Assembly: GCF_026210795.1 (NCBI RefSeq)
Contig: NC_089429.1
Span: 3,658,001-3,722,000 of the forward strand
DNA length: 64,000 bases
DNA from: Rhizophagus irregularis
Lineage: Eukaryota
Reading direction: 5' to 3'
A program made the translations under genes and the position numbers. Of the stretch, positions 1 through 64,000 are shown one piece after another. Positions within the stretch are counted from its first letter, which is position 1. Every line of letters begins with the position of its first letter. The notes beneath the pieces are model-generated. The model ran no database searches. It was not told the origin of the DNA and saw nothing but the letters and a program-made list of their open reading frames with translations.

Positions 1-189
1 TAAAATTGTAGATAAGTTTTTTTGTTTAGTTTTCTTTTTCTTTTTTTTCTTAATTAAAAACATCACTAATGTTCTCTCTCTTTTATTTATTGGATTTTGG
101 GATGGGACTACTCTTTAATGTTATTTTTAATTTTCATATTCTTTATCTTTGATCATAATTCTTAATCTTTGTGTAATTGTGTTTTTTAT

Positions 190-740
190 TATTTTGTGTT
201 TTTGATTTTCGCATTCTATAATTTTGGGATGTAATTACTCTTTGATACTATCTTTGATCTTTCTATTCCTTAATTTTGTATTCTTAGTTTTCACGTTCTA
301 TAACTTTGGAATGTAATTACCCTTTGATACTGCCCTTGATCTTTAACTTTGTGTTCTTGATTTTCGTGTTTTATAACTTTAAGATGTAATTACCTTTGGT
401 ACTGCCCTTAATCTTTCTATTTCTTGACTTTGTATTCTATGATTTTCACATTCTTTAACTTTAGGATGTAATTACCCTTTAATACTGTCCTTAATCTTTC
501 TATTCCTTAACTCTGTATTTTGATTTTTGCATTCTATAACTTTGGGATGTAACTACTCTTTGATACTGCCTTTGATCTTTCTATTCCTTAATTTTGTATT
601 CTTGATTTTTATGTTTTTTAATTTTGGGATGTAATTACCCTTCAATATTGCCCTTGATCTGTATTTTTATTTTTGAGATATTGATTCCCTTTGACATTTT
701 TCTTGACCTCTGTGTTCTTTATTTTTTAAGATGTAACTAT
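190..740. repeat. Degenerate tandem repeat, ~80-bp unit, about 6-7 copies
   Basis: Recurring TTTGGGATGTAATTACYCTTTGATACTGCCCTTGATCTTTCTATTCCTTAA motif at ~80-bp spacing. Confidence 0.75.
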
Positions 741-1150
741 ATTCAGAAATAAAAAAGCAAGAAAAGGAATATTAATAACTTCTCTAAATCATGAAAAAAT
801 ATAACCTCCAAAAATACTCACGTTTTTGTAATTTAAAACTGAAGTCATTAATCCAGAAATGTTTCTAAACAAAAGAAAGGAACATTAGTAGCATTCTCAG
901 AACACAAAATAAACTACGAAGAAAAGAAAATACTTACAATGCTGAAATCCAAAGCTGAAATCCCTAAAAAAAAAAAGAAAAAAAATCACTAGTAATGTTT
1001 CCAGAACACAAAAAAAAGGCAAAAGATAAAATACTTACAATGCTAACTGAAAGTCTAAAGTTAAAATCTTTAAAAAAAGAAAAAAAAAGAAAAAAAAAGT
1101 AACAATAGTATTCCTATAACAAATAACACAAAAAATAAAAATAAAAAAAT
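740..1150 (-). repeat. Short micro-exon/intron-like array (3-4 units)
   Basis: Minus-strand GTGAGTA/GTAAGTA donors (tactcac ~815, tacttac ~931 and ~1032), CTAAT/CTAGT branch-like motifs, poly(T)-TAG acceptors. Confidence 0.5.
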
Positions 1151-1449
1151 CACATCATATTTTGCATTGCAGAATCATGACATAAAATTCAACCAATAAA
1201 ATTCAGTAGCCATATGATCCATACGACATGTTGCAGGTGGTTAAAAAACAAAATCCTTTATTGAATTATTTCCAAATAAATTATATTTTTTAAGAATAAA
1301 TTTATTTATTTTCAATATATTTATAATATAAAACAACTAGATTTAACTAGAAGGAAATTATCTGGTAGACAGAATCATATAATTCCTTATTACCAGTAAG
1401 TGGAATATTACTCTTTAATATAGCATAATATCCCACTTGTACTAAGTTA

Positions 1450-2971
1450 TACTATCATGCTATAATCTGCATTCCAAAACTTACTAATCAAATTTGATGT
1501 GAAGTCTTTAGTTTTCATAAGCTTGATATAATTGCATTGTATTTTATTTTTTGCTATGGATAATCTATCAGATAATTGGCATCTCTTATGTTTTAAATAA
1601 CTTATATGATCATAAAGTTGATCTTGCAAAATATAATAAGATTTATACCCTTCATCAATAGAATACCATATTTCCAAGTTTACAGTGCAACAAATTTCTT
1701 TATCAGGTATGTGAAGGACTTCTTTTCCTTAAAAATATTATCATTTCTAACTGCTTTTCAAATTTGTTTTACTAATGAAACAGACCTCTTCCTGTAATTT
1801 CTATAAGCTCTTTGAATAAGTTAAGCATTTCCATCTTCAGTTTTAGCTTTAGAGCATTTATTATCTTAATAAAGTTTTATCAAATCTTTGAGTTTAACTT
1901 CATAGCTATATCTGCACCATCCATTGAAATATGTCTTTTTTGGTTTTACATCAGTAACCTTTAAATAGCCATTTCACTTTTGTAAACCCTAGACCTGTGA
2001 TAACTAATGGGAATTTCTCTTCCTATATAGTTATCATAGTATGTTTTGGTTACTTCTTGCCCAAATGATCCAAAAAGGCAGAATACATAATAATAAATAA
2101 CTTCTGTATTTTTCAGTAATCAGTTGCATGATTAGCCCATTATTCTGGAGTTTTATACAATCTAATAATAGATAAATTATCATATATTCTTTCCATCTTA
2201 ACTATCTTTTCAAATTGTATGGGATGGCTATAATATAATATCCTCTAATATATTCTATATCATAACCAAGGTGAAGATTAATAGGTTTAGGCAGTAGGCA
2301 TAGATTTATTAAAAATCTTGTCTAAAATAATATCAATACATTTATTAGGCCTTGGTCTATTAATAACATTTCTGACATAATTATCAATTTGTAACAAGCA
2401 TATTAGAGTTAAGTAAAGGTAAAAATGCGATTTAAAGCAGATTTATATGGTACCTAATGCATTATATATAGCGTTAATATTTTTTTTTATAGTCAAGCTA
2501 AGGTTACCTGTCTAAACCTCTCCAAAATTCTACGATTAGTTTCTCCAAAATTTTACTATAGTTTTATTATAATTTCGGCAAGGTTTTAGCAGTTTCGGCA
2601 TTTATAATAAGTTTTGTCCGGTTTTGCTTTTCTCCAGAGTTTTGCCAACTTTTTAATAAGACTTTTATATAGTTTTGGCAAAGTTTCGCTATTTCAGCAT
2701 TTTGTTAACTTGCCAAAACCCCTAGTTTCTCCAGCAACCTTAAGTCAAGCCTAAGATCTTTGCCTAATGGAATGCATAATTCTTCAGTTAATATTAGATC
2801 CTTGTATAACTGTTTGTATGTTTCTATATTGTTTTTTTTTTTTGGTGTGAAATGTGTTTCTCGAATAAATTCAGTTTTAAAATATTTTGCTTTTATTAAA
2901 GTACTCAAATTTAAGTGAAATATCCAATTATATGGGTTATTCATCTTTTTTGGATCAGGTATTAGCTTCAT
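1450..2971 (-). pseudogene. Degraded gene with an IQ-like motif (..LIQRAYRNYRKR..), interrupted by a hAT MITE
   Basis: ORF fragments with stops and frameshifts; minus-strand translation of ~1745-1826 gives A*LIQRAYRNYRKRSVSLVKQI*KAVRND. Confidence 0.4.
2499..2742. mobile_element. hAT-type MITE
   Basis: TIR TAAGGTT/AACCTTA; perfect 8-bp TSD AGTCAAGC (2491-2498, 2743-2750). Confidence 0.8.
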
Positions 2972-3947
2972 TTTTTTAATAACTTCTTGTTAAAAGTATA
3001 GAAATAAAAGGCAAATAAATATAAATTAAAACAATAACAGGGTGCCAGCAGTATCTTACTTTGAAGAAATATAAGGCCTTTAATACTCCACAAAGACATT
3101 TTATATTTATAAGTTACGCTAAAAAACTAAAAGTTAGTCCCTCTAATCTGAAATACAGTCTGACGTCAAGTAGATCTATTCTTATTATCTGGCCATCTAA
3201 GCCTTATGTAATAAACAAAATGTTAATTATATAATTATTTGTTAACTAGTTCAATATACTATCTTACCAGCAAACTGTATGTCCAATACTTTTGAGTCCT
3301 GAACTTCTTCATTTGACAAATCTTCTTTTAACAAGTTATCAAGAACACCTTTCAATCATCAGGAAGTCATGGGAAAAATGTTCATCAAATGTACATCAGT
3401 CACTTGATGTACATCATAAAGAAGCGCTGAACATCAGACCTTGTAATGTACAATTGATATCACAACATTTGATATACATCACCTAATTTTAATGTCCATT
3501 AACGATGTACATTATTTTAAAGATAATAAACATCATATCAAATTTATATAAATTATGTTAATATGACAATGCTAAATGTTATTGAATAATAAATTATTTA
3601 TTAAATTACATTATAATAATCTATACTAAAGTCTACTAAATCTATACTAATCTAATTAACCCAAAAATATTAGCTAAATGTTTCTATTAAAAATAAACAT
3701 TTTATTTGAAAATCTCCTCAAATTCATCCAATAGCATTTGTGATTTATGCTTATTCACAAACGTCAATGACAATACGCACGACATATTTTTGATTCTCCA
3801 TCAACTGGTTCCACAAGAGCTAGTAGATTCAATCCTAACCTAACAAACATTCAGCCACACGACAGATTATCTTTGACTTCTTTACGTCATAACAATACGA
3901 CAGTTTCACATTTGTACTTGTCGTCACATGCTCCTGTGCCTTCTCTG

Positions 3948-5261
3948 TAGTGCTCTGAAAAAAATCCGATCTGATCTGGATCCGCAGATTTGATCTGAGT
4001 CAGATCTGGTTCGGTTTTCAAAATTCTGATCTGATCAATTTTAGATCAGATCAGATCATAACACAAGAAAATCTGATCTGATCTGAACAGATTCAGATCA
4101 GATTTTTTTTAAATAAAAAAAAAATTTTTTTTTTAAAAAACTTTTCCTGGATAAACGGACGAAGCCGGACGACCAAGATTTAAAAGAACGAACTAGGTAA
4201 GTTCATTTTTTTTTTGTTTTTTTTACTTGAGGGAACGTAATTAACGATTCCCTTCTTTTTTAGTAGGAAGCCTGGACAAACGAAGCCTAACGACACGACC
4301 AGGATTTAAAAAAAATGAATGAACTATGGTAAGTTCGTTCCTTTTTTTTATTTTTATTTTTTTATTTTTTATTTAAGGAAACGTAATTAACGTTCCCTTT
4401 CTTTTTTTAGGAAATCTGGACGTGAAACAAAGAAATGACCAGGATTTAAGAGAATGAACTATGGTAAGTTCATTTCTTTTATTTTATTTTATTTTTTTTA
4501 CTTAAGGAAACGTAATTAACGTTCCCTTTCTTTTTTTTTAGGAAACCTGGACATGAGACGAAGGAACGACCAGGATTTAAGAGAACGAACTATGGTAAGT
4601 TCGTTTCTTTTATTTTATTTTATTTTTTTTTACTTAAGGGAACGTAATTAACGTTTCCTTTCTTTTTTTTTAGGAAACCTGAACGTGAGACGAAGGAACA
4701 ACCAGGATTTAAGAGAATGAACTATGGTAAGTTCGTTTCTTTTATTTTATTTTATTTTTTTACTTAAGGGAACGTAATTAACGTTCCCTTTCTTTTTTTA
4801 GGAAACCTGGACGTGAGACAAAGCTGAACGACCAGGATTTAAAAAAAGAACAAACTATGGTAAGTTCGTTTCTTTTTTTATTTTTTTTATTTTTACTTAA
4901 GGGAACGTACTAATTAATGTTTCCTTTCTTTTTTTTAGAAAACCTGGACATGAGACGAAGCTAAACGACCAGGATTCAAAAAAAAAAATGAACTATGATA
5001 AGTTCGTTTCTTTTTTTTGTTTTTTTTCTTATTTTTACTTAAGGAACGTAATTAACGTTCCCTTCCTTTTTTTAGGATAAAACCAGATCCAAACCAGATT
5101 CAGATCAGATTCAAATCAGATTCAAATAGATCTAAACCAGATTCGGATCAAATTGAACCAGATCTGATCAGATTCGAATCAGATCAGATCTATTAAAATA
5201 AAAATCAGATCAGATCAGATTTAAGCTGAATCCAGTCTGAACAGATCTGTTATGAGCACTA
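3948..5261 (+). mobile_element. hAT-type non-autonomous element with an internal array of 7 exon/intron-like units
   Basis: TIR TAGTGCTC/GAGCACTA; perfect 8-bp TSD CTTCTCTG; subterminal GATCA/GATCT repeats; ~133-bp internal units. Confidence 0.9.
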
Positions 5262-5349
5262 CTTCTCTGTCCATACTAGAGTCACCATTACCGGCACGTG
5301 GTCTGAACGTTTCACCAATCCCATTATGGATAGTCCTTATAACGTCGTC

Positions 5350-7010
5350 TACAACTTACAATAAAAAGATAAAATAAAAAAAAATTAATTTAATAAAAAA
5401 AAGTTTCAAAGAGAAACTTCAAAACTTACCTGAGAAGCCGACCTAAAACTCGAAGATGATTCCTACAAAATAGACAAAAGAACTAGAAATGGTTAGTTTT
5501 TTCAAAACAAAACAGAAAAAATTTAAAGAAAAAAGTTTTGAAAGTAAACTAAACTTTCGAAACTTACTAATCATATCGTCTAAGATCTAGAAGCTCAATC
5601 TACCGGTACCTGCAAAAAAAAAGAAAAAAAAAATTAATAAATTAAAAAGTTCAAAAGTAAACTTTACTTTCGAAACTTACAAATCCTATCGTCTAAGATC
5701 CGGGAACTCAATCTACCAGTACCTGCAAAAAAAAATCAAAAAAAAATAAATAAATTTTAAAAAAGTTCCAAAGCAAAGATTTGCTTCAAAACTTAACAAT
5801 TCATTCTAAGACGCTAATCTACAGCAAGGTACCGTTCTATAAAAAAGAAACCACCGAAGTCAGCCATTTAACGTCAAAAAATCCAACTGAAGAAGTTCAA
5901 GAAGCCATCATGTAAAGATATTTTTAGTTTATTGGTTTCATCTAATGAGTTAGATATCAAAGAAGGTATCAAAAAATCATATTATTTAATCGAAAAATAA
6001 ACAAACCGATACCTACAAAAAAAATAATATAAAATTTAAAAAAAAATAAATTAGAAAAAAAAAGTTATGTTTTGAATTTCAAATCGAAACTTACCATATA
6101 TTCAAGTTCCAAAGCCGAAAGAATCATACCTACAAAAAAAAACAAGAAAATTAAAAAAAAATAAATTAAAAAAAAATAAATTAAAAAAACATAAGTTTCG
6201 AATCGAAACTTACCAGATTCAAGTCCCAAAGCCGAAGAAACCAGAACTCTACAAAAAAATACGAAAAGAAACGTTAGATTATTTCTTAAATTAAAAATAA
6301 CAAAATCCCAACCCTTTCCCATTACTACCTTAAAGTTCAGTTCCGTATTCAAGCCAGCGTCTTACTAGTAGGAGTTCTACAAAAAAAAAAAAGTTCATTT
6401 CTTTAATTAAAAATAACTGAACAAACCCCCTTCCCCATTTCTCACTATCTTAAAGTCCAGTTTCATCATATTCAAACTAGCGTCCTCCTAGTACGCGTCC
6501 TACAAAAAAAATAAAATAAGAAACGTTAAGTAGTTTCTTTAATTAAAAATAACAAACTTCCCCTTCCCCATTTCTCACTACCTTAAAGTCCAGTTTCGTC
6601 GTATTCAAGCCAGCGTCCTCCTAGTAGAAGTTTTACAAAAAAAAAAAAATAATGAAAAGAAACGTTAATTCTTTTCTTTAATTAAAAATAACAAACCCCC
6701 CCTTTCCCCATTTCTCACCACCTTAAAGTCCAGTTTCGTCATATTCAAGCCGGCGTCCTCCTAGTAGACGTTCTACAAAAAAAAAAATAACGAAAAGAAA
6801 CATTAGTTCATTTCTTTAATTAAAAATAACAAACCCCCTTCCCCATTTCTCACTATCTTAAAGTCCGGTTTTGTCATATTTAAGCTGGCGTTTTCCTAGT
6901 ACGCGTTTTACAAAAAAAATAAAATAAGAAACGTTAAGTAGTTTCTTAAATTAAAAAAAAAAATTAAAAAAAAAATTATGTAAGTTTCGAAACGAAACTT
7001 ACATTACTTT
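5350..7010 (-). repeat. Micro-exon/intron array (about a dozen or more units) including a ~125-bp tandem repeat at 6240-6960
   Basis: Repeated minus-strand GTAAGT or GTAGTG donors, CTAAC/TTAAC branch motifs, T-rich tract + TAG/CAG acceptors. Confidence 0.7.
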
Positions 7011-7702
7011 CAAGAAAAAGAGGCGGAAGAAAAGTGTGAGAAAAAAGGTGTGAGAAAAAAGGTGTGAGAAAAAGGGGAGAATGAAAGGGGAAGGGAAGGA
7101 CGATAGAGGAAGAAGTAAAGAAGGAAAAAGGAAGGGAAAGGAAAAAGTTTAAAAAAGATGATCCTTTTTTAAACTTTTGATACACGTAATGTGTGACGAC
7201 GTGATGTGTAATTAGTGCATTATTCGACCAACATCTAATCGTAGATCATGGTCAAATTTTTTAATTTTAAGTACTAGTCGAATATAGGCCGAATTTTACT
7301 AAGGCCGAATATTCCTTTTTCAACTAGTAGTAAGAGAAGGGAAATGTGAGGAAGAGAAAGGGTGGGAAAGAGGAAAATAAAAGGATAAAGAAGAGGAAGT
7401 TTCATTTATCATGTTGCTAAGATTATTTCACGTGACATGATAATAAATAGGAGCTGATATCATAAAAATTTATTTTTGAAAACATCATATTTGATAAACT
7501 TAATAAACATTGAATTTTCATTATTAAATGATGCACATCATGATAAAAATCTCATTGGTGATGTTTATTAATATTAAATATTACATATACATTTAAAATA
7601 ATAAAAATTACGATGTAAATGATTTGCAAAAATATACATTTGATGAATATTTTTCCCATGACTTCCTGATGATGTTCATAAACATTTTGAACGATCTTGC
7701 AC

Positions 7703-7879
7703 TATACATGCTGCCCAAATTATTTTGGGATGCCATAATTATAATTTGGGATGCCATAATTCATTCAGTTTATATATAATTTACTATGTAAAGTGCCAAA
7801 ATAATTTGGGATGCCATAATTGAATTTGGGATTTTACTTATAATTACGGCAGTCCAAAATAATTTGGGTGGCATGTATA
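7703..7879. mobile_element. 177-bp hAT-type MITE, copy 1
   Basis: TIR TATACATGC..CCAAATTATTTTGG; 8-bp TSD TCTTGCAC; near-identical copy at 36930-37106. Confidence 0.9.
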
Positions 7880-10533
7880 TCTTGCACAGCCTTTCCAGGA
7901 ATAGAAGTTTTGGTGCATTCAGAATGACTTAGTTTAAGATTTTTGGCCTTATGAACAATTCTCAAATCGATTTTTTGGTAACAATCAGACATGAAATTAG
8001 ATAATGTTTCTCCTTATATACAAGTATTCAATCAAATGTCATTGTTTGTACAAATATTGATAACAATAATGATAAACTTACCAGTGAAGTTTTAGATAAT
8101 CAAAGGTGTTACTGAATACATTATTTATTATTGGTATAGTCATAATCATTGCGTATTCAATCTCGTTGAATTCTTGATATCTGCCTTTTTTGTTTACAAA
8201 TATGAACAGATTTTTTAAAAATTCATTGATTCTAAGTTCTAACAATAAATTTAATAAATTTAACAGTAGATAATCACAATTATAAATTGTAAAAAAAATT
8301 TATAACTTACATGTAGAAATATACTGTGACTATTTGCTATACTATTTGAGAATGATCGCCAGTTCTGATCTTAAATAAATAGTCGCAAACTTCATAATAT
8401 TTGTACCTATCGTATATCTGAGAATGGTCAAAATAGATATAAATAAATAATGAAGTAACATGTATGTATACGCAGAAGACAATAATCTCTTCGACAGTAT
8501 CAATAACATTTGTTATCTCTCTTTCAAAAACGTTCAGCTCCATATTAATAATTCCATAGACCTTCCTTTTAATATCTGTCTATTCCTGCTCAAATTATGT
8601 ATACATTCCATCTTCAAACTCTGAAGACAAATTGATAATTGATGAAAGCCCTAATTTGTATTTACTATGTTAGAATTTTTTATATTAATAACCTATTTCA
8701 GAAAAGTAAAAGAATATACTGAATAACACTTTTCATAAATTGCATTCATTCTTTCTTCTCTTTTTTTGAAGCTAATTTTATTAATTTAGCGGTCTTAATG
8801 TTAACAATATCAATGATTAGACAACCATCTCTTAATTTCTATTCAGATTCTTTATTTTGGTTTAAATAATCATTGAATAAAACCATTTTTATATCATCAA
8901 AGAATCTGTCATCATTTTCATCCAATTTATGCTTTTCATCAGTTTTACTATCTGAGCGAATAGTGGTAGAGTATTATGTAATTTACCTTCAGTGCAGGTG
9001 GCTTCAATAGGTAGGTCTTGTAATTTGTCTTCGATTTTACACTGTTTTGTAACTACATCATTATTCTTAAGTAATGTAGATCATTTGTAATAAATCGCAA
9101 ATAACAGTTATAGCTGAAAAATACACATTTATACCTTTTCACAATTCAAACCTTTTTTTGAAGAAGTTTTGGCGTTAATAATATTGTCTATATTCCTGAT
9201 TGGAAAAACTCCTTTAGATAGAGTTTCTTCAGCTGGTCGTTCATTCTTTGAAATTCACATGTAATGTAGTAAATAAAGATATTTAATAAGCAACTATAGA
9301 AGAATAAGTGTAAAAGTAAGTGGCACAAAAAAGAACATATGTAAATATACCAGTATATTATTAAAAACAAAACCTCCATCAGTTTTCAGTGTACTATCAA
9401 CTTCGTTTAAAGCAGTTTTAATCAACCTCTCAGTACCATGTATTACTGTTCGAGCCGTATTTATCTAATCATATTTAGTTAATACAAGTTTAAATTGGAA
9501 TAGGAACTCAAGAAATGGGAATGTAATAAACCTTATCTAATTGTAGACTCAAATTGATGACAGATGATTCTATATTATTCCAAAACATCTTAATATCAAG
9601 GTATTTTTCATGATGATTCTTATATAGTTGAAGAAGTAATTATAATAATTAGAGCAATAATAAAAAATAAAACAAAAGCTGAAGGTAAGCAATAGACACA
9701 TAATGAAAAATGCAGACTATAAAGTGAATAAAGTGCAGATGTCTACCGTAGTTGTATATATAAGAGAAATTCTGTGATACATAACGAAAATGCAGACCTT
9801 TAAAGAACCAAAGTGCCAATATTTCTTCTAGTCGCATAATCACGTTCAAAACCCTCAGCACAAAAAAATATAACCTTATAATCCTATATCAATTTGTTTA
9901 CAGAAACTTTGACTGCTTCTGAATCTTCTCTCGTTAGTTCTTTAAGATCGCACTTAAGTTTACGAGACTTATTTTGGTATGAAAAAGTAAAGTCAGATTG
10001 CTGATATCAATATTTATAGAAGCTAAGAAAGGTGTAATTTTCTGGTAGCATTTTACAAAAGTAATAAGTGTATTTTTTTGACATTGATGAAAGAAGTCAT
10101 GTCAGAAATGACTCGTGCTGATTGATTAATATACTAGTTAATCAGTTACACAAGGCACAGTAATCTCCAATACCATCTGCAGTAAATATAACATTTGCAA
10201 CTGGTTTGTAAGGTTTACCAAATCACAACTGATTTATAATGCATAATCATTAAATTTTGTTTAGGTTTGTTAAATTGCAATGCTTGAGATAAGCTTTTTG
10301 GTCATACTATAGTCACGTATTTTTAAACATTTTTTTTCTTATTTTAAGACAAATTTCACCTGATCAATTTAACAGGGCGGACATTTCTATTTTATCACAT
10401 ATTTGCTAATCATTTTGCCGATTATTTGTTAATCATTTATTTAATCTTATCACATGAAAAATACCATTATCAGTTATTTTTTTTACAAAATTTACATAAT
10501 AATGTATGAAAAAATGTATTTGTAACATCCTGT

Positions 10534-11287
10534 TAGAGGTTGGAACCGATTAACGTTAATCGATTAATTAATCGGTTAAGGCGGTTAATCGGTTAGAAGT
10601 ATCAAAAAATCGGTTAATCGACTAAATTAACCGACTAAATTAACCGATTAATTAACCGATTAATTTAGTCGGTTAAAATACTATGCAGATCATTTTCTCA
10701 AATTAGATGATTTTTTATCCCGAAATTCAGATAAGAAGTTTTTTTAATATACAGTATTGACAAACTTGTCAAAAAAATAAACCCATTTAAACTTTTTATA
10801 AATATATCGATTATAGGCCTATTGAAAATGAATCTCTATCTGGTCATTTATTATATATTTTTTTGTAACATATTTAAATGCTTTTATAAGTATTTATTTT
10901 TATTTAAAGTTATTTATGGCGCAGCTAAATGTCATGTGATATATATTACGCAAAATATTGGCGGAATAAAAATATCAACAACATTCCTAAAAACTTGCAA
11001 TTCAATTCCACTATTATTAATATTGTTAATTTCCCATTTAATTAAACCTTGAATTAAAGTCAGTTCTCATTTCCCATTAAAATTTGATATAACTTTTTGA
11101 AATAATACATGTATATTATTCATATAGGGATGCAAAATTTATATATTAACCGATTAATTAATCGGTTAACCTCATCACAAATTAACCGATTAATTAACCG
11201 ATTAATTAACCGATTATTATTCAGTTATGGTAACTGATTAATCGATTATTAATCGGTTAAGGTTTTTTTGGTCGGTTCCAACCTCTA
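10534..11287. mobile_element. hAT-type MITE inserted in the left MULE TIR
   Basis: TIR TAGAGGTTGGAACCGA; 8-bp TSD CATCCTGT; many subterminal TTAACCGATTAA repeats. Confidence 0.92.
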
Positions 11288-13769
11288 CATCCTGTTATAT
11301 ACTTTTTTTGTAACAACCTCGGATTTATCACATGACATTACACAAAATTCCAAAAAAAGAAATTATTTTTCCCATTAAATTTGGAGAAGTAGGTAGCACC
11401 AGTATTGTACAAATTTCCAAAAAAGGAAATTTTCAATCATGTCATTAATTCTGGCCAGAATTATACTTTTTTGCACCAAATCTTGTAATTATTAGAATTA
11501 GCATTAATTTTGACCAAAATTATGCTTCACAAATCGCATTATGATGTGTGTAACTATTGTAATTATTGTCATTGTTACACATATTATGCACTGTTATACA
11601 CGTTACGCTATAACGCCATTATGCCACCAAAACTTTTTCATTATTTTCACGATATAACACTTCGCTCGCTTCACTCAACTTTTTACTTCAAGTTTTTTTG
11701 TTTTACAAGTTTTTTTTGCCCTAAAATTAACAAGGATCATTACAAGATGGACGTATCTGAATTGAATGTTCAAAAATTTACGCTTATAATACCACATAAA
11801 AGTATGTAAGTTCTTTATTTATATGCTTTATGTGGATACAATATCGTTTCTTATTTCAAAACATACAAACTTAGAGGAAGAATTAGGACAAGTACACCAA
11901 AACGATACTAATAAGGGTATATAGTGTATAGTATTTCTAATAATCTATCTGATTTTGTTTTTGCAATATTCAAACTTTTGTTTTCTCATGATATAGATAT
12001 AGAACAGGTTGAACTGAGTGATACTACAGAACCTCAGAACCTAGAAAGTAAAGGTAAAATTATTAGTTTCTTCATTGTTTCTTGTGTAAATATTCTGCAA
12101 TTCATCCAAATAGTAACTAAATCATTTTACCTTTGAAGATTCAACTACAGATCTTTGTATTGGTTGTATCTTTAAGTCATAGGATGACATTGATAATGTC
12201 ATGAAAGCCTTCGGTAAAAAGAATGGATTTACAATTATAAAGAAACGATTAGGTCAACACAAGGATGGAAACATAAAGCATCGAAGTTTTGGATGTGAAT
12301 TCGGTGGCCATTATCAATCACATAAACAGGTTGATATTAATAGTCATCGAAACTGTAAAACAAAACGCCTACAATGCCCATGGAATGCAAATTTCAATCG
12401 CACCCAAAACTCTCAAATTATAAAACTTACCACTTTCAATAACTCTCACAACCATACGTTATTTCCTGCTGATACTGAAAAGTATTTACCAAAATACCGT
12501 TATATTCCTGATGATGTTCTTAAAGAAGTTCAATTTCTCACTGAATATGGAAATCTAGCGATCACTACTTAAAGAAAGTTATTAAAGGCAAAATTTCCAA
12601 CTCTCTCTATCCTTGATTGTGATCTCGCCAATGCAATACAAAAATATAAGGTTAAGCCAGATATAGTACATGATGCATCTCATTTACTGAAAACACTAAT
12701 CGAGTATAAGTCAAACAGTCCTGGGTGGTTCATTGAATTTCAACTAGATCAAGAAATAGGCTTTCTTGATTATTTTGGATGTCTCCAACACATATTGCTC
12801 TTTGGTTGGAGTATCACGATATCATTTTAAACGATAATACTGCAAAAACCAACCGATATAACATGCCACTTTCACTCTTTCTTGCCGTTGATAATAATAC
12901 TAGATCTCGTCTTGTTGCACAGGCACTTATATCTGATGAAACAACGGAATCTTATAAATGGATCTTAGAGTGCACAAAAAAAGCAACAATGATCAAACCG
13001 TTAGTATTTGTTACTAACACGGATCCTGCTATGGATGCGGCAATTGAACAAATATATGAAACAACTTACCCAATTCACTATATCTTTCATATAAGCGAAA
13101 ATCTGCCAAAAAACACGAAATTCAAACTTTCTAATTAGTACGATGATTTTGTTCGTGACTTTTATCATTATCGCAATAGTTTGTGTGAAAAGAAAAAAAC
13201 TTCTTATGAAAGATGGGCGAAATTATTGAAAAATATTCAAGTGTGAAAGATTATTTAATGAGAACCCTTTATCCCAGCCGGCGGGCATGGGCTCGAGCAT
13301 TCATGTCAAGAATATTTACTGCGGGATCTAAACCACTTCACGCGTGAAAGGTTATAATAACATTATTAAACATGAGTTAACATCAAATAGTACCTTGTAT
13401 AATCTCACAAGTGCCCTTGATGCTCGGCTCAAAAGTGAGGTAAAATGGAATCAATTCTTTGAATATCAAACCCTATCAACCTGTATGGGAATCGCATCAG
13501 TTGGCCATGATCTTTTTCCAAAAGTGGATAAATTATTGTCCGAATATTTGACTCCTCACATTTTATCTGCTGTACGTTCTGAAATAGCGCAATGTCTCTA
13601 TTTTATTGCAAGTAAAGTGGAGTCAAACATTATTGAGGTAATTTGAAGTCTATTTTTTTGTGTTAGAAATTAGTAACGAATCATTTTTTTTCATTTTTGC
13701 CATATAGGATCCAAGTGTTAGTATAACAGATGGATGTATTGAAGATAAATATGATGCCAAGCAAACCTT

Positions 13770-14064
13770 TCCTATAAAAAAAGAAAATTCGGAATCTGTC
13801 CTGAAAAGTATGGAAAATGTCCGGAAAATTTTCGTGCGTCCAGAAAACATTCAGAAACGGTCACGTTTTGGAACACTTTCCGGACGCACAAATTCCAGAC
13901 ATTTTCTTGACACTCCAGAATTTGTCCAGAATTTGTCCAGAATCGAGCGTCCAGAAAATGTTCCAAAACATGACCGTTTCCGAATGTTTTCCGGACGCAC
14001 GGAAAATTTCCGGACATTTTCCATACTTTTCAAGACAAATTCCGAATTTTCTTTTTTTATAGGG
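13770..14064. mobile_element. Near-fully palindromic MITE with CCCTA-type ends and 3-bp TSD (CACTA-like)
   Basis: TIR (C/T)CCTATAAAAAAAGAAAATTCGGAA extending almost to the centre; TSD CTT; removal restores DAKQTLLKSMIAEVG. Confidence 0.88.
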
Positions 14065-14236
14065 CTTATTAAAATCAATGATAGCTGAAGTTGGTGAAGA
14101 AAGAGTTTGTGAACTATGGAAGATTACGGACGTGCGACCTGATAACAAAAAACACATACATTTCGTAATAATAATTGATCCTGTCTCATATCTCTGTTTG
14201 TGTATGTCTAATATATCCCGTGGTATTGTTTGTCGT

Positions 14237-14630
14237 TAAAGCTCTACATGAGCCAGCTTGAGCCGAGCCAAGGGCTAGCTCGGCTTGGCTTAGCTTAGCT
14301 TGTTCCAAAAGTTCACAAGCTGGCTCATTTTCAAAATCATATAAAATTTATTATAACTAAAATTTCAAAACGTGATAACTTCGCCAATATTGCTCCAAAT
14401 TTAATGATTTTACTACCATTAGATTCGTCTCATCAAGAGGAATCGAATGGTAGTAAATTTATTAAATTTGGAGCAATATTGGCGAAGTTATCATGTTTTG
14501 AAACTTTAGTTTTAATTTTTAATAAATAGAGTCAGGGTAACATCAAGCCAAGCTATAACTGCAACTTAGTTTGGCTTGGCTTAGTGCAGCTTAAAAGCTC
14601 ACAAGCTGGCTCAGCTCATGTAGAGCACTA
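14237..14630. mobile_element. hAT-type MITE with a central ~145-bp palindrome
   Basis: TIR TAAAGCTCTACATGAGC/GCTCATGTAGAGCACTA; TSD TTTGTCGT/TTTGTCAT; interrupts the SWIM motif. Confidence 0.88.
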
Positions 14631-16089
14631 TTTGTCATCATTATTTTCGAGTAATGATGATTTTAGCAGTGGCTGGCTTTCAAATTCAGATGATACCTTC
14701 ACGATGGTATGTTGATGATCAAAAAAGTAAGGATGCTGGTGCAACAACTCTTTTTGTAAGCCAGGAGTCCATGTAAAATTTTTCGGGTATAATATTTGTT
14801 CCAAATCCTTTGGCTATTCCTACAACTGTTACCCATGTTTTATATCGTGCAACAAAAAAAAAGATGAAGTATGGAGAAGTGTAGGGCTTGCACGGCAGGC
14901 AACTCAACTTGCTGTTGAGCATGATAGTCATGGTGAGATAATTGGATGGTTAAAAAAGTTTATTGACAAGCACAAAGAAATAGAAATCGCGCAAAACCAA
15001 GACCTTATGGAAGTTCAAGTGAATAACAACAAAGAAAACGAACCTTTACAAGTTGAAAATCCGCTAGTTTCGCAACGTAAAGGGCGTCCAGAAACAAAGT
15101 GATATAAATCCTCAACTGAAACAAAGTCTCACGTGAAATATACCTGCAAAATGTGTGGTCAAACAGGACATAATAGCGCAAGGTGCCAGAATCGGTAATA
15201 TATCTATCTTTGTTTTGATTCTTTGTCTTGACTTATTTTTTGACAATTCACTTAATGATATGTTATGTTTGCAGAAGCCATTTACATTTATAGAGTGCAT
15301 ATAGTTAAGTTTCTTTAAATAAATGCGCGTTGATACTTGTACTGTGCATTTTATTTTTGTGCAATAATCAGTTCAAAGCCACCAAAATCACGTGATTTTA
15401 TAATAAATAAATATATAAATTCGATATTATAAAAAAAGCAATAAATTTAAAATTTTTAAATTTTATAAAATTTTTATCCGACCTAATTTTCTGAGGTTGT
15501 TACAAAAAAAGTGTATAACAGGATGTTACAAATAAATTTATCCATAATGTATACTAAAATTTTAATTATAGCTTAATTTTACTTCACATATTAATTTTTA
15601 TCTAAATTGGAGTATAATTAAGTAACTTTACTAATGAGATTTTGAGATTTAATATAAAATAAGTATTTCATCATATGGGCTGATTTGTCTACTCTGCATT
15701 AAAAAGAGTTATTAATTGATTTTCACAATTTTTATTACTCAAAATTGTTTTATAATACCAAAAAATCATCTGATTGATGATCACTTGACTAAATAATAAG
15801 TTAAACAAAAATTTACATTTGCAAAACTTAAATTATTAAATGTAAAAGAGTTGTGAAAAAACCCATTTCACTAATAAAAAACCTATTTCTCATATATATA
15901 GAATTTTTAACATATATTATTAAAAAGTAAGTATATTTTAATAAAATATAAAGTAAAATAAAAATTTATATAGCCTTAGTAGCTATAAATGTTTATAAAA
16001 GTATAATAAAAATATCATATAAAAGATGGTATCATAATAAATATTTTCAAACAATAAAAATAATTATTTTATGTCGGAGTTTGTATTAC

Positions 16090-16420
16090 CATCTTTAGAT
16101 GCAAATATATCAAGATTCACTGATCCATTTTCTATAAATTTAGGCACGTTGGAATGCCCTTGTTCTGGACTTTATAGGCGAAAAAAGAGCTTGCCGATTG
16201 AATCATTAGATCCAAAGATATTTACGTTTAAAGTTGAGGTACGAACTTTTTAACATGCTTAAATGCAAATATCTTGGGATCCACTAATCCATTTTTTATA
16301 AATTTAGGCTCTTTGGAAAGCCTTTGATGTGGTCTATATAAACGAAAAAAGAGCTTGCCAATTGGATTACTGGATCTGGAGATATTTACATTTTAAGTTG
16401 AGATACAAAATTTTAACATA
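16090..16420. repeat. Two direct copies of a ~165-bp imperfect palindromic unit
   Basis: ATGCAAATAT..GATCCA..TTGGAA.GCC..GAAAAAAGAGCTTGCC.ATTG.AT..GATC..AGATATTTAC repeated twice. Confidence 0.6.
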
Positions 16421-16988
16421 TATAATAGTAAGTGCTAACTTCTTTTCTACTGTCTAGACAATAAAAAAATACATACATATTGCTGATTTATTTTATATTA
16501 ATAAATATTTATATCCTAGTATTTTTTTCATTTTTACAATAAAATCATTAATATTGTCTACTAATTTGAAAATTGAGAATTTTTTAATATTCCTTGTCAT
16601 ATATTAAGAAAACTATATTTTTATATATGCTGAATCTATTCAGAATATTAGAATTCAAAATATTAGAATTAAGGATATTTAAATTTGAGATATTGGAATT
16701 CAAGATATTGGGATTTAGGATTCAGAAAATTAGACTTTAGGAAATGGAAATTGAAAAATAAGGATTCAAAAAATTGTATATTTCAGGAAAATATTTAGTT
16801 CAGAAAATTGGCATTTAGGCAAATGACTTCAGGAAAAGATATATTTAGGAAAAAGGCATTCATGAAATTGTAACCATCATATATAATTGCTGATCACTAA
16901 TTTTATTATTTAATTATTTAATTGATTTTATACTACTATTATCAGCGATATTTAATTATGCTGCTAGTTCTTATATAAAATATATATA

Positions 16989-17890
16989 GAGTATTGCTAA
17001 TCTTAACCAGAAGATAATTCCTCCCCCTCTTATTAAGAATTTAAAAAAAAATAAACTTTTTTTATGAAATATATAAAATAAATATAATTGGATATTAATC
17101 GCATAAAAATTTGTCAATTCTTAGTTTTAAAAAAAATTTTTATTATAAAAAATACAATTTAACTATAGAAATCAAAATTATGTAATTTTCTTAAAAACCA
17201 TCTGAACAACTACCTTTTTTAACTTAATAAAACCTTTTCTTTTCATAAATTTACATATAATTTTATTCTTACATTACTATTCCTTAAACTGTAGGGATTA
17301 AAATTAACTTTAAAAATTTTTGAATTTTTAAAATATTTTAAGATCTAGTGATTATAGAAAGATGAAATTATATTTGTAAGGCACATTTAATGGTAATAAA
17401 ATCATAACTCTAAAATTGATAGATAAAAAGTTATATTAATTTATAAATTTTTAGATTTTATAAGTTATTCTGTCACATAATATTTGCAGAAGAACAATTT
17501 TATTTCTATCAGATTCTTCTCATTAAGACGCATCAAATGGTGGTAATTTTATGTTTCTAGGGTTAATGGATAAAAAGATATTTCAATTTGAAAAATTTAG
17601 CTACTATTTATTATAATTTGTCGATCATTTACTTTTAAAAAATCATTAATCAAATTGAACTTTTTTTTCAATTTTTACTTAGAAAATACTATAGAATTTA
17701 TTACAAAAATATTGGTTTATGTAATAAAATATTTTAAGATTATATTTAAAAGTGTCTTTAATTAAAAAACAAAATTGCAGGCAAATTTGGTTGCAAAACA
17801 GTTTAAGGGATACAAGTCAATATTTTAATTAAAAATTGAAATAAAGGGAAAGGGGAGAAAAATTCCCCCAGGTTAAGTTTAGTAATTCTC
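16989..17890. mobile_element. Mutator-type MITE containing a nested element
   Basis: TIR GAG(T/A)ATT(G/A)CTAA.CTTAACC; 9-bp TSD ATATATATA. Confidence 0.65.
17281..17809. mobile_element. TIR element with CCCTTAAAC-type ends (possibly piggyBac-like)
   Basis: (T/C)CCTTAAACTGT ... ACAGTTTAAGGG, flanked by AT on both sides; related ends at 48953-50423. Confidence 0.55.
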
Positions 17891-18127
17891 ATATATATAA
17901 AGCTGAAATTAAACCTAAAAGCCAAATTTAAAGTCATAATAATTAAAATTAAGATGAAATTACATCAACTACTTTTTAGTTTTTTAGATTTTTTAGGCAT
18001 ACTTGCTTATGCAATAAGTAATCTCAATTGCATCGCCATGAGATCGCTTTAAAAAACCTGCCTCTTTGAATGATGATTTATTAATTACTTTATTTTGAAC
18101 AACTTTCATTGTTTTATGAATACATAA

Positions 18128-18304
18128 GGGAGCTTACAGATATTACGTAATTATCAAAGGAAGGAGGGGGTAACCAAAATCTTACGTTACACTTAATAAA
18201 ATATATAATTTATAAATATTATAATTTGATTGGTTATTAAATCTGACAAGGGGGGGGAGTAAATTTATATTAAACTGAATATTACGTAATATATGTAACT
18301 TCCC
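18128..18304. mobile_element. PIF/Harbinger-type MITE, copy 1
   Basis: TIR GGGAGCTTACA.ATATTACGTAAT; TSD TAA. Confidence 0.8.
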
Positions 18305-19791
18305 TAACTAATAAATCATATAAAGATTTATAAGAAATAATAACTAAATAACTAAATTTTCATGATAATAACAAATCATACCTTTAAATTAAAGACTGCA
18401 GCAAGTAGTAACAATACAGAAGAAAAAATCAGTCATCATCCAGAACTTCAAGTACTTCGCCCTGAATTAATTTACATACATATCCATAAGGATCATTATC
18501 TAGATATAATATCATTATGAAAAGCTCTACAATTGTAAAATTAATTAAGTCATAAAATCAAGTTGTTAAAAAACATCAATAATATTTATCAGAATAGATT
18601 ATTCCTATAATTTGTATTTTTTTTCTTTTATCAATATTCCAATTGACTCTTATTAATAATTTGACAATTATATTCTTAAGCATCTTTGGTAATTTTAATT
18701 TGGATTTAGTTAAAATTTTTATATCATATTCATCAGTAAATTTTCTTCTAGCCTCACCGGCTCTAAACTCATTATTGTCTTTATTGTCTACTGATTTTAA
18801 AATTCAGTCACTACAGTGATTAAGTTTTTTTCTATTACTTAATTTTTTTTCAATGTTCTTTTTATTTGATGTGGCTACACTAGTACTTTTTTCTCTTAAA
18901 GAATAATGAAATTTTAAATATTGTAGCTAAGCTAATATGTTGCAATAATAAAAAGTAAAATCATTACTGAACTATTAATATTCTATTAATATCACTAAAA
19001 TCTTGATCTATGATTAGAAATCATATATGACAGTTATACCATGATTTGAGATTTTTCTGTTTTAATAATTATTATAAAATAAAAAAAAAGTTTGACAAAA
19101 TTAATATTACAAATAAATTTCATATTATAAATAATTCATTAAATAGCTTTTATTATTTCATAAATATATGACTAATAAATTTCTTTTTAATTAACATAGT
19201 TATAAACTATATATTCTATATTATCTATATTATTATATATTAAAATTTCAAGTATTATTAATATGTATATTTTTGGGTAATTAATAAAATATAAATTCCA
19301 TTATTTTTGTTCAAGTAATGTATATATATACATATTTTATTTATATATATTTTTTCTTTCTTTTTTTATCAATAGAAATAAATAAATAAATAGTATCAAA
19401 TTTGCCAATAAACTGTCTCAAATAAAATCAGATTATTAAAAAATATCAATAATATTCATCAAAATAAACTATTTTTACAGTTTGTATTTTTTTCTTTTAT
19501 CAATATTCCAATTAATACTTCCCAATTATTTGATGATTATGTTTTTAAACATCTTTAATAATTTTAACTTAAATTCAGTTAAAATTTTTATGTTATATTC
19601 ATCAGTAAATTTACTTTTAATCTCAAATCTAGATGCATTTTTTTATTTTATATAATTTGTTTTCATTTTTCATGCTGTAGGATCTGAATTCAATTGCTTC
19701 ATCTATCATTAGATTTATTGCATTTCTTTTTAATTTAATTTTATAAAAATATTTATTATTATGGATTGTAGTAATATCATTGTTATACTTA

Positions 19792-20202
19792 AGGGAGTTA
19801 CACATATTACGTAATATTCAGTTTAATATAAACTTACTCCTCCCCTCCTTGTCAGATTTAATAACCAATCAAATTATAATATTTATAAATTATATAATTT
19901 TATTAAATGTAATGTAAGATTTTGATTACCCCATGATCCTACTTACTTATAAGATAGGTCACCCCCAGGCCTAAAGTAAAAATCATATATAAAATTCTTT
20001 GCAGATCCTATTATAAAAGGAAATTTTATGTTATATTGTTATAATTTTTTCCTTTTTAGCTAATTAACCAATAGAATTTAAGAAAAAAGTAAGGTAAAAA
20101 CTATTAGTAAAGGGCCAATTTTTTACAGTGACCTTTATTATAAATAAGCGGAGTCCTGTTACCCTCCCTCCTTTAATAATTACGTAATATGTGTAAGCTT
20201 CC
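19792..20202. mobile_element. PIF/Harbinger-type MITE, copy 2 (inverted), with a nested ~227-bp TIR insertion at 19932-20158
   Basis: Reverse-complement match to 18128-18304; TSD TTA; insert has CA(T/G)GA..CTTA.TTATAA ends with duplicated TTACCC. Confidence 0.75.
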
Positions 20203-22799
20203 TTATTCTATTTATATTAAACTTTTAGTTTTTTAGATTTTTTAGATATACTTGTGTAATGAGCAATCTCAATTGCATCATCATAAGATTGTTTTAAAAA
20301 ACCTGGTTTTTTGAATAATGATTTATTGATTTCTTTATTTTCAAATTGTGAATTGATCTATAAATTGTTATAATATATTCTTAATAATTATTATAAAATA
20401 AAAAAAAGTTTGACAAGATTAATATATTACAAATAAATTTCATATTATTAATAATTTATTGAATAGCTTTTATTATTTTATGAATACATGACTAATATGA
20501 CTAATAAATTTTCTTTTTAATTAACATAGTTGTGAACTATAAAATTTTGAATATATATTTTGTATTATTTATATTATTATAGATTAAAATTTCAAGTGTT
20601 ATTAATATATATATTTTTGAATAATTAATAAAGTATGAATTCCATTATTTCTATCCAAGTAGTATATATATATATACATATTTTATTTATATATATAATT
20701 TCTTTTTTTTTTATCATTAAAAATAAATAAAAAAATAAATAGCATCAAATTTGACAATAAACTGTTTTAAATAAAATCAGGTTGTTAAAGAATATTAATA
20801 ATATTCACAAAATAAATTATTTTTACAGTTTGTATTTTTTTTCTTTTATCAATATTCCAATTAATTCTTTCCAATTATTTGATAATTATGTTCTTAAACA
20901 TTTTTAGTAATTCAGTTAAAATTTTTATGTCATATTCATCAGTAAATTTACTTTTAATTTCAGATTTAGATGCATTTTTTATTTCATACAATTTGTCATC
21001 ATTTTCCATATTATAGAATGCTGTAGAATCTGAATTCAATTGCTTCATTTATCATTGGATTTATTGCATTTTTTTTTTAATTTAATTTCATAAAAATATT
21101 TATTATTATAAATTGTAGTAACGTCATTATTATACTTATTCTATTTATATTAAACTTTTAGTTTTTTAGATTTTTTTAGGTGTATTTGTACAATAAGCAA
21201 TTGCATTATTATAAAATCATTTTTAAAAAACTTGCCTCTTTAAATAATAATTTATTGATTTTTTTATTTTGAACAGCTTTTATTATTTCATGAATATATA
21301 ACTAATAAATCATATAAAGATTTATAAAAAATAATAACTTACAATTTGTCTTTATTTTCCATGTAGAATGCTATAAAATCTGAATTTAATTGCTGTATTT
21401 ATCATTGGATTTGTTGCATTTTTTTTTAATTTAATTTTATAAAAATATTAATTATTTAGATTGTAATAATGTCATTATTATGCTTATTCTATTTATATTA
21501 AACTTTTAGTTTTTTAAATATTTTAGATGTATTTATACAATGACCAATTTCAATTGTATTATCATAAAATCATTTTAAAAAACTTGTCTCTTTGAATAAT
21601 GATTTATTGATTTCTTTATTTTGAACAGCTTTCATTATTTCACAAATATATGACTAATAATAAATTATATAAAGATTTATAAGAAATAATAACTTACAAT
21701 TTATTTTTATTTTTCATGTAAAATGCTGTAGAATTTGAATTCAATTGTTACATCTATTATTGGATTTATTGCATTTTTTTTAATTTAATTCCATAAAAAT
21801 ATTTATTATTATGAATTGTAGTAATGTTATTATTTGTGCTTATTCTATTTATATTACTTATGCAATGAGCAATCTCAAATGCATTATTATAAAATCATTT
21901 TAAAAAACTTATTTTTTTAAATAATAATTTATTGATTTCTTTATTTTAAATAGCTTTCATTATTTTATAAATATATCATTAATAAATCATATAAAGATTT
22001 ATAAGAAATAATAATTTACAATTTGTCTTTATTTTCATATAAAATGCTAGAATTTGAATCCAATTGTCGCAGTCATCATTGGATTTGTTGCATTTTTTTT
22101 AATTTAATTCTATAAAAATATTTATTATTATAGATTGTAGTAATATTATTGTTTATTCTATTTATATATTTTTTTTTTAATTTTTAGTTTATTAATTATA
22201 ATACTTGGAATTATACAATATAAGTAAATTACATTACAAAATATACAGTAAATAGGTTAACTACTCCTGCAGTACAATGAGAATACATTAATAAACCTGG
22301 TGCAAATGCACCTATGAATTAAAAGAAAAAAGATGCAGGAAAAATAGAAACAAAAAAAAAAGTCCCACATACAAAAAAGAAAATAAAAAACAAATATGTA
22401 AAAATAAGGAAATAGTCAGTAATGAAGCCACCCTACTACCATTGGTAAATTTTTTAGGATAAAAATCTGCAAAGATCTCTGGCCTAAATTTCTGCACAGA
22501 TCTGCTACCCTATCAACACATGTCAGAGAAAATTTTTTAATAAAATCTATACAGATCTGCAAATGTTAAAAAATCTGCACAGAATTTTAAAAATAAATCT
22601 TCAGAATTTTTCAAAACAACTCAAATTCAGTTATCTGCTATTGAATGTTAACTAGTATCAATTTATTTAATTTATTTAATAAAAGTATTACAAATTATAT
22701 GTACAAATTAATTAAACTACACTAATTATTCTATACTACAAATTTATACGTTGTTAATAGTTTGGACATTGTTCCAGTTAGTTCGATTCTAACAAATAA

Positions 22800-25625
22800 T
22801 GGAGACCTACAAATGAAAAAAAAATTTCAAAGCAAGCAGCTTCAAAATATATAATCCAGCAGTCCAGAATCTAAACGCAAAAGAAACGATTATTAGTATA
22901 ACGATCATTAAAAAAAAAATATATAATCCAGCAGTCCAGAATCTAAACGTAAAAGAAACGATTATTAATATAACGATCATTAAAAAATAGAACTTTAAAG
23001 TATTTACCTTTGAAGTTTTTAAATACTTTAAAGTTCTTCATAATGGAAAACTGTAACCTAAAATAAAGAAAAAAATGAACATTAGTATAATATTCATTAA
23101 AGAAAGTAAAACAAAAAAAGAACTTCAAAGTGTTTACTTTCGAAGTTTTTTACTATTACAGTTTACCATCCTAAGGATTTTCAGCAAAATGTGAATCTAG
23201 AATCTAAAATAAAAGAAGAATGAACATTAGTTCACATTCGCTAAATAAAATTAATAAAAAAAATTTTATTCGAAGAAATACCTTCGAATTCTAAACATTT
23301 TGTTGAACAAAAAAAAATAAAAATATAATTTTAAAGATATTTACCTTAAAAATCCCTCCTTCTATTTCTTACATTCTAAGTCTGGTTCATTTAAAGAAGC
23401 TTGACAACCTATAAAATGAATAAAGAACATTAAAAATGTTCTTTTATAAGAAAAAAAAATTATAAAGTTTCACAATGAGACGTTGTGAAATTTACTTTTA
23501 TCCGTTTTAGGAATCTTTGAAGTACTGAAACTACAAAAAAAATAAAAATAAAAATAAAATGTTAGTTACATTTCATTTAAATAAAAACAGAAAAAAACAG
23601 AATTTTAAAGTTTACCTTCGAAATTCTGTTCAGAAGGAGTTTGGAGTGCTGTATTCTTATAAAGAAATAAAAATGAAATATTAGTCAACGTTTCGTTTAA
23701 ATAAAAAATAAGAAAAAATAAAAGAATTTTGAAATTTACCTTCAAAATTCTATTTAGAAAGTATTTATGAACTCGTTCATAGACATACAAAAAGAAGAGA
23801 AGCGAAACATTAGTAAACATTTCATTTTCATAAAAAAAGCAAAAAAAAAATTTTAAAAATTACTTCGAAATTTTGTTCAGAAATCTCAGAACCTAAAAGA
23901 AAAATAAAAAACAACCGGTTAGTAAAAATAAATTATAAATGAAAAACAAAACTGAAAAAAATACACTCACCCAAAGTCTTAGAGACTGAAATCTAAAGAA
24001 AAACACAAAAAGATAATGCAAATTCACCTATTTGGAGATTAACCAAAACTTAAAAGATGAAAAAAAAAACAAAGATTTCAAAACGAAAAACAAAAAAGAA
24101 AAAAACCTAATGGTAAATTTACTTATAGTCTTGGGGAATTACTGAAACTTAAAGAAGAAAGAAAGAAAAAGTTAGTAAAAAGAAATTTGAAACAAAAAAA
24201 ACAAAAACAAAAGAATAAATGCAAACTCATCTGAAGTCTTGAAATCTTTACGTCTTATAACCTAAAAAAAAAATAAAAAACATTAGTATGATTAACATTT
24301 TGTTAAATAAAATCAATAAAAAAATGATACATTTCGAAGTCTTACAAAGTTCAAACTTATTTTTTGGCTTCCTTTACCTAAAAAAAGAAGACGAAACATT
24401 AGTTAATGTTCGTTAAAAAAAAATTATTTTTTTTTAAAAAGTTTATTTACCTTTAACAGAAGTCCAGAACTTTCTTTCAGCTTCCTCTACCTAAAAAAAA
24501 GAAGTACGAATATTAGTGAACATTCGTTTAAATGAAAAAAAAATAAAAATTCGAAGATTTTACCTTCAAAATTCTGTTTTAAAGGCAAAAATCTACAAAA
24601 AATAAAACTGAAATATTAGCTAATGTTTCGTTTAAATAAAATAAAAAAAAGAATAGAATTTTGAAGTATTACCTTCAAAATTCTGTCTGGAAGCCAAAAA
24701 CCTAAAAAAAATAAAAGAATGTTAGAAACTTTCTTTTATAAAAATAAAAAAAAACATAAGTTTCGTGATGAAAGTTCATCATAAAACTTACCATATTGAA
24801 GTTTTGGACCTTAGAGTACTAGAACCTATAAAATAAAAATAAAAAAAATGTTAGAAACGTTCTTAATAAAATAAAAAAAAATTTAAAGTTTCACAACAAA
24901 ATGTTACAAAACTTACCCTTTACTTATTTTAGGAATCTTTAGAGTACTGAAACCTACAAAAAAAAAGAAACCTAAAACACTTATTAGTAATGTTTCATTT
25001 AAATAAAAAAAATCAGAATTTCAAAGTTTACCTTCGAAATTATATCCAGGAGTGTCTGGAATGCTGTATTTTACAAAATACAAAAAAAGAAACGTTAGAA
25101 AATATTTTGTTAAATAAAATTATTAAAAATTTTTTTTTTTGAAGGTTTTACCTTTGATATAGAAGTCCAGAATTCGTTTTTAGCTTCCTTTACCTAAAAA
25201 AAAATATGAATATTAGTTAACGTTCATCAATAATTTAATTAAAAAAAATTCGAAGGTTTACCTTTGAAATGATTGCAAAAAACAAACAAAATAAATAAAT
25301 GAAAACATTAGTAAATATTTCATTAAATAAAACAAAAAAAAAATAAACGAAAAATTATTAGTATTTTGAAGATAAATACCTTCGAAATCCTGTTTTAGAA
25401 GCGATCGGAAAGCCATAGAAACCTATAAATTAAAAAAACTAAAACATTAGCCAACGTTTTGTTTAGAAAACAAAAAAACTTGAATTTTAAAGTTTACCTT
25501 GAAATTCCACGCAGAAATCAACAGAAACTATAGACCTACAAAATAATGAAAACGAAATGTTAGTTAACGTTTTATTTAATAAAAATAAAAAAAATAAAAT
25601 TTTGAAGGGTTTACCTTTGAATTCC
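22800..25625 (-). repeat. Array of roughly 20-25 micro-exon/intron units (further units at 26625-27000)
   Basis: Minus-strand AAG|GTAAA/GTAAT donors (ttaccttcgaa on +), CTAAT/CTAAC branch motifs (cattag/gttag on +), poly(T)-TAG acceptors every ~100-130 bp. Confidence 0.75.
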
Positions 25626-26094
25626 AGTATCTGTTAATAATAATGTTTAACAACAACATAAAATAAATTCATTCAGTGTTGTCATGGGACAATGTTTGGG
25701 ATATGTTACACAAAAAAGAAATGATAACCCCTTGAAATTTTTCTATAATAACCTTGTTCAATACTTAGCAAAAATGTTTAGCATCCAATTATGCATAAAT
25801 ATATATAATTTTTGTAATTACAGAAGAGTACAGACAGAATGTGAACATGTTCAGAACAACCAAAAAAAGCTGCAGACATCAAAAATATACAACACTGAAT
25901 TCACTGATAAATAGTATACCTAATTTAAGGTGGCCTATTCTTCATTCTACCAGTATGATGAACACCAAGTATCATAACCATTAATTCAAATAATACAAAC
26001 TCAAGTCTATCGTTCAAGATGCTGTTGGTGATGTATCATGGTATATGCATTCCTTATGTTTAGATTTCTGTTAAAGTATTATATTTAATGTACA

Positions 26095-26448
26095 CTAGTG
26101 TTCACCTGTTGTCTACGACAACAGTTAATATGTAATTCCGGCCAGAATTAAAAGATCTGCAAAGAATTTCCTTTTTTGGAAATTTGAGCAACACAATTTT
26201 TTAATTTCTCTGAAAAGTAACAGAAGACAAAATTTCCTTTTTTGGAAATTTGCGTAACCGACAATTTCCTTTTATGGAATCCGGTGTAACCCAAAGTTTC
26301 AGTTTTTTGCCAGAAATAAAATTTCCTTTTTTGGACTTGTGTAACATTGGCGACGAATAGGAGTAGGGTTACACAATTCAAATGACTTATTTATATGGTT
26401 AATCTAAACATAACGCCCACGTGATTGCAGTGTTTTTAAATATATAGA
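26095..26448 (-). mobile_element. Non-autonomous Helitron
   Basis: Minus strand starts TC, ends CTAG, inserted between A and T without a TSD; subterminal hairpin CTGTTGTC-n3-GACAACAG; internal ~40-bp repeats. Confidence 0.82.
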
Positions 26449-27529
26449 TGTTTGATGATTATAGAACAATATTGGATTCTTCTTTCATTGATTCTAATAC
26501 TGTTGCTTCTAATATGATGAATCGACTCAATCATTTTCCAATAATAAGCAATTCTCCAATTTTATTATTTAATAGTTTTGTGTAAAAAACTTATGAGATA
26601 CAGCAAAGGTCAGGTACTATTGGTGTTTGACTACAAAAAAAATAAAAAATGAATGTTAATGAAACGTTCGTTAAAATAAAAAAATTTCATTTTGAAAGTT
26701 ATTACCTTTGAAATATTTGAAATAAGACAGTATCTAAAAAATAAAAGAATAACAAATGTTAAAACATTTATTAAAAGAAAGTAAAAAAAAAGAACTTTGA
26801 AGTATTACATTTGAAGTTCTTTCAAATGGGAGCCTGTGACTTAAAAAATAGGAGAAATGAACAATAGTGAAGTATTCGTTAAAAGAAGAAACTTAATTTC
26901 GAGGTATTACCTTTGAAGTTCTTTTAAATAGGAATCCAGAACTCCAAGGGAGCTGTCCTTTAAAATAAACAGAAGTAAAGAATGTTAGTAAACGTTCTTA
27001 ATGTTAGTTAATATTTTTCACACGAATCTTGCCATTTTTGCCCATAAGACTTCATAAGACTTTGAAAGTCAAAAAAAACTTTTTTTAACAAAAATCCTAA
27101 GAAAATTCAAAGTTAGGTGAATTTACTAATTTTATTCGTCGACTTCGAAGCTTGAAAAAAATAGTAATCTTTGAGTATTTTTTTAAAAAAAAACTGTGAT
27201 AGAAATAATTGTCTTTAAAAAGTGTTATAAATTATTTCTTTAAAGTCTTGTAAAAAATTGTTTCTTTAAAAAAGTTTAAATTTGGTTAAAATTAATTAAC
27301 TCGAGTCAATGCAAAGTTTATCAAATAAAAAAAGAAAAATGTGAAGATCTCCAAATATTTTTGTGCGAAGTGTTTTAAAAATATGTGATTTTGGAGATTA
27401 TCACAGATTTGTTTATAAAATATCTTTGAAAAAAATAAAAAGATGAATTCTGCAGTATTGCGCAGATTTTTACTAAAAATTGCAGATTATTGCAATTCTA
27501 CATCCTAAAAAGTTTACTGATGACAATTA

Positions 27530-30095
27530 CACTTCTAAAACTAAGATTATCTAACCATTCTTTTGAATTTATATTATGATACTCCTAGTTTTCTAAACAT
27601 TAACCTTATTTTTGCTAATATAATAAGCTGTCAATACCGTCTAAGGCCTTATCTATGTTCTTGATTTCCTTAGTCACTTTTTGCTTCTTACTCAACTGAG
27701 TGTTAGTATTAATTGTTCGATTCTTGAAGTTGCCTTTTTGATTCATCTTCTGAGGGCATCTACTTCTTTGTTTCAAGTTAGAGGTAAAGTACTTCATCTA
27801 ATCAGTAAATTCGTTCAAACTAAATGGCTTACCAATGATCTTTTTCAAATCAGCCCATGATTCGTAGTAAGTTATTAATTTACAGATACCCTGATCTTGA
27901 ATTAATTAAAATGCTTTACACCTAAAGGTATAACAATAGAATGAGCAGAATTATCCAGATATAAAGTAGCTGTAATTACTGAAGCAAGAACTCCTTTAAA
28001 CATAGCCTGAAATCATTCTCATTTTTTTCTTTGTTTGAGATAATCTCTTAATTAATTTGAATTTAATTGATACTGTAATAGTAACGTATTTAAAACTTGC
28101 TTTTATTTACCTTTGGGCGTAAAAAAAGTGGTTTTTGCTGAGAGGATACTAATTGGTTCCTTTTGTTGTACTGTAGCTTTTGATTGGTGTTTAGATGTTT
28201 TAAGCACTTTTAAAATTTCTATATCCATCAGTTAATTTTCTAAAGATTTGAATATGTCTGGCATTTGTTGTTAGTGCTCCTAACAGATCAGTTCAGACTG
28301 GATTCAGCTTAAATCTAATCTGATCTGATTTTTATTTTAATAGATCTGATCTGATCCGAATCTGATCAGATCTGGTTCAATTTGATCTGAATCTGGTTTG
28401 GATCCATTTGAATCTGATTTGAATCTGATCTGAATCTAGTTTGGATCTGGTCCTTGTCCTAAAAAAAGGAAGGAAACGTTAATTACGTTCCTCAAGTAAA
28501 AAGAAAAAAAAACAAAAAAAAGAAACGAACTTACCATAGTTCGTTCTTTTTTTTGAATCCTAGTCGTTCAGCTTCATCTCACGTCCAGGTTTCCTAAAAA
28601 AAAAAAGAAAGGGAACGTTAATTACGTTCCCTTAAGTAAAAATAAAAAAATAAAAAAAAGAAACGAACTTACTATAGTTCGTTCTTTTTTTTAAATCCTG
28701 GTCGTTCAGCTTCGTCTCATGTCCAGATTTCCTAAAAAAAAGAAAGGGAACGTTAATTAGTATGTTCCCCTTAAGTAAAAATAAAAAAAAATAAAAAAAA
28801 AAATGAACTTACCATAGTTCGTTCTTTTTTTTGAATTTTGGTCGTTCAGCTTCGTCTTACGTTCAGGTTTCCTAAAAAAAAGAAAGAGAACATTAATTAG
28901 TACGTTCCCTTAAGTAAAAATAAAAAAAAATAAAAAAAAGAAACGAACTTACCATAGTTCGTTCTTTTTTTTAAATCCTGGTTGTTTAGCTTCGCCTCAC
29001 GTTCAGGTTTCCTAAAAAAAAGAAAGGGAATGTTAATTACATTCCCTTAAGTAAAAATAAAAAAAAAAACAAAAAAAGAAATGAACTTACCATAGTTCGT
29101 TTTTTTTTTTAAATCCTGGTCATTCAGCTTCATCTCACATCCAGGTTTCCTAAAAAAAAAGAAAGGAAATGTTAATTACGTTCCCTTAAGTAAAAAAAAT
29201 AAAATAAAATAAAAGAAATGAACTTACCATAGTTCGTTCTCTTAAATCCTGGTTGTTCCTTTGTCTCACGTTCAGGTTTCCTAAAAAAAAAAGAAAGGGA
29301 ACGTTAATTACATTCCCTTAAGTAAAAAAAATAAAATAAAATAAAAGAAATGAACTTACCATAGTTTGTTCTTTTTTTTAAATCCTGGTCGTGTCGTTAG
29401 GTTTCGTTCATCTAGGCTTTCTACTAAAAAAGAAGGGAACTGTTAATTATGTTCTCTCAAGAAAAAAACAAAAAAAAAAAATGAACTTACCTAGTTTGTT
29501 CTTTTAAATCTTGGTCGTCTAGCTTCGTCTGTTCGTCCAGAAAAAGTTTTTTAAAAAAAAATTTTTTTTTTTTATTTAAAAAAAAATTTGATCCAAATCT
29601 GTTCAGATCAGATCAGATTTTCTTGTGTTATGATCTGATCTGATCTACAGATTAAAATTTTGAAAACCGAACCAGATCTGACTCAGATCAACAGATCAGA
29701 TCAGATTTTTTTTGGGGTACTATTTATTGTAGTAACGTCATCTGTTGTTTCATGAACTCTTTGCAAACACTTTCCATTCCTTTAATTACACTAACTTAAA
29801 TAAAGTCAAAAGACTTGTAAAAAAGAAAGAGTAAGTGATATAAAGACTGTAAGTCACCGATACTAAAAGTTGCAAGAGCCTCATGATATTTCATAAGTAA
29901 TTTCATATACAGTTCTTCATCTTCAGTAAGTTTTTCAACGGTTTGAAAAATATTTTCATTTGTTAAACTGAAAGAAAAATATTTCTTAGAATATGGCTAA
30001 CCGATTCAAAGTAGAAAGTTCTGTCCACAGCTGTATCAAAGTCATTACCCTCAAAAAGGGTTTTAGAAATGTTTTAATTCGATAAAGAAGCCATA
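27530..30095 (-). pseudogene. Decayed ORF resembling ORF1 of fungal non-LTR retrotransposons, split by the hAT element at 28272-29722
   Basis: Fragments such as FKGVLASVITATLYLDNSAHS..GVK and KLITYYESWADLKKI; multiple stops; family assignment from recall only. Confidence 0.35.
28272..29722 (-). mobile_element. Second, inverted copy of the hAT element at 3948-5261, with 8 exon/intron-like units
   Basis: Reverse-complement identity to 3948-5261; TIR TAGTGCTC/GGGTACTA; TSD TTTGTTGT/TTTATTGT. Confidence 0.9.
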
Positions 30096-30377
30096 GTTTC
30101 AGAAAATTTTCCTTTAAAATTTCTATAGAAAAAAATAGTTTATGCGATCGGTAGAAAAAGTCTTCTTCTTATTTTATTTATATTAAACTTTTAGTTTTTT
30201 GGATTTTTAAATGTATTTGTACAATGAGTAATTTCAATTGCATCATCATAAGATTATTTTAAAAAACCTGTTTTTTTAAATAATGATTTATTAATTTTTT
30301 TATTTATTTTCAAATTGTAATTTGATCTATAAATTATTATAACATGTTCTTCTTTGATTTCTCAATAATTATTTTAA

Positions 30378-30717
30378 GGATAAATCTAATTGTAACAGCC
30401 TGTTACGCATCTTATTTGTAACAACTTCCAATTTTATCCAATTAAAATTTAAGATCAGGCGTAATGTAAACAAAAACAAAAGATCAGTTGTGTAACTAAG
30501 ACAAAAGAATTTTTTAAAAAATTTCAAGAAACTGCTTATAACTTAAAATTTTGTCTATGAAACTGTTTTAAATACATTAAGTAAAAGTTTTCCAAATTAA
30601 ATTTTGCATATAAAAATTTTATTTGTGAAATACATATTAAATTTATTATTAAAAAAAAAATAAAAAAAGGATGTTACAAATAAGATATGTAACAGGCTGT
30701 TATAAATACATTTTTTC
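30378..30717. mobile_element. Mutator-type MITE related to the MULE at 10508-15543
   Basis: TIR GGATAAAT..TTGTAACAGCCTGTTAC; 9-bp TSD TTATTTTAA. Confidence 0.85.
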
Positions 30718-30877
30718 TTATTTTAAAATAAAAAAAAGTTTGGCAAGATCAGTATATTACAAATAAATTTTATATTATAAATAATCTATTGGTAACTTTT
30801 ATTATTTTATGAACACATGACTAATAAATTTCTTTTTTAATTAACATAGTTGTAAACTATAAAATTTTTAATATATA

Positions 30878-31375
30878 CAGTCAGAACTCGATATAACGAA
30901 CCCTCCGGTTAGGCAATTTTGGATCGTTATATCAGATATTCGATAAATCAAATATTCTTAATATACCGATTATATAGTAAAAAATATAAAAATTCGGTAT
31001 ACCGAATTTTTATTAATAAAAAAAATGATTTTAATTGTATTACATGCTGTGCTAATTTGTTTATTATTAATATCATATTCTTACAGAAATTATTAAATTC
31101 CAAAATTAAGGCATAAATGTCAGGTGATCTGCTGCGCTGCATAGTGCCAGCCGGGAATAAGTTAATTCTGACCGGAGTTAGGTGGTAATCGGCTTATCGC
31201 GAATAAATACATATGACTGGTTTATGATCAGACTTCGTTATATATAATATCGTGAAATTTATAATAAAATCGGTATATAGTGATAAAATTTAATATAGAC
31301 AGTTTTGGTTTGAGAAAAAAGTTCGTTATAGGCTAAAATCGGTTTATCACGAATCGTTATATCGAGTTCTGACTG
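30878..31375. mobile_element. Tc1/pogo (Tigger-like) MITE
   Basis: TIR CAGTCAGAACTCGATATAACGA; TA TSD. Confidence 0.9.
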
Positions 31376-31615
31376 TATTCTGTATTATCTATATTATTAT
31401 ATATTAAAATTTCAAGTATTATTAATATATATATTTTGAGTAATTAATAAAGTATGAATTTCATTACTTTTGTCTAAATAGTATATATATATATATATTT
31501 TTTATTTATATATATATTTTCTTTTTTTTTGTCAATAGAAATAAATAGAAAAATAAATAACATCAAATTTTCCAATAGACTATTTCAAATAAAATTAGGT
31601 TGTTAAAGAATATTA

Positions 31616-31987
31616 CTTTACAGAAACTTAACATCTTTAATCAATATAGAATTGATATCGTTAAGTTTATCTTAACGGTATTATTTTGACATTATTTTGA
31701 TATTGATTCAATATTAATTTAATATTAATGTAATATCAAAATAAAGTATTATCATTTTGATATTATATTAATATTGAATCAATATTAAATTAATATCGAA
31801 ATGATATCTGAAATAACATTGAAATGACATTTTTAAGTTAAACTTAAATATATTGTTTCGATGTTATTTCAATTATCATTTTAATATCATTTTGATACTA
31901 TTTCAATATCATTTTGATATTAAAATAATAATATTTTATTTTTAATATTAAAATAATATTGTTTGAAAATTTGAAGTTTCTGTAAAG
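31616..31987. mobile_element. Degenerate TIR MITE
   Basis: CTTTACAGAAACTT/AAGTTTCTGTAAAG ends; interrupts a repeat module; TSD not clean. Confidence 0.55.
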
Positions 31988-33975
31988 ACAATAATATTCA
32001 TCAAAATAAACTATTTTTACAGTTTGTATTTTTTTTCTTTTATCAATATTCCAATTAATTCTTTTCAATTATTTGATAATCATGTTCTTAAACATCTTTA
32101 ATAATATTTTAACTTAAATTCAGTTAAATTTTGTATCATATTTATCAGTAAATTTACTTTTAATTTTAGATCTAAATGCATTTTTTATTTATACAATTTG
32201 TCTATATTTTTTATGTAGAATGCTGTAAAATCTGAATTTAATTATTTCATTTATCATTAGATTTGTTGCATTTTTTTTTTAATTTAATTCTATTAAAATA
32301 TTTATTATTATGAATCGTAGTAATACCATTATTTGTACTTATTCTATTTATATTAAACAAATAGTAGTAGTTGTTAAATAATTTTATTTTAATTATCTGT
32401 AACTTATTTTTAGAATGAAAAAATCAAATTTTTACAGCAGTTGGTAAAACTAATCCTTATAATATATTAACAGGAATTGACCAGAAAGAGATTATTTCAC
32501 TGCTTCTCTGATGTATATATTATGATCTGTTACTTTGTCAATTATAACAGAAAAATCATGGTTATGAAATTACTGCAAAATATAAAAAAAATATTTATTT
32601 TAATTATATTAAAGAATCAATTATATTCTCAGAAAAAGTATACATAGATGATAGTCATGATATTATATTATTGGCAAAAGATCAAATTTAACTTAAAACA
32701 ATACTAAAAATTGCAAACAAATTTTATAATTTGAATGATATTAAAATTAACAAAGATAAATCTGAATTATTATTGAAAAAATTAAATAAATCATATAATT
32801 ATTCAAATAATTATTTAAATCTGAATATATTAATATTAAATCTAAATGTTCTAGTGAATCTATTAGAATATTGGGGTTTGGTTTAACTTCAATGATATTA
32901 AAAAATTCAGTTTTCAACAAGCTAAATCAAAATTAAAAAATTGGTTAAATAAAAGGATTACAGACAAATAATTACAGTATGTGTTTAATACTTTTGTCAT
33001 CTCTACAATTGAATACCGTGTTTAAATAACAATTTTTAGTGAACAAAAATGTAATAGGATTACGTTATCATTCAGATATGCATTTAAAAAAAAATTAAAA
33101 TTATCTTAATATACACGCACTAATAGCTATAATTAATCATAATTTGATATATAATATAAAGAATGTAGCAAATAATCAATTACAGGCAAAAGGCACAAAT
33201 TTCTTAATACAGTTATTAAATGATAAAGGATTATTAGGAAAATTACAATGCTTAAAATTAAATAATTGCAACAGAGATTTTGAATAGAAGATAATATAGT
33301 ATCAGATTTTTTGTTTAAGAATGATTATTATTTTATAAAAGAAATTATTCTAATTGGATTTTAGAAAATATTAAGATATTAAAAAATATTAACATAAAAA
33401 TTTTGATAAATAGTACGATAAATATAGAACATTATAAAATAACTGGTGATAATGTACCAGTAAGAAAAATAATAGGAGCTGAAAAATTTTTTAAGAATAT
33501 TTATAGATTCAAAAAAGATGGAATTATGTCTTTAGATCAATTAATTGGAATATCTAATTAATTGGTATACTTTAAACTTTAAGGAAGATAATCATAATTA
33601 TTGTAAACTAAAAAATTGGTATAAAGAAATACAAAAAATTGTTACTGTTGATAGCAAAATCTTTAAACCAGAATATAGAATGTTGACAGTTCCTTATTTT
33701 AAAGGATATAATATGACTTATTGTGAAATAAATAACAATAATATTTCTAAAATATTAACATTTATTGGAATTTAAAATAATAAGAGAAATGATGTTGAAA
33801 TAGGGGTTTTAGTTAAAAAATCTGGCATTGATGATCAATAAAATTTGTTATTAGGTCATTTAAATGTAATTTATAATGTTAATATTAAAGCATCAAATAT
33901 TCATTTAAGAAAATATTCTGGATGTGATTTAGATAATTTTGAAAAATCATATGGTAAAGATGGATACTGACATAC

Positions 33976-35035
33976 TGTTACGCAGTAAAATGTTGCGCAG
34001 CAATCATGTGATATAACTGGACCTGTGATGCTGATCAATGTAGCAAATGTTGAATATGTTTGATATGTTCGATATGTTGCATATGTCCGATATATAGAAT
34101 ATATAGAATATGTAGTATATATGGAATATATAGAACATATAGCATATATAGGATATATAGCATATGTAACATATGTTAAACATTTTTAGTTTGGAAATTT
34201 ATGTATACACAGTGAAATTCGATAAACCGGATCTATCGGTTCCACTAAAAATATCCGGTTTATCGGGATATCTGGTTTAGCGAAAAAATTTTGATATATT
34301 GAAAATCTATTATATTGAATTTTTAAAAAATTTTCATGCTAATAAAACTAATATACACTATAATTTGATTTTTTCATCTAGTTTTAAGTCATAGAGGTCA
34401 TGAAAATGAATATAAAATATTTTAAAAGTAATACATAACTTCAGCCGGAATTAAGATTTTTATAATTCTGGCCAAATTTAGGATTTACCGCATCACGTCA
34501 CTTAAATTTTATTGGTTCCCAGTCACGTTATCCGGTTTATCGAATCATTTTTACTATAGCTGGTTAGAAAATTGATCCGTTATAGCGAATATCGAGCTTT
34601 TACTAGTAAACTCCGGTATATCGAACCTATTTTAATATACGTGATTTGGTTCCAGCAAAAAAGTCTAGTTTAGGCGCAAATCCGGTTTATCGAAGATCCG
34701 GTTTATCGAATTTCACTGTGTATATAGACCTGTAATTAGACCTGTAATTAAAGAATTCAATATAAGAATGTATGTGAAGAATTTAATTAATAAAATGTTT
34801 ACCCTTTAATATACACCTTAATTTTAAGTTTGGTTTTATATGGTTAATCTGCCTTCCCTTATTTATGTTTGATTGTATGCGCCAGTATGAAGCGATACTC
34901 TATTCACATCTGATTGGATTGATTTTAACATATACGTTGATCCTTAAAATTACCTTCTGCTTTATTAAATATAAACATTTTTTAATGTATAGCTTATTTT
35001 TAAGCTTATAAGAACTGACCTCTAAGGCTCTAACA
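33976..35035. mobile_element. Probable solo LTR inserted in the LINE relic
   Basis: TGTTA...TAACA ends; 4-bp TSD ATAC; internal 9-bp tandem repeats at ~34050-34180. Confidence 0.65.
34208..34720. mobile_element. Tc1/pogo-type MITE nested in the solo LTR
   Basis: TIR CACAGTGAAATTCGATAAACCGGATCT; TA TSD. Confidence 0.9.
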
Positions 35036-36929
35036 ATACAATTGTAATATTTTAGTTAACACCGATGATTGTTTAATTATTGGAAGTCAATCTCATAATT
35101 CATATAATTAATTGACATTTAACAATAGTAATTTAAAAGTGTACACAAATAAATTTATTGGATGTTAAAGATTTTAGTTACAATGACTTTTTGTTAGAAA
35201 TAACTGGAAAAAGTACAAAACAATAATTAGTCAACTTATAATATCAATTGATCAATCATATAAAATAAATAATAATCTAATTATAAAATTGTTGGATTTT
35301 TCATCCAATCAAAATCAACTAATAAAAATTCATTTACTTGAAAATTCAATTAAAAAATTCAAGATTTATACTGATGGTTCAGTTTATGATTTTAGAAAAC
35401 AACAATGTATAATGTCTTTTAGATTTATTATATATTGTTAAAGATAATGTGATTTTACATAGTTTTCGTTCAGAAATTTCTTACTTTTCATCATCAAATA
35501 AAGTAGAGTTGTTAGCAGTCATTTCAGCGTTAATTGTTTTACCATCTAATAGTGAGATCACTATTTATACTGACTTGAATAATGTTTAATATTACAGGAT
35601 ATTACGATATTATAGATAGAAATAATTTTAATATTTTGCCAAGAAAATTCTTTAAAATTAGAACATCTAATATTTATTAGAATATTCTTTGAGAAATTAT
35701 TGTTACAAATACTTTTACTTTAGATTTTGTTAAAGTTAAGGGACATAGTAATGATTACTTTAATAATTATGTTAATGAGTTTATTACTTATACTGATAAA
35801 ACTTCAAATTTAATTTTTAAAAATAATAATTTAAATAATTTAGTTTATATTTCATGATGGAATAATAATACTGTAGAGTGTAATTTACATCAATTTTTAA
35901 TATTACAAAATTGGGAAAAGTTTTTAAATCTAAATCAAAATGGCTATTATTGATGATGAGCTTATTGATAAAATGACTTTTTGGGATCATGATTATAGTA
36001 AATCAAAGTTCACTTTCATTGATTTAATTAAAGGTATAGTTCCTTGTGAATTGTTGGCATATACTTCATTGATATTTGAAAATTGAAATATACAAGAAAA
36101 ATTTTTAGTTTTACTACAAAATTTATTTTTGAAAAAAGTTGGGGCTTTTGCATTGATAGATGTTCAAAACAAAAAGAAAAAGAGAAAAGATTAAAAATTA
36201 GTAATCTTAAAAAAGTTAAAGAAAATTATAACAAAAATGAATATATAAATCCTAATAGGAAAATTAATGTTTTTAACCTTTATAGTGATTTAAAAAGTTT
36301 ATGGTTGAATATTTATCTTGGAATGAATGTACAGGGTTTATAGTTTTAGAACTACACTTTCTATTCTATTTTTATTTTTAGGGAGGATAGCAGTTGAACA
36401 GTGTTCAGTGGTTCTAAGGAGATGAAATAAAAAATTAATTTTATCCTAAGAGTCAGGTTTTTAGAACGAGGTTGATAAAACGTCTTAAGTGTATATTACT
36501 ATAGTAGGTCTCAAATCCAGGTTATAACTAATATAGAAACTAGTTGGTTAGTATTCGATAGTTTAGAATCAGGTACCTGCAGCTATTACTATAAAATTTT
36601 GTATATTTGTATTGTGCTTTACAAATTTAATCGCTAATAAAAAATAAAAAATAAAAATGATATATATAAAATCTGGAGATAATACGCATCTCGTGTTTTT
36701 TACATACCCAACTTTCTTTTTAAAGTCAAAAAGTAAAGAATACATTACACATTTATTTTCACAAGCAAAATTGTAAAAAATTTACATTTTGGTTCATTTT
36801 ATAACTAATGACATTACAACGCTAGGAATGATCAGTATTTATGATTTAACATTACAGCACATGCTGTAACCGTAAAAATAATTCTGATGGCACAATATTA
36901 CAAATCATTTTATCACAATCAGTTCAAGT

Positions 36930-37106
36930 TATACATGCTGCCCAAATTATTTTGGAATGCCATAATTATAATTTGGGATGTCATAATTCATTCGGTTTAT
37001 ATATAATTTACTATGTAAAGTGCCAAAATAATTTGGGATGCCATAATTGAATTTGGGATTTTACTTATAATTACGGCAGTCCAAAATAATTTGGATGGCA
37101 TGTATA
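36930..37106. mobile_element. 177-bp hAT-type MITE, copy 2
   Basis: Matches 7703-7879; TSD GTTCAAGT/GTTCAGGT. Confidence 0.9.
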
Positions 37107-37433
37107 GTTCAGGTAAGATGCATCTATAATATTAATCAAAGTGTTCATAACAGATTATAATTGGTAATATAACAGTCGAACTGTACAGTAAAGTAATTGA
37201 TTCTTTTGAAAGTGAAAACAATGATATAAAAATTTAGCTTCCATAACTATGAAAGAAATTCTTCGAAATAGTGAATTGTCAAACATTAAAAAGAGCCACT
37301 AATTTTTATTAGAATAAGCCTTGAATCATTTGATTGATGTTAATAAATATTGGAAAAATACAAAAGATATATATCTTTTGATAAAGCGAAAACAATATCT
37401 TTTGATTAAATCTCATCTCAATTATATAGTTAT

Positions 37434-50269: not shown

Positions 50270-50992
50270 TGCATATCTAATTCATACAATTTATAGCTAG
50301 AATGTAGATCAATTTAACTACAAAAGTACGTAACGATCTGGCCAAAATTAAAGAATTTTTTATAGTGTCATTTATTCTAATTTAGAAATTGTGAGCAAAT
50401 TTGTCCGCAAAACGGTTTAAAAGATAATTTTATATAATACACTGCAGCTTTATAAATTATATCCATTTTTAAGACAATTGTAACATGTATATTTATTACT
50501 AGAATAATTAATAGATCTATTGTTCATAAAACTATTCAATATATTTTTTCAGAAAATTTTAACCTTTAACAGGCTTTTCTTTTGCATTAATTTGCAATAG
50601 GTTATAAATTATCATATTTTTAATTTTGTTTATTAATAGGATTAGTGTTAAATAATTCTATTTATTGAATAATATAGCTGCAATATGTATTAAGTTGCTT
50701 GAATTCAGATATTATAAATACTAATTTTCATCCTAATGCTATACATTCAATTTTTCATATTTTTATAATTTAACATTTCTTAAAAATGTTCAATTTCAAA
50801 ATTATTGCTTAATTAATTTTTCTTATTAATATGAATTTCATATATAAAAATTAATTGAACTTTCACTTTTAATATTAATAATAATAAAATTAGCAGAATT
50901 ATCTAAAATATTAATTTTTTGTAAATCAATATCTTTTTTATATTTTTTATATTACTAGTTTTAAATTAAATGTAAATTTTTATATTTGTAAT

Positions 50993-51876
50993 TAGAGGTG
51001 TGATCCAGATAAAATTTTACAATCTGTGATTTGCCTAGATCAGTCTGGATTATCATAGGATTAAATCCAGATAAACCAAATTAACTTTAAATTTTTAGAT
51101 ATCTCAATATCCAATATTAAATTATACAGAGATGTATAATAGTTCATTCGAATTGTTGCAATGAGACGATTTAAATGAGCTATTATACAACTCTGTATGA
51201 CTACTGAATGCTGAAATATTTGGCAAAAACGTCAAAAATCAGTATTGTTCATTTTACAATACTGCAAAATTTTACGTTTTAGCAAATATCTTAGCATCCA
51301 ATGATTATATAGAGATGCACAATAGCTCATTCAAATTATCTTAATACAGCGCTTTGAATAAGCTAATGTGCAACTCTGTATGATCATTAGATGCCGATAT
51401 ATTTGGTAAAATGTAAAATGGCGCATTATCTTAAAATGAAAATTTTGATTTTTAATATTTTACAAAATATAGTAGTCATATTACTCATGTAGAGTTGTAC
51501 AATAGCTCATTCAAATCATTGCATTGAGACAATTCAAAGGAGCTATTATGCACCTCTATATGATCACTGGATGCTGAGATATTTGGTAAAACATAAAATA
51601 GCATAGTATTATAATTTGTGAATATATAAAGTGCTGATTTTTGGTGTTTTGCCAAATATCTCAGCAACTAGTAATTGTAAAGAGGTGTACAATAGCTCAT
51701 TTGAATCATCTCATTGCAATGATTTGAATGAACTATTATACATCTTTGTATGATCACTGAATACTTAAACAAATTAAAACAGATAATCCTAAATCCATCC
51801 AGATTAATCCATTATCCATTTAATCTGGATGGATTGATGGATGATCCAAATTTTCAGATTTTGAATCACATCTTTA
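50993..51876. mobile_element. hAT-type element with four internal ~180-bp palindromic modules
   Basis: TIR TAGAGGTGTGAT/ATCACATCTTTA; 8-bp TSD TTTGTAAT. Confidence 0.82.
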
Positions 51877-52268
51877 TTTGTAATATCATTTGAAAAATGA
51901 TAACAAATCAAATCTTTACTAGTTAAAGTAAACATATATAAATATAAGAATAATTTTAAAATAATGCCATATAATTACTAATATTATATTAATTGCTATG
52001 TATTTAACTTTCTAAATTTCTATAATATTAGTAAGATTTATACTACTAATTAGAGATTTAAGTGCAATTTGATATTTATCTGTATAATATTTAAGACAAG
52101 TATAAGTATTAGAATTATTAATCTTTAATTAAAAAAAAAAAATTTAATATTAATACTATTAAGTTAAGAAATGTGGCACAATAATTTTATGTAAATTCCT
52201 TGATTTTTTCAATTTTCTTAATTTTCTTGATTTATTTAATAAATCTGATAAATTTGATATATTTAATT

Positions 52269-52433
52269 GAAATAATGTATTTACCGCACCCTGCGTTACA
52301 AATTTATATATATTTTTATGTTTATCATTTGCCATTTTAGGGGGGTGCGGCGTATAAACTAAAGATTGACATAAATAATTTACAAAAAAGGAAGGATGCT
52401 TTGTAACGCAGGGTGCGGTAAATAAATTCACTC
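52269..52433. mobile_element. Mutator-type MITE
   Basis: TIR core TATTTACCGCACCCTGCGTTACAAA; 9-bp TSD TATTTAATT. Confidence 0.82.
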
Positions 52434-53032
52434 TATTTAATTTATTTAATTTATTAATTTTATTTGTTATAATTATTTTATTTTACTTATTTGTTATATT
52501 TATTTTATTTATTTTATCAAATATTTTATTTTTTTTATTTTATTATAAATAGTGTTTATCACTTTTCCATCATTTTTTTTTATTCACTTTTATTAAATGG
52601 TACAAAAAAGTTTATAAACATATATAGCAGTTATTTTTAAGTGATAAGTAAAAGAAAAAACTTAATATTTTATATATATAGAAAAGACATATTTTTTCAT
52701 AATTTTTAGCTTTAATTTATTGTTTTTTCTTTGTAAAAAATACATGCAACTAAAAAATAATTATGATGTAAAATAATTGTAAAATAAATAATAAGATATT
52801 CTTTTTTATAAAATAACTAATTATATATTTGTTTTTTATCTTTTAAAATTATTTTATTAGATTTATTCTACTAAAATCCTTAAATGGCAAATAAAATCTT
52901 TTAAATAAAGTAAAAGAATTTGTGATTCTCTTATGAAAGCATTTTTTGGTAAAAAATAAAATTTTCAGATCAGACTTTATACAGGTAACAAAATCGTGCA
53001 TTATTATCCCTGGAAATATGCTAACATCATCG

Positions 53033-54367
53033 TAAAGCTCTGAACGGTTCAGGCTAAACTGGGGAACCGATCCGAAACTGGCTCAAAATTCAGTTCGGTT
53101 CGGTTCGGTTCGGGTATTAGAACTGAAAAACCGGCGGTTCGGTTCAGTTTAATCCGATTTTTTATAAAAATGCGAAAAATCGAATAGCTGGCCATCTAGT
53201 GATCGTACAAAGTCGAACCATATATCATTGAATTCGTTTCGATAAGACGCGTCGAATGGAGGTAAGATCATGTCTCTAGCATCGATAGATCACACGTTAA
53301 CCCACGCTAAATGATTTATAAATAATTGGAATTAGCAAGTTATCTATCGGTGCTAGAGACATGATCTTAGCACCATTCAACGCGTCTCAGTGAGACGAAT
53401 CCAATAAATATGAATTCGTTCGTATACGACCACTGGATGGCGAATAATACCAAGTTTCGCATTTTTTTAAAATTTTTGAGCATTAAAAATTAAAAATTCT
53501 GATACATGAATTTATTCGTCATCCAATGGCCGTACAAATATGAATTAGGACTCATTGGATTCGTCTCGATGAGACGAGTCGAATGGTGGTGAGATATATT
53601 GGTCTCTCTGTTGATTTCTATTGTTATATCCATTGCTTCTTCTATTTCCGTTTCTGTTGTTGTTGTTTCCATTGTCTTCTTCGTTATGGTAGTTGTAGTA
53701 GTTGTTATTGTTGTTGTGGTGTTTATCATGTCTCTAGCATTTATAAATAGCTTGCTAATGCCAATTTTTTATAAATCATTTAGCGTGAATTAACTTATGA
53801 TCTATTGATGCTATAGACATGATCTCACCACCATTCGACTCGTCTCATTGAGACGAATCCAATGAGTCTTATTTCATATTTGTACGACCATTGGACGACG
53901 AATAAATTCATGTATCGGAATTTTTAATTTTTAACGCTCAAAAATTTTTAAAAAATGCAAAACTTGATATTATTCGCCATCCAGTGGTTGTATATGAACA
54001 AATTCATATTCATTGGATTCGTCTCACTGAGACGCGTCGAATGGTGCTAAGATCATGTCTCTAGCACCGATAGATAGCTTGCTAATTCCAATTATTTATA
54101 AATCATTTAGCGTGGGTTAACGTGTGATCTATCGATGCTAGAGACATTATCTTACCGCCATTCGACGCGTCTCGTCGAGACGAATCCAATGATATATGGC
54201 TCGACTTTGTACGATCACTAGATGACTGGCTATTCGATTTTTCGCATTTTTATAAAAATCGGATTAAACTGAACCGAACCGCCGGTTTTTCAGTTCAGTT
54301 CTTACGGATTTCGGCTCTAATCCGAACTGTCTATAATCCGGACCAAACCGACCCATTCAGAGCTTTA
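53033..54367. mobile_element. 1.3-kb hAT-type foldback element with ~480-bp internal inverted arms
   Basis: TIR TAAAGCTCTGAA/TTCAGAGCTTTA; perfect 8-bp TSD CATCATCG; ~53120-53600 is the reverse complement of ~53820-54300. Confidence 0.92.
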
Positions 54368-57300
54368 CATCATCGTTTTACATTCATTTAAAAGCTAAGA
54401 ATTTGCTCTATTGTAGAAATTAAAGATTTCTAGGAAAATTGGATCACTGAATAAGACATAATTAACGATCAAAGTCAAATCAAATTTAAAAATTAAAAAT
54501 AAATATATTGAATGTAATTATTCACAATCCAGTAATTCAATTCATTCGATTTTAAGCTTATTAGATAGACCTCAATTTTCTCTTTCAAATGAATATAATT
54601 TCATTCATGTAGCTTACATCTACAGGTATTTAATAATTATCAAACTTATAAAATTTTATATTAATAATATAATTAATGATTTCTGATCATCTACATATAA
54701 TAAACGAATTATTTTAAATTTATTTTAAAGAGAAAAGTTGGCATTACCTTAGGGAGCAAAGATCATTCAAATTGAATCATTACATGTGAAGTAATTAATG
54801 ATCAAATTTAGATATAATTCAATAAATATACTAAACGTAATTACTGAACAACTAGTGATTCAATTCACTTGATTTTAGATTTATTAGATAGATCTTGATT
54901 TTCTCTTTCAAATAAATATAAATTTATTTATATAGCTTATTTCTACAAAGAATTATCAATGATTTTGTCATAAGAGTTATATTTGATCTTTTAAATTTTA
55001 ATATCTTATTATATTAAAAAAAAAATTAAAAATTATATAATTAATTAGTTTTTTTTGCATTATTTAGTATAAATTTATTATTTTTATATAAATAATAATT
55101 TATATTTGCTTTAATAAAATTATTTTTGTGTAAAAAAATTAGATACCAAGAATTTGCCCATATAAAAAAGTTAAATTACTTTAAAATTAGTTATAAAAGT
55201 CCAAAAAATGTTTAAAAAAATTTGTCAAAATTTGTCAAAATTAAACATTATATAACTAATGATTGAGTAAAAAAGATTATATTACGTACTTATATAATTA
55301 TTTTAAGTTATATAACTATATTCTATATAATTATATAATATGTATTTATATATAGTTATAATTACAAATAAGTTATAATTATACTATACAGTACTGCCTA
55401 AAAGGTATACCAGAAATTAGCTGATATTTCTCAATTAGTAACCTTAATCCCTTATCTAATTAACCTAATATTACCAAAAAAAAAGTACTTATTGGTTAAT
55501 ATTTATATGTGAAATTATGTACTGTCATATGAATAATATAATGACAAATAAGATATAAAAAATAAGATTTTATCTACTCAAAAAAAATTAAGTCTCTCAA
55601 ATAAATATAAACAATAAATACTGAAAGGTGTAATAAATGTGAAGAATTTTATTACATAATTATGTAACCAGTACTTTTTTGTAATAATACTAAGGATAAT
55701 CTCCTACCTTTATTAATTAAATATTATATATAATAATTATATTAAGATAAGATCGCATCTATAATAAAAATTAAAAAAAAAATATTATATATAATAATTG
55801 GCTTCTAGTGATTTAATTTGAACAAACTTTTTTTTATTTTGTGAAGTTAAATATATAGAGCTAAATGAGAATTATAAATTAAAAAAAATTTATTAAAATT
55901 GAATCATTAGAAGTCAAGATAATTGTATTATAATATTATTTTATTTTTAAATATATAAATATCATATAATATATATAGACTTGATTTGAAACTTAACTCT
56001 CTCCACCTTTTTTTAAATTAACTGATCTCTAACATGCTTTTAAAATATTCCAAACTTATATTAATTTTAGTAATTTAAAAATTAAATTATACTTGAATAT
56101 ATACATTTATTTTATCAGTACAAAATAAAATTAATTAATTTATAATATTAGTTAAATATTCTAATTTTTAGAAAATAAAATAGATTTATATATCACATTT
56201 TGATATATTGAAACAAGTATTTTATATGAAAATATGCCAAAAAAGAGGTTTCTTAATTGTACTATACAATAATAAATAAGTAATTACTGCCATAATAACT
56301 ATATTAACCTTTTATTTGCAGATTTAATTTACTATTTAATCATTTTATAATAAAAATAAACTTATATAATTATAAATAAAGCAAAATTAGATTATAATAT
56401 ATTAGCTTTAATTTTCCTATTATTCCTACAACACTTCAAAATTCCTTTACTTTAAATTGAGATTAAAAACTGATATTTATAAACAAATATATCTATCCAA
56501 ATTAGAAATTAACTTTTTTAAATAAAATTAAAATATAATTTTAAAATATTTTTTTAGTTTTATTAAAATTATTTTATATCTTTATTATTACTGTATTTAT
56601 TAAACATACTATTTTTAAAAATGAAATAAATCAGGCTTAAATAATCAATAGTAATAATAATTGTAATTTTCATAAAATATAAAAATTATTTATAAATATT
56701 AATTTTATGCTTATATTTAGAAAATGAAATATTTAAAAAAATTTTTTCAAATAACTTAAGATTATTAAATCCATTATTATATACAATCAAATTTTACTTT
56801 ATCAAATAATAAGAAAAGTGATTTTCTAATAATATCATCTACTAATATAATTGATTATGACAATAAATTTTTTGCTTTTAATGATATTTTCAAATTTGTT
56901 TCAGCTAATATGCAGAATTAAAAGTTATTTTTGGCAAAAAATTAGTTAAGGACATTTTACTAAAAATGTATCTTATAATATTAAAATTATAAAAAATAAA
57001 AAAATACTATTAATTGCAGTGAAGAAAACTATTTTAAAATATAGTATGTCAAAAGTAATTTATCTTTTAGTATACATAAGAATATAGTTTTCTGCTAGTA
57101 AATATTAATATATATATAATAATAAATATTAAAAAATTCTTAAAGTTCTCAAATTGGCCAAAAATATTAATAATTTTATTGTAAAAATGAAAAAGATAGG
57201 TATATAAATGTCTATTAATATAAAATAAATTAGTAATATATATGTATTTTTTATTGTTTAGATGGTAGAAATTAGAAAAAGTGATATTAGTGAAATGTAC

Positions 57301-58709
57301 AAATATTATTTTGATTAACATACAAATATGTTGAACTATACTTATCTTTATAAAATAAGTAAAATTTATAATATATTGTAAATAGTTGTATTATTTAACT
57401 TTTTATTTATTATATAACCTTTTTAAAATTAAAAATAAAAACAATTTGTTAGATTATAATAGTAAAATATTATATCAAAATTAATGTTATTATAAAAAGT
57501 AAATAAATAATAAAATTATTATAAGAAAAATAGGAAATGTGATATCTAATTTATAAGTTCTTTATTAAAAATGGCCAATTTTTTGAAATGATTTTGTAAT
57601 AATTTTAAAATACTACTAAAATACATTTAATATATTAAAATGTTTTTATTATATTTTAGTTATTATTTTGTAATTGTATTGTATCTAGGTCTATAAAAAT
57701 ATCTCAAAATAATATCACAATAATTTTTTAATGCTTTTATTATTATTTTATTATTATAATATAATTAATTTTGATATTATTTTAATATTTTAATTTCAAA
57801 AATACCTTAAATATATTTTGATATATTTTAAAAATTTTACAAAATAATTGCACAATTGTTTTGAAAGCTATTATATCTAGGTCTATAAAAATATTTCAAA
57901 AAATTGGCAATTTTTAGTAAAGTCCTATAGAAATAAATCTTGAAAATAAAAGTTTACTGCTATAGTAAATTCAACTAAAGTAATCAGAGATTATTATTGT
58001 TCAGTTAAAATCAATTAATCAATTTTAAATGATTTATTAAATAAAAATTTAATAGATGAATAAGTAAATATAGTTAAAGTTCTACTTTTATAAATTGCTG
58101 GAGTTTTTGGATAACTATTAATAGAAGTAAATTTTATGTAATTTTTTTTAAGTTAGCATTCAAGCTACCAAACAAATTAGCTCATATTAGAAAATTAAAA
58201 ACAACTATAAAAGTTTTTAATTATAATAGTAAGCAATTATTTATTTTAATGAAATGCAAAAAGCATTAGCAAAAGAAACTGTATAATGTTAATAATCTAT
58301 TTATTTATTTTATCAAATGTTCAAATAATCTCCTTTTTACAGTTGACAACCTATATATAAATATTTATTTATTCTACAATAAAATAGATAAATTCTTATC
58401 ATATATAATTACATGTAAAGAGATAGAATGTAACTTTAATTTAGTCAAATATGAAATTACAAAAAAAATTGTGAAGCACACCAAAAAATATTTGAAGAAA
58501 TCTACTACTTTTTTTATAATTTGAAAAAAAGCTATTTTTAAAATAAAGACTATATTACTAGAATTGAAGATATATAATTATATAAAATTTATAAGAAATT
58601 TTATTTTAAATATAATTTTATTTCACATACAATGATTTATTTTACATAAAATCTCTAAAATTATTGTTAGAAAAATAGTTAGAATATTCTACAATATATT
58701 TTATAAATA

Positions 58710-58881
58710 CAGTCAACCCTTATTATAATGAACCCTAGGTTCTAGACTTCAACTTTGCTATAGGGCTATAGTAAAGATTTTAAGAAATTTGATTGATTAA
58801 TTCATTATAGCAAGAGGAAATTTATTATAGTTGTCTGAAAAATTCACTATATCAAGAGTTTGCTATATCAAGATTTGACTA
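58710..58881. mobile_element. Degenerate Tc1/pogo-type MITE
   Basis: TA-CAGTCAACCCTTATTATAA ... TATATCAAGATTTGACTA-TA. Confidence 0.6.
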
Positions 58882-59064
58882 TACATTTGAAAGCCATATT
58901 ATGAATAAATGATACAAGTTAAAAAAAATGCTGGTATATCAAATTCTCTTCAAATTTTCTATCTACTATAGTTATAGTAGGGTTAAATAATAGTTTATAA
59001 TTCACATATTTACCAAATATCACAGGTTGAAAAATGAAAAATCAGGCATTAATCATTCACCAAT

Positions 59065-59314
59065 CCCTATAAAAAAGGAATGTTCAGAAAACATACATAA
59101 AATAAACATAAAATGTATATTATACATAAAATGTCTATGAATGTCCATAGAATACATAGGATATATGCAAAGGAGACTCATATACTTTTTTGTACATTTT
59201 ATATACAATGAGCCCATTTTGTATATTTTTTATATATTTTATGGACATTTTATAGACATTTTATGTATATTGTATATTTTACGTATATATTTTAAACATT
59301 CCTTTTTTATAGGG
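59065..59314. mobile_element. CCCTA-ended MITE with 3-bp TSD, related termini to 13770-14064
   Basis: TIR CCCTATAAAAAAGGAATGTT; TSD AAT. Confidence 0.87.
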
Positions 59315-59502
59315 AATCAGTCACCAATCAGATAGCTAATTGGTAACTGATTAGTAACTGATTAGTATTTTTGCTAAATACCATTACCAATCAAGCAGTT
59401 TGCTAACTTTTGATTTGGTGATCAGAAAAAAAATAAAATATAATTATTGAAATCGTCTCAATAAGACGAATCTAATGGTAGTAAAATTGCATTTTTTAGG
59501 AT

Positions 59503-59791
59503 TAGTATTTGGAATCGAATATATTCAAATATACTTGAGTATTCATTTAAATTTATAAAGTGTATTCAAATAATATTCGAATAAGTTAAATTTCCTTTTA
59601 TAGTAATGATTTACATAATTTTTAGCTTAAATTATGATTTTAACTCAGTTAAATTTAAGGATTTAATGTCCAATTAGAATTTTAACTATACTATATCTGG
59701 CTAAATGAATACTCAAATAACCACTATGCTTATTCGAATACTCAAATATACTCGAGTGATTCAAATAACTGTTACATGATTCCAAATACTA
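59503..59791. mobile_element. hAT-type MITE
   Basis: TIR TAGTATTTGGAATC; TSD TTTAGGAT/TTTAGAAT. Confidence 0.82.
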
Positions 59792-60146
59792 TTTAGAATT
59801 AATACTTGATGAGAAATTAAATAAAATATAAAAATAAAAATATGTTATTTATATTTTATTTAATTTCTTATTAACTATTAATCCTAGAAATACAATTTTA
59901 TTACCATTAAATTTGTATTATTGAGATGATTCTAATGAACTATATTTCATTTTTTTCTGATTACTGGATCAAAAGTTAGCAAACTGTCTGATTGATAACA
60001 GTATTTAGCAAAAATGCCAATCAATTACCAATCAGTTACCAATCAGCTATCTAATTGGTAACCAATTGGTAACTGATTGATGCCTAATTTTTCACTTTTT
60101 AACCTGTGCATTATGATCTCCTAGTTAACTACATGATTAAATATAA

Positions 60147-60529
60147 GGCCACTCCAATTTAATAGTTTGTTTAACGTACCCCACCCCTCTCGTTTTTGAA
60201 AAATTTTTAAAAATAAACAAACATATGTTATATCACGTGACTTATAATAATATCACCAATCTGTATAATATTTAAAAGAATTTCTTTCCAGTGCATTTGA
60301 ATCTACCAAAGAAAATATTCCCAGTGGTATAATTAATAAAAGTAATATATGTAAACTTATTAATTACATTATCTGTAATAAACCAAAATGTATTTTTAGT
60401 AAAAATGCATTGAGTGATAAAGAAAAAACTATGTTCATTTTTAAATGTTTACTTAATTTGACCCTTTCCCCCCCCCTCAATTTTTATATAAAGTTAGGAC
60501 GTTAAACAAACTATTAAATTGGAGTGGCC
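60147..60529. mobile_element. PIF/Harbinger-type MITE
   Basis: Perfect ~32-bp TIR GGCCACTCCAATTTAATAGTTTGTTTAACGT; TSD TAA. Confidence 0.92.
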
Positions 60530-61019
60530 TAAGAAATATCATACATACTGATCTAGTTACTAACAGATAGATTTAAATAATTATGAAAATTAAAAAAATC
60601 TTTTATTTAATTGTAGTGCAATGAGTCTTATAATATACCAAACATAGATATTAGAATAATATGCTAAAATGGTACATTTTATATGATATTATTTATCTGA
60701 TTAGTTATCAACTTACCATGATCATCTAACAGTATATATATATAATTTTATAGCAAAATAATAAATAAGAATTCACATATATAACAAAGTAATTTTATTA
60801 TCAGATATTAATATATAAACTATCATTTTAATAAATAATATAACTGCTAAATACAAACATGAATATAATAAAATAAAAAGTCATAAGTAGTGTAAGAATT
60901 AGGAATAAAATAGTAATACCAATCCACTCCTATCATATGAGTATAAATTAGAAATATGATGTCATTTATTACATTATAGTTCTTGATTGGAAAATAATTT
61001 TATATGTAAGATACATAGA

Positions 61020-64000
61020 AGTCAATTTATTTTTATTTCAATTTTAAATGGAGATAATTAGTGAAAAAGTATCTAAAGATTTTAAAAAGGTAATTATATT
61101 AAATACTTTTTTTTAAAAAATACCAAATTTGCAAAAATAATTATATGTTCAAATGTAAAATAATTTATTATTTAATTAAAATTTCATTTTCAAAAAAGGT
61201 TAACTTATAAAAAATAGTCAAAAATCCATTTTTTTTATAATTCCTTAATTTCTACTGTGTAATTTTTGATCAGAATTAGTATTTTTAATAAAATTTTTAA
61301 TTAATCACAAATTTGTCATTTTTTATAATATTAAATATACTATTATCTAATCAAAATTTTATTTTCAGAATAGGTTTCTTATTATAAAATAGATTAAAAT
61401 ATATCAAAAAAATTAAATATATAAAAATTTTAATTTACTGAGAAATTTAATAAAAAAATCACCAGTTTTTTTAATATTATAAGATATGCAAAAGTTAATT
61501 TATTTAATAAAATTTGAATTTCAAATAGGATTAATTAATAAAAAAGTTTTATAATATAATATTTAATGCTTGATTAGACTGGTCAGGAGCTGAAAGTATC
61601 ATTTATAGAATAGTTGTAATTATTATATAGTTCAAATATATTCTAATAAAATAGTACATGATTCAACATTAAAAAAAAAAAAATCAATGAAAAAATACCT
61701 AAAAATTTGATTTTCGATAAAAAGTATTAAAGATACTAATTAGATATTTTTTAAGGTTTTTTTAAAATGCTTAATTTGCAAAAAATAATTATATAGTAAT
61801 TATATATTTGAATGTAAAATAATCTATTATTTAATTAAAATTTCAAATTAATTATTTTTTTTATAATACTTTAATTTTTACTGTACAATTTTTGATTAAA
61901 ATTATGACCAAACTTTTTATATTTTTAATGAAATTTTAATCATAAATTTGCAAAAAATAATCACTTTTTATAATATTAAATAAATTATTATCTAATAAAA
62001 ATTTTTTTTCAAAATAGATTTTCTATTATAAAATAAATTAAAAATATATTTTAATTTTAAAAAAAAATTAAAAAAAAAGGTAAAATTTTTTGGTTAATTG
62101 GAATTAATTAGTGAAAATTTAATTTTAATTTTAGTAAAAAAGTACTTGAGATTTTTTAAAATGCTGAATTGCAAAATAATTATATACTTAAATGTAAAAT
62201 AATTTATTATTTAATTAAAATTTCATTTCAAAGCAAATTAACTAATAGAAATAGGTCAAAAATTCATTTTTTTCATAATTTTTTAATTTTTACTGTGCAA
62301 TTTTTGGCATTTTTTATAATATTAAATATACTATTATCCAATTAAAATTTTATTTTCAGAACTATAAAATAGATTAAAAATGTATAAAAAAATCAAATAA
62401 AGATAAAAGCCTAAAAGATTCTAATTTAAAGAAATTTTATAATTAATTTTAAAAGATTTAATGAAAAAATTACCAGTTTTTTTACTATTATAAAATGTAC
62501 AAAAGTTAATTTACTTAATAGAATTTCAATTTTAAATAAAATTAATTAGTAAAAAAGTGCTTAAAAACTTGATTTTAATTTTAATAAAAAGTACTAAAGG
62601 GGTAATCAGATATTTTTTAAGGTTTTTTAAATTGCTTAATTTATAAAAAATAATTATATATTTATATGTAAAATAATCTATTATTTAATCAAAATTTTAT
62701 TCTCAAGGTAAGTTAATTAATAGAAAATAGGTTTAAAATCCATTTCTTTCATAATTTCATAATTTCTACTGTGCAATTTTTGGCCAGAATTATGACCAAA
62801 TTTTTTATATTTTTAATGAAATTTCAATCACAAATTTGCAAAAAATAATCATCTTATAATATTAAATATACTATTATCTAATCAAAATTTTATTTTTAGA
62901 ATAAGTTTTCTATCATGAAATAGATTTAATTTTTCAAAAAAATTAATAAAAATAAAACTGCAAATTTTAATTTAAAGTAATTTTATAATCAATTCTAAAA
63001 GATCCAATAAAAAAAATCATTTATTTTTACCATTATAAGATGTACAAAAGTCAATTTACTTAATAAAATTTCAATTTTAGATGGATTAATTAGTGAAAAA
63101 ATGCTTAAAAACTTGATTTTAATTTTGGTAAAAAGTATTAAGAAATTAATCAGATATTTTTTAAAATTTTTTAAAATGTTTAATTTGTAAAAAAAAAATT
63201 ATATATTTAAGTATAAAATGATCTATTATCTGATCAAAATTTTATTTTCAAAGCAAGTTAATTAATAGAAAATAGATTTAAATCCATTTCTTTTATAATT
63301 TCTTAATTTCTACTGTGCAATTTTTGGCCAGAATTATGACCAAATTTTTTGTATTTTAATGAAATTTTCAATTACAAATTTGCAAAAAATAATCACTTTT
63401 TATAATATTAAATATATTATTATCTAATCAAAATTTTATTTTCAGAACAGTTTTTCTATTATAAAATAGATTAAAAATGTATTTTAATTTTTCAAAAAAA
63501 TTAATAAAGATAAAACTGAAAGTCTTAATTTAAAGTAATTTTATAATCAATTTTAGAAAATCCAATGAAAAAAAACACTTATTTTTACTATTATAAGATG
63601 TACAAAAGTCAATTTACTTAATAAAATTTCAATTTCAGATTGGATTAATTATAGAAAAAATGCTTAAAAATTTGATTTTGATTTTGGTAAAAAGTACTAA
63701 GGGGGTAATCAGGTATTTTTTGAAATTTTTTAAAATGTTTAATTTGTAAAAAATAATTATATATTTATATGTAAAATGATCTATTATCTAATTAAAATTT
63801 TATTTTCAAAATAAGTTAATTAATAAAAAATAGGTTAAAAATTCATTTTTTTCATAATTTCATAATTTCTACTGTGCAATTTTTGGCCAGAATTATGACC
63901 AAATTTTTTGTATTTTTAATGAAATTTTCAATTACAAATTTGCAAAAAATAATCACTTTTTATAATATTAAATATATTATTATCTAATCAAAATTTTATT
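61020..64000. repeat. AT-rich satellite, ~540-560-bp unit, running off the window end
   Basis: CTACTGTGCAATTTTTGGCCAGAATTATGACC at ~62767, ~63310 and ~63869; degenerate shorter copies at ~61252, ~61879 and ~62291. Confidence 0.88.

What the first reader, a model, noticed from the sequence alone, without database searches (positions are those of the whole stretch)
3948..5261. hAT element whose only cargo is a tandem array of micro-exon + spliceosomal-intron units
Seen: between the TIRs lie 7 units of a ~53-60-nt purine-rich 'exon' followed by G|GTAAGT, a T tract, TTAAC, a pyrimidine tract and TAG, i.e. a complete fungal intron consensus repeated every ~133 bp. Exon lengths vary and the one counted exactly is 53 nt, so no reading frame is kept. 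An inverted copy at 28272-29722 with its own TSD has 8 units, so the array transposes as a unit and changes copy number. Inference: a mobile, intron-dense non-coding transcription unit. It could recruit spliceosomes to license or protect transposon RNA, feed small-RNA production through stalled splicing (cf. Cryptococcus SCANR), or seed new introns. I know of no description of such cargo.
Basis: partly seen in the sequence, partly recalled or inferred. Interest (0 to 1): 0.85.

Follow-up and report, generated by a model that had tools for sequence, protein, structure and literature searches.

The report
Fungal jumping DNA carrying stacked introns
A small mobile DNA element of a mycorrhizal fungus carries only a stack of 7-8 near-identical short-exon-plus-intron units that encode no protein; it appears in RNA at low level and mostly unspliced, and is most likely the leftover non-coding leader of a transposase gene that has been lost.

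Summary
Two copies (3948-5261 +, 28272-29722 -; 91% alike) have short terminal inverted repeats, different 8-bp target duplications and 7 or 8 intron-like units between 53-65-nt exons that keep no reading frame. Relatives are confined to Rhizophagus irregularis and R. diaphanus. In one polyA run, reads cover the array but not the left end and fade towards an AATAAA in the right end, which fits an internal transcription unit. However, intron 3' parts are covered as deeply as exons, and only one contig, in a run of uncertain type, shows an exon-exon join (the tool masks the donor side, so splicing is under-counted). Splice signals are not significantly better conserved than flanks (p 0.23). Unrelated arrays of the same build lie outside the element, and other hAT-like elements in the window have none. 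Best reading: a non-autonomous hAT-like element carrying a tandemly amplified non-coding leader as a passenger. A splicing-based silencing role stays possible but unsupported. The scan had not noted this family before, but noted analogous arrays in other genomes.

The parts
3940..3947 (+). Left target-site duplication of copy A (8 bp)
   Evidence: exact repeat at 5262-5269
3948..4130 (+). Left TIR (8 bp) and subterminal region rich in GATC repeats; likely transposase-binding and promoter region (inferred)
   Evidence: 13 GATC in the first 180 nt, 0 in the array; no polyA reads at 3908-4123 although DNA contigs cover it
4197..5075 (+). Array of 7 intron-like units (67-82 nt) and 6 internal exons (53-65 nt); branch site inside a hairpin; 7th donor mutated to AT
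5076..5261 (+). Last exon, right subterminal GATC repeats, AATAAA at 5197, right TIR
   Evidence: AAUAAA is the main poly(A) signal of R. irregularis (PMC10234402 section 18)
5262..5269 (+). Right target-site duplication of copy A
28272..29722 (-). Copy B: same element with 8 introns (29490-28459), its own 8-bp TSD (1 mismatch), AATAAA at 28336

Best explanation
This is a transposase-less DNA element with hAT-type ends, likely moved by a transposase made elsewhere, whose interior is a tandemly amplified run of non-coding exon-plus-intron units that is likely the leftover leader of a lost transposase gene and rides along as a passenger. Shown: the ends, two different target duplications, further insertion flanks, unit-number change, no reading frame, CpG-biased decay, low-level RNA reads over the array. 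Inferred: RNA starts just inside the left end and ends near the AATAAA of the right end; units were gained and lost by unequal exchange or slippage; an internal deletion removed the transposase between the leader and the right end; the hairpin over the branch site slows splicing, so most molecules stay unspliced.
For: Ends and TSDs; GATC subterminal repeats 13/0/11 in left end/array/right end. DNA contigs of run X3 join element ends to other flanks (table 8 records 17, 21, 23). First and last units are more alike between copies than within a copy, and the copies differ in their numbers of 53-nt and 59-nt units. PolyA run X24 has depth 0 at 3908-4123, where DNA run X3 has 61-877, about 2-53 over the array bins, and 7.7, 3.3, 1.3 across the right end; AATAAA at 5197 and 28336. 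One public gene model joins an array exon to a BED zinc finger (P0027; PF02892, E 2.9e-5, above cut-off), the N-terminal domain of hAT transposases (recalled). No extra conservation of splice signals; CpG sites mutated 28 of 154 vs 23 of 682. Arrays of this build are common in the window.
Against: No autonomous parent was found: no genome is held and four collection scans found nothing. The transposase link is 1 of 3 gene models in which the array runs into a long downstream piece (P0027, P0028, P0034); the other two have no Pfam hit, and for P0034 the Atlas gave a different lead (Cas12f1-like TNB, 24% of members). P0027 may be a predictor's join to a neighbouring gene. The RNA strand is unknown (both mates equal). 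The conservation test has 11 related units and little power. All 15 acceptors and 14 of 15 donors are intact, which selection would also give.
Confidence: 0.5

Rival explanations
1. One reading: the array is kept because it engages the spliceosome. Strong donors with a hairpin-masked branch site would stall splicing and feed small-RNA silencing of the family (as SCANR does in Cryptococcus), or would mark the RNA as self.
For: Near-perfect splice signals in 15 units; branch-site hairpin in the element's introns and in 10 of 22 and 3 of 9 acceptor-like sites of two unrelated arrays, but not in 2 coding-gene introns; polyA reads mostly unspliced; R. irregularis makes small RNAs from TEs (49% of loci) and unannotated regions (41%) (PMC8647823 passages); SCANR described in PMC5851062 passages.
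Against: No significant excess conservation of signals. No small-RNA data were available. Only 2 control introns were folded. Recent tandem duplication alone explains the uniform signals. Other hAT-like elements here lack arrays.
Confidence: 0.2
2. The element captured one exon-intron unit from the genome's common non-coding intron arrays (transduplication) and amplified it as an internal satellite, as known for MITEs with internal tandem repeats; it never was a transposase leader.
For: Unrelated arrays of the same build at 5380-7050 and 23000-27100; short matches between their intron tails and the element's (73-93% over 27-78 nt); MITEs with internal arrays of variable copy number are described (PMC12628747 passages); capture of gene pieces by Turmoil-1 (PMC2572040 abstract).
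Against: No exon similarity to the other arrays in the window. RNA appears to begin and end inside the element, as a transposon's own unit would (inferred). P0027 links the array to a BED finger.
Confidence: 0.2
3. The array encodes repetitive peptides, as the public gene models imply.
For: 29 public protein records relate to these models, most joining the units at the same donors and acceptors.
Against: No exon is a multiple of 3; the longest stop-free stretch after in-silico splicing is 54 aa. The models switch frames, nearly all are single-member clusters, the array part has no Pfam family, and 8 of 29 use a join that is best read as a donor shifted by 4 nt to keep a frame (inferred). None lists a Logan assembly as source.
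Confidence: 0.04
4. The element seeds new introns or exons into host genes (introner-like).
For: Some gene models splice neighbouring coding pieces into or out of the array (P0004, P0027, P0028, P0034).
Against: The element as a whole is not bounded by splice sites; the 53-65-nt exons and the terminal regions would stay in the mRNA and break frames. The fused models are predictions only.
Confidence: 0.06

Closest known systems
Non-autonomous hAT elements
   Same: 8-bp TSD (predominant for hAT, PMC5499845 passages), short TIR, short subterminal repeats at both ends, no transposase; hAT is among the recently expanded families of R. irregularis (PMC8647823 passages).
   Different: The interior is a regular array of exon-intron units; no autonomous partner identified here.
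MITEs and DNA transposons with internal tandem arrays (Xenopus miDNA4 and Xstir, Helitron/Helentron central arrays)
   Same: Conserved ends around a central array that changes copy number (PMC12628747 passages).
   Different: Here each unit is a complete spliceosomal intron plus a short exon; at 1.3-1.45 kb it exceeds the 1-kb MITE limit used for R. irregularis (PMC11075540 passages).
Transduplicating elements (Pack-MULEs, Turmoil-1 of C. elegans)
   Same: A TIR element carrying exon-intron structure (PMC2572040 abstract; Pack-MULEs in PMC5499845 passages).
   Different: No protein-coding source gene found; the piece is non-coding and tandemly amplified.
SCANR substrates of Cryptococcus (poorly spliced transposon transcripts)
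   Same: Transposon-derived RNA with introns that appear poorly spliced (PMC5851062 passages).
   Different: There the introns lie in coding transposon genes and siRNA production was shown; here no small-RNA or spliceosome data exist.
Introners / introner-like elements
   Same: Many sequence-similar introns with stable hairpins, linked to a transposon (10.1101/2024.06.04.597373, abstract start; the hairpin feature of fungal introner-like elements is recalled).
   Different: Introners insert singly at new gene positions and are removed whole; these introns are stacked head to tail inside one element.

Membership tests
hAT superfamily | 8-bp target-site duplication | tested here: met
   exact in copy A, 1 mismatch in copy B; 8 bp also occurs in MULEs and, recalled, in P and Merlin
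hAT superfamily | Short TIR beginning with YAG (recalled feature) | tested here: met
   8-bp perfect TIR starting TAG in copy A; 6 of 8 in copy B
hAT superfamily | Short subterminal repeats at both ends (recalled feature) | tested here: met
   GATC 13 left, 0 in array, 11 right
hAT superfamily | hAT transposase (BED, DDE core, dimerisation domain) in the element or in an autonomous partner with the same ends | tested here: inconclusive
   none in either copy; no partner found; one gene model joins an array exon to zf-BED
MITE (definition of PMC11075540) | TIRs, no transposase domain, 50 bp to 1 kb | tested here: not met
   1314 and 1451 bp
Spliceosomal (U2-type) introns | GT donor, branch motif, pyrimidine tract, YAG | tested here: met
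   14 of 15 GT donors, 15 of 15 TTAAY and TAG (acceptors were found by search)
Spliceosomal (U2-type) introns | Removed from RNA in vivo | tested here: inconclusive
   one contig with an exon-exon join in run X19 (RNA is a guess); no splice joint listed for polyA run X24, but the donor side is masked and 180 loose-end rows were not shown
Introner | Whole element forms one intron at new, dispersed gene positions | tested here: not met
   element ends are not splice sites; introns are internal and tandem
Micro-exon genes (schistosome MEG type, recalled definition) | Symmetric exons in multiples of 3 that build a protein | tested here: not met
   0 of 13 internal exons is a multiple of 3; longest open stretch 54 aa
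SCANR-type silencing substrate | Stalled spliceosomes and siRNA from the transcript | not testable with these tools
   no small-RNA or spliceosome-bound RNA data
Transduplicating element (Pack-MULE type) | Identifiable host source of the internal piece | tested here: inconclusive
   only short intron-tail matches within the window; whole genome not held

The most novel reading that the evidence does not exclude
Rhizophagus genomes hold a widespread, undescribed class of non-coding transcription units built from stacked short exons and introns whose branch site is folded into a hairpin. Transposons carry and amplify them, and their slow splicing is the signal that routes these RNAs into, or shields them from, the fungus's expanded small-RNA system. 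This element would be a minimal mobile version of that device.
Probability: 0.17. Interest if true: 0.8.

Novelty: new variant of a known kind. Interest (0 to 1): 0.45.

Why it matters
If it is a passenger, it still explains a set of spurious 'hypothetical proteins' in Rhizophagus annotations (29 records here) and shows that a fungal DNA transposon can spread ready-made intron stacks that could act as exon traps. If splicing of the stack controls silencing, it would be a compact, multi-copy natural test system for how intron content marks transposon RNA, in a symbiont with many Argonaute genes (40 AGO-like copies, PMC11075540 passage). Ten full-text searches and term searches within five papers on Glomeromycota genomes or transposons turned up no description of such arrays. 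The library lacks most subscription papers, and the curated TE libraries of those papers were not seen.

Tried and rejected
No whole genome is held, so copies could not be aligned genome-wide. Right-end pattern scans of viral and metagenome contigs: 0 hits. Protein-based scans: 109 pattern matches in metagenomes, none confirmed; 0 in viral contigs. No RNA holder on record was listed among 24 runs (no evidence either way). A second read-laying was not obtained, so a direct count of spliced against unspliced reads and a positive control on a coding gene are missing. Looking for transcript-derived proteins that span exon joins found none with a Logan source. Rfam: 13 matches, all far below gathering scores. 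Pfam on 18 flanking ORFs found nothing above cut-off. My recalled impression that the tail of P0034 is a hAT transposase C-terminus was not supported (Pfam none; Atlas lead to another family). The Atlas look-up for the tail of P0028 did not complete. Run X15 was set aside as RNA evidence because its depth profile follows the DNA run X3. X24 depth at 4988-5041 and 5366-5400 was set aside as unrelated T-rich reads (loose ends). A first conservation count was replaced, which leaves out the first unit of each copy (a distinct subtype), the homopolymer tracts and the acceptors (found by search, so circular). Look-ups of earlier scan notes by sequence, place and words gave nothing on this family.

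Full report
Observation. Copy A is 3948-5261, bounded by an 8-bp perfect TIR and an exact 8-bp TSD. Copy B is 28272-29722 on the minus strand with a different TSD; the two are 91% alike (1168 of 1284 aligned bases). Both ends are packed with GATC-containing repeats (13 left, 11 right, 0 in the array of copy A). Between them lie 7 (A) or 8 (B) units with donor, T tract, TTAAY, pyrimidine tract and TAG, 67-82 nt long, separated by exons of 53-65 nt. None of the 13 internal exons is a multiple of three, and after in-silico splicing the longest stop-free stretch is 54 aa. The seventh donor of copy A is AT; reads and contigs from other copies have G there (table 3), so this is a private change. An intron model scored 37 hits in the window against 4.1 in shuffles.

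Organism and range. A protein of the window clusters at 90% with Rhizophagus irregularis proteins. Searches with the element's right-end frame and with an array-derived gene model returned 5 of 8, 21 of 40 and 3 of 94 candidates, and a profile search of 1.84 billion representatives returned 14. All named hits are R. irregularis or R. diaphanus gene models. Twenty of 24 listed sequencing runs hold the stretch or part of it, in 11 studies. DNA contigs of run X3 join the element's ends to other flanks (table 8), so the family is dispersed and the array travels with it.

How the array changes. Alignment of the 13 internal units shows positional subtypes shared between the copies (a distinct first unit, a distinct last unit, a unit with a 3-nt insertion), while A has three 53-nt units and B one. 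This fits gain and loss of whole units by unequal exchange or slippage (inference). Substitutions fall mostly on CpG sites (28 of 154 vs 23 of 682 elsewhere, p about 1e-9), as expected for methylated repeats; TE CpG methylation in this fungus is reported in PMC8647823 (passages). Donor and branch positions changed in 1 of 110 cells against 23 of 682 (p 0.23). The direction favours conservation, but the test is weak and the units are related, so it neither shows nor excludes selection.

RNA. One lay of reads was obtained (4 of 24 listed runs; likeness 85). In the polyA run X24 (about 24% of the run read) 451 reads were laid, 404 only in part and 377 under 95% alike, so they come mostly from other copies or from unrelated T-rich RNA. 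Depth is 0 over 3908-4123, where the DNA run has 61-877, about 2-53 over the array bins, and falls to 7.7, 3.3 and 1.3 across the right end. Run X19 (RNA is a guess) also lacks the left end. DNA contamination or read-through from a flank would not give this shape, so I infer a unit that starts inside the left end and ends near the AATAAA at 5197 (28336 in B), the main poly(A) signal of this species (56.7% of sites, PMC10234402 section 18). The strand cannot be read: both mates are equal. Against efficient splicing: intron 3' parts are covered as deeply as the next exon (25 vs 28, 44 vs 24, 35 vs 22, 51 vs 50, 10 vs 13 reads); the first pair is the cleanest, since all 25 reads share one intronic variant. 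No splice joint is listed for X24. For splicing: one X19 contig has, before 4541, 18 letters that read as the end of an exon, which is the exon-exon join. An intron-less DNA copy is not excluded as its source. The tool masks the T tracts that begin at the donors, dropped rows there, hid 180 loose-end rows, and may lay spliced reads poorly, so splicing is under-counted. Verdict: likely transcribed at low level, probably spliced now and then, efficiency unknown and likely low.

Gene models. Of 29 records, 17 contain the donor-acceptor join in one frame, 9 and 8 in the other two, and 8 use a join best explained by a donor shifted 4 nt to keep a frame (the explanation is my inference). They are predictions, not evidence of splicing or translation. 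One (P0027) continues from an array exon into a BED zinc finger. Two others continue into pieces with no Pfam family; for P0034 the Atlas gave an unrelated lead. This single link, the internal start just behind the left end and the poly(A) signal in the right end match the layout of a transposase transcription unit from which the coding part was deleted. That is the basis, a modest one, for the leader reading. An earlier scan note reached a similar reading for a diatom element; it is a lead, not support.

Context changes the picture. The array is not unique to this element. Unrelated arrays of short exons and T-rich introns run on the minus strand at about 5380-7050 and 23000-27100; 22 of the 37 model hits lie there and 12 in the element. 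They share only short intron-tail matches with the element. At least six other short TIR elements with 8-bp TSDs in the window gave no intron-model hits in an array, one of them sharing the same terminal 8 bases at its right end. So mobility does not need an array, and arrays were not seen to need these ends. A recurring feature is a hairpin around the branch site: z -1.3 to -7.5 in the element's 15 introns, below -1.5 in 10 of 22 and 3 of 9 acceptor-like sites of the other arrays (mononucleotide shuffles), absent in the 2 coding-gene introns folded. Pairing of the branch A and the start of the pyrimidine tract would be expected to hinder U2 binding (established splicing mechanism; effect untested here).

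Comparison with what is known. It works like a non-autonomous hAT element with an internal tandem array. hAT membership is met for TSD, TIR and subterminal repeats and open for the transposase. It is not a MITE by the size limit used for this species, not an introner and not a micro-exon gene. Papers seen: passages of PMC8647823, PMC11075540 (plus a term search of 9,058 characters of its supplements; its TE library was not seen and may hold this family), PMC11952901, PMC13465315, PMC5751038, PMC12628747, PMC5851062, PMC5753468 and PMC5499845; passages and section 18 of PMC10234402; the abstract of PMC2572040; a term search and the abstract start of 10.1101/2024.06.04.597373. The words intron and splic do not occur in the main text of PMC8647823 or PMC11075540. 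PMC13465315 reports predicted introns in Glomeromycota Crypton-like elements, but within coding regions and at variable positions. Ten searches found no description of this cargo.

Verdict. A real and apparently undescribed variant of a known kind of element. The unusual part is the unit, and the wider class of non-coding intron arrays it points to. A function for splicing is unshown. Interest 0.45.

Noticed in passing
window 23000-27100, minus strand: Long array of short exons (about 28-42 nt where neighbours were both found) and T-rich introns, unrelated in sequence to the element; 17 intron-model hits, 22 acceptor-like sites, 10 with a hairpin at the branch site. No long ORF; boundaries not determined.
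   Followed up: partly
window 5380-7050, minus strand: Second unrelated array behind a CT-rich stretch (7020-7160) that looks like a transcription start region; several donors are folded into a 10-bp hairpin (6130-6213: z -3.4). Copy A is inserted antisense just downstream; one X19 contig spans the right junction.
   Followed up: partly
window 780-1140, minus strand: A few more short exon/intron units of the same build, next to a 73-82-bp tandem repeat at 118-682.
   Followed up: no
window 10534-11287, 34210-34718, 49822-50269, 59503-59791, 25674-25897, 14237-14630: Six other short TIR elements with 8-bp target duplications; the last shares the terminal 8 bases of this element at its right end and sits inside a MULE remnant.
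   Followed up: partly
window 12183-15100, plus strand: Broken MULE/FAR1 transposase gene (FAR1 E 3.8e-8, MULE E 9e-17) interrupted by small inverted-repeat elements.
   Followed up: partly
window 37434-39961, minus strand: Gene with two tandem MLKL_N-like domains (below the Pfam cut-off) and a tyrosine-kinase-like domain.
   Followed up: partly
window 4263: The first acceptor is a tandem TAG-TAG; many other copies have lost the first AG (12 of 27 X24 reads, about 38% of X3 depth) and would still have the second.
   Followed up: no
window 53159-54258, 17957-22179 and 61096-64000: A 437-nt inverted repeat (94%) and two AT-rich tandem families with periods of about 355 and 545-558 bp.
   Followed up: no

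Follow-up and report, generated by a model that had tools for sequence, protein, structure and literature searches.

Co-varying hairpins over predicted donor and branch sites in tandem exon–intron arrays of Rhizophagus DNA transposons: putative splice attenuators

Why are DNA transposons that code for no protein filled with rows of short exons and intron-like sequences, and why do the splice signals of these introns lie in hairpins? The question is raised by a 64,000-nt stretch of Rhizophagus irregularis contig NC_089429.1 (the window), for which an original prediction claimed that both splice signals of each array intron sit in stem-loops. The DNA of the window is AT-rich and eukaryotic, and a single-exon gene at 43825–44808 belongs to a 90% protein cluster in which 4/4 named members are from R. 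irregularis. The window also contains a decayed FAR1/MULE transposase gene, a kinase gene and many small transposons (Table 1). One acceptor of the kinase gene has decayed near 38349, and a 177-bp element is present in two copies that are 98% identical (7703–7879 and 36930–37106).

We analysed the carrier of the first array, element A, whose first copy is 1314 bp long with its interior filled by array A1. The terminal inverted repeats (TIRs) start with TAGTGCTC at both ends, GATC-rich subterminal repeats lie inside both, and an exact 8-bp target duplication, CTTCTCTG, flanks the element on both sides; the ORF listing contains no ORF of at least 70 aa within it. The target duplication of the second copy agrees at 7 of 8 positions. 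hAT transposons are recognized by an 8-bp target site duplication, short TIRs starting with YAR, and subterminal repeats. By these marks, element A is classed from its sequence as a non-autonomous hAT element; it matches MITE-like members of this group in TIRs, subterminal repeats, target duplication and absence of an ORF, but differs in its intron-array interior. The same test revealed six further small elements with TIRs and 8-bp target duplications in the window, excluding one further match that was spurious; one of the six (14237–14630) sits within the MULE gene. None of the six has an intron array and two have the terminal motif of element A. The array is thus cargo, as sister elements with the same terminal repeat are free of it. 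The end motif of element A had no match in the metagenome contigs searched. In R. irregularis, hAT counts as one of the families with a recent expansion (passages of PMC8647823).

The donors of array A1 are at 4197, 4329, 4464, 4595, 4727, 4860 and 4998, the last one having decayed to AT. For a wider sample, a general motif scan of metagenome contigs gave 20 loci, 7 of them with arrays or array units (L001 and L014 overlap), whereas an apparent chimera (L008) and 12 chance matches were left out. Copies in the seven loci are younger and CpG-intact. The search motif itself required partial stems in one unit per locus; the 8 units selected in this way are inside the side-wise shuffle counts given below and were dropped from the arm-swap test. 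Searches of viral contigs gave no match. At L015:3203–4546, two inverted copies of an array 3′ end surround another element. At L020:1–1621, a gene that we take to be BTB/TLD-like, from domain names assigned to its translation, leads straight into one array-type unit at its 3′ end, either as a natural fusion or as an assembly chimera.

Introns were called by splice signals alone, which yielded 112 units (40 from the window and 72 from the related loci). The caller recovered 40 of the ∼63 window units visible by eye, and none from array E. In the called units a GT donor, a YTAAY-type branch motif, a pyrimidine tract and YAG follow one another in this order. The introns have a median length of 79 nt (interquartile range 75–84 nt) with the branch 23–27 nt from the acceptor, and the exons are 10–66 nt long (median 35 nt). 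These signals are nearly confined to one strand and nearly absent on the opposite strand; as the caller required the signals, this strand contrast is the independent part of the evidence for U2-type introns. Judged by signal order on one strand, the array introns are predicted to be of U2 type. The arrays are CpG-rich (observed/expected 1.5–2.5 versus 0.85 for the window) and probably grow via tandem duplication of whole exon–intron units.

A coding role for the arrays was rejected. Most exons have lengths that three does not divide, and family A has 5–11 stops per frame; the young loci do have stop-poor frames, but stops are low in all frames there, and protein searches with the open frame through L002 returned only the frame itself. 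Short non-coding exons also alternate with uniform introns in multi-intron non-coding snoRNA host genes, e.g. GAS5/UHG. The arrays share this alternation, but their units lie inside transposons, and an identity as a snoRNA host gene array was rejected by the absence of Rfam matches in the whole window at the gathering threshold.

The carriers of arrays A, B and C are three different inverted-repeat shells. Array B consists of two types of units, one with the donor in a stem and no branch hairpin, the other with a branch-stem remnant and no donor hairpin. The first copy of element A is inserted into the array-B shell. The exon downstream of array B (5262–5355 and 3674–3946, minus strand) is split by element A and resembles a decayed short ORF that had no match in Pfam and protein searches. 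In element C, an insertion at ∼25640–26625 interrupts the array, and the element ends and unit order are common to metagenome loci L002, L016 and L001. Directly downstream of array E (minus strand), ∼80-bp units form a tandem array at 191–660.

Table 1. Features of the window and their coordinates
Feature	Position	Strand	Details
Array E	780–1150	−	2–3 units; no significant hairpin (z −0.95 for the one unit folded)
Inverted-repeat shell around array B	3355–7673	−	42-nt repeat, 95%
Element A copy 1, non-autonomous hAT-type DNA transposon (classed by sequence)	3948–5261	+	TIR, 8-bp duplication, no ORF
Array A1	4120–5075	+	7 units: 53–65-nt exon + 67–82-nt intron
Reference unit of array A1	exon 4542–4594; intron 4595–4673	+	predicted 79-nt U2-type intron: GTAAGT, branch A 4651, U tract, TAG
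Third, weaker hairpin in family-A exons	4546–4574	+	CCTGG...CCAGG; p ≤ 0.05 in 5/12 family-A exons
Donor hairpin, reference unit	4584–4605	+	4584–4591 pairs with 4598–4605; loop ATG/GTA (slash, junction); donor +4 onward paired
Branch hairpin, reference unit	4638–4658	+	4638–4645 pairs with 4651–4658; loop AATTA
Array B	5355–7030	−	∼13 units of two types
Perfect 12-bp inverted repeat burying first array-B donor	6978–7004	−	GT at 7002
Hairpin over MULE-gene donor 11806	11792–11835	+	−19.7 kcal/mol, z −6.1
Element C, inverted-repeat shell	∼22440–27522	−	∼33 decayed units, 22800–27060
Branch hairpin, array C	24393–24411	−	
Long donor-in-stem hairpin, array C	24755–24791	−	z −4.7
Loop-type donor hairpin, array C	25249–25268	−	decayed, one A.C mismatch
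Element A copy 2	28272–29722	−	8-unit array 28459–29580; 85–87% identical to copy 1
Kinase gene	37434–39961	−	MLKL-like N-terminal region in duplicate (weak, sub-threshold Pfam match)
hAT-like elements without array	10534–11287, 14237–14630, 34210–34718, 49822–50269, 50993–51876, 53033–54367		TIR + 8-bp target duplication

All five example sequences quoted in the original prediction were found at the positions given, except that the branch-stem string quoted for the reference unit is an exact match only in the next unit (4768–4788), from which the reference unit differs. In the reference unit the 3′ arm of the branch hairpin is ACGTTTCC, with one G.U pair, and the branch A is its first base. 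The predicted fold of 4575–4675 consists of exactly the donor and branch hairpins (−24.9 kcal/mol, z −4.47; 0/200 shuffles as good). The other quoted hairpins gave z −6.0 (7002 donor), z −2.1 (25261 donor; 7/200) and z −3.2 (24400 branch; 2/200). The exon–intron junction had been placed in the loop and the branch motif at the apex. The first geometry was seen at the reference unit, but at 7002 (minus strand) and 24791 the GT lies within the stem; at the branch sites the loop takes in only bases 5′ of the branch A, and the branch A itself is predicted to be paired.

We then counted how often such hairpins occur. Each side of a signal was shuffled separately with the splice core kept, and p ≤ 0.05 was scored as a pass. 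Both sites passed in 7/14 units of family A, 3/18 of array C, 0/8 of array B and 26/72 of the related loci, compared to 0/13 coding-gene introns (8 host-gene and 4 MULE-gene introns from the window and 1 from L020). For the donor alone the counts were 8/14, 5/18, 2/8, 46/72 and 1/13, and for the branch site alone 12/14, 6/18, 1/8, 38/72 and 0/13, in the same order. Because of these both-site counts, the word ‘each’ in the claim that both signals of each intron lie in stem-loops was an overstatement; half of family A does show it. The window arrays (8.1 kb) contain 8 perfect GC-containing inverted repeats of at least 9 bp (shuffle mean 1.4, maximum 4), the related loci (11.9 kb) contain 55 (shuffle mean 1.7, maximum 7), and the remaining 55.5 kb of the window contain 18. 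Of the 63 perfect repeats in the arrays, 59 hold a donor or a loosely defined branch motif, and none of the 112 acceptors is covered by a hairpin. The third hairpin of the family-A exons is rare in other arrays, so it is not general.

The hairpin design of the arrays is therefore real and beyond chance, compared both to shuffles and to coding-gene introns. Chance pairing of A-rich exon ends with T-rich introns, multiplied by duplication of single units, is hardly credible as its source. It is true that one ancestor per family would copy a single chance hairpin and that the composition favours A-U pairing, but the composition-keeping side-wise shuffles were exceeded, the perfect repeats of the related loci far outnumber expectation, and the donors follow three or more designs and show covariation. 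We rejected chance pairing on the side-wise shuffles, the perfect-repeat counts and the arm swaps described below.

The three donor designs differ in what they pair. In family A, exon bases pair with the intron from +4 onward, and the loop covers donor positions −3 to +2. In the commonest design, the last exon bases TTCGAAG pair with the intron beyond a 5–11-nt loop that begins with GT, leaving +1 to +5 in the loop. In the third, intron bases 1 to 10–17, GT included or nearly so, pair with downstream intron bases. A donor of similar sequence has an exonic partner in family A and an intronic one in B, C, L002 and L015, and these differing partners suggest convergence on a paired U1 site. The branch design is common to the arrays, with a 3–6-nt loop that stops right before the last AAC of the motif and covers positions −5 to −2. 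As one AACGTT-type core recurs in every branch stem, an independent look is confined to the donor designs. The design had been described as shared across unrelated repeat families; it does recur in different transposon shells, but with the common branch core the families are not fully unrelated.

Next, we computed the cost of opening these sites. The median cost at the U1 site is 7–8 kcal/mol in family A, L002, L014 and L016 versus 4.1 kcal/mol in coding-gene introns, and this roughly equals the energy returned by U1 pairing, as computed for a duplex with the U1 motif. Opening the branch site costs 3–5 kcal/mol versus 1.5 kcal/mol in coding-gene introns. The opening energies lie above those of the 13 control introns with p values of 0.003 and 0.01. 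This cost, high compared to coding-gene introns, counts in favour of splice attenuation. Our main reading, to which we give a probability of about 40%, is that the stems gate U1/U2 binding and leave largely unspliced RNA with many decoy introns, which would make the arrays putative splice attenuators. It is weakened by the many units that miss one or both hairpins, and by the fact that the two commonest designs loop out the GU and the bases 5′ of the branch A, which fits presentation of the signals equally well.

The latter alternative holds that, in an RNA of repeated A- and U-rich units, the local hairpins prevent long-range mispairing and expose in their loops the GU and the upstream portion of the branch motif, where U1 and U2 could gain a toehold; efficient splicing would then load the RNA with splicing marks and lead to more expression or to silencing evasion. 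The loop coverage described above and the strong, evenly spaced signals favour it. However, the GT is wholly buried in the donor-in-stem designs, the branch A is predicted to be paired, and the family-A transcript reads described below traverse the introns; we consider it unlikely.

Transcript reads were taken from polyA RNA runs chosen by species label and mapped to 3300–6000 (430, 540 and 203 reads), a region that takes in array A1 and a minor part of array B; a sequence search of sequencing runs had no RNA run among the matches listed. The reads are mostly 90–95% alike to the window, with only 6/430 and 10/540 at least 99% alike, and hence come from paralogs. They are without strand, oligo(dT) could capture A-rich antisense RNA or DNA, and 63–71% of them run on unlike the window. 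Depth at the intron end equals that of the adjacent exon in runs X18 and X19 (41 and 81 at 4792; 41 and 74 at 4820), and no GT..AG joint was present among the nine joints listed, the reads being cut at repeats beside the donors. Read depth in family A thus leans towards intron retention, in paralogs and with no strand shown. Among the loose read ends listed, with 182 further rows outside the listing, those at 5817 and 5907, on the other hand, resemble spliced exon–exon joins of an array-B relative, which is suggestive only and speaks for efficient splicing. Variants in the reads restore stem CpGs (4320, 4852 and 4918) and, at 4656, a G-C pair of a stem; at 4998 they restore the donor G, which is intact in 25/28 reads of X18 and 95/111 of X19.

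A lack of covariation was part of the case that would refute the original prediction, but the stem arms do co-vary. When arms were swapped within arrays, the observed pairing was reached in 0/1000 trials at branch sites (98 units) and 1/1000 at donors (53 units). The signal is strong at the branch sites of C, L002 and L016 and at the donors of L016; it is absent from the branch sites of B and L015 and from the donors of L001/14 and L015, and not significant at the donors of C. At donor position −8 (n = 57) we counted 35 T-A, 9 C-G, 3 T-G, 0 C-A and 10 other combinations, which is a non-CpG compensation. Branch arm lengths are matched in 44/58 cases, and the outer stem sequence varies with the pairing kept. 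In a first subset, 29 branch sites that align without gaps, 81% of cells are paired compared to 32–51% in slid controls, and 9/11 pairs show two-sided change (0/500 shuffles). A second subset (loop-4, n = 24) is weaker, as 351/500 shuffles reach its number of pairs with two-sided change. Since both subsets (29 and 24 of 77 units) were picked by loop length in the best register, which favours pairing, and since units are related, these numbers are not probabilities; relatedness by duplication also means that the unit counts throughout are not independent. RNAalifold, run on unselected MAFFT alignments (56 donors, 75 branch sites), predicted no pairs, the rows being out of register as loop lengths vary. 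The covariation shows that pairing is maintained; it does not indicate whether at the level of RNA or of DNA.

This distinction bears on the original inference of a function at RNA level, which is favoured by the recurrence of the design, the covariation and the position of the stems on donors and branch sites. It is opposed by the lack of an overall G.U excess: mismatches are even (45 G.U versus 43 A.C), and the G.U:A.C ratios of 11:9 in the window (p 0.82) and 13:6 in the related loci (p 0.17) are not significant. In addition, 14/63 stems have spacers of 0–2 nt, i.e. are perfect palindromes of the kind that fold-back DNA synthesis would yield, and the consensus stems are purely Watson–Crick. 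In the young loci, single donor-CpG changes kept pairing via G.U in 8/9 cases (a post hoc count). In the window’s copies of family A, CpG decay proceeds regardless of pairing and often breaks stem pairs, and these copies are therefore dead.

These observations suit an origin and upkeep at the DNA level, a possible though on balance doubtful account. An ancestral intron would have gained palindromes at its signals, and fold-back (template-switch) synthesis would copy one arm to the other, giving covariation without selection; hairpins and poly(T) would promote tandem duplication, the units would multiply selfishly, and any splicing effect would be a side effect. The equality of G.U and A.C and the perfect palindromes agree with this, as does the finding that double CpG changes in the young loci mostly compensate each other (donor 4/4, branch 7/10), as arm-to-arm copying would give. 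Some perfect stems bear non-consensus branch motifs, and the single core in all branch stems points the same way. What the account leaves unexplained is why the stems lie almost only on donors and branch sites and why donor partners are upstream in one family and downstream in others; the one-strand splice signals kept across divergent units also stand against it.

A further DNA-level alternative is that the CpG-centred palindromes (TTCGAA, AACGTT), ∼110–135 bp apart and spaced by poly(dA:dT) tracts, are double-stranded sites bound by a protein, methylase or transposase, with the splice-like signals as relics. The CpG richness of the arrays and their location inside transposon shells would fit. 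However, a variable outer stem with pairing kept fits structure and not a binding motif, the sister hAT-type elements are array-free, and donor, branch, U tract and AG are ordered on one strand; we regard this as very unlikely.

Returning to splice attenuation, known systems offer partial parallels. Hairpins mask the splice donor in retroviruses, namely the HIV-1 SD hairpin (abstract of PMC4974535) and the MLV 5′ splice site (passages of PMC2794156); as described there, they are, like the hairpins of the arrays, local stem-loops in mobile-element RNA that overlap the U1 site of 11 nt and in which structure rather than sequence is apparently kept. The array stems overlap the U1 site and co-vary, as do attenuating hairpins of the retroviral type. 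The arrays differ in having dozens of tandem sites, in that the branch site is paired too, and in that their splicing effect is putative; moreover, their carriers are DNA transposons, which do not depend on unspliced genomic RNA, and encode no protein.

Fungal introner-like elements and the internally symmetrical Hypoxylon (stw)introns (passages of PMC8469720) are likewise repeated U2 introns with inverted-repeat structure that multiply as families in fungi. They are, in those passages, single and seamless gene insertions whose terminal repeats pair both intron ends, whereas the arrays have tandem units that include the exon, two separate local hairpins, and one donor design that uses exon bases. 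An introner identity was rejected, as the units are tandem exon + intron copies and 0/13 coding-gene introns (window and one locus) have the design; the end-pairing symmetry of introners was rejected as well, the two hairpins being separate and local with the acceptor outside both. In Cryptococcus neoformans, a stalled spliceosome is reported to trigger RNAi of transposons and siRNA production (passages of PMC6643885, citing Dumesic 2013). That case shares with ours poorly spliced introns (here putatively so), transposon RNA and a fungus with RNAi; the signals of the arrays, compared with what those passages describe, are near-consensus but structured, and apparently maintained.

Our search of mainly open literature found no description of hairpin-masked intron arrays; repeat libraries such as Repbase may contain their consensus sequences. 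No such arrays are described in passages of PMC8647823, PMC5751038, PMC10234402, PMC8469720, PMC7082362, PMC6643885, PMC2794156 and PMC13465315 or in the abstract of PMC4974535. The design is apparently undescribed and sits inside known kinds of elements, with a putative function.

The mechanism that we propose starts from DNA transposons that code for no protein in a Rhizophagus-type fungus and are packed with tandem repeats, each made of a short exon and a ∼79-nt intron-like unit. In their transcript, the co-varying hairpins over donor and branch signals likely attenuate splicing. U1 and U2 would bind slowly or stall, giving a mostly unspliced transcript with a row of decoy introns. This might change host RNA surveillance of the element, either by licensing it as intron-bearing self RNA or by feeding small-RNA silencing. 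A bolder version, which we hold to be unlikely though not far-fetched, is that Glomeromycotan transposons carry a portable decoy-intron array of 7 to >30 hairpin-gated introns, captured by unrelated shells, which holds U1/U2 particles without completing splicing and so steers splicing-coupled genome defence by shielding, by soaking up surveillance, or by seeding siRNA in trans.

Unclassified repeats make up about a quarter of the genome in R. irregularis, according to passages of PMC8647823, and the elements give a precise anatomy to part of such sequence. If the stems act in RNA, nature offers in the arrays a library of structured donor and branch sites, replicated many times and with compensatory variants included, and it would become directly testable how splicing marks tip the balance between tolerating and silencing fungal transposon RNA. 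If upkeep of the stems is at the DNA level, the arrays clearly exemplify introns that multiply through hairpin-driven tandem duplication, unlike introners. Either way, gene predictors likely take such arrays for many-exon genes.

Two minor observations concern other introns. In the decayed FAR1/MULE transposase gene, the donor of predicted intron 1 (11806) is buried in a 19-bp hairpin with G.U pairs, whose sequence is unlike the array hairpins although the idea is alike; its host transposon is coding. Array B has a possible 6-nt micro-exon at 6007–6012 (minus strand), and in three RNA runs the loose read ends at 5817 show these six letters right after the end of an exon.

What the first reader, a model, noticed from the sequence alone, without database searches (positions are those of the whole stretch)
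22440..27522. 5-kb CAT...ATG / 2-bp-TSD element filled with 20+ diverged micro-exon/intron units and no ORF
Seen: minus-strand donor, branch and acceptor triplets every ~100-130 bp from ~27000 to 22800, all in one orientation. Exons are about 25-60 nt and divergent, while the splice motifs persist. No transposase or long spliced ORF is evident by eye. Inference: retention of splice signals despite divergence suggests selection on splicing itself. This is a second transposon type with the same cargo architecture as the hAT element.
Basis: partly seen in the sequence, partly recalled or inferred. Interest (0 to 1): 0.75.

Follow-up and report, generated by a model that had tools for sequence, protein, structure and literature searches.

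The report
Transposon packed with tiny spliced introns
A 5-kb gene-less jumping element in a root-symbiont fungus holds about 29 back-to-back short introns between tiny non-coding exons; a related copy appears to be spliced, so the element likely makes a splicing-rich non-coding RNA, possibly to keep itself from being silenced (untested).

Summary
The feature is real. Window 22440-27522 has terminal inverted repeats and an AC duplication on both sides. Its ends match published PlavakaB termini (CATCA..TGATG, 2-3-bp TSD). It has no transposase. The host is Rhizophagus irregularis. A strict scan finds 19 intron units on the minus strand, 0 on plus; shuffles give about 3, at most 10. The exons keep no reading phase and give no long ORF. 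One contig from a presumed-RNA run, from a related copy, joins an exon end directly to the next exon start, so the family appears spliced. Contigs identical to this copy are unspliced. New here: many donors and branch points sit in short CpG-bearing hairpins, as in the neighbouring hAT elements. Selection on splicing is plausible for the lineage but not shown, and this copy looks dead. Best reading: a tandem-grown, spliced non-coding unit carried by a non-autonomous Plavaka-like transposon; its purpose (anti-silencing, siRNA trigger, UTR relic or none) is open. Not described in nine literature searches.

The parts
22438..22439 (.). Left target-site duplication (AC)
22440..22478 (+). Left terminal inverted repeat, begins CATTGG
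22466..22583 (.). Left subterminal cluster of a short TCTGYR motif in both orientations (7 of the element's 16 copies lie in the first 200 nt)
22660..22870 (-). Inferred last exon / 3' end of the array transcript; related-copy contigs from three runs match 22742-22864 at about 88%
   Evidence: the exact 3' end is inferred
22871..25614 (-). Main array: 25 curated introns and 24 micro-exons; block duplications inside (e.g. 23406-23706 vs 24823-25119, 76%; exact 72-nt tandem at 22844-22987)
24451..24490 (-). Exon whose start is joined to an exon-end-like sequence, not to the intron, in a presumed-RNA contig of a related copy
   Evidence: tables 5 and 7 (X19, 24492), compared by eye
25152..25193 (-). 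Exon whose end matches the loose letters of that contig at 22 of 30 positions without gaps
   Evidence: by eye
25670..26565 (.). Insert interrupting the array: decayed pieces (about 88-94% identity) of two abundant transcripts of unknown identity (25670-25897; 25899-26007 + 26467-26565)
   Evidence: tables 5, 8; no family hit
26008..26466 (.). 459-nt stretch absent from the matching contig in 4 of 4 runs; part of it is a high-depth repeat; likely a nested insertion
   Evidence: tables 2, 5
26631..27032 (-). 5' block of the array: 4 curated introns (71-75 nt) and 3 micro-exons
27407..27486 (.). Right subterminal cluster of the TCTGYR motif (4 copies in the last 200 nt)
27484..27522 (-). Right terminal inverted repeat; reads CATCAGTAAA inward, identical to the first 10 nt of PlavakaB-1_PaIn
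27523..27524 (.). Right target-site duplication (AC)

Best explanation
This is a transposase-less DNA transposon with PlavakaB-type ends whose interior is an array of about 29 short spliceosomal-type introns and non-coding micro-exons, likely grown by tandem duplication and likely spliced into a roughly 1-kb non-coding RNA in live copies, where the act of splicing would help keep the element transcribed and out of host silencing. Shown: ends, TSD, one-strand intron array, internal duplications, no coding phase, hairpins over many donors and branch points, and one exon-exon junction in a contig of a related copy. Inferred: movement in trans by a Plavaka transposase; transcription from the right end toward the left end; selection on splice signals in the mobile lineage; this copy dead and decaying by C>T/G>A change. 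Speculative: the anti-silencing purpose. Confidence is about 0.8 in the structure and splicing part and about 0.35 in the purpose.
For: Termini and 2-bp TSD fit PlavakaB. Contigs with other flanks or without the element stop at its edges: X17 record 1 matches from 22441 inward with other DNA beyond, X18 record 9 flank ends at 22439, X20 record 29 starts at 27523. Strand-specific excess of intron units, 19 vs 0, shuffles max 10. Intron lengths match 10 host-gene introns of 61-91 nt; branch A lies 20-28 nt from the AG in 20 of 26. X19 contig (depth 17) matches 24472-24492, then continues with letters matching the end of exon 25193-25152 at 22 of 30, not the intron; X18 (another study, depth 70) shows the same 22864-24472 joint with the same 21-nt side, though its loose letters were not listed. 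If X19's 93 loose letters run to the contig end, about 480 nt lie where my exons sum to 525 and the DNA spans 1607 (tentative). Exon phases 7/10/10; longest open stretch 55 aa, permutation P=0.69. The architecture recurs in two hAT copies and a third array.
Against: The runs are only guessed to be RNA and are contigs, so strand and level are unknown; an intron-less genomic copy could give the same junction. Only one junction was read, by eye, out of 28. No joint with CT..AC ends at a predicted intron was among the 15 of 55 joints listed or the 9. Contigs identical to this copy (X18 23743-24077 and 24689-24914; X19 24526-24691) keep their introns, as do several related-copy contigs in X20. One frame of the joined exons has few stops (10; P=0.024 among exon-order permutations). 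Nothing here tests function or silencing. Hairpins that hide splice signals would be expected to slow splicing, which sits better with the stalled-spliceosome rival. No autonomous partner could be examined.
Confidence: 0.45

Rival explanations
1. Neutral by-product: an ordinary transposon UTR intron plus flanking exon was amplified in tandem, as any minisatellite is. Copies are spliced because they inherited signals, and nothing selects for it.
For: Block and tandem duplications are visible. The window is full of tandem and inverted repeats. This copy is decaying: CpG intact at only about 10 of 38 hairpin-arm sites (by eye). Unit choice is ascertained on signals.
Against: Exon bodies are randomised among most units while intron length, branch spacing and hairpin arms persist. 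The same design occurs in unrelated elements.
Confidence: 0.25
2. The array is the multi-exon 5' or 3' UTR (or divergent partner RNA) of a Plavaka transposase gene that this derivative has lost; it tunes transposase expression in autonomous copies.
For: The third array (about 7050-5350, minus) follows a pyrimidine-rich first exon and runs into ORF-like sequence, as a leader would. Non-autonomous elements are often deletion derivatives (general knowledge).
Against: In the expressed related copy the array transcript reaches about 300 nt from the left end (22742), leaving no room for a downstream ORF. No transposase remnant in 6 frames. The ORF-like piece after the third array had no homologue.
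Confidence: 0.15
3. The hairpin-hidden splice signals make spliceosomes stall, feeding the transcript to RNAi, so the element acts as a small-RNA source that restrains its family (as described for Cryptococcus transposon introns).
For: Donor windows fold more stably than those of 10 host introns (p=0.012; branch windows p=0.08). Donor-stem pairs co-vary, 1 of 500 shuffles reach the value (related sequences, so not a probability). Many unspliced contigs. Precedent in PMC6232588; R. irregularis makes TE-derived small RNAs (PMC8647823).
Against: Only 11 of 29 donor windows reach z<=-1.5 and one block (24261-23893) has no hairpins. The one junction read is spliced. No small-RNA data were examined.
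Confidence: 0.1
4. A decayed micro-exon protein gene captured by the element.
For: One joined frame has only 10 stops (P=0.024). The read junction is open in one frame, and exon 25193-25152 is 42 nt without a stop.
Against: Paralogous exons differ by non-multiples of 3 (42/40/47; 37/34/35); phases 7/10/10; open exon-frames 36 of 75 vs 30.8 shuffled, p=0.08. hAT exons are 53-65 nt, none of 6 a multiple of 3.
Confidence: 0.05

Closest known systems
PlavakaB DNA transposons (CMCT clade; PMC12730594, passages and supplement hits)
   Same: CATCA..TGATG termini, 2-3-bp TSD, TIRs. The right end equals PlavakaB-1_PaIn over 10 nt. Plavaka is reported as prevalent in R. irregularis (PMC11075540, passages).
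   Different: No transposase. The left end reads CATTG. The interior is an intron array, which the passages read do not mention.
Non-autonomous CACTA/EnSpm derivatives and Pack-type elements (recalled)
   Same: Ends and subterminal repeats kept, ORF lost, captured fragments of expressed sequence inside.
   Different: The bulk of the cargo is a self-duplicated non-coding exon/intron array, not gene fragments.
Spliced TE-derived lncRNAs of Blumeria hordei (PMC10648671, passages)
   Same: Spliced non-coding RNA from inside fungal transposons.
   Different: Those are mostly antisense to retrotransposon genes and under 1.9% of that study's lncRNAs have more than five exons; here there are about 30 exons built from repeated units.
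Stalled-spliceosome RNAi of Cryptococcus (PMC6232588, passages)
   Same: Transposon introns with unusual features could alter splicing kinetics.
   Different: There the introns are few and lie in coding transposon RNAs; no stalling or siRNA is shown here.
Schistosoma micro-exon genes and Introner elements (both recalled)
   Same: Runs of very short exons; families of similar introns.
   Different: Exons here are not symmetric or coding. The introns are tandem inside one element, not dispersed insertions into genes.

Membership tests
PlavakaB (CMCT) | Termini CATCA..TGATG | tested here: met
   Right end exact, left end CATTG (2 differences)
PlavakaB (CMCT) | 2- or 3-bp TSD | tested here: met
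   AC/AC; weak alone, but edges are supported by contigs breaking at 22439/22441 and 27523
PlavakaB (CMCT) | Plavaka transposase | tested here: not met
   No Pfam family in 6 of 6 frames, stops read as X; so filed only as a non-autonomous element with PlavakaB-type ends
PlavakaB (CMCT) | Autonomous partner with the same TIR in the genome | not testable with these tools
   No genome held; the metagenome motif scan gave 16 loci, none related
MITE | Under 1 kb (criterion in PMC11075540) | tested here: not met
   5083 nt
Spliced lncRNA unit | Exon-exon junctions in RNA | tested here: inconclusive
   One junction in a presumed-RNA contig of a related copy; contigs identical to this copy are unspliced
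Spliced lncRNA unit | No coding frame | tested here: met
   one frame mildly stop-poor (P=0.024)
Micro-exon protein gene (recalled definition) | Exon lengths multiples of 3 and an open joined frame | tested here: not met
   7 of 27 exons are multiples of 3
snoRNA host gene | Known snoRNA in introns | tested here: not met
   0 Rfam matches at E<=0.1; only curated families covered
Mirtron cluster (recalled definition) | Hairpin spanning the whole intron, with small-RNA products | not tested
   Only 38-50-nt windows were folded; the hairpins seen are local
Introner elements (recalled definition) | Near-identical introns dispersed in genes | tested here: inconclusive
   A profile of these introns hit 1 host-gene intron in the window, at E=6.9; genome-wide not testable

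The most novel reading that the evidence does not exclude
Unrelated DNA transposons of AM fungi (Plavaka, hAT and others) carry a selected 'splicing cassette': an intron-dense non-coding unit with hairpin-gated splice signals whose function is spliceosome engagement itself, setting whether the element is treated as self or silenced.
Probability: 0.25. Interest if true: 0.82.

Novelty: new variant of a known kind. Interest (0 to 1): 0.57.

Why it matters
Much of the R. irregularis repeat fraction is unclassified, and one published curation keeps TIR elements only if they have a transposase domain or are under 1 kb (PMC11075540, passages), so a 5-kb domain-less element like this would drop out. 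If the array is selected, it is a natural test of whether splicing alone protects mobile DNA from, or exposes it to, silencing in a fungus with CpG methylation and many Argonautes. The test can use existing long-read cDNA, methylome and small-RNA data. If neutral, it still shows a route to 30-exon non-coding RNAs by tandem intron duplication.

Tried and rejected
No whole genome was held, so copy number, empty site and partner were not tested directly. The metagenome scan with the end motif gave 16 of 16 loci that diverge right after the motif; a BLAST of them against the window gave one short unrelated hit. No run was on record as RNA; I laid 4 guessed-RNA runs of 24 listed, then 3 of them on 22600-25660, and no DNA run. 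Tables were cut (40 of 55 joints and 502 loose ends hidden; 135 loose ends). Insert identity: Pfam none; representative search gave 2 short unnamed or hypothetical ORFs, probably off-frame; another frame gave none; the ESM Atlas could not be used for it. The piece after the third array had no homologue. Rfam none. Four look-ups of earlier findings returned nothing. A regex for a shared branch hairpin did not match the hAT or third arrays (0 hits), so a common origin of the arrays rests only on weak profile hits. The joined exons were not searched against protein databases. Viral contigs and genome contigs were not scanned.
Full report
Host and setting. The window is AT-rich and transposon-dense. 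A single-exon ORF at 43825-44805 falls in a 90% cluster whose 4 named members are Rhizophagus irregularis proteins. An MLKL_N-plus-kinase gene and a FAR1/MULE element are also present.

The element. 22440-27522 is bounded by a 39-nt inverted repeat, 74% complementary, with 18 of the first 21 bases matching, and by AC on both sides. A short TCTGYR motif clusters near the ends: 11 of 16 copies lie in the outer 200 nt. A 2-bp duplication is weak alone, but contigs support the edges. One X17 contig matches inward from 22441 at about 86% with other DNA beyond; flank paralogues end at 22439 (X18) or start at 27523 (X20) (table 8). PMC12730594 (passages) gives PlavakaB termini as CATCA..TGATG with 2- or 3-bp TSDs. 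Its supplement (search hits) lists PlavakaB-1_PaIn beginning with the same 10 nt as the right end. PMC11075540 (passages) reports Plavaka as prevalent in R. irregularis. No Pfam family was found in any of six frames. I therefore call it a non-autonomous element with PlavakaB-type ends; membership by transposase is not met.

The array. A strict scan found 19 intron units on minus, 0 on plus, against shuffle means near 3 and a maximum of 10. Hand curation gave 29 introns between 27032 and 22871; 24 are GT..AG, 4 have one changed base, 1 lacks a donor (a partial tandem copy). 25 are 65-91 nt, like 10 host-gene introns of 61-91 nt. The branch A lies 20-28 nt from the AG in 20 of 26. The 27 short exons are 9-66 nt, 33% GC against 18% in introns. 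Exon bodies average 0.46 identity against 0.44 for shuffles, but some pairs reach 72-85%, and block duplications are visible. The array thus grew by repeated duplication over a long time. A 1016-nt gap interrupts it. Two pieces there match abundant contigs at about 88-94%, mostly by transitions, and a 459-nt part is skipped in 4 of 4 runs. I could not identify these pieces.

Coding potential. Exon lengths mod 3 are 7/10/10; paralogues differ by non-multiples of 3; open exon-frames are 36 of 75 against 30.8 shuffled (p=0.08). The longest open stretch of the joined 3' block is 55 aa (permutation P=0.69). One frame has only 10 stops (P=0.024), a mild result against the non-coding reading.

Splicing. 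No holder was on record as RNA. I laid four guessed-RNA runs from three studies, then three of them on 22600-25660. In X19 a 725-nt contig (depth 17) matches 22742-22864 with 15 differences in 122, so it is a related copy, and also 24472-24492, which ends two bases past the start of exon 24490-24451. Its next letters do not match the intron that follows in the DNA. By eye they match 25154-25183, the end of the paralogous exon 25193-25152, at 22 of 30 positions without gaps, 7 of the 8 differences being transitions (table 7). That is an exon end joined to an exon start at the predicted donor and acceptor. I infer that the loose-end row belongs to this contig from its position. X18, another study, shows the same joint and 21-nt side at depth 70, but its loose letters were not listed. 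If the 93 loose letters run to the contig end, about 480 nt lie between the two anchors, where my exons sum to 525 and the DNA spans 1607; this is tentative. Against: the runs may hold DNA, an intron-less genomic copy could give the same join, no listed joint has CT..AC ends at a predicted intron, and contigs identical to this copy, and several related ones in X20, keep their introns.

Hairpins. Donor windows fold better than those of 10 host introns (p=0.012); branch windows p=0.08 with only 5 controls; 11 of 29 and 13 of 26 reach z<=-1.5. In 19 donors chosen for this type, 78% of stem cells pair and 18 cells show two-sided change, reached by 1 of 500 shuffles; the sequences are related and the +1 slide reaches 16, so this is weak. 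Intron CpG is 35 against 18 expected despite decay. The hAT array has stronger hairpins, 6 of 7 donors and 7 of 7 branch points. A profile of this element's introns hits the 3' half of 14 hAT introns in register and on the right strand, weakly (E 0.002-0.8), and one host intron at E=6.9. Shared origin and convergence on T-rich signals are both open.

Mechanism. The most likely reading is a spliced non-coding transcription unit, grown by tandem duplication and carried in trans by a Plavaka transposase. Persistence of signals, spacing and hairpin arms while exon bodies randomise suggests constraint in the mobile lineage, but ascertainment is not excluded, and this copy's decay looks neutral. For purpose I commit to splicing as a self-mark that keeps copies transcribed and unsilenced; protection of spliced transcripts from silencing is recalled from other systems, with only a C. 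elegans remark seen in PMC6232588 (passages). Rivals are neutral amplification, a UTR relic, a stalled-spliceosome siRNA source (same paper) and a decayed micro-exon gene.

Literature. Nine full-text searches (listings only unless named) showed no description of such arrays. Passages were read in PMC13465315 (introns in Glomhopper coding regions), PMC11952901, PMC8647823 (0 hits for 'intron' or 'splic') and PMC10648671 (spliced TE lncRNAs, rarely over five exons). The library lacks most subscription papers; repeat libraries and other supplements were not seen and may hold this family. Introners, schistosome micro-exon genes, mirtrons and Pack-CACTA are recalled, not looked up.

Verdict. Real; a new variant of a known kind; interest 0.57. 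The structure is solid, splicing rests on one junction, and function is untested.

Noticed in passing
window 3948-5261 (+) and 28272-29722 (-): Two copies of a non-autonomous hAT-like element (TAGTGCTC ends; 8-bp TSD at the first copy), each with about 7-8 near-identical intron units of 67-82 nt and 53-65-nt exons, with strong hairpins over donor and branch point.
   Followed up: partly
window 5330-7170 (-): A third micro-exon array of several unit types after a pyrimidine-rich stretch, running into ORF-like sequence that the first hAT copy interrupts; looks like a multi-exon 5' leader. No homologue found for the downstream piece.
   Followed up: partly
window 800-1100 (-): About three more intron-like units upstream of a 73-82-nt tandem repeat at 191-660.
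   Followed up: no
window 11280-15530: Decayed MULE element (FAR1 and MULE domains) with two nested palindromic insertions at about 13771-14063 and 14240-14630.
   Followed up: no
window 37434-39961 (-): MLKL_N-like region present twice in tandem (92% identical), upstream of a protein kinase domain.
   Followed up: no
window 26140-26400 and 11340-11470: A short AATTTCC-T-run repeat in the nested insert resembles, by eye, the subterminal region of the MULE element; depth about 3000 in run X17.
   Followed up: no
window 20987-22167: 355-nt tandem repeat, 3.5 copies, 82% matches, part of a larger AT-rich repeat also at 18000-19800 and 30100-32400.
   Followed up: no
window 32400-36360 (+): Heavily decayed retroelement-like region with a weak RNase H hit, E=0.005.
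   Followed up: no
window 49358-59898: Many long self-inverted repeats (for example 51093-51765, 53120-54296, 57407-57847), suggesting this genome readily makes palindromes.
   Followed up: no
window 43825-44808 and 46764-47129 (+): A 327-aa single-exon hydrophobic ORF of unknown function (weak PLDc_N hit) and a short Gln-rich ORF on a 45-nt repeat.
   Followed up: no
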